In this document: positions 1 through 64,000 of the stretch, one piece after another | How the letters are laid out: every line of letters begins with the position of its first letter | How positions within the stretch are numbered: the stretch's first letter is position 1 | NCBI GenBank assembly: GCA_022627495.1 | Contig: JAKEGJ010000021.1 | Span: 14,612-78,611 of the forward strand | Length of the DNA stretch: 64,000 nt | From: Candidatus Micrarchaeota archaeon | GTDB lineage: Archaea; Micrarchaeota; Micrarchaeia; Anstonellales; Bilamarchaeaceae | Direction: 5' to 3' | Position numbers and translations under genes: made by a program | The notes under the pieces: model-generated | What the model saw: the letters and a program-made list of their open reading frames with translations, nothing else | Databases searched by the model: none | What the model was told of the DNA's origin: nothing

Positions 1-1254
1 GATTTTGCGCCCGTCGCCGAGGGTCAATTCGCGCTTGAAAAGGAAGGACTGCAGGAATATGCGCTCATAATACCCAGTCCCGAGCACGCTAATGATGGAT
101 GAGAGGGCGATTGGGAGGATGACCACCTCGATGCTGAACCCTGCAAAGCCGGGATAAAGGACTACGAACGTCGCCAAAGTCGCGCTGAGGAGGTCGCGGG
201 GAATCATGACCGCGAGCAGGAGGTCCTCGTTGTGCTGGGAGACCTTTATCAGGTTCGCCACAAGAAGAATCAGGCAGCGGCAGAGGAGTATCACGATAAT
301 CATGGTCAGCGCAAGGAGCACGTTGCCCGGCTCAAGCAGCAAATCCGGCCGGGCCACCATGCCGAGGTAGACGAAGAAGAAGGTGCTTATGAAAAGTGAG
401 ACCTCTTCGCGGAAGCCCTTCACGGTGTCCTCCAGGTCCAGGCGCCCGGAGATGCCCATAAGCCGGAACACCTCACCGGAATTGCCTATGACCAGCCCTA
501 TCAGGGCGATGGAAATTACGCCTATTCCGCCGAGGAGCTCGTAATCCACGAAAAAGAGCATTAGGAGCGCGGAAAACGTCAGGAGGTATCCGAATTTCCG
601 TATCCTGAACCTGAAAAGGGCCCAAAGTATGACCAGGCCCGCGGCGAGGCCGAGGATGAAAGAGACCGAGAAGGAGGACAGGACCAGCGGGAGGATGGGC
701 GTGGCGCCCGCTTCAGAATACGGGTAGCGCAGGAGGGTTATCGCCATCGCGCTCACCAGGATGGCGGACAGCGTGCCTTCGAGGTAGAGGATGCCCCGGG
801 CGTGGTTGCTTGTGCGGACGAAGGGGAGCATGGAGTAGATGGCGAACGAGGAGGGGCCGCCGAAAATGACCGCAAGGAGGAGCGATGCCGCCATGTCCCA
901 CGCGAAAAGGAAATGGAGCAGGAATGCGAGGATGCAGATGCAGAGCGCCATGTTGGTTATCGCGAATAGCGTCGAAAACGACAGGCTTTTCAGGATTTGG
1001 CCGACCTTCAGGTGGAGGCCGGCGTCGAAAACGAAGGACACGATGGCGACTGCGCCGACCACCGGCGCTATGCTGCGGAAGCTTTGCAGGTTGATTTCGA
1101 ACGCGGAGAAGCTGGAGAAGGGGCCCATGGGGCCGAGCGCGAACCCGATGGCGAGGAGGATGAGGATTTCCGGAATACGCGTGCGCACGAACACCCACCG
1201 GCCCACGAAGCCTATGAATGCAATCAGCCCAATCAAAAAAAGTATCTCGAACAT
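1..1254 (-). CDS. Cation/proton antiporter (Na+/H+ exchanger, CPA family); C-terminus runs off the left edge
   Basis: Missing from the ORF track because it has no in-window stop. I checked + strand triplets in frame 1 and found no tta/cta/tca from 1 to 1275. ATG at 1254-1252 gives MFEILFLIGLIAFIGFVGRWVFVRTRIPEILILLAIGFALGPMGPF..., a continuously hydrophobic multi-TM protein with a typical Na+/H+ exchanger N-terminus. TATA-like aagatattaataa lies just upstream. The listed 713..1315(-) ORF is an R/P-rich shadow frame. Confidence 0.7.
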   Translation of the reverse strand, partial: MFEILFLIGLIAFIGFVGRWVFVRTRIPEILILLAIGFALGPMGPFSSFSAFEINLQSFRSIAPVVGAVAIVSFVFDAGLHLKVGQILKSLSFSTLFAITNMALCICILAFLLHFLFAWDMAASLLLAVIFGGPSSFAIYSMLPFVRTSNHARGILYLEGTLSAILVSAMAITLLRYPYSEAGATPILPLVLSSFSVSFILGLAAGLVILWALFRFRIRKFGYLLTFSALLMLFFVDYELLGGIGVISIALIGLVIGNSGEVFRLMGISGRLDLEDTVKGFREEVSLFISTFFFVYLGMVARPDLLLEPGNVLLALTMIIVILLCRCLILLVANLIKVSQHNEDLLLAVMIPRDLLSATLATFVVLYPGFAGFSIEVVILPIALSSIISVLGTGYYERIFLQSFLFKRELTLGDGRKI

Positions 1255-1344
1255 GAACCCGAATGGGGGACGGTGTTATTAATATCTTTGGGCGCCCCAC
1301 GCCGTCAATCGCCATAATTTGGAGGCGGCTCTTAAAACCCCGCC

Positions 1345-1598
1345 TGAGGTTTCACAAAGGACGGAGTCAGACCGGACAGGAAGTTTGATGAAAATTTATC
1401 CGGAGCCAAGGCTAAGGAAATTTTCAAGTGAGGGGCATAGTCCGCCAGGAAGGGGCTCATCGGCAATTCTTATGCGTCCCCTTCCCAACCCCCACTTGAG
1501 GTTTCACAAAGGACGGAGTCAGACCGGACAGGATGTTTGATGAAAATTTATCCGGAGCCAAGGCTAAGGAAATTTTCAAGTGAGGGGCATAGTCCGCC
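1345..1598. repeat. Two 102-bp direct repeats (1345-1446 and 1497-1598) separated by a 50-bp spacer
   Basis: tgaggtttcacaaaggacggagtcagaccggacagga[a/t]gtttgatgaaaatttatccggagccaaggctaaggaaattttcaagtgaggggcatagtccgcc occurs twice with a single mismatch (1381 vs 1533). Each copy has an internal 9-bp inverted repeat, tgaaaattt/aaattttca. Confidence 0.9.
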
Positions 1599-1817
1599 TT
1601 CTGTATTTCGGCAGCATTTGACTACCCTAAAAAACGTCGCCGGTTTTTGGGGCCCATTGACCGAAGTCAATTGGGAGCGGCGCGAAAGCGCCTTGCTCCG
1701 TCATCGAGATAAGACACGATACGTTGCATCCCGCGCCGTTTCCGGCTCTGGGTATCGTTTCTGTTCCGTGCCCGCCCCCTTAAAGGGCAATATCTCTCGC
1801 GGAGGGCGGAACTTCCT

Positions 1818-1888
1818 CAGTTTCCAGTTTCCCGTGCCCGGTGCCCAGTATTTCGAAACTGGAAACCGGAAACTCGAGACCGGAAACC
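1818..1888. repeat. GGAAAC-heptad cluster: 12-bp inverted repeat plus 5 direct heptads
   Basis: gtttccagtttc (1820-1831) is the exact reverse complement of gaaactggaaac (1855-1866), with a 23-nt spacer. The right arm continues as cgaaac-tggaaac-cggaaac-tcgagac-cggaaac. The 20-mer cgaaactggaaaccggaaac recurs at 10373 and, with one change, at 62000. Confidence 0.85.
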
Positions 1889-1964
1889 GTAGGCTGCCTG
1901 CCCCTCACTCGGATTATATTGTGCGTTAAAAGGATTAAAAGCCTGAGGATTGCAGGAGGAAAGC

Positions 1965-3131
1965 GTGAAAGGCAGGGAACTCATTCTGCTCGGCCTCGCT
2001 GCTGTGCTGGCAATCGGGACCATCGCATTCCTGGCGCTATTCCTCCAAAGCTCCTCCGAGAATAAAAACCTCAGGGCGGAACTGGCCGCTACGAAGGCGA
2101 ACCTCAGCTCGGCCCAGTACGCCCTCGGCATGAGGGAGGATGAGCTGGAAAGAAAGAACGGCGACATCGGGCGCCAGCAGGAGCAAATCGGGAACCTCTC
2201 GCTCGCGCTGGCGGGCAGGCTGTCGGATATCGAAGAGCTCCGCGAGAGGCTGAACGAGAGCGAGGCCGAGCTCGAAAAGACCAAAAACACGCTCGCGGAA
2301 GCAGAGGAGGACATCGCCCGCATAAGGGAAGAGGCGATAGCGATGGACGGCCAGATAAGCGAGTCCATCCAGTGGTTCCGGGATAATTCTGCCCTGCCAT
2401 CAACGCTGAAGACGGACCGGTTCATGAACAAGGTCGAAAAAAACTGCGAAAAAGACGATACCCTCAACCTCGCCTGCGTCTCATACCTGATGGAAGAGGA
2501 GCTTGGATTCGTCTACAAGGATGACCCGACGGGTGACAGGCTTTACTCCATAGATGAAATAATCGCCAGAAAAGGCGGGGACTGCGAGGATTATTCGCTT
2601 TTCTTCAAGGCGTTCCTGAATGGCATCAGGCAGGAAGACCTTGGAATCGAGGCGTTTACTGCCGGTGCCGGAAAGTATGTCGTTTATGAGGATGCGGGTG
2701 AAGGCAGGTATTGGTATTACGAAGACAGCGAGGGCGTTGCTATCGGGAACGCGGAAAACAGCAACCCGTACTCGGTCTGCTACTTCTTCGAAACGCAGGG
2801 CGCGACCAGGATAGGGCATTGCCTGATTATGCTCACGAACAGGACGATAGATTCGCCCGATGACATCACTAACGCCAACCTGGCCGGCTCGGCTCTATTC
2901 GAGCCACAGGATGGCAGGTACATGGGCGGTATCGGCGAGGAATTCACTGTCTGCGAAGACGGCGATTCCTCCTGCGGCATGCGGGATTACGCGCTCGCGT
3001 TCATAATAACCGACGCCGACCTTTACCACTTCAGCGAAGGGAAATGGAACTATTATGAAGGGCGGAAGGAGGAGCTGGGCGCACTCCTTGAGAGCCTTGA
3101 GCGCGTCGAGCTGGGATACCCCCCGCGCTAG
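1965..3131 (+). CDS. Membrane-anchored coiled-coil protein with a C-terminal transglutaminase-like cysteine-protease core
   Basis: ORF 1950..3131. GTG at 1965 is preceded by AGGAGG 5 nt upstream and is the likelier start than TTG at 1950. It has an N-terminal TM helix (LILLGLAAVLAIGTIAFLALFL) and a ~120-aa heptad-rich segment. GGDCEDYSLFF and a later GHC fit the transglutaminase-like Cys/His pattern. Confidence 0.65.
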   Translation: MKGRELILLGLAAVLAIGTIAFLALFLQSSSENKNLRAELAATKANLSSAQYALGMREDELERKNGDIGRQQEQIGNLSLALAGRLSDIEELRERLNESEAELEKTKNTLAEAEEDIARIREEAIAMDGQISESIQWFRDNSALPSTLKTDRFMNKVEKNCEKDDTLNLACVSYLMEEELGFVYKDDPTGDRLYSIDEIIARKGGDCEDYSLFFKAFLNGIRQEDLGIEAFTAGAGKYVVYEDAGEGRYWYYEDSEGVAIGNAENSNPYSVCYFFETQGATRIGHCLIMLTNRTIDSPDDITNANLAGSALFEPQDGRYMGGIGEEFTVCEDGDSSCGMRDYALAFIITDADLYHFSEGKWNYYEGRKEELGALLESLERVELGYPPR

Positions 3132-4117
3132 CGGAATGGCCGCGAGTTCCTGCGGAGCGGCCTCAGCCCTGATTGCGCCGAGAGTGATGCTTCAATGGAT
3201 TCGAGCTCGGCCGAATCCAGGGCGGCGCACATGTCGGCCTCTATCAGTATCGCGGGGTAGGCGAAGTTGTCGCTGATGGCCGAAAGGCTGCAGATTGCCG
3301 ATGCCGCTTCGTCTACCCCGGAATCCAGCAGTTCGATGCGGAGCGGAAGGTCGTTTTTGGACGGCTTGAGATAGAACACCCGGATGCGCCCGCCAAGCGC
3401 GCCTACTTCGGCATTCGGGGCCTTGCCTTCGAAATACCCCATCTCCCGCGTCCGCTCTCCCTCTTCAAGAAGGTATCCGCAGAGCAGGGTGTCCGAGCAG
3501 GACGCGCCCAGTTCCTTCGCGAGCTTCCGGGAACGCGAATCCTTGACCACTCCGCAAAGCATGCATCCCCGGTCCCCGCAGCCGGAATACAATTTGCCAT
3601 AAAGTGAGAGCACCTCGTCATAGAGCGGGCGCAGCCCGCTGCCTTCGGGAGGGCGGTCGCCCGGAAGCGGGAGGAGCGAGCCGTCCATGAGAAGGAGCCG
3701 TGGGCGGAATTTATCGAGCGCTTCGATTGCGCATGCAAGCTCGTGCCGCAGGCGGATAAGCGAGCGGAAAACAAGCGCCTCGTGCTCCTCGAGCGAATTC
3801 CTTATATCGAGTGCCGGCTTGGGGCTTTTGGAGGGCAGGTATGCGTTGGATTTGATTTTCGAGCATTCGTAGACGAAATGCGCGGCCACCGCCCTTGCCA
3901 CTACGATGTCCGCCCCGTGCATGCGCCCTGCCAGAAGGCCGCCGTCAACCGCGCAGACGGAAAGCGAGATTGGGGAGCGCCCCACCCCGATAACGAGCGA
4001 AGGGTCGGTTTCGCGCGCGATGCGGGCTTTCTTGCGGAGCCCTTCGTAGCCCTCCCTAATCTCGCGCGCAAGTTCCGCAATCCGCTCCCGCATGGAGGGA
4101 ATCTCGCCTGAAAACAT
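3128..4117 (-). CDS. nurA: NurA-family 5'-3' nuclease (DNA end resection)
   Basis: 329 aa. The NurA-type motif order is present: CAVDGG, LLLMDGSLLPLP, GVVKDSRSRKL, YPAILIEADMCA. ATG at 4117. Confidence 0.7.
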   Translation of the reverse strand: MFSGEIPSMRERIAELAREIREGYEGLRKKARIARETDPSLVIGVGRSPISLSVCAVDGGLLAGRMHGADIVVARAVAAHFVYECSKIKSNAYLPSKSPKPALDIRNSLEEHEALVFRSLIRLRHELACAIEALDKFRPRLLLMDGSLLPLPGDRPPEGSGLRPLYDEVLSLYGKLYSGCGDRGCMLCGVVKDSRSRKLAKELGASCSDTLLCGYLLEEGERTREMGYFEGKAPNAEVGALGGRIRVFYLKPSKNDLPLRIELLDSGVDEAASAICSLSAISDNFAYPAILIEADMCAALDSAELESIEASLSAQSGLRPLRRNSRPFR

Positions 4118-4156
4118 ATTTTAAGTGTGCGGGGGATAATGAGTCTCGGTGCACTT

Positions 4157-4672
4157 ATGATTTTATCAGACAGCGACATAAAGAAAATGCTCGAGGAAGG
4201 ATTGCTGAAGATTGCCCCGCTGGCCGGCGACCAGATAGGCCCGGCGAGCGTGGATTTGACGCTCAGCGACGAGTGGTACTTCTTCAAGGACGAGTATTCC
4301 CGGAAAATCGTGGACCTCCGCGTGACCGGGTTCGAGGAAGCCTACGAGATGAAGAAAGCCGCGGAGATTACGCTGAAACCGGGCGAGCTGTGCCTCGGAA
4401 AGACGCAGGAAAGGCTCACCCTCCCCAAAAACGTCATGGGGAAGCTGGAGGGCAGGAGCAGGTATGCGAGGATGGGCGTGATAATCCATTTGACAAGCGC
4501 CCTGGTCCAGCCCGGCAGCGACAACCGCCAGGTCCTTGAAATCGTCAACCTCGCGCCCTTCCCGATAAAACTCCATGCCGGCATGCGCGTGTCGCAGGTC
4601 GTTTTCGAGCTTCTGAAGACTAATACGGAAAAGCCGTATGCGAAATTCGGCGAGATTGCGAGGCAGCAATAG
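4157..4672 (+). CDS. dcd: dCTP deaminase
   Basis: MILSDSDIKKMLEEG..., PASVDLTL and GKLEGRSRYARMGV are typical of the Dcd/dUTPase superfamily. The track ORF starts at 4127, but the in-frame ATG at 4157 gives the canonical MILSD N-terminus and sits ~35 nt downstream of TATA-like atattttaag. Confidence 0.85.
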   Translation: MILSDSDIKKMLEEGLLKIAPLAGDQIGPASVDLTLSDEWYFFKDEYSRKIVDLRVTGFEEAYEMKKAAEITLKPGELCLGKTQERLTLPKNVMGKLEGRSRYARMGVIIHLTSALVQPGSDNRQVLEIVNLAPFPIKLHAGMRVSQVVFELLKTNTEKPYAKFGEIARQQ

Positions 4673-5281
4673 ATGATTAAATTCGACCCGGTCACAATCG
4701 CCACCCTCGCTGTGCTGCTCGCCATGGTGATGCTTGGCGCATCGATGTTCCGGTCCTTTTTCGAGAACCCGCAGGTTGTCTACAGCGAGGCGCCCCTCCA
4801 GAAAAACAGGGAGTTCCAGTTGCTGCCCGGGGAGACGTACCGCTATTCATACCTCATGAACAACACTACGGCCAACATGACGTTCATCATCCTCGAAGGC
4901 GAGGGCTGCACGCGCATTGAAGTGGCCGAGGCGAGAAACTCTTCCGATGTGTGCGTGGACCGGTGGGGCCTGGACAAATCAGGCTCGAACGTTTCCCTGG
5001 GGAACCCGTACATCCTGCTTTTCAAGCCATGGATGCTCGCGCTCAGGGAAGGCTGGACTTGGAACAATTCGATGTTCCTGTCCTTCGACGGGGCGTCGGA
5101 ATATGTAACGGACAACTACTACCGCGTCGTCCGGATGGAGAACTACAGCGGGAGGACGAGCTACATAGTCGAGATAAAATCCGGAACCGGCGCCGTGGAA
5201 TACGACTGGGTGGATGATGAGAAAAGGGTGCTCTTGCGCGTCCAGGGCGAAGGATACGAGGTCGTCCTCGCGGATGATTAG
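4673..5281 (+). CDS. Hypothetical N-terminally anchored extracellular protein
   Basis: The ATG directly follows the dcd stop (tagATG). It has one N-terminal TM helix followed by a soluble domain with several N-X-S/T sequons (NNTT, NMT, NSS, NVS, NNS, NYS). No recognisable family. Confidence 0.6.
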   Translation: MIKFDPVTIATLAVLLAMVMLGASMFRSFFENPQVVYSEAPLQKNREFQLLPGETYRYSYLMNNTTANMTFIILEGEGCTRIEVAEARNSSDVCVDRWGLDKSGSNVSLGNPYILLFKPWMLALREGWTWNNSMFLSFDGASEYVTDNYYRVVRMENYSGRTSYIVEIKSGTGAVEYDWVDDEKRVLLRVQGEGYEVVLADD

Positions 5282-5460
5282 CTGGCGGAGCCGTTGCGCA
5301 CGACGGACAGCGGTATTATGCCTTTTTCAAGCTCGACTTCCGCTATATCGATGAAAGAGGTGCGGACGCTGTCGGTCTTGACGAGCGGCGGCGCCCCCAT
5401 GGACAGCTGGAGAGCCCGTGCTCCGATTAGCCTTGCGATTTCGTATTTTGTGAGTTCCAT
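5278..5460 (-). CDS. rpoK: DNA-directed RNA polymerase subunit K (Rpo6/omega)
   Basis: 60 aa. MELTKYEIARLIGARALQLSMGAPPLV matches the conserved Rpo6 core (TKYE..ARIIGARALQ...GAP). Confidence 0.85.
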   Translation of the reverse strand: MELTKYEIARLIGARALQLSMGAPPLVKTDSVRTSFIDIAEVELEKGIIPLSVVRNGSAS

Positions 5461-5496
5461 CTGGTTCCACCAAAGAATTTGCGGACATAATAACGG

Positions 5497-6726
5497 TCAC
5501 AAAACGATATAAACGTTTCCTTTCTTCCCAAGCGTCAGGCCGGTCTCGCCCGAGAACTCGAACGTCTTCGCCAGGCCGCCTACGACCTTGATGCGCATCC
5601 CCGGCTGCAGAAGCGCCCCGCGGTTGTCGAAAAGGTAGATGATGCCCTCGTTGCCGGTCTGGTCGTTCACGAGGACGCGGGTGGCCGTGGCCTTCGCCTT
5701 CTTGGTCTTCTGGTATTCCAGATTCTCCACGGTCTTCGCGGTGAGGATTTCAGTGTTGATGTTGCGCATGCCGTCTTTGATCTTGGTGATGTTGGTGACG
5801 TTCATCTCCTTGAAGCGCTTCTTGGCCATGCGGAAGGCGAGGCCGATTTCACGCCGGGCGTCTTCTATCATGCGGTTCATCTCCTGCTTCATGACGTCCT
5901 CGTCGCCTTCCGAGAGCATCATCGTCTCGTACGCCTTTTTGAAGAACGTGTCGGGCAGGTGCTCGATTTCCTCGCGCTCCTTGAATTCCTCGATTTCCGC
6001 CACCTCTAGCGATGCGGCTTCCGATGAGAGCTTGTCCGGCGGCTCGGCGCTCCTGCCGACTTCCTCCAGTTCGCCGTCAAGCACCTGCTCCTCGGCGGGT
6101 CGGACCGGAGGATGCACCAGTGCCTGCGCCTGCCCCGGCCGGGAGTCCTGCGCGGCGGACGGCTGCTGCTGGTTCGCTTGCGGCCCCGCCGCGGGGATGA
6201 ACGGGAGGTTCGGGCCGTCGCCGATTCGGTCCAAATCGGACATTACTTCGAGATAATTGGTGAGGAATTCCTGCATCACCTTCCGGCCGCCTTCCTCGTT
6301 CTTCTTCTTGCTGCCGTGCTGCTGGTGCACCTTGAGGTAAATCTTGTCGATGGTCGGCATCATCTTGGTTTTTGCGATGTCGGCCTTCTCCTTGCCAAGG
6401 CGCTTCTCGAATATCTGCGTAATCGGGCGAAGCATCTTCTCCTTCGCGTCAGCCGGCGCCTCCTCCTCCCCTTCCTTCTTCTCGGGGCTGGAGAATATCG
6501 TGGCGAACGACATCAGTTCGGGCTCGGTCTGCTTCTTCTTGTCCAGGTACTGCTGGGCGATCTCGCGCACGGACGGGTCCTTGTCGAAGCTCAGTTCCAC
6601 AAGGGCGAACACTGCGCCCGGGTCGTTTATCTCGCTTAGGGACTTTGCCGCCTGCTTGCGGACTTCCGGCCTTTCGTCGAATGTGAGAGAAACTAGCTTG
6701 TTGATATTAGCGGTTACGGAGTCCAT
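5497..6726 (-). CDS. HEAT-repeat plus acidic/low-complexity linker plus C-terminal OB-fold protein (function unknown)
   Basis: The N-terminus PEVRKQAAKSLSEINDPGAVFALVELSFDKDPSVREIAQQYL looks like PBS-lyase/HEAT repeats. The C-terminus (VLVNDQTGNEGIIYLFDNRGALLQPGMRIKVVGGLAKTFEFSGETGLTLGKKGNVYIV) looks like an RPA/SSB-like OB fold. ATG at 6726 is preferred over the GTG at 6741. Confidence 0.6.
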   Translation of the reverse strand: MDSVTANINKLVSLTFDERPEVRKQAAKSLSEINDPGAVFALVELSFDKDPSVREIAQQYLDKKKQTEPELMSFATIFSSPEKKEGEEEAPADAKEKMLRPITQIFEKRLGKEKADIAKTKMMPTIDKIYLKVHQQHGSKKKNEEGGRKVMQEFLTNYLEVMSDLDRIGDGPNLPFIPAAGPQANQQQPSAAQDSRPGQAQALVHPPVRPAEEQVLDGELEEVGRSAEPPDKLSSEAASLEVAEIEEFKEREEIEHLPDTFFKKAYETMMLSEGDEDVMKQEMNRMIEDARREIGLAFRMAKKRFKEMNVTNITKIKDGMRNINTEILTAKTVENLEYQKTKKAKATATRVLVNDQTGNEGIIYLFDNRGALLQPGMRIKVVGGLAKTFEFSGETGLTLGKKGNVYIVL

Positions 6727-6817
6727 GTGAATCCTTCCCACCTATTCCAGCCAACCTATTTAATGATTTTCCCGCACGACGGCGGCATGGGGGGCCGGGG
6801 GAGGCGGGCGGGTTCCA

Positions 6818-7891
6818 TCATCCTTGGATTATCTTCCCGATGGCGTCAAGGCACGCGTCCAGGTCCTTCATCTCGAAGTTGCCCATGTGCGCCATCCTAA
6901 GGCCGTTGTCCTTGTACTTCCCGCGCGCTCCCACGATTTTTATCTGGTAATCAGTTGCGAGCTTTGCCTTAATCGACTTGGCCTGCTCAGCGTCCCTGCA
7001 CACGAAACCCGTGACGGTGTTCGACTCGAATCCGGCTTCGGCCGTGAGGTGGAAGCCCATGGCTTTCAGGCGTGAGCGCACATGCTCTGACGCCTCGCGG
7101 TGGCGCTTCACCGCAGCCGGCAAACCGCCTCCGGCATCCAGCACGTCGAATGCCTTCTGCAGCGCCCAGAAGAGGGTGACCGCTGGCGTGTTCGGCGTCT
7201 GCTGGTCCTGGAGATAGCGCTTCTTGTGCCTGCGGAGGTCGCAATAATAGCTCGGTATGTTCGCGCGCTTCGAATACCTCTCGGCCGCTTCCTTGGATAG
7301 CCCGATTAGGGCCATGCCCGGGGGGGCTGCGATGCCCTTCTGGCTCCCGGTCACGAACGCGTCCACGAAAAACTCCTGCATGCTGAATTCGGTGCCCGGC
7401 CAGGCGGATATGCCGTCAACAATCGTGAGCATGCCCTTGGATTTCGCGTACTTGCAGATTTCCCGGATGTCGTTGCGGACTCCCATCGAAGTCTCGTTGT
7501 ACACCATGGCAAGCACATTCGCCCTGCTTTCATCTATGAAGGGCTTCGCCCTCTCGAGGCTCCATCCCTTGCCGTCCTCGAGGCGCTGGACAACCGCATC
7601 GGCATACACCTTCACGGTGGTCGCCTGGTGGTCGCCGAATTCGCCGTTAGGGAGGCACAGGACGCGGTCGTTCCTCTCGCAGAGGTTTAGGATGAGCGTC
7701 TCAAGGCCCAGGGCGCCCGAGCCGGTGATTACGTAGGCCTCCTCCGCGCCGAAATAATTCTTCAGGCGCGTCACCAAATCGCCATAGAGCTTCGTGAAAT
7801 CCCCGCTCCGGTGCGTTATCATCTCCTTGCACTGGGCTTCGGAAATCTCCTTCAGGACTGGCACAGGACCGGGGGCTAAGAGCACAGACAT
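6818..7891 (-). CDS. Class V pyridoxal-phosphate aminotransferase (serine-pyruvate/alanine-glyoxylate or archaeal SerC-like)
   Basis: MSVLLAPGPVPV N-terminus and FVTGSQKGIAAPPG (PLP-lysine motif SQK). The track start at 7921 is GTG. ATG at 7891 gives the canonical N-terminus. Confidence 0.8.
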   Translation of the reverse strand: MSVLLAPGPVPVLKEISEAQCKEMITHRSGDFTKLYGDLVTRLKNYFGAEEAYVITGSGALGLETLILNLCERNDRVLCLPNGEFGDHQATTVKVYADAVVQRLEDGKGWSLERAKPFIDESRANVLAMVYNETSMGVRNDIREICKYAKSKGMLTIVDGISAWPGTEFSMQEFFVDAFVTGSQKGIAAPPGMALIGLSKEAAERYSKRANIPSYYCDLRRHKKRYLQDQQTPNTPAVTLFWALQKAFDVLDAGGGLPAAVKRHREASEHVRSRLKAMGFHLTAEAGFESNTVTGFVCRDAEQAKSIKAKLATDYQIKIVGARGKYKDNGLRMAHMGNFEMKDLDACLDAIGKIIQG

Positions 7892-7945
7892 AAAACTCAC
7901 CAATGGGTTATCTTCAGACACTGTTGCAGCGGAAAAATAAAATAC

Positions 7946-8293
7946 TTACCATTGCCGGACCTGCGCCGCAACGCGGGCGCAGAACGCCCTGCTCTTATCC
8001 AGTATCGACCGCTTCAGCGCCGCCTTGCCGCTGGCACGGTAAAGATATTCGTATCCGCCCCCCTCCCGGTTGCGCTGGCTGCGCTCGACGATGCCCGTGT
8101 TGACGAGGGTGAGGATTGCGCGCTGGACCACGGAGCGGTCCCGCTGCGAGATGCGGGCTATCTTGGATACGGGCATCCAGCCCCCGCCTTGAAGCATGCA
8201 TAGCAGCACCGCCACCTCGCGTTTCGTGAGCCCGAACGAGCAGCCCAGGAGGTCATCGACGGAAAGGTCGATGCACGTCATGTCTATTCCCAT
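7946..8293 (-). CDS. Winged-helix transcription regulator (TrmB/MarR-like)
   Basis: LTKREVAVLLCMLQGGGWMPVSKIARISQRDRSVVQRAILTLVNTGIVER is a typical wHTH. The track start at 8311 is TTG; ATG at 8293 or 8281 is more likely. It is divergent from the glutaredoxin gene. Confidence 0.7.
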   Translation of the reverse strand: MGIDMTCIDLSVDDLLGCSFGLTKREVAVLLCMLQGGGWMPVSKIARISQRDRSVVQRAILTLVNTGIVERSQRNREGGGYEYLYRASGKAALKRSILDKSRAFCARVAAQVRQW

Positions 8294-8340
8294 AAAAAAC
8301 CATCTGTGCAATTTTTTTCCAAAAAAGCATTACTTGGTTC

Positions 8341-8374
8341 TTTTTAAAAAACGTTTGTGCAAGAGTACTGCACA
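8341..8374 (+). promoter_or_regulatory. Putative glutaredoxin promoter (TATA-like tttttaaaaaa) with an overlapping palindromic operator
   Basis: TGTGCA-agagtac-TGCACA (8356-8374) lies between the A/T box (8341-8351) and the GGTGAT SD/ATG at 8385. A third half-site, ctgtgcaa, is at 8304-8311 next to the regulator's start. Confidence 0.4.
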
Positions 8375-8384
8375 GGTGATATTG

Positions 8385-8753
8385 ATGGATTCAACGGAAA
8401 CCGGAACCGCGGCTGCGGGAAAGATAAGGGTCGACGGAAGCAAGATAGCGGCAAAAAAGGAGCCTGAGGTGCTGGTGTATTCCTCGCCCGACTGCCCGTA
8501 TTGCACCCAGGCCAAGGCCTACCTCGCAGGCAAGGGCGTGAAGTTCACGGAGTACGACGTTTCCAAGGACCGGGAGCGGGCGCAGGAGATGGTCATGAAG
8601 ACCGGCCAGGGGGGCATCCCGGTTCTGCAGATAAACGGCAGGATGATAGTCGGTTTCGACAGGCAGCAGATTGACGTCGCGCTTACCAGGGCGCCGCCCC
8701 CGCGAAGGGACATGGCCCTGGGGAACATCATCTACGACCCGTTCAACATCTGA
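8385..8753 (+). CDS. Glutaredoxin-like protein (CPYC active site)
   Basis: VLVYSSPDCPYCTQAKAYLAGKGVKFTEYDV...GGIPVLQINGRMIVGFD. ATG at 8385 is preceded by aGGTGATattg. The track's upstream extension (8196) overlaps the opposite-strand regulator and is not credible. Confidence 0.8.
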   Translation: MDSTETGTAAAGKIRVDGSKIAAKKEPEVLVYSSPDCPYCTQAKAYLAGKGVKFTEYDVSKDRERAQEMVMKTGQGGIPVLQINGRMIVGFDRQQIDVALTRAPPPRRDMALGNIIYDPFNI

Positions 8754-8781
8754 ATTATTATATAATAAGGAAACCTGCGCG

Positions 8782-9579
8782 TCAGTATATCACGATTACA
8801 GGCTCGTAGTATTTCCGGACGTTCCCGCCATAGACGCGGCTTGTGAGCATGCGCGTGAGCTCGGCCGAAGCCTCGTCGCGCGAGCGGTGCAGCCATCCGA
8901 GCTTCATGTTGAGGCGGATGATGCGGCCGGGAATCTTGTGCCGGGTGGATTTCGGAGGGAATGGCGTGTGCGCCTGCGCCGCCTTGACAATCTCTTCCTT
9001 GGTATAGGCGCGCCGGTAGAAAATCGATTTGCGAAGGGAGAGCGCCTTCTCGACCTCCTCGTCGGGGATGTAGTCCACCGAGCCCTTCTCAAGGAGCGAG
9101 AAGACGTAGTTCTGCTCCTCGACCATCTCCATCAGCTTGTACGAGCCGGGATTTATCAGGTGGTATTCCTTGTCTTTTCCCATAAGCATGAACGGGGCCT
9201 TGAGGCTGTCGACGGCCGCCTTTCCCGCTTCGTAATCGACCTTCTCGTGCTTGAGGGAGTCCAGGTGGAATATGTCGTCGCTGCTTAGGGAAACGGTCGG
9301 GTACCACGTGCCAAGGCCGATTTCATCGCTGGAGTAATCGAGCGCCTGGACCGTGGCGTGGGGGCATTCGATTATCTCGAGCACTTTCAATCGGTGGTTG
9401 CCGTCAAGGACCACGCCGGTCTTCTTGTCAACGATGAGGGGGTCGACAAGATGCCCGATGTTCAGCATGCCTTCCTTGAGCCTTTTCAGGTTCTGGGATA
9501 TCACCTGCTCGTGCGAAAGAAGATTCCTGACTTCCCAGACCTCCAGGTTCTTGAGCATCTCCTCTGCCAGTTCGGACAT
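8782..9579 (-). CDS. ParB/sulfiredoxin-like nuclease-domain protein
   Basis: The N-terminal LVDPLIVDKKTGVVLDGNHRLKVL fits the ParB-N (DGxHR) motif. The C-terminal ~170 aa are unassigned. TATA-like gcttttaaacac lies ~20 nt upstream of the ATG, so the transcript may be near leaderless. Confidence 0.55.
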   Translation of the reverse strand: MSELAEEMLKNLEVWEVRNLLSHEQVISQNLKRLKEGMLNIGHLVDPLIVDKKTGVVLDGNHRLKVLEIIECPHATVQALDYSSDEIGLGTWYPTVSLSSDDIFHLDSLKHEKVDYEAGKAAVDSLKAPFMLMGKDKEYHLINPGSYKLMEMVEEQNYVFSLLEKGSVDYIPDEEVEKALSLRKSIFYRRAYTKEEIVKAAQAHTPFPPKSTRHKIPGRIIRLNMKLGWLHRSRDEASAELTRMLTSRVYGGNVRKYYEPVIVIY

Positions 9580-9698
9580 AAAGGCACTGTGGGCACATGT
9601 GTTTAAAAGCTATCGGAAGAGCGAACGGCGGATGACGAAGGGCGAATGGGATTCTGCCTTGAAAAGCTGATTTTTATGCATATTGCCACAATAGTCCC

Positions 9699-10331
9699 AT
9701 GATAACGATGGCACTAATCGACAAGCTGCTGCTCCGGGGGCCCGAAGAGACCGCAAGGGCGCAGGCCCTGCGCGAATTCAGGCGAATCATGCCCGGGAGC
9801 GGCAGGTTCTCTGAAGTCGCGGAGAGCGGCCTCGTCGCCTATTATGATCGGAGGTTCGGGCGGTTCGAGCCGGCGCGTGACCGGTGGAATGACGCGCACC
9901 AGACCGTGCTCCGGGCCAATCCGGCGCTCCGCAGAATAGATGTGATTGCGGATACCGTTTTCCGCTCCGGGAGGTTCAGGCTCATGGGCGCCGGGCCCGT
10001 GCGCTCGGATGCCCCGCCATATGAGCTCGCGGACATGATTGCCGCAATCAGGATGGAGGATAGGCCCGGGGCCATGACCGGGATGCTCACGCTGGATATC
10101 GGCGGAGAAATCAAGTTCTCCAAGCTAAGGATCGGGCTTGCGTCAGGGAAGGACTTCCTAGTCCGGCTTAGCTCCCTGGATGGCGGAATGACAGTCGGGC
10201 GGAACCAGCAGGCCGGGGGAAGGCTTCCCGAGACGGTTCACGAGCGGGCGGCGGAAGGCAGCGAGGTCTTCCAGACGATTTCCGACACGCTTGCCGGAAT
10301 CGAGCGGTTTCTCCGCGGGATTTCGGTGTAA
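9699..10331 (+). CDS. Hypothetical protein
   Basis: 210-aa ORF with normal composition. TATA-like gatttttatgcatatt lies ~25 nt upstream of the ATG. No recognisable motif. Confidence 0.5.
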   Translation: MITMALIDKLLLRGPEETARAQALREFRRIMPGSGRFSEVAESGLVAYYDRRFGRFEPARDRWNDAHQTVLRANPALRRIDVIADTVFRSGRFRLMGAGPVRSDAPPYELADMIAAIRMEDRPGAMTGMLTLDIGGEIKFSKLRIGLASGKDFLVRLSSLDGGMTVGRNQQAGGRLPETVHERAAEGSEVFQTISDTLAGIERFLRGISV

Positions 10332-10372
10332 GGAATATTCACGAACGCAGGCCGAGGTCTGGCATCCCCATA

Positions 10373-10400
10373 CGAAACTGGAAACCGGAAACGGGAAACC
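10373..10400. repeat. GGAAAC-heptad element (copy 2)
   Basis: cgaaac-tggaaac-cggaaac-gggaaac-c. The first 20 nt are identical to 1854-1873. Confidence 0.85.
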
Positions 10401-10494
10401 GCTGTCGCAGAACAGTGAGGATAGATAAAATTAGACGATTGCGACAGTGCGAAAGCAGCGGCTTTCGCTTGTCCCAAATTTTTCAAAAAAAATT

Positions 10495-10625
10495 TGCGAC
10501 CGCCGGGAATTGCTGTCCAATTCCCGACATTCACTGCGAGCGAAGCGAGCCAACAATGGGTTTTGGGCCGCCTTTTTCTAAAAGGCGGGATGCGACCGCC
10601 GGGAATTGCTCCCCAATTCCCGGGG
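10495..10625 (-). repeat. Two extra copies of the 18-nt 3' end of tRNA-Gly, each extended into a 9-10 bp hairpin
   Basis: tgcgaccgccgggaattg occurs at 10495-10512, at 10591-10608, and in the tRNA itself at 10648-10665. Copies I and II continue as ct(g/c)(t/c)ccaattcccg, pairing with cgggaattg. A separate 9-bp hairpin, ccgcctttt/aaaaggcgg, lies between them (10567-10587). Confidence 0.85.
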
Positions 10626-10647
10626 GTCAATTTTTGTCAAACAAAAA

Positions 10648-10718
10648 TGCGACCGCCGGGAATTGAACCCGGCCCGCGAGATTGGCAACCTCGAATCATA
10701 CCGATAGACTACGGTCGC
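10648..10718 (-). tRNA. tRNA-Gly (anticodon GCC)
   Basis: Minus strand: GCGACCG-TA-GTCT-ATCGGTA-TGAT-T-CGAGG-TTGCCAA-TCTCG-CGGG-CCGGG-TTCAATT-CCCGG-CGGTCGC-A. The cloverleaf was folded by hand: 7-bp acceptor, 5-bp anticodon stem and 5-bp T stem. CCA is not encoded. A T5 run follows the 3' end immediately. Confidence 0.85.
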
Positions 10719-10860
10719 AGTCAAAGTAGTGAGCAATCTGATGGTCATAAAGTAATTAAATCATATCGCCCCGTCCGGGCGCGGCTGCCGCCGCCTGCAT
10801 AATTACAAAAAACCACAAAAATAAACATTTATAAAGTGTTTCCGAGATACCTATTAGCTG

Positions 10861-12993
10861 ATGAACTGGCAGAAGAGGCTGTGCGGAACCGTCGGCGGGA
10901 GGATGGGGCTTCCCATCATAGACGGGCCGCACCCTTATTTCAGGATGGCCCATGGGGCCCGTGAGGAACCTATACCGCTTACCGAAAGGAAGCCTTCGCG
11001 CCCGCCGCCACCGCCCCCCGGCAGGAGGGGCCCGGCCACAATAGAGATTTTTTTGGAAGACGAGGGCGTGGAGGTCGTAGCCGATTCGCGGCCGGCATCG
11101 CAGAAGCCTAAAGCCCCGCCAGACGAAGCGCCCAGGCCTTCTGCCGAAAGCGCTGCATTTTCCCTCTCCGAATTGGTTGCCGCGGCAACCGGAAAGAAAA
11201 AGCCGGCGCCAATCCCAAAACCGGATACACGGCAGCAGGAATCCAGCGTAATGAGGACCCTGGCCGAACTTCAGGAGCTTGAGCGGGAGCGCGTCGCCGA
11301 AGAGGCTGCCGCAAAGGCGGAGAAGGAAGCGGATGCGAAAAGCCTTGAAGCCAACCTGAGGCGGCTGGTGGAGGACCACCGGGCCGAAGTCATGGCGGAG
11401 GCGCAGGCCCGCGAGAGGTCGCTCCTTGATTCGCTGGATGACATCCAGGCGCTTGGGCGCGAAAAGGCTGCAGAAGAAGGGATGTCCCTGCTTTCTGTGC
11501 TGGATGAAGCCGGCGCTGGCCCTGCAATGCCCGAAGCGGCAGGCCCGGCGGCGCCCGCAAAGGCGGCTGCAATGCCGGAGACTTCCGTATTCCTTGTGCC
11601 TGGGATAATTGAGCCTGAGGTTGAACCGGGAGGGGAAATCAGCATCTCCATAGAATTTGCGGCCGGCCTCCCCTGGGGAGACGCGCATGCCACGTATAAT
11701 CTGAGCGGGAAGGAGCTTGAAACGCTTGAGGCCCTGCTTCCGGAGCGACTAAGGACGTGGGTCATACCTGCGCCGGATGCCAAATCAACGGACAGGGGCG
11801 AGCGGATGACGCTGGAGCAGTTCGCGGAAGACCAGAGGGTGCAAATCAACGGAAAGGAATACTATTTCACGATGTCCGCATTCGCAGGCGCGCGGAATGT
11901 CATGCGGGTGGGCGACCTGCTCCACATCTGGCACGAGGCGTCGACCGATTATGACATGCTCGGGGAAGTGAGCGGGGAGGTGGGGCTCGGCCAGCCCAGG
12001 ACGGGCGAGTGGTCCCTCAACATGAAGGCGCACATCCTGAGCAGGGAAGAGCTGTTCAAATGCTCCGCCCTGCTGCCGGACGGAAAACCGGTGTTCATAC
12101 ACCCGGTCCCGGAGAGCGAATCCCAGCTGGCACTGGAGAAATCGATGATGGAAAGCCTGCATGAAGGCCGCATCCCGAGGATAACGCTCGGGAAGAAGGA
12201 ATACTTTGTGATGAATATCGGGACGGTGGCCGAATGGCAGGAAATCGCGTTCATGTTCCCGAACGTCCGCATCGCCTCTCGCAAGGGCGAATGGCTCGGC
12301 ATCTGGCCGGATGGCGAAACGGGGAGGGAGATGATGTCCCCCGAGTACGGATTCGGGCATGCGTTCCACGGCCAGGCCGGCCCGCCGCTCCTTGATGATG
12401 GGGTGCTTGTCAAGCCGCACGAAACCGAACTCGCCCAGATAAGCAGGCTGTACGGGAAAACGGGCGAGAAGAGATGGCTCTACCCGCTTCCCCAGAAAAT
12501 ATCCGAAATGGACAGCGACACGCTGAATTTCCTCACCGTGATATCGTGCCGCGAGATAGAGCTGGGAGGCATTACGCCCCTGATATCCCTTAACGGCAGG
12601 TTCTATGTCAGCCTGAAATACGCCCATCCTGAGGCGCGGGCATCGTCTTTCGAGAACGGCATGGTGAGGGTGCACCCGAAGCATGTGAAGCTTCGGGACG
12701 CGCTTGCGGAAGTGAAGCGGAAGGCGGCAGAGCGCAAGGAGGCAAGGGAAACGCCGATGATAGTCCTTCCGCCCGACCCTGCGCAGCGGAAGCCGCTCCT
12801 GGATATGTTCCCCGAAGGCAAGGTCAAATACCTCTACTACGTAGAGCCCGCGAACACCGGCTACGTCCCGCACCGGCCGCATGTCACGCTGATGCGCGGA
12901 ACCGAGAAGGAGACGTACCTGGTCCTGGATTCGCCGCAGGACAATTCGATAGCCGTCAAAAGGAAGGGCATCGCGATTTATCCCGTGCAATGA
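10861..12993 (+). CDS. Hypothetical 710-aa protein: Pro-rich/coiled-coil N-terminal part plus four ~90-110 aa internal repeats
   Basis: The repeats are recognisable by recurring strings: WVIPAPD...GKEYYFTMS...LLHIW; VFIHPVPE...GKKEYFVMN...WLGIW; RWLYPLPQ...NGRFYVSLK...VRVHP; KYLYYVEPA...KETYLVLD...IAIYP. The antisense ORFs 10756..11688 and 11785..12990 are R/P-rich shadows. Confidence 0.65.
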   Translation: MNWQKRLCGTVGGRMGLPIIDGPHPYFRMAHGAREEPIPLTERKPSRPPPPPPGRRGPATIEIFLEDEGVEVVADSRPASQKPKAPPDEAPRPSAESAAFSLSELVAAATGKKKPAPIPKPDTRQQESSVMRTLAELQELERERVAEEAAAKAEKEADAKSLEANLRRLVEDHRAEVMAEAQARERSLLDSLDDIQALGREKAAEEGMSLLSVLDEAGAGPAMPEAAGPAAPAKAAAMPETSVFLVPGIIEPEVEPGGEISISIEFAAGLPWGDAHATYNLSGKELETLEALLPERLRTWVIPAPDAKSTDRGERMTLEQFAEDQRVQINGKEYYFTMSAFAGARNVMRVGDLLHIWHEASTDYDMLGEVSGEVGLGQPRTGEWSLNMKAHILSREELFKCSALLPDGKPVFIHPVPESESQLALEKSMMESLHEGRIPRITLGKKEYFVMNIGTVAEWQEIAFMFPNVRIASRKGEWLGIWPDGETGREMMSPEYGFGHAFHGQAGPPLLDDGVLVKPHETELAQISRLYGKTGEKRWLYPLPQKISEMDSDTLNFLTVISCREIELGGITPLISLNGRFYVSLKYAHPEARASSFENGMVRVHPKHVKLRDALAEVKRKAAERKEARETPMIVLPPDPAQRKPLLDMFPEGKVKYLYYVEPANTGYVPHRPHVTLMRGTEKETYLVLDSPQDNSIAVKRKGIAIYPVQ

Positions 12994-13126
12994 GCGGCCG
13001 GACCCGAAGCCGGGCCATGAAGGGGCGGAAATGCGCCCTACTCCTGTTTTTATATTTCAATTGCGATAGTCTATTGAAGATAGCCGGCTGGGAGAAGTGG
13101 GCAATCCGAATTCGGAGAAAAAGAGT

Positions 13127-14281
13127 ATGGGGATGGGAAAGGGCGCCTACCTGAAGAAAATCACTTCCGGGGTGCAGAAATGGCGGTCTGTCGAAATCGG
13201 CGAGAGGATGGACGGCAGCTCGCCGCCTTCGGTCTTCATCGGCAACTTCGGCTACCCCAAGGTGTTTGTCGGCCCCATGATCGCCCCTTATGAAGGGGAT
13301 ACCGCCATACTCGACACGCCCGAGAGCTGGATTCCTGCCCAAAAAAGCCAGGAGGACATCATCCGCTTCAGGCTGGATTTGGTCCGCGGTAAGCACCGGG
13401 TGGGAATCCGGGAACTGGACAACCGCCTGGTCGGGAAGCTTCAGGAGATTTCACTGGCCAAAAGCAGCGTCGAGAGCGAGGCGCAGTTCAGGCACAAGCC
13501 GAAGGGTTTTTCGTTCAGCGAGGACCACCAGCCTTACGGGCCGAGCGCAGGCATAGAGCGGTTCGAAATCGGCAACGTGAAGTGGGAGCGGCACCTCCAG
13601 AAGGCGTTTTACGACACGGACCAGAAGGCCGCGGACGCGGCGATGGAAGCGTATAAAGAAGGCGTGCAGTTTTCCCAGATACAGAAGGCCTTCTCGACAG
13701 GCACCATGGGCATCGGGAAAAACCGGAAGCTCGTTCCGACGCGGTGGTCCATCACCGCGGTGGACACCGCGCTCGCCGACCGCCTTTTCGAAGAAGTGAG
13801 GCACATGGATGTCATAGACGCGTTCCGCGTGTACGAGTTCGCAAGCCTCAACAACTATTACGCGGTCGTGCTCACCCCGACGCCGTGGCAGTACGAATGG
13901 ATAGAGGCGTTCATACACATAATGGGCAGGGAGGAGATGATTTTCTCCGACCATGAATCTCTGCGGCCCAAAAGCGGGTACTCCACCGTAGGCGGTTGCT
14001 ATTACAGCTGCAAGTTCGCGGTGCTCGAGGCGCTGAAGCGGATGGGGAAGCAGGCCGGGGCGATTGTCCTGCGGGAGGCGTACGAAGGGTATGTGCCGCT
14101 CGGCGTCTTCAACGTGCGCGAGAACGTCCGCAACGCCCTTGCCCGGCCGCACCGGGAGTTCGGCTCGTTCCGCGACTCCCTCAATTACGTATCGGCGCGC
14201 CTGCGCCTTCCGCTATCCCGCTTCCTGGACCAGGGCGTCCTGATGCGCGAAATGCTCAGGGGCAGGCAGACCACGCTATGA
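13127..14281 (+). CDS. Probable Nre-family DNA repair protein (DUF650/DUF651 type)
   Basis: ~385 aa. [23 protein letters not shown] and [11 protein letters not shown] match my recollection of the archaeal Nre N- and C-domains. The assignment is from memory and not database-checked. ATG at 13127 is preferred over the GTG at 13097. Confidence 0.5.
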
Positions 14282-14325
14282 TTAATTAATATCATCTTTG
14301 CGGACACAGGAATGGGGCAGTGTTC

Positions 14326-15591
14326 ATGAAAAAACTTGAGGAGAAGCTGTCGAAGTTCGGCATCATGCCAGGCCTTGAGCGCACGCAGTTGCTGTGCGAG
14401 GCCCTCGGCAGGCCGCAGGACCGCATGGAAACCGTCCTAATCACAGGCACAAACGGCAAGGGCAGCGTGGCCGCGGCGCTCGCATCCGTGCTCAGCGAGG
14501 CGGGACACCGCACCGGCGCGTATTTCTCACCGCACATCGAGCGCTACAACGAGCGCTTCCGGGTGGACGGGAAGGACATTACGGATGCGGAGTTCGCGCC
14601 TTACGAGGACATGCTCCTGAAATTGCATGATGAGGGCTACAAGATGACGCTGTTCGAGGCGCTTACAGCCATCGCTTACCGGCATTTCGCGGACAAGGGG
14701 TGCAGGTATGCCGTCATGGAAATCGGCATGGGCGGAAGGTTCGATGCAACGAACATAGCCATGGAGCGAGCGGCAGTCGTGACGAATGTAGGGCTCGAGC
14801 ATACGGACTATCTCGGGAAGACCGTCCGCGAAATCGCCGCGGACAAGGCGCAAATCATCAAGAACCCGAAGGGCGTGGCGGTGACCGGATGCGAAGGCGA
14901 GGCGCTGGAGGAAGTGAAAAAAAGGGCGGATGAGGCAGGTGTCCGTCTCCTCGGCCTGGGTTCCGGAGGAATCGGGACCACGCTCCGGGAGGCCCGGGCC
15001 GATTCGACGCTTTTCGATTATTGCGGCAAGGGGAGGTATCAGGCGCTTTCGGTTTCCCTGGCTGGAAGGCACCAGGCAGGGAACGCGGCCCTGGCGGTCG
15101 CGGTTGCCGAGGAGCTCGGCGCGGATGAAGGCGCAATACGCGCCGGCCTCCAGAAAACGAGGCACCCGGGGAGGCTCCAGATAATCGGGCGGGAGCCCCT
15201 AATCGTCGCGGACGCGGCGCACAATCCGGAGGGCATCAAGGCGCTCATCCAGAGCCTCGACTTGTACCCGAGGGAGAGGCTGGTCTGCGTCTTCAGCGCA
15301 CTCAAAGACAAGGACTGGCGCTCCATGCTCGCGATGCTCGCCCCCCTCTGCGATGCGATGGTGGTGAACCAGATGGAAGACGGGAGGGCGGAATCCGCGG
15401 ATGCGATGGCCGCGGAGGCTGAGAAGTATACCGAAGCCGAAGCCGTCAGGGACATCTCCAAAAGCGTGCAGGCCGCGAAGAGGAAGGCCGGCAGGAAGGG
15501 GATGGTCCTCATATGCGGAAGCATGTACATGCTTGGGGAGGCCATGGCCGCTGCGCGCGGGTACGGGCCGGGCTTCAAAGGCAATCAATAA
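14326..15591 (+). CDS. folC: Folylpolyglutamate synthase/dihydrofolate synthase (Mur-ligase family)
   Basis: VLITGTNGKGSV P-loop, GLEHTDYLG and DAAHNPEG motifs. ATG at 14326 (the track's GTG is at 14320). Confidence 0.85.
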   Translation: MKKLEEKLSKFGIMPGLERTQLLCEALGRPQDRMETVLITGTNGKGSVAAALASVLSEAGHRTGAYFSPHIERYNERFRVDGKDITDAEFAPYEDMLLKLHDEGYKMTLFEALTAIAYRHFADKGCRYAVMEIGMGGRFDATNIAMERAAVVTNVGLEHTDYLGKTVREIAADKAQIIKNPKGVAVTGCEGEALEEVKKRADEAGVRLLGLGSGGIGTTLREARADSTLFDYCGKGRYQALSVSLAGRHQAGNAALAVAVAEELGADEGAIRAGLQKTRHPGRLQIIGREPLIVADAAHNPEGIKALIQSLDLYPRERLVCVFSALKDKDWRSMLAMLAPLCDAMVVNQMEDGRAESADAMAAEAEKYTEAEAVRDISKSVQAAKRKAGRKGMVLICGSMYMLGEAMAAARGYGPGFKGNQ

Positions 15592-15652
15592 AAACAGAAC
15601 CGCCCACCTTTTGTGCAGGACTAAGACCAGTCCTGGTGCTGGAGGGGTAGAT

Positions 15653-16339
15653 ATGGAAAAGAATGCCTTTCGCGGAATCGTATTTCTCGTCCTTTTCGCT
15701 GCGCTCGCGTACATAGCGATGCAGCTGCCGGTATTCGCCCTGGCGGGCGTGACCGGGAAGAGCTTCACGCTCTTCGAGTTCTTCGGCCCGGTGGCAGGAG
15801 CCTTCATCGGAGCGGCGGGCGTTGCCGCAGTCGGCATCGCCAAGCTCGCAAACGCCGCAATCAGCGGCTCGCCCATGTCGCTAATCGACCTGGCGAAGAT
15901 GACTCCGATGATGTTCGCCGCGTATTATTTCTGGAAGAACGGCTCGCGTGGAGCGAGCGACCGCCTTGGGATAATAGTTCCCGCCGCGGCCATGCTCGCG
16001 TTCTGGCTGAACCCTGTGGGGCAGCAGGCGTGGTTCTACGCCCTGTACTGGCTCATCCCCATCGCTGCCAAGTTCCTTCCGGATAGGCTCGTGCTTAGAA
16101 GCCTTGGCGCGACATTCACCGCGCACGCGGTCGGAAGCGTCCTGTTCCTCTACACCATACCGACTGCTCCGGCCCTCTGGCTCGCGCTGATTCCGGTTGT
16201 CGCGGTGGAAAGGGGCGCGTTCGCGCTGGGGATATCCGCAGGCCACATAATCTTCACGAACGTGATGAACGCCGCGGACAGGATTTCCGGCATCTCGAAA
16301 TACGTGAATGTCGAGAAGCAGTACGTCCTGCGCTTCTGA
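15653..16339 (+). CDS. Polytopic membrane protein (possible vitamin/ECF-S-like transporter; unassigned)
   Basis: ATG at 15653 follows GGAGGGG. ~6 predicted TM helices. It lies immediately downstream of folC. A 7-bp hairpin, caggact-aagacc-agtcctg, lies in the 60-nt spacer. The track's 15401 start is an out-of-gene extension through the folC 3' end. Confidence 0.6.
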   Translation: MEKNAFRGIVFLVLFAALAYIAMQLPVFALAGVTGKSFTLFEFFGPVAGAFIGAAGVAAVGIAKLANAAISGSPMSLIDLAKMTPMMFAAYYFWKNGSRGASDRLGIIVPAAAMLAFWLNPVGQQAWFYALYWLIPIAAKFLPDRLVLRSLGATFTAHAVGSVLFLYTIPTAPALWLALIPVVAVERGAFALGISAGHIIFTNVMNAADRISGISKYVNVEKQYVLRF

Positions 16340-16448
16340 AAACCCCCCCGTTTTCCTTTTTTTCATTTTCCCTGCTTTTGCCCCCCCCCCTTCCGGCTTG
16401 GCCTCTCGGATGGGATATCATTTTTAAACTTGGCGCCCCATCCTGCAT

Positions 16449-17726
16449 ATGAACCTCCGCCACGCCGCCCTATTCATCCTGCTCCTCCAGCTCGCACCGC
16501 TCGCATATGCGGCTATTGACTGCTCCGGATACCATGACATGTTCACGGTGCGCGTCCTTGACGGCAACCGCAGGCCGGTTGAGAATGCCAGCGTGACAGT
16601 GAAATACGACAGGGGGCAGAGCTTCGGCGACAAGTATTTCACAACCCCGCCCAAGCTGACCGACGCTTCCGGGCAGATACTTTATGACATCTACAACGGG
16701 GGCACGAACACCAGGCCGATTGACTGCAACATAGAAATCAACGCCACCGCCGGCGGCACAAAAAAGAGCATCACGATAGTTGCGGGCCAGCACGGCCCGA
16801 CTGTGGACGTCATCCTGGGCGACGTCTTCGGGCTCAAGTTCTTCGTGAGGGACCAGTTCCGGGCCGCGCTCCCGAACGCGACTGTGAATGTGGGCAATTA
16901 CAGCGGAACGACGGACCGGTACGGGATGTTCTACAAGCAGCTGAAGAAAGGGGTTTACCCGTATTTCGCAAGCTACGTAGACGCCAGCCAGGCGGGCAGC
17001 CTCAACATCACAAACGACACCGAATTCGAGGTGCTCTTCCCCCACTACCGCATCACGCTGGACATAAGCGACGACACCGGGAAGCCCCTGCCGGCCACGC
17101 TCACTATTTTCAACAAGACCTTCGAGATGCAGGATGGCCACTTCGAGAACGAAAAGACCTTCGGCGACGCGGTGCCGTATAACGTGAACTACCGCGGGAT
17201 AATCACCGAAGGCACGATATACCCGGCGACCGAGCCCATCGTGAACATCCGCTACGACATCAACGCGCCCCAATTCGGCAACATCACTCCCCAGGAGATG
17301 AACGGCAAGATACAGCTGAACATAGAGGTTTGGGACCCCAACCAGTACCCGTCCGGGCTCGACATGACCAGCATCAAGATGTTCTACAAGGTAGAGCCCT
17401 CGGACGCCACGGCCCCGTGGAACAGCGCCATCGTTTACACCACCGGGCGGAACAAGTTCACCGCAGATTTCCAGGACCTGCCGGCGGACAGCATAATAAA
17501 ATTCAGGGCTGAGGTCAAGGACAAGGCGGGGAACAGGGCGGAGAAGGAGGGGAAGTTTTCGACATTCGCCGTAACGCCCCCGGAAAACAACACCGGGAAT
17601 CAGACGAATCCACCGCCATCCGGGGGTCAGGAACAGGGAATACCACTTATTTACATACTGGGAGGGGCGATTTTATTGCTTTTGGCCCTTTATTTGGTGT
17701 TTCGTATGAAATCAAAACCTGCATGA
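16449..17726 (+). CDS. Secreted cell-surface protein with C-terminal TM anchor (Ig/CarboxypepD_reg-like repeats)
   Basis: Signal peptide MNLRHAALFILLLQLAPLAYA. VRVLDGNRRPVENASVTV-type beta-sandwich repeats. Many N-X-S/T sequons. P/Q/T-rich stalk followed by IPLIYILGGAILLLLALYLVF-RMKSK. Confidence 0.7.
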   Translation: MNLRHAALFILLLQLAPLAYAAIDCSGYHDMFTVRVLDGNRRPVENASVTVKYDRGQSFGDKYFTTPPKLTDASGQILYDIYNGGTNTRPIDCNIEINATAGGTKKSITIVAGQHGPTVDVILGDVFGLKFFVRDQFRAALPNATVNVGNYSGTTDRYGMFYKQLKKGVYPYFASYVDASQAGSLNITNDTEFEVLFPHYRITLDISDDTGKPLPATLTIFNKTFEMQDGHFENEKTFGDAVPYNVNYRGIITEGTIYPATEPIVNIRYDINAPQFGNITPQEMNGKIQLNIEVWDPNQYPSGLDMTSIKMFYKVEPSDATAPWNSAIVYTTGRNKFTADFQDLPADSIIKFRAEVKDKAGNRAEKEGKFSTFAVTPPENNTGNQTNPPPSGGQEQGIPLIYILGGAILLLLALYLVFRMKSKPA

Positions 17727-17838
17727 GGGTCCTAGCAAACAGTATCTTTAAAAATTGTGTGTTTTATAAGTATAAACATTGATAGTCATAAACTAACATA
17801 ATAACGAAGAAGGACATGATAAGCGAAGGTGGTTAACC

Positions 17839-18570
17839 ATGCCTCGTGGGAAGAAAATAATTATCGAGACCGAAATCAGCGATGACTTTGTGGACAAGTT
17901 CCGCTCCATAGATTTGGAAGAGATAAAGCGCGACCGCGAACGGACCGAGCGGGGGCTCTCATCCTCGGTGGCGAGCGTGTTCAAGGTCGCACAGAACCTG
18001 TACCGCCAGAAGGCGAGCGAGGACGAATTGGAAGGCAAGCATGAGCTGTTCTCGGTCCGCTCGGCGTACGATTACCTAAAGAACAACAACGTTTTCATAT
18101 CCTTCAGGGCCTTCGGCGGCAGGATAGAGAGAGGCACTATCCCGTTCGTCAAAGTCGGCCGGAAGAGGTACATACCGAAGTCCGTCCTCGACGACATCAC
18201 GAGCACGAAGAGCGAGTTCTACACCGTGAAGGAGGCCTTCGAGGAATACCGGAAATCCAACCAGAGGATTAACTTCCGCGCATTCATAGGCAGGATTGAG
18301 AAGGGCTCGATTCCGAGCGTGAAATTCGGGACGAGGAGGCTGGTGCCCAGAGACGCGATAGAGTCGCTCACGCACATCAGCACGAACTACTTCTCGGTAA
18401 GCCAGGCGATAAAGGAGCTCCACAAGACCGGCATCCGCATCAAGAGGAACGCCTTCGAAAGGAGGCTGGACCGCGGAAGGGTCCCGCATGTCAAAATCGG
18501 CGGCAGGCGCTTCATCCACGAGGATGTCATGCGCGAATTGACCGAGAAGGAGTCCGCCCTGCGCAGGTAA
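17839..18570 (+). CDS. DNA-binding protein with three tandem excisionase/MerR-type HTH (HTH_17-like) repeats
   Basis: Three ~55-aa repeats: FRAFGGRIERGTIPFVKVGRKRYIPKSVLDDI / FRAFIGRIEKGSIPSVKFGTRRLVPRDAIESL / NAFERRLDRGRVPHVKIGGRRFIHEDVMREL. The upstream region is AT-rich with TATA-like boxes and an AAGGTGG SD. Confidence 0.7.
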   Translation: MPRGKKIIIETEISDDFVDKFRSIDLEEIKRDRERTERGLSSSVASVFKVAQNLYRQKASEDELEGKHELFSVRSAYDYLKNNNVFISFRAFGGRIERGTIPFVKVGRKRYIPKSVLDDITSTKSEFYTVKEAFEEYRKSNQRINFRAFIGRIEKGSIPSVKFGTRRLVPRDAIESLTHISTNYFSVSQAIKELHKTGIRIKRNAFERRLDRGRVPHVKIGGRRFIHEDVMRELTEKESALRR

Positions 18571-18695
18571 CCGGCCATTTCCGTCATTTCTTGCTTCATT
18601 TTATTTTCCCGCTTTTTCCATTTTTTCTCCGGTTTTTTGGTTAATTTTCACCAGCGGTAGCTGCATTTTTATTTGCGTTCATATGGAATATCCCC

Positions 18696-21140
18696 ATGGC
18701 TATTTCTAGGAAGCGGGCCTTCTTCATAGACGCAGGCTACACCGTCAGGAACGGCAAGACGTACGTGACGCTGGTCCTGAAAGGGAAGAAGACCGTGAAG
18801 CGCTACTACCAGTATGACCCGTATTTCTACGTAGAGGCGCCCGTTTCGCGCAAGGACGATTTGCTGCAGGCGCGCGGCGTCAAGAAGAGCGGCGAGATTG
18901 TGATGCCCGTCCGCGTGGAAGTCGCGGAGCGTAAAATAGGGCTGGAAACGAAGAAGATGCTGAAGCTTTTCTGCCGGGAGCCTTCGCACGTGCCGGCCAT
19001 CAAGGCGGCGATACCTTTCCCCTGCTACGAGTACAACATCCCCTTTTCCCGCAGGTTCATCTTCGACATGGGGCTGACGCCGCTTTCGGTCGTCCATTAC
19101 GAGCGCGAAAAAAGGCAGATAAAGCGCATATCGGGCGTAACGCAGGAAGACCCCCGGCTTTCGGTCATGAGCTTTGATATCGAGACGTACAACCCGCAGG
19201 GCGCTCCCAGGGAGGAGAAGGACCCCGTGATAATGATAAGCTACTGCGGGAAGAAGAAGGGGGTCATAACGTATAAGAAAGGCGCGCAGGGCCAGGATTT
19301 TGTGGAAACGTTGAAGGGCGAGGAGCGGATGCTCGAGCGGTTCTGCGAGATTGTGTCCGAAGAGGACCCGGACGTCCTAGTCGGCTACAACTCCGCCAAT
19401 TTCGACCTCCCGTACCTGAACACGCGGGCTAACGCCCTGGGGATGAGGCTCTATCTCGGCCGCTTCGGGGGCCAGATGAAGGAGGTCAAGAAAGGCCTGA
19501 TAAACGGGGTGCAGATAGGCGGGCGCGTGCATTTCGACTTGTACCCCGCGGTCAAGTTCTTCGGATTCATCGGGATAATAAAGACGCAGAAATTCACGCT
19601 GGATGCTGTGGCCGAAGACGTCCTCAAGCAGAAGAAAGTGAAGATAAAGAAGGAGGAGATATGGCAGACGTGGGACAGCGGGGATATCGGGAAGCTCTGC
19701 GAATATTCTCTCGTGGACGCCGAACTGACGTCGGCGCTGGCGTCGCGGTTCCTGCCGCTGGAAGCCGAGCTTTCAGGCGTGGCTAAGATGCCCCTGTTCG
19801 ACACCACGCTTTCCACGAGCGGCCAGCTGGTCGAGAACCTGCTGATGTTCCACGCGACAGAGCGCGGGGAGATAATTCCCTCAAGGCCGGGCGGCGACGC
19901 CATTATGGAGCGCGTGAATGCGCCGATACAGGGCGCTTTCGTGAAGCTCCCGGAGCCGGGCATATACGAAAACGTGGCGGTGCTTGACTTCCGCGGGCTG
20001 TACCCCTCGATTATCGTCTCTTACAATATCGACCCCGGCACTCTGATTGAAGACGAGATGCGCGGTGGGAGGGGGGACGGTGCCGGAGCTGCTCCAGGGG
20101 GGGCGCCCGGCAAGCCCGAATCCGAAGGCCGCTTCGTATCGCCTACGGGCGCGAGGTTCTCGAAAAGCGCCACCGGACTCATCCCATTCGTGCTCAACTA
20201 CCTTATAGACAAGAGAATGGAGCTGAAGAAGCGGCTTAAGACGCTTGAAAAGGCGGGCGACGAATACGTCCGCATCGAGGCCCGCTCTCACGCCCTGAAG
20301 ATTCTCGCAAACAGCTTCTACGGCTACATGGGCTATGCGCGCTCGCGCTGGTACTCGCGCCCGTGCGCGGAAAGCGTGACAGCCTGGGGGAGGAAGCACA
20401 TAATGGAGACGATAGCTAGCGCCGAGGGAAAGGGATTCTCGGTCCTCTACAGCGACACGGACAGCGTCTTTCTGCTCTATAAGAGCAAGCAGGACGTGCT
20501 GGATTTCATGAATGAAATCAACAAGTCCCTGCCCGAGAAGATGGAGCTGGAACTGGAGGGATTCTATCCCCGCGGCGTTTTCGTAAGCAAGAAGGGCGGC
20601 GGCGAGAGGGGGGCGAAGAAGAAATACGCCCTTCTTGGCGAGGACGGCAGGATAAAGATACGCGGGTTCGAGCTCGTGCGCCGGGACTGGTCCTCCGTGG
20701 CTAAGGACACCCAGCGCAAGGTGCTCGAGGCGATTCTCAAGGAGGGCAGCAAGGAGAAGGCGGTCAAAATCATCCGCGAAATCGTCGCAGACCTGCAGGA
20801 TGGGAAGGTCCCGCTAGAGAGGCTCGCAATCAGCACGCAGCTCAACAAGGACCCGACAAGATACGAAATCGTCAGCCCGGAGCTGTACGCCGCGAAGAAG
20901 ATGATTGCCGCCGGCCTGGTTGCTGAGAAGGGCACGGTCATATCATACGTCGTGGGCAAGGCGGGAAAGAGCATCTCGGAAAAAGCGATGCCCCTTGAGC
21001 TCGCGAAAGACTACGACGCGGACTATTACATCAACAACCAGGTGCTCCCGGCCGTCATGAAAATCATGAAGGAGCTGGGCTACGACGAATACAGCATGAA
21101 GTTCGGCGGGAAGCAGAAGAGCCTGGACAATTTCTTCTGA
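18696..21140 (+). CDS. polB: Family B DNA polymerase
   Basis: Exo I FDIETY, motif A DFRGLYPSII, KILANSFYGY and motif C YSDTDSVF. 814 aa, with no intein-sized insertion. Confidence 0.95.
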   Translation: MAISRKRAFFIDAGYTVRNGKTYVTLVLKGKKTVKRYYQYDPYFYVEAPVSRKDDLLQARGVKKSGEIVMPVRVEVAERKIGLETKKMLKLFCREPSHVPAIKAAIPFPCYEYNIPFSRRFIFDMGLTPLSVVHYEREKRQIKRISGVTQEDPRLSVMSFDIETYNPQGAPREEKDPVIMISYCGKKKGVITYKKGAQGQDFVETLKGEERMLERFCEIVSEEDPDVLVGYNSANFDLPYLNTRANALGMRLYLGRFGGQMKEVKKGLINGVQIGGRVHFDLYPAVKFFGFIGIIKTQKFTLDAVAEDVLKQKKVKIKKEEIWQTWDSGDIGKLCEYSLVDAELTSALASRFLPLEAELSGVAKMPLFDTTLSTSGQLVENLLMFHATERGEIIPSRPGGDAIMERVNAPIQGAFVKLPEPGIYENVAVLDFRGLYPSIIVSYNIDPGTLIEDEMRGGRGDGAGAAPGGAPGKPESEGRFVSPTGARFSKSATGLIPFVLNYLIDKRMELKKRLKTLEKAGDEYVRIEARSHALKILANSFYGYMGYARSRWYSRPCAESVTAWGRKHIMETIASAEGKGFSVLYSDTDSVFLLYKSKQDVLDFMNEINKSLPEKMELELEGFYPRGVFVSKKGGGERGAKKKYALLGEDGRIKIRGFELVRRDWSSVAKDTQRKVLEAILKEGSKEKAVKIIREIVADLQDGKVPLERLAISTQLNKDPTRYEIVSPELYAAKKMIAAGLVAEKGTVISYVVGKAGKSISEKAMPLELAKDYDADYYINNQVLPAVMKIMKELGYDEYSMKFGGKQKSLDNFF

Positions 21141-21175
21141 ATTACCATTAAAAAATCTCGTGCGGATAGATTGGC

Positions 21176-21595
21176 ATGGCCGGTTCACAGGGGATGAGGA
21201 AGAAGGAGGACATCACAACAATCATCAACAGCATCCTCGAGGAGGCATCGAGGTCGAGGAAGGGCTTCACGCCGGAAGTCGTTCGCGAATTCGAAGCCGA
21301 AGGGAGAAAGGCCGCGGAAGCGCGGGCCGGTGGAGGGCGGCAGGCCGCGCCCCAGCGGCGGGACGTGCAGCAGCAGGCCGCCCCAAGGCAGCGCGAGGAA
21401 AGCATGCACGAAGTGACGCCGAGCAGGCAGCTGAACATAGTCGTTCGCAGGGCCGAGGAGACAGAACAGCAGAGGGCGTCCCTAAGCCCGGTCATGACGC
21501 AGCGCGCCATAGAATCAGCTGTCGGTTTGGGGGAGAGGCTGGAGCTGGCCGCCCAGGGAAGGGCGCTGAACTTAAGAAGCTGGGTTACGGGATGA
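21176..21595 (+). CDS. Hypothetical protein (basic/low-complexity centre)
   Basis: The most protein-like of three overlapping frames in 21148-21645. No recognisable motif. Confidence 0.4.
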   Translation: MAGSQGMRKKEDITTIINSILEEASRSRKGFTPEVVREFEAEGRKAAEARAGGGRQAAPQRRDVQQQAAPRQREESMHEVTPSRQLNIVVRRAEETEQQRASLSPVMTQRAIESAVGLGERLELAAQGRALNLRSWVTG

Positions 21596-21599
21596 GCGC

Positions 21600-21944
21600 A
21601 TGGTTTCACTGGATTTTCTGGACGACGAGAGCAAGGGGAAGATAGTCACAATCTGGAGGGGCATGTCGGAATCCGACAAGGCGCATTTCATAAACCAGGT
21701 GGCCCTTGCACTCAGCATTTGGGGCAGCGACGAGAAGGGCAAGCGGACGGTCGTCGAGGTGCTGAAAGCGATGTCCCAGAACGGCACCAACACCCTTGCG
21801 GACTTCGGCCTCTACGTGGAGAAGGTCCTCGGGGAAAAGGAGACGAGCGGCCTGGATTCCAAGATAAAGCGGGCCGCGCTGATTATCGAGGGATACCGCA
21901 TCAAGAATTCCCTTCCCTCCGAGCCGCACAGGGAGCTGTTTTAG
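21600..21944 (+). CDS. Hypothetical protein
   Basis: 114 aa with balanced composition, starting 5 nt after the preceding stop. No recognisable motif. Confidence 0.5.
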   Translation: MVSLDFLDDESKGKIVTIWRGMSESDKAHFINQVALALSIWGSDEKGKRTVVEVLKAMSQNGTNTLADFGLYVEKVLGEKETSGLDSKIKRAALIIEGYRIKNSLPSEPHRELF

Positions 21945-21959
21945 AGCGCATTCAGCATT

Positions 21960-23186
21960 ATGGTTTCGTACGATGCAGCCGATAGCCCCGGCAATGGGCG
22001 TATGGTGGACCCGACTATGTATCTCTGCAAAATCTGCAACCTGGCCAACGGCTCCCGCTTCGGGGAGGGCGAGTGCGGGATATGCGGCGGCAGCGCGCTG
22101 AAGGCTGACGCGATGGCGGAAACGGGTGCGCAGATGCTGAAGGCCGATGGAGCAAAAAGCTTCTCGATTTCCACGGTCATAGACAAGGAATGGCTTGCGC
22201 GCGAGGAGAAGGCCTGGGATAATGGCCTTGGGCAGGCCGAGAGCATAAAGAACCTCCTGAACCGGAGGATTTCCTCCGCCCTCCGCAAGGCGACCGGCGC
22301 GGAGTATTGCGCCGAGGGGGAATGCAAGGTCGTATTCGACTTCACGAAGGGCACGGTGGACCTGCAGAAAAGCGACATGTTCATTTTCGGCAGGTACAGG
22401 AAGCGCGCGGCAGGCCTTTCGCAGAGCAGGTGGAAATGCCCGAAATGCGACGGCAGGGGGTATATGCCCCCTGCGCACCATGACCGAATCGTCGGTCATG
22501 ATCGCGGGAAAGGCTGCCCCGGATGCGAAGGGAAGGGCAAATTCTACGAATCCGTCGAGGAGAGGATAGGCGAGCCGGTGAAGAAGGCGGCAGGCGCCCG
22601 AGATTACGTGATGCATGCTTCGGGCCGGGAGGACGTGGATGCCACAAACAGCGCCGGAAGGCCTTTCGTCCTTGAAGTCAGCGCCCCGGCAATCCGGACC
22701 CTGGACCTAGTCATGCTTGCTGGCGAAATCAAAAAAAGCGGCGAAGTCGAGGCCGTGGATTTGCGCTTCGTGCCGCGCTCTTTTGCCGAGGTCGTGACCG
22801 AGTCGCACTTCGACAAGACTTACGAGGCCGAAGTGGAATTCGAGCGCGATGCCGGCGAGGCGGATGCCGCGAAAATCCGTGCGCTTGAGGGCGCCATGCT
22901 CCTCCAGCAGACGCCAACGCGCGTAGCTCACCGGAGGGCGGATTTGGTCCGCCACAGGAAAATCAAGCACCTTGAATTCATCCGCAGGGAGGGGCAGGAT
23001 GCGAAGCACGCCACCCTCATCATCAAGGCCGAAGCCGGCACCTACATAAAAGAGCTGATTTCCGGCGACTCCGGAAGGACGTCCCCCAGCGTCGCGGGCA
23101 TTCTGGGCATGGGCGCGAAATGCACGAAGCTGGAAGTGACGATGATAGACGACGGATACCTGGATTTCTGCCTTGAGAGAATCTAG
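21960..23186 (+). CDS. pus10: tRNA pseudouridine(54/55) synthase Pus10
   Basis: N-terminal zinc ribbon CKICN...CGICGG and second pair CPKCDG...CPGCEG. Catalytic region GREDVDATNSAGRPFVLEV. GTYIKELISGDSGRTSPS. Confidence 0.85.
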   Translation: MVSYDAADSPGNGRMVDPTMYLCKICNLANGSRFGEGECGICGGSALKADAMAETGAQMLKADGAKSFSISTVIDKEWLAREEKAWDNGLGQAESIKNLLNRRISSALRKATGAEYCAEGECKVVFDFTKGTVDLQKSDMFIFGRYRKRAAGLSQSRWKCPKCDGRGYMPPAHHDRIVGHDRGKGCPGCEGKGKFYESVEERIGEPVKKAAGARDYVMHASGREDVDATNSAGRPFVLEVSAPAIRTLDLVMLAGEIKKSGEVEAVDLRFVPRSFAEVVTESHFDKTYEAEVEFERDAGEADAAKIRALEGAMLLQQTPTRVAHRRADLVRHRKIKHLEFIRREGQDAKHATLIIKAEAGTYIKELISGDSGRTSPSVAGILGMGAKCTKLEVTMIDDGYLDFCLERI

Positions 23187-23857
23187 AATTTCGCCCCGTA
23201 TTTGGCCATGTAGTCCTGGTATTTCTCGAATATCTTGTCGTTCACGTAGACCTTGCCGTCCACGGCCTTGTTCTTCAGGTGGTTGAACGACATGTGGATG
23301 TCGATGATGGGATGCACCGGCACTCCGGTCTGCTCGGTGAACTCCAGAATGGCGCTCCTGCGCTTGCCTATCTCCTGGCGGTCGACTGCAATCACAATGC
23401 CGACGACCTCCGCTTTCAGCGTCTTCTCCAGCTTTTCGATGGCCTCCACCTTGGTGCCGCCGGTCGTCAGGACGTCATCCACAATCACGACTCGCTCGCC
23501 GTGGTCGATGTTCTGGCTGCCGACGAACACGCTGTTGGCGTCCGCGCCGTGCAGCTTCATCTCCTTGCGGTCAAAAAGCCATTTCTTGTCCATATGGTGG
23601 AGGTATTTGAGCTCGATTGCCGCGCTGATTGCGATTGGGATGGCCTTGTATGCAGGGCCGAAAATCACGTCGAACTTGTCGCCGTACGCCTCGTGGATTC
23701 TGGAGGCATAGTACCGGCCCAGGTCGGATATCGTCTCGCCGCTTGTCAGGGCGCCCATGTCTATGAAATACGGGGAAATCCTCCCGCTTTTGAGGGTGAA
23801 CTCCCCGAATTTCATCGCCCCGTGCTTTGCCAGGAATTCTATGAATGAGATGTTCAT
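23183..23857 (-). CDS. pyrE: Orotate phosphoribosyltransferase
   Basis: FGEFTLKSGRISPYFID and PRPP motif VVIVDDVLTTGGTK. TATA-like catatatagc lies upstream. Confidence 0.8.
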   Translation of the reverse strand: MNISFIEFLAKHGAMKFGEFTLKSGRISPYFIDMGALTSGETISDLGRYYASRIHEAYGDKFDVIFGPAYKAIPIAISAAIELKYLHHMDKKWLFDRKEMKLHGADANSVFVGSQNIDHGERVVIVDDVLTTGGTKVEAIEKLEKTLKAEVVGIVIAVDRQEIGKRRSAILEFTEQTGVPVHPIIDIHMSFNHLKNKAVDGKVYVNDKIFEKYQDYMAKYGAKF

Positions 23858-23925
23858 GCCAGCACCTGATGCAATAAAGCAGAAAAGCTATATATGCTTG
23901 ATGCCGGGCGGTTGCTGCCGACTGC

Positions 23926-24516
23926 CTACATCCAGACCCATTCGTAGCGCATATAATCTTCCTGGCGGCCGCCATATGCCCACATGCCCAGAGACCACGC
24001 GAGCAACGCGGCGGCGGCAAGGTGCTCGGAAAGCGGGCTGAACGCCGAAAGGGGCAGCGGGAGGATTAGCGCGGCGATCAGGAGCGAGAATGCCGCCAGC
24101 CGGCCGTCCCATTGCCTCAGGCCGGCCCCCACTAGCATGAGCGATGCCAGGGCCAGTGAGAAGAACATGCCCGCGAAAAAGAGATGGACCGAAAGGTTCC
24201 ACTCGGTGAAAACGGACAGCAGGGCGAAGAACACCAGGGCGGCGGCCATCATGAACGCCCCGGATTTTGCCGGGCCGGGGGGGAAGCGTTTCCAGAGATA
24301 AATGGAGAATAGGATGCCCAGAATCGCCGAAAGCATTATTCCGCTGTTGAACAGCACTGCCGAGCGGGGGCCGACACCCAGGTCGCTTAGGTAATTGGCG
24401 GAAGGGCCGTAGCCGGGATAATTCGCTATCCCGGCGGCTGTCAGGATGATGAAGATTAGCGGCGAGAGGAGCCCGGCATGCCGGCCATACCTTTCAAAGA
24501 GGGAGTCCATATCCAT
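23926..24516 (-). CDS. Integral membrane protein (DUF998-like)
   Basis: 196 aa, ~6 TM helices. YPGYGPSANYLSDLGVGP resembles the DUF998 signature. The assignment is tentative. Confidence 0.55.
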   Translation of the reverse strand: MDMDSLFERYGRHAGLLSPLIFIILTAAGIANYPGYGPSANYLSDLGVGPRSAVLFNSGIMLSAILGILFSIYLWKRFPPGPAKSGAFMMAAALVFFALLSVFTEWNLSVHLFFAGMFFSLALASLMLVGAGLRQWDGRLAAFSLLIAALILPLPLSAFSPLSEHLAAAALLAWSLGMWAYGGRQEDYMRYEWVWM

Positions 24517-24544
24517 GCCCCGGGCCGTACGCGGCCCGGCAATC

Positions 24545-25318
24545 CTACGGTTTCGGCCTCAGCTTCGCACCTTCACGCACTGCCTTGACCATGTCCCTGA
24601 TTTTCTGGACCGAATTCTCCTTTTCGAACGCAGTGCCGACCTGGATGATGTCCGCGCCGGCCTTGATGACATTCCTCGCCTGCTCCGGAGTGCGAATCCC
24701 GCCGGCGGCGATATACGGGATTGATATCGAGGAGTGCACCGCGCTCACCATCTCGAGGGGGATGTGGCCGGACTCGGGGTTGCTTCCGGCATCGGTGATG
24801 AAGAAGCGGAAGCCCATGTACTCGGCCGCCATCGCGAACGCAGCGGCGATTTTCGGCTTCTCGCGTGGGATGCGCTTTGCATCGCCGACCCAGCCGACGG
24901 TCCCGCCCGGCTCCACGACGACGTAAGCGACGGGAAGCGGCTCGATGCCGTAGTGCCGGATTGTCGGTGCGGCCAGCACCTGCGCTTCGCTTATCCAGTA
25001 GGTGTTCCGCGAATTGAGCATGGACATGAAATAGACCGCATCCGCGTATTTCGTGAGCGTGCCGATGTTGCCGGGGAACAGGACCACGGGCTTGGATACG
25101 GCCTGCTTGATGGCCTTGGCCACCGAATCGAGCACCTCGCCCTGCACCCCGGTGCTGCCCCCGATAAGTATGAGGTCGGCGCCGCCCTCGTCCGCGTTGC
25201 GCGCGGTCTTTATCGCATCCTCGGGCGACTTGTAGTCGAGCGGGTCTATCAAGGCGAAGAGAAGGCCCTTCCGGGCGCAGAGTTCCTCATGAATATAGCG
25301 TTCAACCTTGCCTTCCAT
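24545..25318 (-). CDS. Geranylgeranylglyceryl phosphate synthase (PcrB/GGGPS family)
   Basis: LIDPLDYKSPEDA...GGADLILIGGSTGV...IAAGGIR. ATG at 25318 has GGAGG 7 nt upstream. The track's TTG at 25345 is less likely. Confidence 0.85.
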   Translation of the reverse strand: MEGKVERYIHEELCARKGLLFALIDPLDYKSPEDAIKTARNADEGGADLILIGGSTGVQGEVLDSVAKAIKQAVSKPVVLFPGNIGTLTKYADAVYFMSMLNSRNTYWISEAQVLAAPTIRHYGIEPLPVAYVVVEPGGTVGWVGDAKRIPREKPKIAAAFAMAAEYMGFRFFITDAGSNPESGHIPLEMVSAVHSSISIPYIAAGGIRTPEQARNVIKAGADIIQVGTAFEKENSVQKIRDMVKAVREGAKLRPKP

Positions 25319-25337
25319 GTAATCCCTCCAATGAAAG

Positions 25338-26411
25338 TCACGCAATGCCAGCGATGTTTTTCAGCATGTGCGCCAGAAGCTGCGGGCGCAGCATCTTCGT
25401 AGGCCTGTCCATGTGGCCATGATGAGACAGATATGAATCGATATTCAGTTTCTTAATCCTTCTCCCGATGGATGATAGCTCGGGGTCGGAGCGGGAGGAT
25501 ATGAAGCGGTGGATGGCCCGGTGCATCGCAAGGTCGGGCCCGAACTTCGCGCGCCATTCGAATTCGTAGCGGGCCGGCGAGAGGGCGTATTTCCCGGCAA
25601 GGGCGGCGCAGTTGCCGCCGAATATGACCCCGCCCCCGGTCGTGGATTTCACCTGCCCTGCGGCATCGCCGGCGAGGACGACGTTGAAGCCGTTTTTGCG
25701 AACCGCCGTCTTGGAGCGCGGCAGGATGGGTATGACGAATCCGCAGGGCTTGGGAGGGGCCGCAATCCCCTTCATCCGCATAAGGCGGTTCCATGCCGCG
25801 GCAGGCCGATTGGGCAGCTCGACGCCCACGCCGAACTCCGCCGTGTGCGCGTTTTGGGGAATCACCCACGCGAAGAAGCCCGGAAACCGCTCGCCTGATA
25901 GGTGCATCTCTATCATGTCCGGCTCCTCGGATTCATAAGGCACCCGCGCCTGCAGCGTCGCAACGTGCTGCCTGATGGCCGGGAATCCGAAATGCCGGGC
26001 CACTGCCGAAAGAGGGCCGTCGGCGCCGATGATGTTTCTGCTGTGGAATGACGAGCGGATGCGCTCCCCATAACGGATTTGCGCGCCTTCCGCTTCTGCT
26101 CTGGATGCCAGTTCGCGGTCCATGCCGGCCCGGTCGCAGACGAACGCCACCGCATCCTTGCGCCGGACGGTTATCCCGGTCCCTGCGAAACTGATGCGCG
26201 CCCCGCGGATGGGATTGACCACGTGCCTTCGGTAATCTATAAACGGCGAGAGCGTGCCGAGGCCGTCACGGGAGAAAAGGCCCGAGCAGTTGCGCGGCAG
26301 GCCGGCCACATTGTGCTCTTCGGAAAGCACCACGCCGTGCCCGCTGCGGAGGGCGCTGATTGCGGCAATCGAGCCCGCCGGCCCGCCGCCCACCACATGA
26401 ATCAGCGCCAT
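25338..26411 (-). CDS. Digeranylgeranylglycerophospholipid (geranylgeranyl) reductase, FAD-dependent
   Basis: MALIHVVGGGPAGSIAA dinucleotide-binding motif. Adjacent to GGGPS. ATG at 26411 avoids overlap with the upstream gene. Confidence 0.85.
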   Translation of the reverse strand: MALIHVVGGGPAGSIAAISALRSGHGVVLSEEHNVAGLPRNCSGLFSRDGLGTLSPFIDYRRHVVNPIRGARISFAGTGITVRRKDAVAFVCDRAGMDRELASRAEAEGAQIRYGERIRSSFHSRNIIGADGPLSAVARHFGFPAIRQHVATLQARVPYESEEPDMIEMHLSGERFPGFFAWVIPQNAHTAEFGVGVELPNRPAAAWNRLMRMKGIAAPPKPCGFVIPILPRSKTAVRKNGFNVVLAGDAAGQVKSTTGGGVIFGGNCAALAGKYALSPARYEFEWRAKFGPDLAMHRAIHRFISSRSDPELSSIGRRIKKLNIDSYLSHHGHMDRPTKMLRPQLLAHMLKNIAGIA

Positions 26412-26437
26412 GAAACCTTGAATGCGGGGAAGTGTTT

Positions 26438-27757
26438 TTAACCAGCGGATTCTGCCGGATTCCGCAGCCTCAAAGCGCATCCTGCGGCAAGCACCGCGGC
26501 GGCGAGGGAGCCCAGGATGACGTATGACGCCGCGCAGCCGCCTGGGGGCGATGCGCCGCCCCCGCCAGGGCCGCTGCCGGGAAGGAAGAGGTCTGCCGTC
26601 AGGTTCTCCGAATCGGAGGCGTCGTTGAACGATGCCGAAACAGGTATCGTATAAAGGAACCCGTCCTGGAAAAGGGAGCGGTTGAATCCGCGGTAAAGGC
26701 GGATTGTCTCATTCGGCCGCAGGAGCATCACCGACGCCTCTTCCCCGCCGTAGGCTTCGGGGACGGAGAACGTGTGCGAGCCCAGGGCATAAGCGGGCCT
26801 GCTGTTGTTGATGGTGACTTCGGCCACGAGCGTCCTCGAGTCGACACTCAGGTTCACTGAAACCCCCTTCGCGTCGTTTGACCCGAAAGCCGTTTCAAGG
26901 CTATCCTGCGCCCGGATGTCCACGTTCTCGTCTTCGGAAATGAGGAGGTCGTATGAAGCGGACTGGTCGTCGCTTTTGCGGATGGCGAGATGCGTGCTGT
27001 CCAGCACGCCGGCCTGGGCGAAGGTGGCGTCCGCCGCCAGCCATCCATGGCCCGGGAGGTAAATCTCGGCCCAAGCGTGGGGCTGCCAGGAGCCCGTATG
27101 GACATAGCCGCTGACATAGCGCGTCTGGAAGCCGAGGCTGCGCGCAAGAGATATCAGCAGGTGGGTGTATTCGACGCAGACGCCGCGCTTTTCCCGGTAC
27201 ACTTCCATGGCGGATTTCGATTTCCCCCAATAATTGATGTCGTAGGCGACATACCCGTGCACCCAGTTCACCAGGTCGCGGATTGTGAGGAGCGCCGAGT
27301 CCGGATGCGAGAGCTCCCGGGCCTGGTGCGAGATGCCCGCATCGGCTTCCGTAAGGCCCGTCCCCTGAAGCGGATTTCCGGGGACGGCCGGGTCGGAGGG
27401 TATCCGGGGGTCGTAATTGATGTCGACAATCGCATTCGCCTCCAGGGTGATTGTGCCGTTGCCAGAGTAATGAAGCACTATGGTGCCGTTTTCGTCCACC
27501 GAGCGCTCCATCCCGGGCGTGGTGGTGACTGAGACAACGCGCTGGCTGCTGTCGTTGACCGCGAGCGCCCCCGTGAAATCGAACGGCGCGCCGCTTGTAA
27601 TCTCCCACGTCCGGTGCAGCGTTACGCGGGAGTAGCCGAAACCGGATGCGGATGCGGATGCGGCGGAAAGCAGGAGAAGCAGGAAGAATGCGTTCCGCAG
27701 GTTCGTTTCCAACAGATCAGCCCCGGATAGAATGCATGCGCTCCAGTTTTTTCCCAA
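26438..27757 (-). CDS. Secreted, C-terminally anchored transglutaminase-like protein
   Basis: The core is RGVCVEYTHLLISLARSLG...HAWAEIYLPGHGWLAADAT (Cys-His-Asp). It has a signal-like AFFLLLLLSAASASASG and a C-terminal TM helix. The real start may be TTG at 27712, just after the purD stop, rather than ATG at 27757, which overlaps purD by 41 nt. Confidence 0.75.
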   Translation of the reverse strand: MGKNWSACILSGADLLETNLRNAFFLLLLLSAASASASGFGYSRVTLHRTWEITSGAPFDFTGALAVNDSSQRVVSVTTTPGMERSVDENGTIVLHYSGNGTITLEANAIVDINYDPRIPSDPAVPGNPLQGTGLTEADAGISHQARELSHPDSALLTIRDLVNWVHGYVAYDINYWGKSKSAMEVYREKRGVCVEYTHLLISLARSLGFQTRYVSGYVHTGSWQPHAWAEIYLPGHGWLAADATFAQAGVLDSTHLAIRKSDDQSASYDLLISEDENVDIRAQDSLETAFGSNDAKGVSVNLSVDSRTLVAEVTINNSRPAYALGSHTFSVPEAYGGEEASVMLLRPNETIRLYRGFNRSLFQDGFLYTIPVSASFNDASDSENLTADLFLPGSGPGGGGASPPGGCAASYVILGSLAAAVLAAGCALRLRNPAESAG

Positions 27758-29012
27758 TCAGTGCGCTGGTGCCGATGTCACTGCGGTGCCATACGGGCCC
27801 CTTGATGAAGGAGCATCCCTTTTCCGCGATGCGCTCCGCCGCGTCAAGGCTGGCCGCCCTCCCAAGCACGCCGAAGGCGCGGGAGCCTGTCGTGAGTATC
27901 TTCCCGCCCTGCTCGTAGACGGAGGCGTAATACACCTTTGCACCAGAGCCTTCCACTCCGGCCGCGTCAATGGACACCGCGGCATCCTTTAGGGGCTTGC
28001 CTGGGTAGCCCTCCGGGACCATGTACTTGACGACGGTGCAATCATCCGAGAATGCCGGCCTGGAGAGCTGGCCTTCCGCAATCGACAGGAAGACGTCCGT
28101 AAGAGAATCCTGGAGCAGCGAGATGACGTTCATCGCCTCAGGGTCGCCGAAACGGGCGTTGAATTCTATGATTTTCACGCCATTTGCCGTGATTATGAAC
28201 TGGCCGTACAGGACGCCCCGGAAGGGGTTCCCGTCCTTTTTCATCGCATGGACGACGCTCTGGAGGATTTTCTGGGCCTCTTCCCGGTCCGCCTCTTCCA
28301 TGAACGGGAGGCGCTTCCCGGAAGAGTACGACCCCATGCCCCCGGTGTTGGGCCCCAAATCGCCCTCATATGCCCTCTTGTGGTCCTGGACCGGCGGCAT
28401 CACCGCTATCCGCGAGCCGTCCGAGAAGCACTGGAACGTGAACTCCTCGCCCACAAGCTTCTCCTCGATTAGGACGCTGCCGTCCTTTTCAATCAGGGAC
28501 TGTGCATAAGCGACCTTCTCGTCTATCTCGTGGAAATGGTCCCCGCTTACTTTGACCCCCTTGCCGCCTGTGAGGCCGAGGGGCTTGACAGCGACAGCGC
28601 CGAAGTCCCTGATGACGCGCCGCGCATCCTCCGCGGCATTCACCACTTCGTGCAGGGGCGAGCCGCTTATCTTATGGCGCTCAAGCAGGCTGCGCATGAA
28701 CGATTTGTCCCATTCGATGCGCGCGGCCGCCTTCGTCGGCGAAGCCACGAGCATGCCGCTTCTGGCCAGGACATCGCTTACGCCTGCTGCGAGGCTGGCG
28801 TCCGGGCTCGCGAATCCCAAATCGAACTCGCGGCCCGCAATCGCCTTCCCGACCGCTTCGGCATCCTCCGTGTCGCAAATCCAATAATCCTTAGAGAGCT
28901 GCGCGATGGCCGGATTCTTCTTTGACATGACCGATGAGAGCTCGCAGTCCTGCGCCAGCTTCTCGGCAATCGCATGCTCGCGCGCGCCGTTTCCTACGAT
29001 AAGCACTTTCAT
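27717..29012 (-). CDS. purD: Phosphoribosylamine-glycine ligase
   Basis: MKVLIVGNGAREHAIAEKL, ATP-grasp core and GPNTGGMGSY. ATG at 29012 (the track starts at 29039). Confidence 0.9.
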   Translation of the reverse strand: MKVLIVGNGAREHAIAEKLAQDCELSSVMSKKNPAIAQLSKDYWICDTEDAEAVGKAIAGREFDLGFASPDASLAAGVSDVLARSGMLVASPTKAAARIEWDKSFMRSLLERHKISGSPLHEVVNAAEDARRVIRDFGAVAVKPLGLTGGKGVKVSGDHFHEIDEKVAYAQSLIEKDGSVLIEEKLVGEEFTFQCFSDGSRIAVMPPVQDHKRAYEGDLGPNTGGMGSYSSGKRLPFMEEADREEAQKILQSVVHAMKKDGNPFRGVLYGQFIITANGVKIIEFNARFGDPEAMNVISLLQDSLTDVFLSIAEGQLSRPAFSDDCTVVKYMVPEGYPGKPLKDAAVSIDAAGVEGSGAKVYYASVYEQGGKILTTGSRAFGVLGRAASLDAAERIAEKGCSFIKGPVWHRSDIGTSALIGKKLERMHSIRG

Positions 29013-29045
29013 AAGGATGACCCGCCACCAGACCGCCAAGAGCGA

Positions 29046-29336
29046 TTAAATCCGGTAGACGCCTTTCTTGTTGCCTCCGAAGAACTCGTCGACCGTGTCC
29101 TTGAACGAGCGCTTCAGGGGCTGCTTGACTATGAAGGAGCGCACCGTCGGATACTGGCGGATGAGCTCGAACGTGAAGATGTACTGGGTAATCGGGGCAT
29201 CGGCTTCGCGCCCCGCGTCTTCGGTTTCCTGCGCGTAGCCCGCGGCGCCCTTGTTGCGCCTTCCTTTGGCTTGCATCCCCCTAACGGCAGCGGTGCCTGC
29301 GGCGGGGTTTGCCTTCCCCTTCCTCTTCCGGATCAT
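29046..29336 (-). CDS. Hypothetical small basic protein (last gene of the VirB4-like cluster)
   Basis: 96 aa. K/R-rich N-terminus. Its ATG overlaps the upstream stop (ATGA at 29333-29336). Confidence 0.5.
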   Translation of the reverse strand: MIRKRKGKANPAAGTAAVRGMQAKGRRNKGAAGYAQETEDAGREADAPITQYIFTFELIRQYPTVRSFIVKQPLKRSFKDTVDEFFGGNKKGVYRI

Positions 29337-30037
29337 TCGAAGCGCCTCCGGATGTAGCCTTCGCGAATCAGCATGTTGAGGCCGTCCTCGGCCCTAGTCA
29401 CGGCGACGGAATTCGCCTTGGAGAATTCGCGGATGTCAATCGTGCCCCCGTGGAGCTTGATCCAGCCATAAAGCGTCTCCTTCAAAAGGTCATCCCCCAT
29501 GCCGCTTAGCGCGGTCAGCTTTTTCGAGACCTCGTCCCTTTTCCTTTCGCATTCGAGGAGGAGCCGCGTGTTGGCCTCGCCCGAGCGGACAAGGTCGTCG
29601 TATTTCGCATTCATGTCCGCGTAGCGCGCCTGCAGCTCGGATAGCTGCGTCGAGAACTCCAATGCATCACGGTCGATTATCTTGGACGTCTCGGAAAGGA
29701 GCGCGTTTATGTGCGTGAAGATGCCGGTGGGGCGCACGTCGTAATAGTCCTCCGCGACCTGCAGGATGTTCAGGAACGTGGGCATCAGGTCCAGAAGGCG
29801 GGCGATGCGGCTCCTTTTCGCCGAGAAGCTGTAGAGGAAGTCAATCGAGCCGTCCTTGAACTCGACACGGTACTCCAAATAAGGCTTGCCCTGGAGGTCC
29901 GTGCCTTTTATTTTCTCCACCGAAAGGACGTTCCTGGCATACGTTATCCTCGTGAAACCGAGCCCGCTAAGCAGGGTCGCAAGGCCTTTGAGGGGTTTTT
30001 TCTGCTTGCCCAAAACCGTGATTTTCTCTTCTGCCAT
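29333..30037 (-). CDS. Hypothetical coiled-coil protein with C-terminal winged-helix-like domain
   Basis: 234 aa. GGAGGTGG SD lies upstream of the ATG at 30037. The central segment is heptad-rich. The C-terminal IREFSKANSVAVTRAEDGLNMLIREGYIRR looks wHTH-like. Confidence 0.6.
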   Translation of the reverse strand: MAEEKITVLGKQKKPLKGLATLLSGLGFTRITYARNVLSVEKIKGTDLQGKPYLEYRVEFKDGSIDFLYSFSAKRSRIARLLDLMPTFLNILQVAEDYYDVRPTGIFTHINALLSETSKIIDRDALEFSTQLSELQARYADMNAKYDDLVRSGEANTRLLLECERKRDEVSKKLTALSGMGDDLLKETLYGWIKLHGGTIDIREFSKANSVAVTRAEDGLNMLIREGYIRRRFE

Positions 30038-30054
30038 CTGTACGCCACCTCCGC

Positions 30055-31653
30055 TTAGACTCCTTTGATGGACGGCGGGTTCATCCCGTCTTCCAGGACC
30101 AGATTCACCACTCCTTTCGTGGCCTTGCGCATGCGGACAAGCGAGAACACCTTGATGAGGTTCTTCTCGTCTATGCCCAGCTGGCGCAGGAATGAGATTA
30201 TGGACGGCTTGGAGTAGCCGAACTTCTCCAATACGGCTACCAGCTGCTCCCCGTCTAGGAGCCCGTCGCCGCGCTCGAACTCGCTCTTTATCAGGTTCAG
30301 CTGGGACTCGTTCAGCCCTATCTCGTAAAGCATCCGCACGAACTGCTCCCTCTCGATTTCGACAATCATCTCTCCACCCCGTATCTTGTAAATGAGCAGG
30401 GGCTCCTCCCCGTCAATCTTGTCCATGAGGAATGTCATGACGCGGGACTGCCTCTCTGCGAATATCATGTTGACCGCGGCGTCGCCCACGCCGAACTTGG
30501 ATATCTCGCCGTCTATGAAATCAGAGTAGCCGATGGAATTGCGGACATAGTCGCGGAACTCCTTGAGTATGAGGCGCAGGACGAACACGGTCCCGATGTT
30601 GCTGAAAATCGTCTTATGCATGTCGGACGGGTTCTGCGTCGCGATTACCAGGGAAAAATTGTACTTCCGGCCTTCGCGGACAATCGTTATGACGTCAGAG
30701 CGCTCGTCCTGGGCGATTTTCCACGCCTCATCCAAGACCACGAAGAGGCGCACATGCCGGTTGTCCTTCTGCATGCCCTCGGCGCGCATCAGCTCCTTGA
30801 TGTACTGCAGTATCGTGAGGCCGGCAAGTGACCGCATCTCCTCGCTCGGAAGGTCGTGGAGGTCGATGCAGACGAGGCCGCCGGATGTGATGTCCTTGAT
30901 GTTGAGCGTTGAAGAGCCGGCGAAGAAATCCGAGCCTTCGGCCGTGAAGCGCTTGAGAAGCCTCGCGGCCTTCTTCTTGTTGCTGCGCTCAAGGATGTGG
31001 ACGACGTGCGCCAGCGTCGGCTTCTCGCATTTCCCGCCTTCGCACAGTTCGCCAAGCGCCTCCCTGACGTCATCCCTATTCAGCTTAAACTTGTGCGTCT
31101 TCTTCTGCTCGTTGCGCATGGCCTTGACCTGCTCTTTCAGGGTGGGCTTCGAGCCGTTGGCCTTGTAATAGACGAATTCGAGCGCCTCCTCTATGTCGTC
31201 GCGCTCGTTCGGGTAGCTTTTGAGGTCCAGGAGTATGTCGAGGGCCGAGATTATCTGCTTTATCCTGCTCCGTTTCGGCAGGCCGACAAGGTCCAGGATG
31301 TTCAGGCGCTCGGTCGCAAGGTTGATTACGCGGCCGCCGGCCTGCTTCACCCACTCGTTGTATTCGCCCACCCAGTCCAAAATTACGGCGTTGGTGTTCC
31401 ATATCATGGAGGCGCGGGTGAGGAACGTTTTTACGGTGTAGGATTTGCCCGAGCCGGTTATGCCGATTATGGCGAGGTGCGGGTTGATGAGCTTGCTTGG
31501 GTTCCAGAAGACGGGGGTCCGGAGGAAGCGCGTCTTGCCGATGTATACGCCTTGCGTCGGAAGCGAGAGCAAAAGCTCTTTGCGAGGCTCCGGAGGGTGC
31601 ACAAGAATCATCTTGCGCGCAATCTCCTTTGAGAGCATGTAGGACGGTTTCAT
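30055..31653 (-). CDS. VirB4/TrbE/HerA-type (DUF87-like) P-loop ATPase
   Basis: Walker A IIGITGSGKSYT, ILDWVGEY, Walker B LFVVLDEAWKI, and REGRKYNFSLVIATQNPSD. It has its own TATA-like tttatata ~40 nt upstream. Confidence 0.8.
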   Translation of the reverse strand: MKPSYMLSKEIARKMILVHPPEPRKELLLSLPTQGVYIGKTRFLRTPVFWNPSKLINPHLAIIGITGSGKSYTVKTFLTRASMIWNTNAVILDWVGEYNEWVKQAGGRVINLATERLNILDLVGLPKRSRIKQIISALDILLDLKSYPNERDDIEEALEFVYYKANGSKPTLKEQVKAMRNEQKKTHKFKLNRDDVREALGELCEGGKCEKPTLAHVVHILERSNKKKAARLLKRFTAEGSDFFAGSSTLNIKDITSGGLVCIDLHDLPSEEMRSLAGLTILQYIKELMRAEGMQKDNRHVRLFVVLDEAWKIAQDERSDVITIVREGRKYNFSLVIATQNPSDMHKTIFSNIGTVFVLRLILKEFRDYVRNSIGYSDFIDGEISKFGVGDAAVNMIFAERQSRVMTFLMDKIDGEEPLLIYKIRGGEMIVEIEREQFVRMLYEIGLNESQLNLIKSEFERGDGLLDGEQLVAVLEKFGYSKPSIISFLRQLGIDEKNLIKVFSLVRMRKATKGVVNLVLEDGMNPPSIKGV

Positions 31654-31711
31654 CTCAGCCTTACCTCAGACGTTAGAACTATCTCCGGGGCGGTATATAA
31701 ACATTACGGCG

Positions 31712-31835
31712 ATGGAAAGGCGGGCAAGATGGCGGGGCCTCGGAGGTCCCGCGACGCGGCTTCAGAACAACGCGTCCTTTATCTCTTCCTGCGTGGTCGG
31801 GAAGAAGAAGCCCCATTCAAAGCGCTTCAGGGTGG
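31712..31835 (-). pseudogene. Duplicated 3' end (last ~24 codons, stop and ~55 nt trailer) of the 32387..33175 gene
   Basis: 31762-31830 aligns without gaps to 32387-32455, including an identical 30-mer atctcttcctgcgtggtcgggaagaagaag. It translates as ...LKRFEWGFFFPTTQEEIKDALF* versus the intact ...LRCFEWDFFFPTTQEEIKDALF*. Weaker similarity continues past the stop. Confidence 0.8.
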
Positions 31836-31929
31836 CAGGTTCAGTTTTAGGGGCATTTACGCAGCCCCGCATTCCCAGGCTGGGCCAGATTATTCCTCGA
31901 CTCTAAAGCGGTGGGCCTCACATCCATCC

Positions 31930-32250
31930 CTAGTCCTTGAACCGTGCCAGTTCGTCCCTTATGCCATGCGATTGTCCCTTTGGAGCGTAAACGAAGTAGA
32001 CGAGCGATTCGCCATTGATTTGCCCCAGGATGCATGCGAGCTTGCAGCCATGCCTGCGCTCCAGCCGCTCCAGGGCATCGGACAGCGAGAGCCCGAAGGG
32101 ATTTTCCCGGGCGCTGAGTTCTATAATGCCCTTCAAGCTGCCCAGTTCCTCCGCCTTTCCGATTTTCCCGCTGCGGGTGCAGGTCTTCATTACCCGCCGT
32201 TCCCGGTCAACGAAAACGTTTATGATTGTATCATTGAATGACCGCTGCAT
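31930..32250 (-). CDS. Hypothetical 106-aa protein carried on the inserted segment
   Basis: Protein-like composition. AT-rich upstream region with TATA-like ctataaatg/tttttattaa. It lies between the two direct-repeat copies. No recognisable family. Confidence 0.55.
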   Translation of the reverse strand: MQRSFNDTIINVFVDRERRVMKTCTRSGKIGKAEELGSLKGIIELSARENPFGLSLSDALERLERRHGCKLACILGQINGESLVYFVYAPKGQSHGIRDELARFKD

Positions 32251-32386
32251 CTATAACCACATAAATACATTTATAGCGAAATTAATAAAAAGGGCTGCTT
32301 TGCCCCCCCCCCGGCACCAGGATTTGGAGTCATGGGAAAGGAGGCGGAAGCCCATGGGGCTGGATGGATGGCTGGAGCCCTCCGGC

Positions 32387-33175
32387 TCAGAACAGGGCGT
32401 CCTTAATCTCTTCCTGCGTGGTCGGGAAGAAGAAGTCCCACTCGAAGCAGCGGAGCATTTCCAAATCCGACAGGTCCCGGACATCGCAGCCTAGCGAGCT
32501 TGAGAGTATTGTTTTCAGCTCTTTCGCCTGCCGGTTCACGCGGCTTAGCGCCTCGTCCCTGGTGAGGCCGAAGGCGGTCGTCGTGGCGAAGGCAATGATC
32601 TCCACAGGCCTCTCGCCCTGCGTAATGCGGTCGAGGAGGCGGTTCCAGTACGCAAGCTCCCTGTCCATGCGCATGCTCTCGTCCGCGGCCAGCTTCGTCT
32701 CCTTGGCCTTCTTGGCTTCAACGGTGCCGCGCTTCGTCTTGATTTCCTCTATGTGCTTGGACAAATCAAGGGTGCTTATCATGAGGGAGATCTTCACTAT
32801 GTATTTCAGCGAGCTGACCGCCTTCTCGAAGGAGTCGAACATCGTCTTCTTCTCCTCGGAATTCTTGTCCATGGAACTCTCGTAGAAGCGGATTTCCAGG
32901 AACTTGCTCGCGTAGTACCCGCTCTCGTTCTTCTTTATGATGTAGTCGCGCGTCGGTGGGACCTCGTAGCCGTCATGCATCTCGATGATGTTTGCGGCCT
33001 TGGTGAAGAACGGTATGATTAGGTAGCCGTATTTCCAGAGCATGAGGGTGATTGAGAAGAACAAGGCCGCGACAATCGGCATTATCGGGTTTCCTGAAAG
33101 GAGCGAAATCACGATTGCGACGAGCCCGCCAAGGAGGGAGATGGCCGTCACGGCGCGGTTGATGAACATATACAT
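32387..33175 (-). CDS. Membrane protein (2 N-terminal TM helices plus cytoplasmic domain); possible split VirB4 N-terminal domain
   Basis: VTAISLLGGLVAIVISLL and IMPIVAALFFSITLMLW, then a soluble domain (YYASKFLEIRFYESSMD...KISLMISTLDLSKHIEEI...) resembling the N-domain layout of VirB4/TrbE proteins. This is an inference. ATG at 33175. Confidence 0.6.
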   Translation of the reverse strand: MYMFINRAVTAISLLGGLVAIVISLLSGNPIMPIVAALFFSITLMLWKYGYLIIPFFTKAANIIEMHDGYEVPPTRDYIIKKNESGYYASKFLEIRFYESSMDKNSEEKKTMFDSFEKAVSSLKYIVKISLMISTLDLSKHIEEIKTKRGTVEAKKAKETKLAADESMRMDRELAYWNRLLDRITQGERPVEIIAFATTTAFGLTRDEALSRVNRQAKELKTILSSSLGCDVRDLSDLEMLRCFEWDFFFPTTQEEIKDALF

Positions 33176-33206
33176 CACATCGAACCGGCATCATATAAAA
33201 ATCTTA

Positions 33207-34307
33207 TCATATGCTCGCAAGCGTCTTGAGGCCAATCTCGCTACCGAGGATGTTCGCGAGCTCCCGGACGAACACGAAAGTCACCGCAAGGGAGAATATG
33301 GGCGCTATCACGGAATAGACCGCGGCTTTTGCGAGCGAACTGCCGTCCGACTGGAGTATCATCGTCAGGCCGCCGCTGAAATCGGTTGTCATGTTCGCAG
33401 TGACGTTGCTGGTCAGGTTCTGGGAAAGGAGCCAGTCGTCGCATATGGTCGTCGTATTCGACACGTTCGTCGCGTATGTGACGTTGGTGCCGTTCTCGAA
33501 GACGACCCATGTCGATATGTTGAAGTCCGCCGGGTCGCACCTGCCGCTTAGGAGGTCGAGCTTCCCGGCGATTGCATAGTTGCTGTTGAGGTCGATAACC
33601 GGGACGGTGGCATAGAAGCTGTTGTTGGTGAAGTTCTCGACCAGGGCTGTCGAGTTCATGATGTCCGGCGCGGGGTCAGGGAAGACGAGGATGAATGTGG
33701 GGTAGAAGACGTAGAGGCCGATTGCGAGGGCTATCATGAAGCCGCCGACTTTGCGCGTAGCGAAGAACGTCCGCAGGACGAGGCCTACGGGAAACAGCAG
33801 TGCGAGCGCGTTCTGCCCGATGAACGCTGCGATCTGGGCGTTCAATTCGACCAGCATCATGATCATGCTGGTACTGAGGAGCTGCTGGGAGAGCGCATCG
33901 GAGACCGGGGAGAGGTTCGCAAACGGCGAAACCGAGAACGCGCCGAAATCCAGCGCCAAATCCTGGTAGTAGCCCACGATGTTTAGGAGCCGCATCATGC
34001 CCTGCATGAGGAAGAAGAGGGAGTCGTTCAGATTGCCCAGGCTGCAGGACAGCTGGACGATGACATTGCCTTTGGAGCAGGTCTCGCTCACCACAGATGA
34101 GCTTATGACTCCGACCAGCTCGACCACCGCCGCGAAAGAGCCGATTATTGCCGCGTTGATGATGGACTGCATCAGCTCTTCAAGGCCGAACATTTCGATT
34201 CGCTTGAAGCCGAACGCGCGGCCCAGGCCGACAAGTATGCCTGCGAGCACTATCGACGCGGTCACAACTATGACGGCGACTTCTATGCCGACGAAAGACT
34301 CAGCCAT
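33207..34307 (-). CDS. Polytopic membrane protein with a heavily sequon-rich extracellular loop (VirB6/CedA-like role proposed)
   Basis: 366 aa, >=6 hydrophobic helices. A ~95-aa loop carries 11 N-X-S/T sequons (NST, NFT, NNS, NIS, NGT, NVT, NVS, NTT, NLT, NVT, NMT). First gene of the cluster. Confidence 0.65.
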   Translation of the reverse strand: MAESFVGIEVAVIVVTASIVLAGILVGLGRAFGFKRIEMFGLEELMQSIINAAIIGSFAAVVELVGVISSSVVSETCSKGNVIVQLSCSLGNLNDSLFFLMQGMMRLLNIVGYYQDLALDFGAFSVSPFANLSPVSDALSQQLLSTSMIMMLVELNAQIAAFIGQNALALLFPVGLVLRTFFATRKVGGFMIALAIGLYVFYPTFILVFPDPAPDIMNSTALVENFTNNSFYATVPVIDLNSNYAIAGKLDLLSGRCDPADFNISTWVVFENGTNVTYATNVSNTTTICDDWLLSQNLTSNVTANMTTDFSGGLTMILQSDGSSLAKAAVYSVIAPIFSLAVTFVFVRELANILGSEIGLKTLASI

Positions 34308-34331
34308 CGCATCTTGATGCTTATCTCATCA

Positions 34332-35033
34332 TTAAATAGATTTCGCATCCACGTTCGCGCCTATGGCCTGCGGAGGCGTTCTGCGGAGCGCACGGCTAAG
34401 CTTCCGCGTCATCGCGACAATAGTAGTCGTTCCCCGCACGAAGAAGGGCGCCTTGCGGGTAACGAGTTTCGTGTTTTGGGTTTTGAGGGTCCTTAGGAGG
34501 GCGCTCGGATTGCTTATATCGAAGTCCGGAAGCACCGCATACGTTCTTCCGAATTCGAAGAAGAAGTGGCTGTCGCTTCCGGCGGCCCCGGGAAGGCCGT
34601 GCTTTTTCGCGAATGCCGCGGCCTTCTCGTTATACTCTTTGCGCATGCAGCGCGCGTTGAAAACTTCCACGATATCGACCTTTGCGGCGTCAGCTTCTGC
34701 CGCATGCTTCCCTGAGCGCCCGTGGTCGAACATATGCGGGAGGCAGGCAAGGCCGCCCTGCGAGTGGATTTTGTCGATTGCCTCGAGGAAAGGCGTCTTC
34801 TTAGGTATCAGCTCATTGACATAGAGGCCGATAAGGTCGCCATGGTCGGTGAAAATCTCCTCGGCCGGGATGAACGGGGCTTTCAGGGCGCGCATCGCGG
34901 CATGGGAGGAGATGCTGTTGTGGTCGGCTATCGCAGGCACGATTCCGAGCTCCTGTGACTTGCGCGCAAGCGCCTTCGGGTCGATTGTTGAATCAATCGA
35001 TGAATTGGTATGCACGTGGAAATCGATTCTCAT
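34332..35033 (-). CDS. PHP-domain metal-dependent phosphoesterase
   Basis: MRIDFHVHTNSSIDS (HxH motif), IADHN, and later LPHMFD and GSDSH metal-ligand motifs. Confidence 0.8.
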   Translation of the reverse strand: MRIDFHVHTNSSIDSTIDPKALARKSQELGIVPAIADHNSISSHAAMRALKAPFIPAEEIFTDHGDLIGLYVNELIPKKTPFLEAIDKIHSQGGLACLPHMFDHGRSGKHAAEADAAKVDIVEVFNARCMRKEYNEKAAAFAKKHGLPGAAGSDSHFFFEFGRTYAVLPDFDISNPSALLRTLKTQNTKLVTRKAPFFVRGTTTIVAMTRKLSRALRRTPPQAIGANVDAKSI

Positions 35034-35329
35034 ATGAGCGCACCCTCCGCTTCCAGCGCAGAGAGGATTTTTTTGGCAAGGTCTTGCGCTGCCTTGTCCG
35101 TTGGCTTGCGCTCACCCTTGACCATCATTCTCCCGCTCCCGTATACGCTGATTGAGTAGCCGCCCATCTTGACGAGCAGGACGACGGGGCTTGAGCCCGC
35201 CACTTCGCCAAGCTTGGCAAAGGCGGCCCCGGCCCTGGCCAGGTCTATCCTCCTGCCGTTAAGCCGGATTTCCACGCCGTTTGCCGTGGTGCACGGCGCG
35301 ATTACGAAAAAACCCTCAGAGCGGCTCAT
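35030..35329 (-). CDS. Hypothetical 99-aa protein translationally coupled to the ThiF-like gene
   Basis: The internal ATG at 35329 forms ATGA with the ThiF stop (35326). The upstream track extension lies inside the ThiF gene. YSISVYGSGRMMVKG is reminiscent of a TBP-fold strand-turn motif, which is weak evidence. Confidence 0.55.
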   Translation of the reverse strand: MSRSEGFFVIAPCTTANGVEIRLNGRRIDLARAGAAFAKLGEVAGSSPVVLLVKMGGYSISVYGSGRMMVKGERKPTDKAAQDLAKKILSALEAEGALI

Positions 35330-36033
35330 CCGAGCTTCCCCCTCCAGAACACGTCCTTCCGGAATAGGTCGAAGAAAATCGCATCGGGAGCCTTCGCGTA
35401 CGGCATCCCGAGGAGCGCGCTCACTGCCTGCGACGCCGCGAGCGTGCCGGCGAGCGAGGCAGCGGGGCAGATTACGCTCTGGCACATCTGGTAGCGCGCC
35501 AGCGCGTCTTCGTCTTCGGGCAGGCTGAACGCCTTCTCAAAACGGTATGAGGTGAAAACCGACACTATGCCCCGCGAGCCCTGCGCCGAGCAGAAGACGT
35601 ACGGGATTTTTTGCGCCCGGGCGATGCGCGAGAGGATTAGCTTGGATTTCACGTTGTCCGTCCCGTCAAGCACGATGCCGGCGCCTTTTATCGCAGGGCC
35701 GGAGCCTTCCCCGAATTCCTCGTGAGTGGTTATATCTATCCCCTTATTGATGGCCTTCGCCCGAGCCACGGCCGCATGGACTTTCGGCATGTCGAGGAAG
35801 TCCGCGGTGGCAAGCGGCTGGCGGTTGAAATTGGAGAGCTCGAAGCGGTCGTGGTCGAAAACGATGAGATTCTCCACCCCCATCCGCAGGAGGTTTTCAA
35901 GAATGAAGCCGCCCGTCCCCCCGAGGCCCACTATCGCGAACACAGCCTTCCGGACCTTCGCCTGCTGGGCTTTCGTAAGCGGGTTCCTGACGAACTTTTC
36001 ACCGTACAGGTCCGGGTTGCTGGTGCCTTTCAT
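35326..36033 (-). CDS. ThiF/MoeB/HesA-family E1-like adenylyltransferase
   Basis: AIVGLGGTGGFILENLLRMGVENLIVFDHDRFELSNFNRQ (Rossmann/ATP motif). 235 aa, with no rhodanese or Zn-CxxC module. Confidence 0.8.
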   Translation of the reverse strand: MKGTSNPDLYGEKFVRNPLTKAQQAKVRKAVFAIVGLGGTGGFILENLLRMGVENLIVFDHDRFELSNFNRQPLATADFLDMPKVHAAVARAKAINKGIDITTHEEFGEGSGPAIKGAGIVLDGTDNVKSKLILSRIARAQKIPYVFCSAQGSRGIVSVFTSYRFEKAFSLPEDEDALARYQMCQSVICPAASLAGTLAASQAVSALLGMPYAKAPDAIFFDLFRKDVFWRGKLG

Positions 36034-36488
36034 AGCCTACCGAACCCATGGCTGCGGTCGTCGCCTTTCTCCCGGTCCTTCCCGGTGCCTTTTTCCAGGT
36101 ATATCTTCTCCTTGATTCTCTTGAGCTGGGAGGATTCTACGTCGCCGGTCTGGAGTGCGGTCAGGTTTCGGAGGACCTGGAGCCTGCGCTGGATGTGCGG
36201 GTCGATGGTCTTTTCCTTGAACTGCCCGATGTGGGTGACATGGTAGAAGAAAATCGAAACGCCCGCAAGCAGCAGGGCGACGGTATACATGCGGCCGATG
36301 TCCGTCTTGGGAACGATGTCCCCGTATCCGGCGCTAGTGATGGAAACCGTAACGAAATATACGGATTCTATTGGCGTAAGGCCCTCCACGTAGATGAAGA
36401 AAGGGACTGAGATGATATAGAGTAATAGGACAAGGGCAACCCCATTAAGGAGGCTCTTGGCCACCGGGTCCATGGTTGGCATGCGCAT
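36030..36488 (-). CDS. Two-TM potassium channel (KcsA-like pore)
   Basis: Selectivity filter SITSAGYGDIVP flanked by two TM helices. The start is uncertain (ATG at 36488, 36482 or 36473; the track's TTG is at 36527). The stop overlaps the ThiF start (ATGA). Confidence 0.8.
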   Translation of the reverse strand: MRMPTMDPVAKSLLNGVALVLLLYIISVPFFIYVEGLTPIESVYFVTVSITSAGYGDIVPKTDIGRMYTVALLLAGVSIFFYHVTHIGQFKEKTIDPHIQRRLQVLRNLTALQTGDVESSQLKRIKEKIYLEKGTGKDREKGDDRSHGFGRL

Positions 36489-36591
36489 GAAATATCGGAT
36501 GCGGAAAATATAAACGTAGCGCTGCAATGCCGTGCGGCGATTAGGCGGGAACCGGGATGCGGCCGCCCGCCGCGCTTCAATCCGGGCAAGA

Positions 36592-38421
36592 TCATCTGAG
36601 GAATATGACTTTCTTCTTCGCCTTGCCTTTTTGCCTCTTCTCCCCCCCTTTGGACGACCCGTTGCCCCCCACGACGATGTAGTCGTCTTTTGAAGCCATG
36701 ATCTGGTTCTTCAGTATGTCCATCGGCCTGTGCTCCCTGAGGAACAGCCAAAGCGAGGAGGCGCGTATGGCGCTCCATAGGAAGAATACGGACAGGACGC
36801 CGAAGAGTATCGACGCCCAGTTGAATTCCCTGGGCAGCTTCAGGACATCCACAACCAGGTAGGAGTTGGCAAACAGCATGAAGAGGGTGCCGGCAATCAG
36901 GATGTTCCTGACAATCGACACCTGGCTGGCCTGGGGCGTGGTCCGGGAGAATATCGTGGCCAGCGCGTCGAAGAGGCGCTTTAGCGACAGGAGCAGGCGC
37001 GTAAGCGAAACCAGGAAAAGCGCGGCCATAATGGCAAGAAGCGCGGTGTGCGCAGTCATGCTGAAGCCTAACAAGGCGACCTCGAACTGCAGAAACGGCC
37101 TCGCCGCGTAATAGAAGATCAGCGCGCCTACCAGGTAGAAGAGGTCGGAGAAGCTTTTTTTCAGCTCCGCGACGAATAGGCGGTGGAAATAGCCGCCAGG
37201 CTCGAATGCGCAGAGAACGTTCCTGAAATACCCGGAGGCGTCCCTGAGGCTGTCCAGGAACCACACGGGAAGGCGGTGCTTCAACCATGCGTAGATGCGC
37301 TCGCTGCGGTTAAGGGAGACGGAGCAGACTAGCGAGGTCAAGAGCACCCCGATTGACGCTATGCCGACCAGGTCTGCGGTCACGACGCCCACGCTCTCCT
37401 TGGCGATCAGCAGGGAGAATTCACCCAGGGGGAGCATCGCAAGGCCCGCAAAGACCGAAGAGCGCCCGCTGGAACTGATCAGGAAGAATGTGAATGCGGT
37501 CGCAAGGAACACGGTCGCCATGAAGGCCCCTATCAGTATCATGGTCATGTCGGCGGATACGGCGAGCGCGGCCGGGCTTATCAGCATGCCGACCGAGAGG
37601 AAGAAGAATGACGAGAAGACATGGCTGAACGGCCGTATCGCCTGCTCCACGTCCCGGCCGATTGGCAGGCCGGCTATCATGCTTCCGGCAAGGAACGCGC
37701 CGATTGACGGGGTGAGGCCGACTACCGATGCGAGCACGCTCATGCCGACGCCGAGCGCGAAAGCGAATAGTATGAGGGTGTCCTCCGCCTGGTAGCGGAG
37801 GAAAAGCATAGAGAATTTCTTGAGGATGCGCAGGAGCACCAGGTAGGCGAACACCATGACGGCCAGGGAGATTAAGACGGCCCCGATAAGGTCCTCTGAG
37901 CTGAAGGTGCCGGATTTCATGCTCGAGAAGAAAGTGAGCATGAAGACGGCTATCAGGTCCTCTATGATGAGGATGGTGATTAGGACGGGCGTCTCCTGCC
38001 GGTCGGTGAGGCGCTTCTGCTCGAGTATCTTCATCATGATTGCGGTGCTGCTAAGCGACAGCATCGCGGCGATGAAGAGCGACGTCAGATAGTCGTAGCC
38101 TAGGAGTATCGAGACCTCGTGCATGACCGTGAAGGTGAGGAAGACAAGGATGAAGCTGCTGATGATGGCGCGCAGGCCTGAGGAAAGCAGCTTGGTGATG
38201 CTGAACTCGACGCCAATCATGAACAGGAGGAGGACCGCCCCGAGCTCGGCGAGCATGTCGATTGTGGGCAAATCGACGAGGTTGAGCATGTTAGGGCCCA
38301 TCACCATCCCCGCAAGCAAAAGGCCGGCTACGGGAGGCATCCTGAGCCGGACTGCGGCCATGCCTGCGATTGCGGCGAATAGCAGAATCCACTCGAAGTC
38401 GAGAATCGCGGTGCTTTCCAT
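36592..38421 (-). CDS. Cation:proton antiporter (CPA2/Kef-type) with extra C-terminal membrane domain
   Basis: 609 aa. The N-terminal ~380 aa have the Na+/H+ exchanger pattern (LLLAGMVMGP..., LLLFMIGVEF). It is a paralogue of the 1..1254 gene. The C-terminal ~200 aa add further TM helices. Confidence 0.8.
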   Translation of the reverse strand: MESTAILDFEWILLFAAIAGMAAVRLRMPPVAGLLLAGMVMGPNMLNLVDLPTIDMLAELGAVLLLFMIGVEFSITKLLSSGLRAIISSFILVFLTFTVMHEVSILLGYDYLTSLFIAAMLSLSSTAIMMKILEQKRLTDRQETPVLITILIIEDLIAVFMLTFFSSMKSGTFSSEDLIGAVLISLAVMVFAYLVLLRILKKFSMLFLRYQAEDTLILFAFALGVGMSVLASVVGLTPSIGAFLAGSMIAGLPIGRDVEQAIRPFSHVFSSFFFLSVGMLISPAALAVSADMTMILIGAFMATVFLATAFTFFLISSSGRSSVFAGLAMLPLGEFSLLIAKESVGVVTADLVGIASIGVLLTSLVCSVSLNRSERIYAWLKHRLPVWFLDSLRDASGYFRNVLCAFEPGGYFHRLFVAELKKSFSDLFYLVGALIFYYAARPFLQFEVALLGFSMTAHTALLAIMAALFLVSLTRLLLSLKRLFDALATIFSRTTPQASQVSIVRNILIAGTLFMLFANSYLVVDVLKLPREFNWASILFGVLSVFFLWSAIRASSLWLFLREHRPMDILKNQIMASKDDYIVVGGNGSSKGGEKRQKGKAKKKVIFLR

Positions 38422-38494
38422 ACGGCATCTGTGCTTGGGAGCAAGGTAAAATCCAAGGAGAAACTATTAAAGTTTTGTATCCGATTGAGGAGCC

Positions 38495-39742
38495 ATGGAG
38501 ACTTTCGTCGAGTGCCTGGGCGCGTCAAGGGAAGTCGGGCGGAGCGCGTTCATGCTTCACACCGACCGCAACATCATGCTCGACTACGGCATAAAGATAT
38601 TCGACGAAAGCGGCACGGCCAAGTTCCCGCTTGAGACGCCCGTCAAGCCGGATTTGATGGTGCTCTCGCACGCGCACCTGGACCACTCGGGCTGCATTCC
38701 AGCGCTATACACCCAGAACCGGATACGCTGGTATTCCACCCCGCCCACGAAGGACATATGCGAGGTCCTCTGGATGGACTCGATGAAGATCATGGGCGAC
38801 GACCTGCCATATCGCCTTGGCCACCTGAAAAAGGCGCAGAAGTTCTGGAACCCCCTCCTCTACCGGCACCCGATAACCAGCGGGGAGACGAAAATCGAGC
38901 TCTATGACGCCGGCCATATCAGCGGAGCCGCGATGGTCGAGGTGACGCACAAGGGCAGGAGCTTCCTCTACACCGGCGACTTCAAAATCGAGGAGACGTT
39001 CATGCACAGGGGCGCGAAATTCGTCGAAGGCGTGGACACGCTCATGATTGAGAGCACGTATGCCAAGAGGGAGCACCCGCCAAGGAGGGAGGCGGAAGAG
39101 AAGTTCATGGCGACCGTCTATGAGACGCTTGAAAACGGGGGCAACGTCCTTCTGCCGGCTTTCGCCCTCGGCCGGACGCAGGAACTGATAGCGCTTCTCC
39201 GGAGCTATGACCGCGAGATACCGATTTTCGTGGACGGAATGGGCCGCGAGATGGCGCGCATCTACATGCAGTACCCCAAATACCTTAAAGATGCGGACAA
39301 TTTCAGGAAAGCGGTCCGGAGCGTGACGCTTGTGCAGTCGATTCCGGACAAGAAGGCGGCCCTGCGCGAGCCGTCCGTGATAATATCCACTGCGGGCATG
39401 CTAAACGGAGGCCCGATGCTGAACTACATCTTCAACGCGAACTCGGAATCCAGGATAATATTCACCGGATACTGCGTCGAGGGCACGAACGGCTGGATGC
39501 TCCAGAACAACGGCAACATAGTCAAAGACGGGCAGGAGCTGGCGGTGGACTTGCCCGTAGATTACCTGGACCTTTCTGCGCATGCCGGGCGGAGCGACCT
39601 ATTGCGCTTCATCAAGAAGGCGAACCCGGAGAAAATCCTGCTCGTCCATGGAGACAAGCCCGAGGACTTCGCAAAAGAGCTGGAAGAGGACCACGGGTTC
39701 AGGTCGGTGGCCCCGCTCCCTGGCGAGAGGGTAATGCTGTAG
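38495..39742 (+). CDS. Metallo-beta-lactamase/beta-CASP ribonuclease (aCPSF2-like size)
   Basis: VLSHAHLDHSG (HxHxDH), DAGHISGAA, and the C-terminal LSAHAG and LVHGD beta-CASP motifs. Confidence 0.8.
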   Translation: METFVECLGASREVGRSAFMLHTDRNIMLDYGIKIFDESGTAKFPLETPVKPDLMVLSHAHLDHSGCIPALYTQNRIRWYSTPPTKDICEVLWMDSMKIMGDDLPYRLGHLKKAQKFWNPLLYRHPITSGETKIELYDAGHISGAAMVEVTHKGRSFLYTGDFKIEETFMHRGAKFVEGVDTLMIESTYAKREHPPRREAEEKFMATVYETLENGGNVLLPAFALGRTQELIALLRSYDREIPIFVDGMGREMARIYMQYPKYLKDADNFRKAVRSVTLVQSIPDKKAALREPSVIISTAGMLNGGPMLNYIFNANSESRIIFTGYCVEGTNGWMLQNNGNIVKDGQELAVDLPVDYLDLSAHAGRSDLLRFIKKANPEKILLVHGDKPEDFAKELEEDHGFRSVAPLPGERVML

Positions 39743-39817
39743 TTGCTTGCAGGATTGGACATGCTGAGGGAAAGGATTGGAAGGGTGTGATGGCGGCGCA
39801 GGTGGCGCCCGCCCCGC

Positions 39818-41098
39818 TCACTTCTTCTCCAAAACGAGCATCTCTTCCGGATACGCAAGATGCGATTTGGTTGTGGCGAACGCGCGGAAGAAAGAGTGTA
39901 TCGCTTCATCAGCCTTCGCCAGGGGGCGCTTCACTTCGGCATAGAGCCGCTTCTTTTTTATGATGAACCTGCCCCTCTTGTGGCTTTTCCTGAACTGCGC
40001 CGCGTGTTTTTTCATTTCCAATGGCGGCCCGGCGACGAGCATCTTATCGGGGAGGCGGTCCCTGCCCAATATTATCGCGAGGCGCACCAGGTGGCGCGAA
40101 TCGTCCGCGATTATTCCCTTCGGCTGGAATTCCCCGAGGTGCGACTCCAGCTGGCCGAGCATCTTATGCAGCTGGCCCCAGAGGATGTCGTCGACTATAT
40201 CCGGCCTGGGCATGGAAAGGACATAGAGCTTCTTCCCCTTCGACGCCTTCGCGGCCTTCTCCTCGAATGACAACGGCTTCCTGAAGAAGAAGGACTCGGC
40301 GGGCTTCTTGATGAAGCGCCTGGCAAGCGAGATGAAGAGCCGGAGGTTCTCCCCAGATACCGCCGCGGCGACGTTGCGGTTCCTGTCAGTCGGGTCTATC
40401 ACCACGAACTGGCTTCCGAAGCGCTTCGACGCGCCCCCGGCCTCGGAAGGCTTGTAGTATTTCTTGATGTCGATGAATATGCCGCCAGCCGCCCCGGCCT
40501 TCCATTTCGCGGACGCCTTCAGGAGGGCAGGAAAGCCGCCGTATTTTATTATCAGGAGCTCGCAGAGGTAGCCCGAGAAGCCGCCTATCTTGATTTCGGC
40601 CCCGTAAATTTCTGATGAGCGCAGGAACTGCTTCAGCAGCAATACGTCGTCCACCTGCTTTTTCTTCAGCGAGCCGGTCACGAACTTGGTATGCAGGACC
40701 GAGCGGTCCACCGCGCTGATGCGCTCGGCCGCCTTGGTTATCTTGTATGCCGGGACGAGGTCTATCCGGCGCCCTTCGAAATGGAAGCGCGAGTACGGAT
40801 GCTCGGCGTAGCTGAGCTGGTAGCCCAAAGAGGGGAATGAGGCGGCCATTATGTCCTTGATGAAGGGCTCCAGCGATTCGCGGGGCACGGAGCGGCCGAA
40901 AAGCACGAAGATGTCGATGTCCCGCTTGTCCCGGAGGAAGGTGCGCTTGGCCATCGAGCCCGTGAGCACGACGTCGCACCCTTTGGGCGCATTGTCACGT
41001 ATGTGCGCGACCATCAGCTCTGCGAAGGCAAGCTCCGCCGAAAGCTCGCCGCCGCTCGGCTTAATAGCCTGCAGTACCCGCGCCAGTACCTTCTGCAT
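39818..41098 (-). CDS. cca: CCA-adding enzyme (class I tRNA nucleotidyltransferase)
   Basis: LTGSMAKRTFLRDKRDIDIFVLF (GS...DxD nucleotidyltransferase motif). Archaeal length, 426 aa. Confidence 0.85.
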   Translation of the reverse strand: MQKVLARVLQAIKPSGGELSAELAFAELMVAHIRDNAPKGCDVVLTGSMAKRTFLRDKRDIDIFVLFGRSVPRESLEPFIKDIMAASFPSLGYQLSYAEHPYSRFHFEGRRIDLVPAYKITKAAERISAVDRSVLHTKFVTGSLKKKQVDDVLLLKQFLRSSEIYGAEIKIGGFSGYLCELLIIKYGGFPALLKASAKWKAGAAGGIFIDIKKYYKPSEAGGASKRFGSQFVVIDPTDRNRNVAAAVSGENLRLFISLARRFIKKPAESFFFRKPLSFEEKAAKASKGKKLYVLSMPRPDIVDDILWGQLHKMLGQLESHLGEFQPKGIIADDSRHLVRLAIILGRDRLPDKMLVAGPPLEMKKHAAQFRKSHKRGRFIIKKKRLYAEVKRPLAKADEAIHSFFRAFATTKSHLAYPEEMLVLEKK

Positions 41099-41139
41099 GC
41101 AATATCGTCTTCGGCAAGATTTTAAAAGAACGCCTCGGA

Positions 41140-43425
41140 ATGGTGTTCATGCGACGGAGCATAGTCCTATTGCTTGCAATATTCCTGTTGGGTTTTGGGT
41201 GCCTGGGCGAAAGCCCGTACCAGGGGGGGAACGCGGAGGCTGTCGCCAGCGCCCAGCCTACGGACCTTGACGGGGACGGGAGCGCGGATTACATCGTCTA
41301 TGGCTTCTCGCCGGCAACCTACAAGGGAGCGGGGATGATTGTCCAGAGGCAGGTCACCGTCACTGCCGAGACCGCCTCCGCATACACTTCCATCACCCCC
41401 AATCTGACCGATGTGGACCTGCTGATAGCCGACCAGAGCCTGGATGAGTTCTCCAAATCCAGGATACAGGCCGACACGGCATGCAGCCAGGCCATAGGCC
41501 TCAGCAACGTCGTTTGCTCGGACGTCACGACATGCGTGAAGCTCTGCACGAGCGCTTCGCAGAAATGCAGGAACATCGCGGCGGGGAACGAGGAGATCCT
41601 GGCCGGCTCGATGATATCGTATGTCAAGGCGAACAACGAGATACGCTCTCTCCTGCTGGATTCGCGCAGGATCGTCATAACGCTCAGGGAAGGAACCCCG
41701 GAGGAAAGGGACGAATTCCTCGGCAAGACAAGGCAGATAATCAACCGCATCGCCGAGATTAACGCGAACCCGCTTTACTCCAGCGGCGATTTCCTGCTGT
41801 GCTCATATTCCGACTTCGGCATCCCGTACATGCTCGATGCCGCGCACAAGGTAGGGCAGTATGAAACCCAAAATTCCGGCTACCGCTACCACGTGCTCAT
41901 CTCGGTAAAGCCGGCCGCCTCAGGAAACGCCCAGGACATAGGGGTGGAGATTTCCGGGCTCGGGATAACGGACAAGATTCCCGCCAACCTGGTCCTGGAC
42001 ACCGAAAGCATCTCTTCCATGCAGGCCATTTCCGCGTCCGAATCCGGAGGGTATTCGGTGGTGAACTGGACATCCGCCAAGTCGAACGAGGCCGGATACG
42101 CGCTTTATTACGAGTTCCAGTCGGAGGAACCCCCCGAAAGCGTAATCGGGGGCATGCGTACGCCGGAAATACACGTGAAGACCATCAACCTGGTGCCTCT
42201 TGCGCCGACCAACATGATACTGGTGGCCTTGAACGGCGCCCTCGGGAACTACTATCTGGCATTCGGGGCGGCGACAGGCATCACGCTGGCCGCATTGCTG
42301 TTCGTCTACAACATCGTAATACTCCTTTTCACAATGCTGAGCGAGAGGGTCGCGGGAGCGAGCCTCACGACCGGATTCCGGAAGGCCTTCGGAAGGACCG
42401 ATGTGCGCTGGAAGGCGGATATCGTCGTAGCGGCGGTGATGCTGGCGGCTGGGTATTACCTGTCCACAACGGTTGCCATGCGGCCTGCAGCCATGCCGCC
42501 CCTCCTCGAATCAGTCGATTTCCTCATGAAGAGCGACATGGGTCTGATAGCCATAGGCGTGACGCTGGTCGGCGTCCTGATGACTTATTTCGCAATCGAG
42601 AACTTCGTCAAGATAACGATACTCGAGCGGGCGTACGGGATGGTGATACGCCAGGAAAAGGACATGTTCCTCGCCAAGGCCGGGGCCCTTAAAGACAGGA
42701 TAAAGGAGCTCGAGTCCCTGGTGGAGGAGTACAGCAAGGAGGACTTCGACGTAAGCAAGGAATACGACGTCCTCACGACCGTGAAAAGCGAGAAGATAGA
42801 CCTCCTTGCCAAGGACATGACCGCCAGGAGCAAGGCGCTCATAGACGACTACCTCACCCGCGTCGACAACGCGGTTTCCAGCCTGAAAGGCAGGAAGAAG
42901 CTGGCCGACGAGAACTGGCCCAGGTGGAAGGAGGCCATAGAAAAGATGCTTAACGAGCAGAACGAGGTCTACATCTCCTCCCTCGTCACCGTTCCTGCGT
43001 CGCTGCGCGGCTGGGCGCTCGGCAAGTTCGCCAAGGAGGCGGGCGTGGAAGGCCTCAGTTTCGAGCGGGACGTGATAAAGAAAAGGAAGGTGTCACCCGA
43101 CCAGCTCGTCTTGGACATGCTCGGAAAAGGCCTGCTCAGGGGGGCTATCGTGATGAAGCAGGACAAGGTCGTCCTGGCTGAGTTCGCGGAGGGCGGGGGC
43201 ACGGTCATGACCGCCCTGGGCCTGAAGCTGATGTCTTATATGCGCACATTGGCCCGGAACCTCGGCCAGCACCAGCCCCAGAGCTTCGCGGCTATCGGGG
43301 ATAAGACGGTCATTGTCGTCATGCGCAGCCGCATGCTGGATTCCATCCTGTTCATCAGCAAGGACAAGTTCAAGGATGCGGTCGAGCAGTGGAAGGCCAA
43401 GATGAAGATTTTCGAGTCCGGATGA
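41140..43425 (+). CDS. Large membrane protein: lipobox-like signal, extracellular domain, ~4 TM helices, cytoplasmic coiled coil and Roadblock/LC7-like C-terminus
   Basis: LLLAIFLLGFGCLG; DLDGDGSADYIV (Ca-binding/FG-GAP-like); TM block at ~aa 360-490. The C-terminal GLLRGAIVMKQDKVVLAEFAEGGGTVMTALGLKLMSYMRTLARNLG...KTVIVVMRSRMLDSILFISKDK fits the beta-beta-alpha-beta-beta-beta Roadblock pattern. This is an inference. Confidence 0.65.
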   Translation: MVFMRRSIVLLLAIFLLGFGCLGESPYQGGNAEAVASAQPTDLDGDGSADYIVYGFSPATYKGAGMIVQRQVTVTAETASAYTSITPNLTDVDLLIADQSLDEFSKSRIQADTACSQAIGLSNVVCSDVTTCVKLCTSASQKCRNIAAGNEEILAGSMISYVKANNEIRSLLLDSRRIVITLREGTPEERDEFLGKTRQIINRIAEINANPLYSSGDFLLCSYSDFGIPYMLDAAHKVGQYETQNSGYRYHVLISVKPAASGNAQDIGVEISGLGITDKIPANLVLDTESISSMQAISASESGGYSVVNWTSAKSNEAGYALYYEFQSEEPPESVIGGMRTPEIHVKTINLVPLAPTNMILVALNGALGNYYLAFGAATGITLAALLFVYNIVILLFTMLSERVAGASLTTGFRKAFGRTDVRWKADIVVAAVMLAAGYYLSTTVAMRPAAMPPLLESVDFLMKSDMGLIAIGVTLVGVLMTYFAIENFVKITILERAYGMVIRQEKDMFLAKAGALKDRIKELESLVEEYSKEDFDVSKEYDVLTTVKSEKIDLLAKDMTARSKALIDDYLTRVDNAVSSLKGRKKLADENWPRWKEAIEKMLNEQNEVYISSLVTVPASLRGWALGKFAKEAGVEGLSFERDVIKKRKVSPDQLVLDMLGKGLLRGAIVMKQDKVVLAEFAEGGGTVMTALGLKLMSYMRTLARNLGQHQPQSFAAIGDKTVIVVMRSRMLDSILFISKDKFKDAVEQWKAKMKIFESG

Positions 43426-43430
43426 CTGCA

Positions 43431-44756
43431 TCAGCCTAAGCATTTCTTTTTATTTAATAGAAAGACGAATTGCTTCCCCTTCAGTATTTTGTGAAGGTAA
43501 TCCTGCCTCTCAAGTTCAAGTAGGTCAGACCGGGCCGTTTGATATGTGATGTTATATATTTTTTGCATTTCAGCAATCACAAGCGGCCGCTCATTCTTAC
43601 TAAGATTGAATAAGATATCCGCTTGGCGGATATTCAACTTCGGATTTTTCCGGATAGCTTCGAATATTTTCTTATTCTCTTCACGAGTTTTTCCGACATA
43701 TGTTTCGAACGATTGAACTGCGAGGTTCAATGCCCGCAAGTTGAATTTAATAAAATAGGTTATATCGTTGTTATCGGTTTCAGTAAATAGATATGCGCGA
43801 GCGTACTGGCCTTTTGCATTGTTTATAGCAGTCGAAACGGCGATATATTCGAGGTAATCATATCTTTGGGTTATGAGATACCAATAGAACAGGGCTCTGG
43901 CAGTCCGTCCATTTCCATCGTTAAAAGGATGGATATACCCAATCATATAATGGAGAACCATAGCTTTTACGAATGGGTGAAGGTAATAACTTTCAGATTC
44001 AGTATTAATAAAATTACACACTTCCAGCATCAATTTTTCAATTATTTGATAATCGGGTGGATTATGAATGACCTGAAAGGGGTCATCCCGGGCAAATACT
44101 TTTACTTCGTTATCTGTTCTAAATGCGCCTTCGTATTCTTTCTTGCCCAGAGTGTCCTTGGCGATTAGTTTGTGAATTTCTTTGATAAAGTCAATAGATA
44201 GTTTCTGGTTTTGCACCGGATGCTCTTTGATGAACCTCATGGTTATGTAGTTGTTAAGTATCATCTTCTCGGAATGCGTCTGCGGTTTTCTGTTTTCCCG
44301 TAACATCTTCTTAGCAACGACCCTGGTGGTTGCGGCACCCTCCAGTTGGCTTGAAGCAATGGCCTCTTCCATCAAAGAATTTACAAGATATTTATTCTGC
44401 AGGGGGGTGTCCAGGATTTGACCTTTAATTTCTATTTTTCCGCCAATTCGCGTATCTAGATCGTGGAGCATTTTCTCGATGAATGGCGTCTGAACATATC
44501 GCAGCGTAATGCCGTTTATACTAATATTTTTTGCACTAAATGCTCTATTAATATCGACAACTGCCCAAAGAAGCTTAAGGTCGATATTTTTAAATCGGGG
44601 ATCAATTCCGATTTCATCCCAGTGCATATAATCGCTATTAATAATTTCAATGTAGGGCCGAAGCTCTTCAACATTTATACTAGGTTTGCCGGATAGGAAG
44701 TCCTGGATTTCACTCCTAGAAGGTGGTTTGTTTGGAAGGCGCATGCGGATCACCAT
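43431..44756 (-). CDS. fic: Fic/DOC-family protein (probable AMPylase) with N-terminal inhibitory motif and C-terminal wHTH
   Basis: Core HPFNDGNGRTARAL (HxFx[D/E]GNGRxxR). SSQLEG upstream fits the (S/T)xxxE(G/N) alpha-inh motif. The gene and its flanks are conspicuously AT-rich compared with neighbours. Confidence 0.85.
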   Translation of the reverse strand: MVIRMRLPNKPPSRSEIQDFLSGKPSINVEELRPYIEIINSDYMHWDEIGIDPRFKNIDLKLLWAVVDINRAFSAKNISINGITLRYVQTPFIEKMLHDLDTRIGGKIEIKGQILDTPLQNKYLVNSLMEEAIASSQLEGAATTRVVAKKMLRENRKPQTHSEKMILNNYITMRFIKEHPVQNQKLSIDFIKEIHKLIAKDTLGKKEYEGAFRTDNEVKVFARDDPFQVIHNPPDYQIIEKLMLEVCNFINTESESYYLHPFVKAMVLHYMIGYIHPFNDGNGRTARALFYWYLITQRYDYLEYIAVSTAINNAKGQYARAYLFTETDNNDITYFIKFNLRALNLAVQSFETYVGKTREENKKIFEAIRKNPKLNIRQADILFNLSKNERPLVIAEMQKIYNITYQTARSDLLELERQDYLHKILKGKQFVFLLNKKKCLG

Positions 44757-44848
44757 CTACTAATTTGATAATCATTAGTATTCATTAGTAGGTGTTTGTT
44801 TATAAATATATCTACTAATTCGTTAATCATTAGTATTCATTAGTAGGT
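44757..44848. promoter_or_regulatory. Fic upstream region: two 37-bp direct repeats with internal dyads flanking a TATA-like box
   Basis: ctactaatt[t/c]g[a/t]taatcattagtattcattagtaggt occurs at 44757-44793 and 44812-44848. Each contains CTACTAAT...ATTAGTAG. tttataaatata (44799-44810) lies between them. Copy 1 abuts the Fic ATG. Confidence 0.55.
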
Positions 44849-44995
44849 ATCAGAGGCATCCCGATAGGAGATAAAAAAGTGAATAAAAACCAGAAAAACC
44901 ATACGAATTTAAAGCCTCCCGGACAATATAGTTTTAGGCAAAAATACTGACTTTTCTACGACGTAAACTCGCACCAAGGAACTAGTGGTAATTGT

Positions 44996-46885
44996 ATGGC
45001 TGATGACAGCGGTTACACAGCGAAGGAAATACAGGTCCTGACAGGCCTGGACGGGGTCCGGAAAAGGCCCGGCATGTACATCGGGGACACCTCCAAGAGG
45101 GGCCTGCACCACCTTGTCTACGAAATCGTGGACAACAGCATAGACGAAGCCCTGGCTGGGCACTGCAAGAACATTTGGATAACGCTCGGCAAGGACGGCT
45201 CCGCCACGATCAAAGACGACGGCAGGGGCATACCGACCGACATGCACCCATCCGGCAAATCCGGCCTGGAGCTGGTCGCAAGCTCGCTGCACGCCGGGGG
45301 CAAGTTCGACAAGAAGGCCTACAAGGTCTCGGGAGGCCTGCACGGCGTCGGCATGGGCGTTGTGAACGGCCTTTCAGAATGGATGAACATAGAGGTGCAC
45401 CGGGACGGCAAATGCCACACAATAGGCTACGCGCGGGGCAAACTGAGGGAGCCGTTCAGGGTGGGCAAGCACTCGAGCGAGCGGGGGACAACCGTGTCGT
45501 TCAAACCGGATTCGCAGATATTCCCCATCATCGATTTCGACTACGATTACCTGCGCGAGCGCATCATGGAGCTCGCGTTCCTGAACAAGGGCCTCCACAT
45601 AGCCGTCTCGGACGAGAGGAACGGCAAGAAGGAGGAATTCCGCTACGAGGGGGGCATCGTCGAGTTCGTCAAGCACATCAACGAAGCGAGAAACAAGCTC
45701 CACGAGCCGTATTACCTCAACAAGAAGACCGACCACGTGGATGTGGAAATCGCCCTCCAGTACACCGACACCTACAGCGAGAGCATATACAGCTTCGTGA
45801 ACGACATCAAGACAATCGAGGGGGGCACGCACGTCGTGGGCTTCCGGACCGCCCTTACGCGCGCCGTTAACGATTACACCAAGGGAGCCAAGCTTATCAA
45901 GGAGGAGCACAAGATAACCGGGGACGACGCGATTGAAGGCCTGACGGCAATAATCAGCGTGAAGGTGCCCGAGCCGCAGTTCGAGGGCCAGACCAAGACG
46001 AAGCTTGGCAACAGCGAGATACGCGGGGCAGTCGACAGCCTGTTCTACGACGCATTCAAGACTTATTGCGAGGAGCACCCGGCGATAGCAAAGACGATCG
46101 CCTCGAAAATCATCAATTCGATGGAGGCGCGCGAGGCGGCGCAGAAGGCCAAGGACCTGATACGCAGGAAGAACGTCTTCGACAGCAGCGTGCTGCCGGG
46201 CAAGCTGGCGGACTGCTCCGAGGAGGACCCCGCAAAATGCGAGATATATTTCGTCGAGGGCGATTCGGCCGGAGGGTCGTCAAAACAGGCGCGCGACCGG
46301 CGATACCAGGCCATCCTTCCGCTCCGGGGAAAAATCCTGAACGTGGAAAAGGCGCCGATACACAAAATCATCGACAGCGAGGCAATCAGGAACATCGTCC
46401 TGTCGCTTGGCGCGGGATTCAAGGAAGACTTCAACATGAGCAAGCTGCGCTACCACAAAATCATCATAATGACTGATGCAGACGTGGACGGCTCGCACAT
46501 CCGCACCCTCATCCTGACGCTATTCTACCGCTATTTCAAGGACCTAATAGACAGGGGATACCTGTATATCGCCCAGCCGCCCCTATACCGCGTCCAGAAG
46601 GGCAAGGAAGTGCAATACGCATATTCGGATGCGCAGTTAACCCAGACGCTGAAGGGCTTTGGCGGCGATGCGAACATTCAGCGCTACAAAGGCCTTGGCG
46701 AGATGAACGCGGACCAGCTTTGGGACACCACCATGAACCCGGAGACGAGGACGCTCAAGAAGGTGACTGTCGAGGACGCGCTGATTGCGGACGAGCTTTT
46801 CACACTGCTGATGGGCGACCTGGTCGAACCCAGGCGCGCATTCATCGAGCAGCACGGCGCGACCGTGAAGAACCTCGACATATAA
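44996..46885 (+). CDS. gyrB: DNA gyrase subunit B
   Basis: [17 protein letters not shown] ATPase, Toprim EGDSAGG and [10 protein letters not shown]. Confidence 0.95.
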
Positions 46886-46895
46886 GGTGATACTC

Positions 46896-49361
46896 ATGAG
46901 CGAAACCATTACCCAGAGGACAATCGAGTCCGACATGAAGGAGAGCTACCTGGATTACGCGATGTCGGTCATTATTGGCCGCGCCATTCCGGATGCGCGG
47001 GACGGGCTCAAGCCGGTCCACCGCAGGATACTCTACACCATGCACGAACTGGGCAACGTCCATGGGAAGCCGTTCAAGAAGAGCGCGCGCGTGGTGGGCG
47101 ACTGCCTTGGTAAGTACCACCCGCACGGCGATTCCGCCGTATATGACGCCCTCATCCGCATGGCCCAGCCGTTCTCCCTGCGCTACATGCTAGTCGACGG
47201 GCAGGGAAACATCGGCTCGATTGACGGGGACAACCCGGCCGCCATGAGGTACACTGAAGTCCGCATGGCGAAGATGAGCGCGGAACTGCTGTCCGATATC
47301 GCCAAGGAGACCGTTTCGTTCACGGACAACTTCGACGGCACGCTCAAGGAGCCCACCGTGATGCCGTCACGGGTGCCGAACCTGCTGATTAACGGCTCAT
47401 CCGGCATCGCTGTCGGCATGGCCACCAACATACCGCCGCATAACCTGACCGAAATCGTGGATGCGACAATCGCCGCCATAGACGGCGCGGGGGAGGAGGA
47501 GCTCCTGAAAATAGTGAGCGGGCCGGACTTCCCCACGGGAGCCATCATCGTCGGGAGGGCGGGCATAATACAGGCCTACCGCACAGGGCGCGGCATTATC
47601 AAGGTCCGCTCAAGGATTGAAAAGGACCTCAAGAGGAACGCGCTCATCGTAAGCGAAATCCCGTTCCAGGTGACGAAGACAGCGGTCATCGAATCCATGG
47701 TCGAAGCGGTGAAGAACAAGAAAATCGAGGGCATCAGCGGCATCCACGACCGCTCGGACAAGGACGGCATGGAGATAGTCATCGACATCAAGAAAGGCCA
47801 CGACATGGACGTGGTACTGAACCAGCTCTACGCGCACACCCAGGCCCAGGGCACATTCGGAATCATCAACCTGGCAATCGTAGGCAAGCAGCCGAAGTAC
47901 CTCACGCTTGCCCAGAGCATCAGCGAATTCGTGGAGTTCCGCAAGGAGATAGTCCGGAAAAGGTGCGAATTCGAATTGAAGGAGGCCAAGGCCCGCGCGC
48001 ACATACTCGAAGGCCTCCGGATTGCGCTTACAAACATAGACGCGATTGTCGAGTTCCTGAGGAAATCCAAGGACATCGAGCAGGCGCGGGCAGGGCTCAT
48101 GAAGAATTACTCGCTCTCGGAGATACAGGCGAATGCGGTCCTGGACATGAAGATATCCAAGCTCGTCTCGCTTGAGCGCCAGAAGATAGAGAACGAATAT
48201 GCGGAATTGATGAAGACCATCGCCCGCCTCAACGAAGTGCTCTCGGATGTGGGCAAAATCCTCGCAATCATAAAGGCCGAGCTCCATGAGATGAAGGAGA
48301 AATACGGCGATGCGAGGCGCACGGAAATCGTCGAAGACGAGGGCGACGTCCAAATCGAGGACCTCATCCCCAATGACGACGTGGTCGTCGTCATAAGCAA
48401 CCGCGGCTACGTCAAGAGGGTGGGGCTGGACGAGTACCATTCCCAGCACCGCGGGGGGAAGGGCGTGATTGGCACGGAGACCAAGGAGGAGGACTTCGTG
48501 CAGGACGTCATCGTTACCAAGAACCACAACTACCTCCTGCTTTTCACCGACAAGGGCAGGGCGTTCTGGCTGAAAGTCTGGCGCACGCCCGAAGGCAGCC
48601 GCTATTCCACGGGCAAGACCTTGGTCAGCCTGCTTGACTTGAAGGACGAGAAGGTCACTTCATGGATTTCTGTCGAGAAATTCGATTCCGGCGAATTCCT
48701 CTGCATGGTGACCCGGAACGGCATCATCAAGAGGACCGCGCTCGAGAATTTCTCGAACGTCCGCAAGGTCGGCATCATCGCCATAACGCTGAAGGAAGGG
48801 GACCGGCTGGTCGAAGTGATAAAGACCGACGGGAAGCAGGACTTGGTGATAGCCACCAAGAAGGGCCAGGCCATCCGCTTCAAGGAGGAGGAGGCGCGCG
48901 AGCTCGGGCGCACCGGCCAGGGCGTAATCGGCATCCGCTTCAAGGAAGGCGAGGATTCGGTCGTCGGCATATCAAAATGCTTCAAGCCCAGCATCCTGAC
49001 AATCACCGAGAACGGGTTCGGCAAGAGGACGCATATAGACGAGTACCGCGTCCAGGGCCGCGGGGGTTCCGGCGTAATCAACATCAAGACCGAGGGCCGC
49101 AACGGCAACGTGGTGGGCATCCGGGCCGTGGACGACGATGACGAGGTCATCGTCATGAGCTCGAAAGGCCAGGCCATCCGGGCCTACATCAGCGGCATAT
49201 CGGTAATCGGCAGGAACACCCAGGGCGTGACGATAATACGCCTCTCCGAAGGAGAGAAGGTCGCCAGTTTCGCGGTTGTCCCGAAAACGAACGGCGGCGA
49301 GGCCGCGCCCGGCAAGGAACTGGCTGGGCACATGCCCGAAAGCGAAGGGAGAATGGATTAG
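46896..49361 (+). CDS. gyrA: DNA gyrase subunit A
   Basis: [17 protein letters not shown] and AAMRYTE (catalytic Tyr), plus C-terminal beta-pinwheel repeats. ATG at 46896 is preceded by AAGGTGATACTC. The track's GTG at 46887 lies within that SD. Confidence 0.95.
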
Positions 49362-49438
49362 CCGGGACCGGCAAGACCTCCGAGAATCCAGCTTAGCCGA
49401 GGTTTGTTTGATGGCAGGGTTGGCCCAGATTGCAGGCG

Positions 49439-50326
49439 TCAGAAGGTCATCGCCTTTGCCAATCGCTGGAGAAATCCTTCTTCCTGCGTTTTCTTCCCGT
49501 CATCCGGCCGTTCGATATCTGGTTCCGGGTTGCGGGTTTCGGACGTTTCTCCTCCGACCTCGTGCGGGGGTTTCCGGTAACTGCCGGTGCCCTCGACGAA
49601 CTGCGGCGTACTTTTCTGCAGCACGACAACCCCGAATGCCATAGACGGCGGCTGGGCGAGGTTGACAATCTGCCTGTTGTTGCCGACACAAACGTTGTAG
49701 CCTCGGGCAATTGGACCCACCCGTGCACTTATTCTCGCATTATATGATGCCTCGACAGTAGGGCTTATAGCCCGGCCGATTGGGATAAGGTAGCGGGGGT
49801 CAGTAGGGTACCAGCCCTCTTTTGCGGCAAAGTTTTTTATTAAACCGACCCTGGCTGCAAGGACTATCCGGTCGTTTCCATCCACCAACACCTTGTAGTT
49901 GGGGTGCTCTGACACAAGCAGGGCGTTTTTCCTGTCCAGGTGCTCGTCTGGCACTGGAAAAAGCCATCGGATATTTGTTTGCGGATCAGTGTAAATAATG
50001 GAATATCCACTTCCCAGTGTAGAGGTTTTTTCAGCGGCTTTCTTGAACCGTTTGCCAGGTTCGGTATATGCGGCCATCGTTCCGGACCAGCATGGGAATG
50101 CGTCTTGTATATTTTTCCACGCTTCGTTTCCTGAATAGGCTGTGCCCCACTCTCCGTGACTTGCAAGGGGGATGTACAGCCGCATGTTGGATGCGATGAT
50201 GTGGTTCTCAACCTGTGCCCTAGCAAGCGCTTCCTCGAAGGGAACGCCTTCAATAAATTTTATGAAAACCTTGATATCGGGGAGCTTCTGGACCTTTTTA
50301 GGCTGCAAACGCGTGCAAAGTGCCAT
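49439..50326 (-). CDS. Hypothetical protein (orphan)
   Basis: ~295 aa with protein-like composition. Its 5' half and upstream region are lower in GC than the surroundings. Charged, disordered-looking C-terminus. No recognisable motif. Confidence 0.55.
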   Translation of the reverse strand: MALCTRLQPKKVQKLPDIKVFIKFIEGVPFEEALARAQVENHIIASNMRLYIPLASHGEWGTAYSGNEAWKNIQDAFPCWSGTMAAYTEPGKRFKKAAEKTSTLGSGYSIIYTDPQTNIRWLFPVPDEHLDRKNALLVSEHPNYKVLVDGNDRIVLAARVGLIKNFAAKEGWYPTDPRYLIPIGRAISPTVEASYNARISARVGPIARGYNVCVGNNRQIVNLAQPPSMAFGVVVLQKSTPQFVEGTGSYRKPPHEVGGETSETRNPEPDIERPDDGKKTQEEGFLQRLAKAMTF

Positions 50327-50412
50327 ATCCAAGGATTAAGCGTCAAAGTATTTAAAATACCATATTTTATCACAAAATAAAGGTTATTAGTCGCCACAGG
50401 GATAGATATAGG

Positions 50413-51006
50413 ATGGAAACATCCACCCTGGGCATCCTCGCCGGCATCATCGGTTTTTTGGCGTTCGTGCCTTACATACTCGATACCCTGAACCACAAGA
50501 CGAAACCCAACAAGGCGACATGGCTGATTTGGGCTGTGCTCGGCGTGATTATCGCAGCCAGCTACTATTCGGCCGGGGCAAGGGACACCGCATGGACGCC
50601 GATAGGATATGCAATCGGGATTCTGGCTGTGGCCGCGCTTTCCTTCAAATACGGGGAGGACGGGTGGACGGCGCTCGATAAGGCGTGCTTAATAGGGGCC
50701 GGGGCTGGCCTTGCGCTCTGGGCAGTCACGAGCGAACCGGTTTTCGCATATTTCCTCACCACCATCATAGATGCCATCGGTGGCTTGCCCACCATAAAGA
50801 AGGCGTATCACCGCCCGGAAACCGAAAGCAGGGCCGCCTGGGGAATGTTCCTTATCGCGAACACGCTGAACCTGATAGCAATAGGCGAATGGACGCTGAC
50901 TATCGCATTATATCCGGCATATGTGTTCATCCTGAGCCTTATCATGAACGCCCTCATATACCAGCCAAAGGGACGCGCCCGCAGCCGCCCCAAAAAGCAG
51001 GAATAA
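50413..51006 (+). CDS. Seven-TM-like membrane protein (possible PQ-loop/SWEET-like repeats; tentative)
   Basis: 197 aa. It has two similar loop motifs after TM1 and TM5 (FVPYILDTLNHKTKP; LPTIKKAYHRPETES). The C-terminus is basic. Confidence 0.55.
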   Translation: METSTLGILAGIIGFLAFVPYILDTLNHKTKPNKATWLIWAVLGVIIAASYYSAGARDTAWTPIGYAIGILAVAALSFKYGEDGWTALDKACLIGAGAGLALWAVTSEPVFAYFLTTIIDAIGGLPTIKKAYHRPETESRAAWGMFLIANTLNLIAIGEWTLTIALYPAYVFILSLIMNALIYQPKGRARSRPKKQE

Positions 51007-51030
51007 ATAGGCGGATTGGGGGAATATGGC

Positions 51031-51663
51031 ATGTTCCGGGACCGATATGATGCCGGGCGCAGGCTTGCGGCGGCGCTGGCCGGATATAAGGGCGGGAAAG
51101 ACACGCTAATCCTCGCAATCCCGCGCGGCGCGCTCCAGATAGGCGAGGTGCTATACCGCGAGCTGGGCCTGCCGCTGGACATAATCGTCACGAAGAAGAT
51201 TCCGCACCCCATGAGCGTGGAATACGCGATCGGCGCGGTGGGGCCGGACGGCGAGTATTTCGTGAACGCGGGCGCGGCTGCCGAAATTGGGCAGGAGTAT
51301 GTGGAAATCCAGCGTAAAAAGCTCGCCGCGGCTGTGGAGGAAAGGTATGCCCGCTACCGGGGCGCAAGAGCCAAGCCCCTGCTGAAGGGGAAAACCGTGA
51401 TACTTGTTGACGATGGCATCGCCACCGGAAGCACCGTGCTTGCGGCCATCCACATAATCCGGAAGCATAAGCCGAAGAAAATCGTCGTCGCCGTGCCGGT
51501 CGGCCCGCCTGATTCCGTGGCTATGATTGCCGCGGAGGCGGATGAAATGGTATGCCTTGAGCAGCCGTCACTTTTCCATGCCATAGGCGCATTCTACGAG
51601 GATTTCGCGCAGGTGGAAGACGAGGAGGCGATAGCCATCCTCAAACGATGCCGGACGCGATGA
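51031..51663 (+). CDS. Phosphoribosyltransferase-domain protein
   Basis: MFRDRYDAGRRLA N-terminus and PRPP motif VILVDDGIATGST. ATG at 51031 (the track's TTG is at 51016). Confidence 0.8.
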   Translation: MFRDRYDAGRRLAAALAGYKGGKDTLILAIPRGALQIGEVLYRELGLPLDIIVTKKIPHPMSVEYAIGAVGPDGEYFVNAGAAAEIGQEYVEIQRKKLAAAVEERYARYRGARAKPLLKGKTVILVDDGIATGSTVLAAIHIIRKHKPKKIVVAVPVGPPDSVAMIAAEADEMVCLEQPSLFHAIGAFYEDFAQVEDEEAIAILKRCRTR

Positions 51664-52150
51664 TTTCCCGGGCCCGCCGAAGGAGGAAATCCATGCAGTC
51701 CGCCTTCCTGCCGGGCGCTGCGTTCCATTCCTTCACGATTCGCTTATGCGCCTCGAGCTCGCGCTTCATCATGTCAGCCTTGATATCGGCCCCCCGGATG
51801 CGGAAAATAAGCTGGGAGGGAAGGGGGCAGAAACGCGCATTCATTTTTCCGTCGAGCTGGAAGGGGTAGCGCCGGCACGAAAGCGGGGCGGATGCGTGGA
51901 TTGTGCAGCGGTTCTTATCCAGAAAGGCGCACGGGTGCGACTTGAAGCCCAGCAGGTACGTCCATGAGTCATCCTCCATGTCGAGCGTCGTGTCCGGGTC
52001 GAAAGCGAGGAGGCGCGCCTGGTGGAGCATGGCAAACCCGTCAGCCGGCCGCCCGGCCCGCTCCATGGCGCGAAGGATATCGAACGCTGTCGCTGTAATC
52101 ATGTAGCTCTTGCAGCAGTTGGCGTCGCAGAACCTGCAGGGATTGGCCAC
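51641..52150 (-). CDS. YkgJ-family Zn/Fe cysteine-cluster protein (CxxCxxCC)
   Basis: The N-terminus CRFCDANCC and the later HPCAFLDKNRCTIH are typical of UPF0153/YkgJ. GTG start. The 3' end overlaps the convergent PRT gene by 23 nt. Confidence 0.7.
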   Translation of the reverse strand: MANPCRFCDANCCKSYMITATAFDILRAMERAGRPADGFAMLHQARLLAFDPDTTLDMEDDSWTYLLGFKSHPCAFLDKNRCTIHASAPLSCRRYPFQLDGKMNARFCPLPSQLIFRIRGADIKADMMKRELEAHKRIVKEWNAAPGRKADCMDFLLRRAREIIASGIV

Positions 52151-52189
52151 GAAATGTCCTTTTGCCGCGAAAGGGATAAAACGCTGCGG

Positions 52190-52573
52190 TCAGGCGGTCC
52201 TTTTCAAATCGTCTGTCAGCGGCTTGATTTTCCGGATGCCGAGCTTCTCTTCGCGCAGGTTGGACAGCGCATCGCTAAGCTCCTCGAAAAGCGGCTCCTT
52301 CCTCTTTCCTTTCAGAAGGGCGCGCACCGCATCGCGCAGTTCGGCTTCATCCATCATCGGCCTGCCATCCCTGGTCCTCTTGTCATTTATTATGCGCAGG
52401 ATGTCCGCGACCAGCTTCTTCGAGCCCCCCCAGGGGACGCCGCTGTCTATCCAGGCTCCCCGGGCCAGGTGGATGAGTGTCAGCTTCTCGCCGGAACTCA
52501 GGCTGTTGCCTGCCATCCGGAGAAGCATGGCGCCCGATATCCGGTCGAAATCCTTCGGCCTGTGAGTAGTCAT
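52190..52573 (-). CDS. Hypothetical protein coupled to the glycosyltransferase gene
   Basis: 127 aa. Its ATG overlaps the upstream stop (ATGA at 52570-52573). No recognisable motif. Confidence 0.5.
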   Translation of the reverse strand: MTTHRPKDFDRISGAMLLRMAGNSLSSGEKLTLIHLARGAWIDSGVPWGGSKKLVADILRIINDKRTRDGRPMMDEAELRDAVRALLKGKRKEPLFEELSDALSNLREEKLGIRKIKPLTDDLKRTA

Positions 52574-54042
52574 CTATCCATCCCCCCGCATATTGCTTTC
52601 TCGAACTGCTCGAACATCGACCGGTCGGTATAGGACTCGAAATACTGCTCAAGGCCTGCGCGGTCGTATTGGCCCGGTTTCGTTGAACCACAAATAGCCA
52701 TAATCAGCTTTTTTACGAACGTGTTTTTATCGCTTTCGATGGGCACGAGGGTGCCGAATCGCGCGTCCGTGATGATTTCCGGGATGCCGCCCACGGGTGT
52801 GGATACGACGTAAGTTCCGCTGAAGACGGCCTCCAGGATGGCAAGCCCGAACGCCTCGCTGCGCGAGGGGTGGAGGTAGACGTCGGAAATCGTCTGGACC
52901 GGCACGTTCGTCGTGCCGCCGTACATCTGGGCAAAAAGCGGGTCTTCCATGGCGCCCTGCAGCCCGTGTCGGAGCGCGAAATCGAAAAGCATCATCTCCA
53001 CATTCTCCCTAAACCTCGGGTCGCCGCGCGTGTATTTCGATATGTCGATGACGACTTTCAGGCGGTCTTCCCGTATCAGCCGCTGCATGCGGAGCAGTCC
53101 CTTGAAGGGCTTTGATGCCTGCTCCACGTTAAGAAGGTGCGAGGTGGCAATCACGAACCCGGTATCCGACTCGGACGGGTCCGTGCTGTTTTCATAATGC
53201 TCAAGTACCTTGACCAGGTAGTCGCTCCCCTTGAGCCTGTCCATCCTTCCGGCGAACGAGACGATTTTCCCAAGTCCTTCTGCAAAGCCGAGGTCTTTCC
53301 GGGCTTCCGAGACCTCGCGCTCATCCTTGATGACGTAGATGTGGGGGTCGATGCCGTTCCTTACGACGAAGGCCCTGGCGGGGTCGAGCCCCAGCTCCAT
53401 CCCGCCGTCTTGGACGCGGATTTTCACGAAATTGTCGCGGACGGCCTGGCTCACGCCGATTATGCTGTCAGCGGCCCGGACCATCGCCGCATGAAAGAGT
53501 GCGAACGCCTCGGTTTCAGGCCTGTGATAATGGCTATCGGGATTGGTGTGGAGGTAAAAGTGCACGGAGGCATGACTCATCAGGCCGCTGGCATCGAGGG
53601 CTTTCCGGAGGGCGTAGGCGTATTCCGTGTCCGTGCTCACCGGAAAGTGGAAAACAAGCGCGCTGTGGTATCCGCTGTCGGCAAGCCCGCGGACGAGTCC
53701 TGTGACGTTCTCCAGGGCGTCTATCCGGTATCCAATCCGCACGCCAGTATTGAACCTGGCCTTGGCCAGGGCCTCCGCCTTGGCCCCCAGGAGCGGCTCG
53801 GAAAGGGGGTCGTTTATCTCGCGGAGAAGGACGAAGTTGCGGCGCTCACCTTCCGCATATCTCGTGGCCGCGGTGAGGTTGCCCATCACGAAGGTCTGGC
53901 CGAAGAATATGGGGTTGATGGGAAACGGGAAGCGGCTCCCGAAGTGGAGGTATGCCATCTTCTGGGGCATCCGGACTTGGGGCGTGCTGGCGCTTTGCAT
54001 GGTGAATGTATTACGCATCGAAGGTTTATATATCTTACACAT
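52570..54042 (-). CDS. GT-B fold glycosyltransferase (GT4-like)
   Basis: The C-terminal SRSEAFGLAILEAVFSGTYVVSTPVGGIPEII matches the E..FG....EA...G.PVV.T..GG..E signature. The start is uncertain (ATG at 54042, or at 54000). Confidence 0.75.
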   Translation of the reverse strand: MCKIYKPSMRNTFTMQSASTPQVRMPQKMAYLHFGSRFPFPINPIFFGQTFVMGNLTAATRYAEGERRNFVLLREINDPLSEPLLGAKAEALAKARFNTGVRIGYRIDALENVTGLVRGLADSGYHSALVFHFPVSTDTEYAYALRKALDASGLMSHASVHFYLHTNPDSHYHRPETEAFALFHAAMVRAADSIIGVSQAVRDNFVKIRVQDGGMELGLDPARAFVVRNGIDPHIYVIKDEREVSEARKDLGFAEGLGKIVSFAGRMDRLKGSDYLVKVLEHYENSTDPSESDTGFVIATSHLLNVEQASKPFKGLLRMQRLIREDRLKVVIDISKYTRGDPRFRENVEMMLFDFALRHGLQGAMEDPLFAQMYGGTTNVPVQTISDVYLHPSRSEAFGLAILEAVFSGTYVVSTPVGGIPEIITDARFGTLVPIESDKNTFVKKLIMAICGSTKPGQYDRAGLEQYFESYTDRSMFEQFEKAICGGMDR

Positions 54043-54170
54043 TTATACATAATTAGCGAAATATACGGATTTGCTGTGGAAAATCCTTTATTTATAAAAA
54101 AAACAGAAAAAATTCACAGCACGCAGGCTGCAGGGGGATGCGAAGATGTAAAAGATGTGGGCGTTCGCGC

Positions 54171-55970
54171 TCAGATGAAGTCCTTGCCCTGCTCCTTTTT
54201 CCCTTCCTTGATGACTTCCGCGACTTCCTGCGGGTCGACCTGGAGGCGGTATTTCTGCATGATGGCCCGCATATCGAAGTCGTTCTGCATAGCTATGGCC
54301 TCCAGTTCCGGCCCGCTGATTTTCTGTAGCCGGTAAACCTTGAGGACCGCATCCACGCGGGCCCCTTTGGCCATCCCTTTCAGCACTTCGGGAATGGCGG
54401 CCTTCACGAATGAGCCCCTCCTGAATTCGGAAAAGAGCTCGGTAAGCGTCTTCTCGATATCGCTGAACTCGACGCCCTCCCTCCGGAGCGATACCAGGGT
54501 GTCCTCGAGGGTCGTGGCCGCGAGCATGGGGTCGGCGCCGGCCGATACCAGCCTTTCGAAACAATGGAGGTGCCTGGATTTCAGCACCCTCCCAGCCATC
54601 TCCTTGTTCAGCATCTTTTCAAGCCTGGCCTTCTTTTCCGCAAGCGGCTCGGCGCGCTCTATCGATGCGAGCAGAGCCTGCGTCAGCGGAATCGGCGGCA
54701 CGTCTGTTTCGGGATAAAGCCGCGCCCGGCCCGGAAGCGGCCTCATGAACGAGGAGGTGCCGTCGGGGTTCGCCCTGCGCGTCTCGCCGGGGATGAAATC
54801 CATATTAGCCCTCTGGAGGACGAATTCCATCGCTGATTTCGCCTGGCCAATGGGCGCCACGACAAGCACGAACGCGTCGTCATCATCCGCTCCCAGCGCG
54901 CCTCGCACGGCCGCCTCCTCGGCTTCCGTGATGCCGTACTTGCTTAAATCCTCGTCGCTGTGGATGATTCCCTTGACTCCGGCCTTCTTGGCGTAGTCGC
55001 TGAGCTCCGTCCCATAGCGCTTGCCCGGCTGGATTTCCATGCCAAGAAGCCCCTCATGCTCCGGGAGCCTCTGGCCGATGACCGCGCAGCCCGCCTTTAT
55101 TCCGCCGGCGATTATGGCGGCCTTGCTCATGCGCAGGAGGTCGCTCAATTCGACCATGTGCGTTTTGACCGGGAGCGCCTTGCGCTCGCGGATTTCCAGC
55201 AGGAGCTTCAGGAGGAGCGTCTGGCGGTTCACCTCGTTTTCCACGTATGCCGGGAGCATCTTCAAATCCTGCGCACCCTTCAGCTCCACGCGCGAGCCGC
55301 CTTCGGTCGATATGTTCACGTCCTGGCGGATGGTCCCGAGGCCCCGGGCAACCTTGCCGCTCGTGCGCAGCATCATGCCGATTTTCTCCGCGACCTCGCT
55401 AAGGTGGGCCCCGTCCCTGATGTCCGGGTCTGTGGATATCTCTATCAGGGGGATGCCGAGCCGGTCAAGGCGGTAAGTCGCCTTCCCCTCAGTCGCGGAC
55501 ACTATCCCCGCACTCTCCTCCTCGATGGCTATCAGCGGAATCCTTATCGTGCCCTGGGAGCTGTCGATATGGCCGTTCATGGCCACTATCGCGGTCCGCT
55601 GGAAGCCGGAGGTGTTGCTGCCGTCGATGACCATCTTCCTCATGATATGGACCTCGCTAACCGGCGTCGCGTTCAGCTGCATGGCGACCTGGAGGGCTAT
55701 CCGCAGGGCCTCGGGATTAAGCAGCGCAGGAGGCTCCTCGTCCGCCTCGACAAGGCAGTTGTTGGAATACGCATGGTATTCGAAAGCGCGGTCTTTCGCG
55801 AATTCGGCCTGGGACGCCTCGTCCGCCTCGCCCATCTCGCTCAGGACCGGGTGCAGCCTGCGCATGATGGCGCACCTTGGCTTCTCGTCCTCGCCAGCCA
55901 GAGCGGAGGGGCAGTTGCAGAAAAGCTTCGCGGTGTCAAGCCTCTGGTGGATTTCAATTCCGATTTTCAT
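54171..55970 (-). CDS. gatE: Glutamyl-tRNA(Gln) amidotransferase subunit E
   Basis: MKIGIEIHQRLDTAKLFCNCPS and full-length GatE architecture (599 aa). SD AAGGTGATACTCC lies directly upstream. T8/T6 runs follow the stop (54096-54112). Confidence 0.95.
   Translation of the reverse strand: MKIGIEIHQRLDTAKLFCNCPSALAGEDEKPRCAIMRRLHPVLSEMGEADEASQAEFAKDRAFEYHAYSNNCLVEADEEPPALLNPEALRIALQVAMQLNATPVSEVHIMRKMVIDGSNTSGFQRTAIVAMNGHIDSSQGTIRIPLIAIEEESAGIVSATEGKATYRLDRLGIPLIEISTDPDIRDGAHLSEVAEKIGMMLRTSGKVARGLGTIRQDVNISTEGGSRVELKGAQDLKMLPAYVENEVNRQTLLLKLLLEIRERKALPVKTHMVELSDLLRMSKAAIIAGGIKAGCAVIGQRLPEHEGLLGMEIQPGKRYGTELSDYAKKAGVKGIIHSDEDLSKYGITEAEEAAVRGALGADDDDAFVLVVAPIGQAKSAMEFVLQRANMDFIPGETRRANPDGTSSFMRPLPGRARLYPETDVPPIPLTQALLASIERAEPLAEKKARLEKMLNKEMAGRVLKSRHLHCFERLVSAGADPMLAATTLEDTLVSLRREGVEFSDIEKTLTELFSEFRRGSFVKAAIPEVLKGMAKGARVDAVLKVYRLQKISGPELEAIAMQNDFDMRAIMQKYRLQVDPQEVAEVIKEGKKEQGKDFI

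Positions 55971-64000: not shown

What the first reader, a model, noticed from the sequence alone, without database searches (positions are those of the whole stretch)
29046..34307. Minimal VirB4-type ATPase and membrane-protein module (T4SS/Ced-like) with no other conjugation genes
Seen in the sequence: five co-directional minus-strand genes.
- A 366-aa polytopic membrane protein whose ~95-aa loop carries 11 N-glycosylation sequons.
- A 263-aa protein with two N-terminal TM helices and a cytoplasmic domain.
- A 532-aa P-loop ATPase with the VirB4/TrbE-style motif set GITGSGKSY / VVLDEAW / RKYNFSLVIATQNPSD.
- A 234-aa coiled-coil protein with a wHTH-like C-terminus.
- A 96-aa basic protein.

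Established knowledge: VirB4-family ATPases power type IV secretion and conjugation. In Crenarchaeota, the Ced DNA-import system consists of just a VirB4/HerA-like ATPase (CedB) plus a polytopic membrane protein and small 2-TM proteins.

Inference: this locus has the same logic (ATPase, polytopic channel candidate, 2-TM protein). The 263-aa protein looks like a detached VirB4 N-domain. The two downstream proteins and the glycosylated loop have no obvious counterpart. No relaxase, VirD4/TraG, pilin, integrase or oriT-like element is nearby, and the module sits between purD and housekeeping genes. In a streamlined and possibly host-dependent archaeon, this could be an undescribed DNA or macromolecule uptake or cell-cell transfer apparatus.
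Basis: partly seen in the sequence, partly recalled or inferred. Interest (0 to 1): 0.72.

Follow-up and report, generated by a model that had tools for sequence, protein, structure and literature searches.

The report
Split Ced-like DNA-transfer machine in Micrarchaeota
A tiny, probably host-dependent archaeon (phylum Micrarchaeota) carries in its core chromosome a stripped-down relative of the bacterial conjugation/archaeal "Ced" DNA-transfer machine whose motor protein is split into two genes, and this undescribed module is conserved across the phylum, so it is a prime candidate for how these cells move DNA or other macromolecules across their membrane.

Summary
Five co-directional minus-strand genes sit at 29046-34307, exactly as described.

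The window comes from a Micrarchaeota (DPANN) chromosome. The 263-aa protein and the 532-aa ATPase together are a split CedB/VirB4-type motor:
- The 263-aa family aligns to residues 42-238 of a genuine crenarchaeal CedB (hhalign 96.7%, E 3e-10).
- The ATPase aligns to CedB residues 251-582 (98.6%, E 6.5e-16).
- The predicted fold of the 263-aa protein best matches TrwK/VirB4.

The gene order 366-aa membrane protein, 263-aa protein, ATPase, 234-aa protein, small basic peptide is conserved across about 80 Micrarchaeota genomes, next to purD. The ATPase is more conserved than purD. Divergent lineages add a VirB2-like pilin gene directly upstream.

No close relatives occur on plasmids or viruses, and the flanks are housekeeping genes. 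The membrane protein has a VirB6-like five-helix topology, but no homology to VirB6 or CedA was detected. The 234-aa protein and the peptide are new, family-specific subunits.

The function (most likely DNA import) is inferred, not shown. I found no published description. I class it as a new variant of a known kind.

The parts
33207..34307 (-). 366-aa polytopic membrane glycoprotein and candidate translocation channel (positional and topological analogue of VirB6/CedA). It has five TM helices. The predicted orientation is N-terminus outside and C-terminus inside. Two extracellular loops (about 75-158 and 211-323) carry 4 conserved Cys and 13 sequons, and the second loop is hypervariable in length.
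   Evidence: ORF. Identical 366-aa public protein and 222 homologues, with every organism name shown being Micrarchaeota or Bilamarchaeum. Conservation, Cys and variable loop. TM segments and sequons. AF2 model pLDDT 75.8. Directly upstream of the 263-aa gene in 49 of 60 loci. Homologue kept in the most divergent lineages. No Pfam or NCBIfam hit, no PDB fold match, no hhalign match to a CedA or CedA1.
32387..33178 (-). 263-aa (annotated 260-aa) protein: a two-helix TM hairpin plus a cytoplasmic alpha/beta domain. It is the detached N-terminal part (membrane anchor plus VirB4-type N-domain) of a CedB-type ATPase.
   Evidence: Profile hit to residues 17-230 of the 603-aa CedB P0503. hhalign 89% and 96.7%, E 3.4e-10, aligning residues 43-249 to CedB 42-238. 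Foldseek top hits TrwK/VirB4 8rtb_A, 8rtd and 7o42. NCBIfam: CedB in 9 of 68 and VirB4_plasma in 5 of 68 family members.
32387..32448 (-). Direct-repeat copy A, which is the functional 3' end of the 263-aa gene.
31824..32386 (-). 563-bp lineage-specific insertion between the two halves of the split ATPase. It contains an AT-rich promoter-like stretch and a 106-aa ORF (31930-32250) with no detectable relatives.
   Evidence: only this genome has the tail repeat, 42 of 45 matching. No Pfam, NCBIfam, PADLOC or PHROG hit. No tblastn hit in 84 related loci.
31762..31823 (-). Direct-repeat copy B, a 90% identical duplicate of the last 19 codons plus stop of the 263-aa gene. The native spacer follows it.
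   Evidence: It still encodes FEWGFFFPTTQEEIKDALF*. The sequence downstream of it matches the native spacer of relatives L007 and L008.
31694..31701 (-). TTTATATA, a TATA-box-like element about 41 nt upstream of the ATPase start codon. Its role as a promoter is inferred.
   Evidence: Read. The same TTTATATACCGCCCC block precedes the ATPase gene in L007 and L008, and a similar TTTATATATCGCC in L010.
30055..31653 (-). 532-aa P-loop ATPase, the C-terminal motor domain of a CedB-type (VirB4/HerA-superfamily) translocase. It also has a family-specific C-terminal extension of about 130 aa and a clade-specific insert of about 50 aa.
   Evidence: Pfam DUF87 72.5 bits and AAA_10 60.9 bits. NCBIfam CedB 102 bits as top hit. 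hhalign to CedB residues 251-582, 98.6%. Walker A, Walker B and RKYN...ATQNP motifs invariant. 375 matching stretches in species-representative genomes, with the best 80 all labelled Micrarchaeota or its subgroups, apart from a few labelled only 'archaeon' or 'Candidatus ainarchaeum'.
29333..30037 (-). 234-aa cytoplasmic protein with an N-terminal alpha/beta region, a central coiled coil and a C-terminal winged-helix-like domain. It is a family-specific accessory subunit with no counterpart in Ced or T4SS.
   Evidence: Always directly downstream of the ATPase (77 of 77). Alignment. Weak winged-helix hits to the CdvB wH domain 2xvc (E 0.058) and to EAP30 in 15 of 31 members. Homologue in the most divergent lineage (hhalign 85%, E 6e-6).
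29046..29336 (-). 96-aa basic protein made of a variable Lys/Arg-rich N-terminal extension and a conserved C-terminal core of about 42 aa (Y-x-F-x-F-E-[IL]-x-[KR]-x-Y-P-x-x-R-x-[FY]-I-[IVL]-K-x-P-L-K). Its start codon overlaps the stop of the 234-aa gene.
   Evidence: A small ORF with this core lies between the 234-aa gene and purD in nearly all related loci. No family hits.

Best explanation
The locus encodes a chromosomal, vertically inherited, minimal T4SS-derived translocon of the Ced/Ted kind. It is specific to Micrarchaeota.

Shown by homology: the motor is a CedB-type ATPase split into two polypeptides. The 263-aa protein supplies the two-helix membrane anchor and the VirB4-type N-domain. 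The 532-aa protein supplies the RecA-like ATPase domain.

Inferred: the two halves assemble into a membrane-docked ring beneath a channel built from the 366-aa five-TM glycoprotein, which occupies the position and has the topology of VirB6/CedA. In basal lineages a VirB2-like pilin encoded immediately upstream would extend the apparatus outward. The window's clade has no pilin gene at this site or elsewhere in these 64 kb, though one could lie elsewhere in the genome. The 234-aa coiled-coil/winged-helix protein and the small basic peptide are obligatory lineage-specific cytoplasmic partners. They may handle the substrate (nucleic acid) or regulate the ring.

Most likely activity: ATP-driven movement of DNA across the cytoplasmic membrane, probably import as in the Ced system. 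This could serve recombination and/or scavenging from the host or neighbouring cells.

Confidence by step: that the two genes are a split CedB/VirB4-type motor, about 0.9. That the five genes form one apparatus, about 0.8. That the substrate is DNA and the direction is import, about 0.4.
For: Split motor:
- the 263-aa profile finds 161 clusters in 1.84 billion proteins. Nearly all are stand-alone proteins of roughly 240-280 aa. It also hits residues 17-230 of the 603-aa protein P0503.
- P0503 aligns end to end with NCBIfam CedB (model positions 9-587 of 590, 222 bits).
- P0503 sits in a Ced locus with CedA1 (PF27251) and a CedA-like gene in an Rpo13-bearing crenarchaeon.
- the 263-aa protein aligns to CedB 42-238 and the ATPase to CedB 251-582. 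The alignments are collinear and non-overlapping.
- both the 263-aa protein and CedB begin with two TM helices.
- the best PDB fold matches are TrwK/VirB4.
- PMC11868833 reports that CedB consists of TM helices, a VirB4-like N-domain and an ATPase domain.

One apparatus:
- The stop of the 263-aa gene and the start of the ATPase gene are 30 nt or less apart, or overlap, in 31 of 74 loci.
- The module persists in the most divergent Micrarchaeia, where the 263-aa protein is only 16-22% identical.

T4SS ancestry: an 81-149-aa gene directly upstream of the membrane gene in 15 divergent loci matches T4SS_pilin in 12 of 13 aligned members and TrbC/VirB2 in 6 of 13.

Core rather than mobile:
- 375 matching stretches in species-representative genomes.
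- The ATPase is more conserved than purD in 50 of 52 loci.
- Plasmid and phage matches are only 22-27% identical over most of the protein, and there are none in IMG/VR.
- The flanks are housekeeping genes.

Surface exposure of the channel candidate: sequon excess, conserved Cys pairs and a hypervariable loop.
Against: No homology between the 366-aa protein and VirB6, TrbL, CedA or CedA1 could be detected, by Pfam or NCBIfam, by hhalign against single CedA and CedA1 sequences or by Foldseek against the PDB. Its channel role therefore rests only on position, topology and co-inheritance.

The ATPase is far below the CedB equivalog cutoff (102 against 700 bits) and scores similarly against defence-type HerA models. 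No phylogeny was made.

The Foldseek E-value for the N-domain is modest (3.7e-3, TM-score about 0.32-0.36) and the model has pLDDT 69.5.

No pilin gene, DNA-processing gene, coupling protein or relaxase is present in this window.

Nothing here reveals substrate or direction. The very high conservation would also fit a housekeeping role such as chromosome handling.
Confidence: 0.55

Rival explanations
1. Same apparatus, opposite direction or different cargo. It would be an export or host-injection device, or a bidirectional conduit that moves proteins, nucleoprotein or other macromolecules between the Micrarchaeon and its host. This would be analogous to the chromosomal T4SS of Patescibacteria, which is needed for epibiotic growth.
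For: T4SS-type parts (split VirB4/CedB, VirB2-like pilin in relatives) with no relaxase, as reported for most Patescibacteria T4SS loci (PMC12102498). Phylum-wide conservation in a host-dependent lineage. A hypervariable, glycosylated extracellular loop on the membrane subunit. In relatives, large secreted or surface-anchored proteins are inserted inside the operon. VirB4-like ATPases have been linked to host interaction in Nanohaloarchaeota (PMC10266531).
Against: The nearest characterised homologue (CedB) works in DNA import. No effector-like or coupling-protein gene is conserved in the module. No data on direction or cargo.
Confidence: 0.25
2. A housekeeping DNA pump for the cell's own chromosome (segregation or clearance at division, in the manner of FtsK/HerA), anchored in the membrane by the 263-aa protein. 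The 234-aa coiled-coil/winged-helix protein would link it to the division machinery.
For: Conservation exceeds that of purD. Fixed chromosomal position among housekeeping genes. The ATPase belongs to the FtsK-HerA superfamily. The winged helix of the 234-aa protein weakly resembles the CdvB (ESCRT-III) wH domain 2xvc and ESCRT-II EAP30. No pilin in this window.
Against: Specific homology of both halves to CedB/VirB4, not to FtsK or HerA N-domains. An operon partner that is a surface-exposed glycoprotein with a hypervariable loop. A VirB2-like pilin gene in the operon of basal lineages. The winged-helix similarities are not significant.
Confidence: 0.1
3. A HerA-type anti-virus defence system, or the decayed remnant of an integrated conjugative element.
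For: PADLOC HerA models reach 92.8 bits and mad8 reaches 80.7 bits on the ATPase. PDB sequence matches are led by defence-type HerA proteins. The junction inside the operon accumulates foreign insertions.
Against: None of the other five proteins matches any PADLOC model. There is no HAS-barrel N-domain and no nuclease or Sir2 partner. The module is nearly universal, syntenic and under strong purifying selection across the phylum, unlike defence islands or mobile-element remnants. There is no integrase, and the only tRNA gene in the window is about 18 kb away. There are no close plasmid or viral relatives.
Confidence: 0.05

Closest known systems
Ced system of Sulfolobales/Desulfurococcales (CedA, CedA1, CedA2, CedB, plus CedD/CedE)
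   Same: The motor is homologous to CedB over both the TM/N-domain part and the ATPase domain. It is chromosomal and is not part of a plasmid. It is paired with a polytopic membrane protein encoded alongside, and CedE and VirB6 are also described as 5-TM proteins (PMC11868833). No relaxase or coupling protein is present.
   Different: The motor is split into two genes. The ATPase has an extra C-terminal extension of about 130 aa. The membrane protein shows no detectable similarity to CedA or CedA1. The pilin in relatives resembles bacterial VirB2/T4SS_pilin rather than CedA1. There are two additional obligatory subunits, the 234-aa coiled-coil/wH protein and the small basic peptide. No second CedD-like ATPase occurs in this window. 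The host phylum is DPANN, not Thermoproteota.
Ted system of Thermoproteales (TedA, TedB, TedC)
   Same: A minimal trio of VirB4-like ATPase, VirB6-like membrane protein and VirB2-like pilin encoded in the chromosome. Its components are too diverged from Ced for plain sequence searches (PMC9905601). This matches the situation here. A VirB2-type pilin with a cleavable-looking N-terminal signal occurs in L086 and L087.
   Different: TedB is a single-chain VirB4. Ted loci commonly include HerA, ParA-like and Rad50 genes, and none is present here.
Bacterial monoderm T4SS (MPF-FATA) and the chromosomal T4SS of Patescibacteria
   Same: The second-best NCBIfam match of the ATPase, and the only significant one of the window's 263-aa protein, is the Firmicutes VirB4-like CD1110 family. 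The fold of the 263-aa protein best matches TrwK/VirB4. There are hits to the T4SS_pilin family. The system is conserved in an ultrasmall host-dependent lineage and lacks a relaxase.
   Different: No VirB3, VirB8, VirB1 or VirD4 equivalents were detected. VirB4 is split. Sequence identity to plasmid VirB4 proteins is only 23-27%. The curated VirB4 thresholds are not met.
HerA helicases (DNA-end resection and anti-phage HerA systems)
   Same: Same ATPase superfamily. Pfam DUF87 ('HerA central domain') is the top Pfam hit. PDB and PADLOC sequence matches are led by HerA proteins.
   Different: There is no HAS-barrel N-domain, since the ATPase begins only about 60 residues before Walker A. There are no NurA, Mre11, Rad50, Sir2 or nuclease partners. 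The N-terminal partner is a membrane-anchored CedB/VirB4-type domain instead.

Membership tests
CedB (NCBIfam NF041017, DNA import protein CedB) | Scores at or above the curated equivalog cutoff (700 bits) over the full 590-position model | tested here: not met
   The ATPase scores 102.4 bits, covering only model positions 345-570 in its best stretch. The 263-aa protein gives no CedB hit on its own, although 9 of 68 family members do, weakly. It is a homologue but not an equivalog.
CedB (architecture) | N-terminal TM helices, then a VirB4-like N-domain, then a C-terminal HerA/VirB4-like ATPase (PMC11868833) | tested here: met
   All three elements are present and collinear with CedB P0503, but spread over two polypeptides: the 263-aa protein aligns to CedB 42-238 and the ATPase to CedB 251-582.
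Ced system | CedA polytopic membrane protein with a CedA1-like N-terminal region (Pfam PF27251) | tested here: not met
   The 366-aa protein has no PF27251 hit at E<=1. hhalign against a CedA and a CedA1 from locus L085 gives probability below 1%. The comparison used single sequences, so distant homology is not excluded.
Ced system | CedA1 pilin gene | tested here: not met
   No pilin-like ORF is found in the 64-kb window with an HMM built from the relatives' pilins. The relatives' pilins do not resemble CedA1.
Ced system | DNA import between cells, induced by DNA damage | not testable with these tools
   This needs experiments.
VirB4 (T4SS ATPase) | VirB4-type N-terminal domain fold | tested here: met
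   The Foldseek top PDB hits of the 263-aa model are TrwK/VirB4 chains (8rtb_A, 8rtd, 7o42; probability 0.91-0.99, E 3.7e-3 to 4.8e-2, about 180 aligned columns). NCBIfam CD1110 VirB4 positions 223-282 match at E 1e-3. The strength is moderate: model pLDDT is 69.5, and the tool does not report which target residues were aligned.
VirB4 (T4SS ATPase) | Meets the curated VirB4 models (TIGR00929 cutoff 643 bits; Pfam CagE_TrbE_VirB PF03135) | tested here: not met
   TIGR00929 scores 48.4 bits. PF03135 does not appear among Pfam hits at E<=1. Pfam AAA_10 (60.9 bits, cutoff 27.5) and DUF87 (72.5 bits, cutoff 23.2) are met.
Minimal T4SS | VirB6/TrbL-like channel protein | tested here: inconclusive
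   No TrbL hit and no PDB fold hit. The topology (N-terminus outside, five TM helices, large extracellular loops, C-terminus inside) matches what I recall of the published VirB6 topology (own knowledge). Adjacency to the motor genes is conserved.
Minimal T4SS | VirB2-like pilin | tested here: inconclusive
   Absent from this window. It is present directly upstream of the membrane gene in 13 of the 84 related loci and in L086 and L087. Sub-threshold but consistent hits: PF18895 in 12 of 13 aligned members (best 3.8e-5, 24.1 against a 26.6-bit cutoff) and PF04956 in 6 of 13 (best 2.6e-6).
Conjugative element | Relaxase, VirD4/TraG coupling protein, integrase or plasmid context | tested here: not met
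   None was found among the module proteins or 18 flanking ORFs. TrwB_AAD_bind and TraG-D_C hits are short P-loop or Walker-B stretches inside the one ATPase. No close plasmid, phage or IMG/VR relatives.
HerA (repair or defence) | HAS-barrel N-domain and nuclease, Sir2 or NurA partner genes | tested here: not met
   Walker A starts at residue 64, so there is no room for a HAS barrel. HerA NCBIfam models score 55 bits or less against cutoffs of 800-970. The neighbouring genes have no PADLOC hits.
FtsK/SpoIIIE | FtsK motor domain over its length plus a DNA-recognising gamma domain | tested here: not met
   The PF01580 match is 25.9 bits over only residues 57-80, which is the P-loop.

The most novel reading that the evidence does not exclude
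This module is the DPANN counterpart of the Patescibacterial T4SS: an essential, phylum-defining conduit at the symbiont-host interface. Through it, Micrarchaeota would take up host DNA or nucleotides, or other macromolecules, or inject factors into the host. It would be built from a split CedB motor, a glycan-shielded VirB6-like pore, an ancestral VirB2-like pilus and two subunits with no known relatives. It would also show that T4SS-derived machines were domesticated independently for a host-dependent lifestyle in both ultrasmall radiations, CPR and DPANN.
Probability: 0.3. Interest if true: 0.9.

Novelty: new variant of a known kind. Interest (0 to 1): 0.7.

Why it matters
How DPANN archaea obtain material from their hosts, or exchange it with them, is a long-standing open question. 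In the bacterial counterpart radiation (Patescibacteria), a chromosomal T4SS is reported to be required for growth of these epibionts on their host (FEMS Microbiol Rev review PMC12857230).

This work defines a concrete set of five to six genes present across Micrarchaeota. Public records name the ATPase only as 'ATP-binding protein', 'DUF87 domain-containing protein' or 'DNA helicase HerA-like ATPase' (one record calls it CedB). The partner proteins are named 'hypothetical', 'uncharacterised' or, rarely, given another generic automatic label.

The module can now be tested directly in existing Micrarchaeota-Thermoplasmatales co-cultures by proteomics, cryo-ET of contact sites and DNA-uptake assays.

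It also extends the Ced/Ted family of domesticated conjugation machines beyond Thermoproteota. It provides a natural split of VirB4/CedB at the boundary between the N-domain and the ATPase domain, which is useful for dissecting how the N-domain docks the motor to the membrane. It also adds two new conserved subunits.

Tried and rejected
- Direct Pfam, NCBIfam, PADLOC and PHROG scans of the 366-aa, 234-aa, 96-aa and 106-aa proteins gave nothing significant.
- Profile searches of the 263-aa family against PDB sequences gave only chance coiled-coil or designed-protein hits.
- Foldseek of the 366-aa model against the PDB gave no match (best E 0.12, TTYH channels, TM-score about 0.15).
- hhalign of the 366-aa family against one CedA, one CedA1 and the 322-aa upstream protein of L001 was negative in every case.
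- hhalign of the relatives' pilin against the N-terminal hairpin of the 366-aa protein aligned the expected region (pilin residues 20-81 with membrane-protein residues 12-78) but was not significant (E 0.0086, probability 4.7%). A VirB2-to-VirB6-type relationship is therefore not claimed.
- The C-terminal extension of the ATPase gave no informative PDB match.
- The bacterial-type promoter and terminator scan was no better than shuffles and does not apply to archaea.
- Mobile-element explanations were rejected. There is no integrase, the only tRNA gene in the window is about 18 kb away, plasmid and phage matches are weak, and nothing was found in IMG/VR.
- The defence-system explanation was rejected on conservation and partner content.
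- Literature searches linking Micrarchaeota or DPANN with CedB, the Ced system, T4SS, VirB4, VirB2 or VirB6 found no description of this module. The library is incomplete, so absence is not proof.

Full report
**1. The observation**

The five minus-strand ORFs are real and lie at the stated coordinates. Proteins identical to the 532-aa, 260/263-aa and 366-aa products occur in public 'Candidatus Micrarchaeota archaeon' assemblies, so the window is a Micrarchaeota (DPANN) chromosome segment.

- The 366-aa protein has five hydrophobic segments and four conserved cysteines.
- It has 13 N-x-S/T sequons against 3.5 +/- 1.7 in shuffles. Eleven lie in the 211-323 loop, which is also the most length-variable part of the family alignment.
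- The 263-aa protein has an N-terminal pair of TM helices and a soluble alpha/beta domain.
- The 96-aa protein is strongly basic.

It contains a 106-aa ORF inside a 563-bp insertion bracketed by a 62-nt direct repeat (31762-31823 and 32387-32448, 90% identical). The repeat duplicates the last 19 codons and the stop of the 263-aa gene.

**2. The ATPase**

- Pfam assigns DUF87 (72.5 bits) and AAA_10 (60.9 bits).
- In NCBIfam the best model is CedB (102 bits). It is followed by the Firmicutes VirB4-like CD1110 family (82), CedD (70), a mycoplasma VirB4 (69) and then HerA models (55 or less). All are far below the equivalog cutoffs.
- Against PDB sequences and PADLOC the top matches are HerA-type proteins.

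This mixed picture is expected. CedB and CedD were originally classed in the HerA clade on their ATPase domains, and it is their N-domains that tie them to VirB4 (PMC11868833). The ATPase domain alone therefore does not settle the question.

**3. The 263-aa protein settles it**

A profile of this family, searched against 1.84 billion representative proteins, found 161 clusters. Nearly all are stand-alone proteins of roughly 240-280 aa. It also hit one 603-aa protein, P0503, over that protein's residues 17-230 (E 1.4e-5 for the whole library).

P0503 aligns end to end with the NCBIfam CedB model (positions 9-587 of 590, 222 bits). An identical-length member of its cluster lies in a textbook Ced locus: a CedA1 gene (Pfam PF27251), a 474-aa CedA-like gene and then this CedB, with a second DUF87 ATPase and Rpo13 nearby. 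That places it in a crenarchaeon.

The profile comparisons are:
- The 263-aa family (68 diverse members) against P0503: 96.7%, E 3.4e-10, aligning residues 43-249 to CedB 42-238. A shallower profile gave 89%.
- The ATPase family against P0503: 98.6%, E 6.5e-16, aligning residues 14-395 to CedB 251-582.

The two alignments are collinear and non-overlapping. They leave only a linker of about 12 residues, and both proteins begin with two TM helices.

Independent support:
- The AlphaFold model of the 263-aa protein (pLDDT 69.5) has TrwK/VirB4 chains of the R388 T4SS as its best PDB matches (probability 0.99, E 3.7e-3).
- The NCBIfam families hit most often by individual family members are CedB (9 of 68) and a VirB4 family (5 of 68).

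**4. Conservation and gene neighbourhood**

A pattern scan of one genome per species found 375 stretches encoding a relative of the ATPase. The best 80 are labelled Micrarchaeota or its subgroups (Micrarchaeia, Bilamarchaeum, Bilamarchaeaceae, Anstonellales), apart from a few labelled only 'archaeon' or 'Candidatus ainarchaeum'. Their identity to the query is 56-96%.

In these loci and four others:
- The 234-aa gene follows the ATPase in 77 of 77 cases.
- The 263-aa gene precedes the ATPase in 64 of 68.
- The 366-aa gene directly precedes the 263-aa gene in 49 of 60.
- purD follows within 700 nt in 61 of 72.

The ATPase is more conserved than purD in 50 of 52 loci, with mean identities of 74% and 64%. 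In 31 of 74 loci the stop of the 263-aa gene and the start of the ATPase gene are 30 nt or less apart, or overlap. That suggests coupled expression.

The 96-aa protein turns out to be a variable basic extension in front of a conserved core of about 42 aa. A small ORF with this core is present between the 234-aa gene and purD in nearly all loci.

Every member of the 263-aa family that carries an organism name is Micrarchaeota, Micrarchaeia or Micrarchaeaceae, apart from one partial protein labelled Nitrososphaera sp.. This includes members only 16-22% identical to the window protein.

**5. The most divergent relatives add a pilin**

Two distant Micrarchaeia contigs (L086, L087) keep the order: membrane-protein homologue, 263-aa homologue, DUF87 ATPase, 234-aa homologue.

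They are preceded by a 126/149-aa gene with a signal-like N-terminus and two hydrophobic helices joined by a short basic loop. An 81-aa version overlaps the start of the membrane gene in 13 of the 84 loci, namely the clade whose ATPase is 56-61% identical to the window's.

These small proteins hit Pfam T4SS_pilin in 12 of 13 aligned members (best 3.8e-5, just under the gathering score) and TrbC/VirB2 in 6 of 13 (best 2.6e-6).

The ancestral Micrarchaeota module therefore looks like the canonical minimal set: a VirB2-like pilin, a VirB6-position membrane protein and a VirB4/CedB motor. This is the same trio that defines the Ced and Ted systems (PMC9905601).

The window's own clade has no pilin gene at this position, and none was found anywhere in the 64 kb. 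Whether one exists elsewhere in the genome could not be checked.

**6. What remains unassigned**

- **The 366-aa protein.** It has no detectable sequence or fold relative outside its own family. Its assignment as the channel rests on position, co-inheritance and topology. The predicted topology is N-terminus outside, five TM helices, two large extracellular loops and C-terminus inside. That matches what I recall of VirB6, and CedE is described as a five-TM protein.
- **The 234-aa protein.** It is a coiled-coil protein with a C-terminal winged helix. The winged helix only weakly resembles the CdvB winged helix (E 0.058) and ESCRT-II EAP30.
- **The small basic peptide.** It has no relatives.

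The 234-aa protein is conserved throughout, including the most divergent lineages. The peptide core is found in nearly all of the 84 loci. Both appear to be integral, lineage-specific subunits.

**7. Mobile element or defence system?**

Neither fits.
- The flanks encode PolB, Pus10, a phosphoribosyltransferase, PcrB, purD, a transglutaminase-like protein, a PHP-domain protein, the CCA-adding enzyme and gyrase. There is no integrase, relaxase or coupling protein. A ThiF-family gene, an ion-channel gene and a Na+/H+ antiporter gene at 35326-38421 are inferred from the syntenic locus L003.
- The only tRNA gene in the window is about 18 kb away.
- Plasmid and phage matches are 22-27% identical over most of the protein, and IMG/VR has none.
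- Only the ATPase matches PADLOC models.

**8. Mechanism and comparison with known systems**

The best-supported reading is a chromosomal, vertically inherited, T4SS-derived translocon of the Ced/Ted kind. The motor is docked to the membrane by its detached N-terminal half, beneath a glycoprotein channel. By analogy with CedB, the most likely activity is DNA import.

Export, host injection or bidirectional traffic, as proposed for Patescibacterial T4SS, is a serious rival. A chromosome-handling role is a weaker one.

The module fails the curated membership thresholds for CedB and VirB4, and it lacks recognisable CedA and CedA1. I therefore file it as a new variant of the Ced/Ted/minimal-T4SS kind rather than as a member of Ced.

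I found no paper describing it. The only public trace is one automatic 'DNA import protein CedB' label on the Bilamarchaeum ATPase.

Noticed in passing
window 31762-32448: A 563-bp insertion carrying an orphan 106-aa ORF (31930-32250, minus strand) with its own AT-rich upstream stretch. It sits between the two halves of the split ATPase and is bracketed by a 62-nt direct repeat that duplicates the 3' end of the 263-aa gene. This is the signature of site-specific insertion into a gene's 3' end, yet no integrase is present. Among the 74 loci in which the junction could be examined, only this genome shows the repeat.
   Followed up: partly
related loci L003-L058, junction between the 263-aa gene and the ATPase gene (for example L016:3175-6954, L017:3334-6936, L006:4544-6931, L018:1959-6634, L058:2991-7000): In the window's clade this one intergenic junction is a hotspot. 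22 of 74 loci carry unrelated insertions of 0.16-5.1 kb, whereas basal lineages have overlapping genes. Several cargos look like large secreted or membrane-anchored surface proteins. Examples are 1,200-1,259-aa sequon-rich repeat proteins with a signal peptide and a C-terminal TM anchor in L016 and L017, and a 795-aa Cys-rich protein in L006. Others look enzymatic, including a hydrolase, a methyltransferase and a possible radical-SAM protein. I judged these from their sequences and the precomputed Pfam tags only.
   Followed up: partly
L086:4552-11589 and L087:2064-9938: The most divergent Micrarchaeia versions of the module are longer. After the 234-aa homologue come one or two small TM proteins, a 47-103-aa hydrophobic peptide and a second ATPase of 727/754 aa with weak DUF87/AAA hits. 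That second ATPase could be a counterpart of CedD or a coupling protein. Their first ATPase lacks part (442 aa) or most (361 aa) of the C-terminal extension.
   Followed up: partly
window 30055-31653, protein residues about 167-215: The window's clade has an insert of about 50 residues in the ATPase, containing a C-x-x-x-x-C motif (CEGGKCEKP). ATPases of more distant Micrarchaeota lack it (alignment A3).
   Followed up: no
window 26438-29039: purD and a membrane-anchored transglutaminase-like protein (439 aa, Transglut_core 4.6e-23) follow the module in the same orientation in most Micrarchaeota loci. The whole array from the PHP-domain gene to the transglutaminase gene is tightly packed with short or overlapping junctions, so operon boundaries are unclear.
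   Followed up: partly
window 41140-46000: G+C drops to 0.49-0.53 here against about 0.58 elsewhere. The region holds a 761-aa ORF with no Pfam hit and a Fic/DOC-family protein (43431-44756, minus strand) just upstream of gyrB. It may be foreign or fast-evolving DNA.
   Followed up: no
window 29333-30037, protein residues about 185-230: The winged-helix end of the 234-aa protein gives its best, non-significant matches to the CdvB (ESCRT-III) winged helix 2xvc and to the ESCRT-II EAP30/Vps36 family (15 of 31 homologues). This is curious for a partner of a T4SS-type ATPase.
   Followed up: partly
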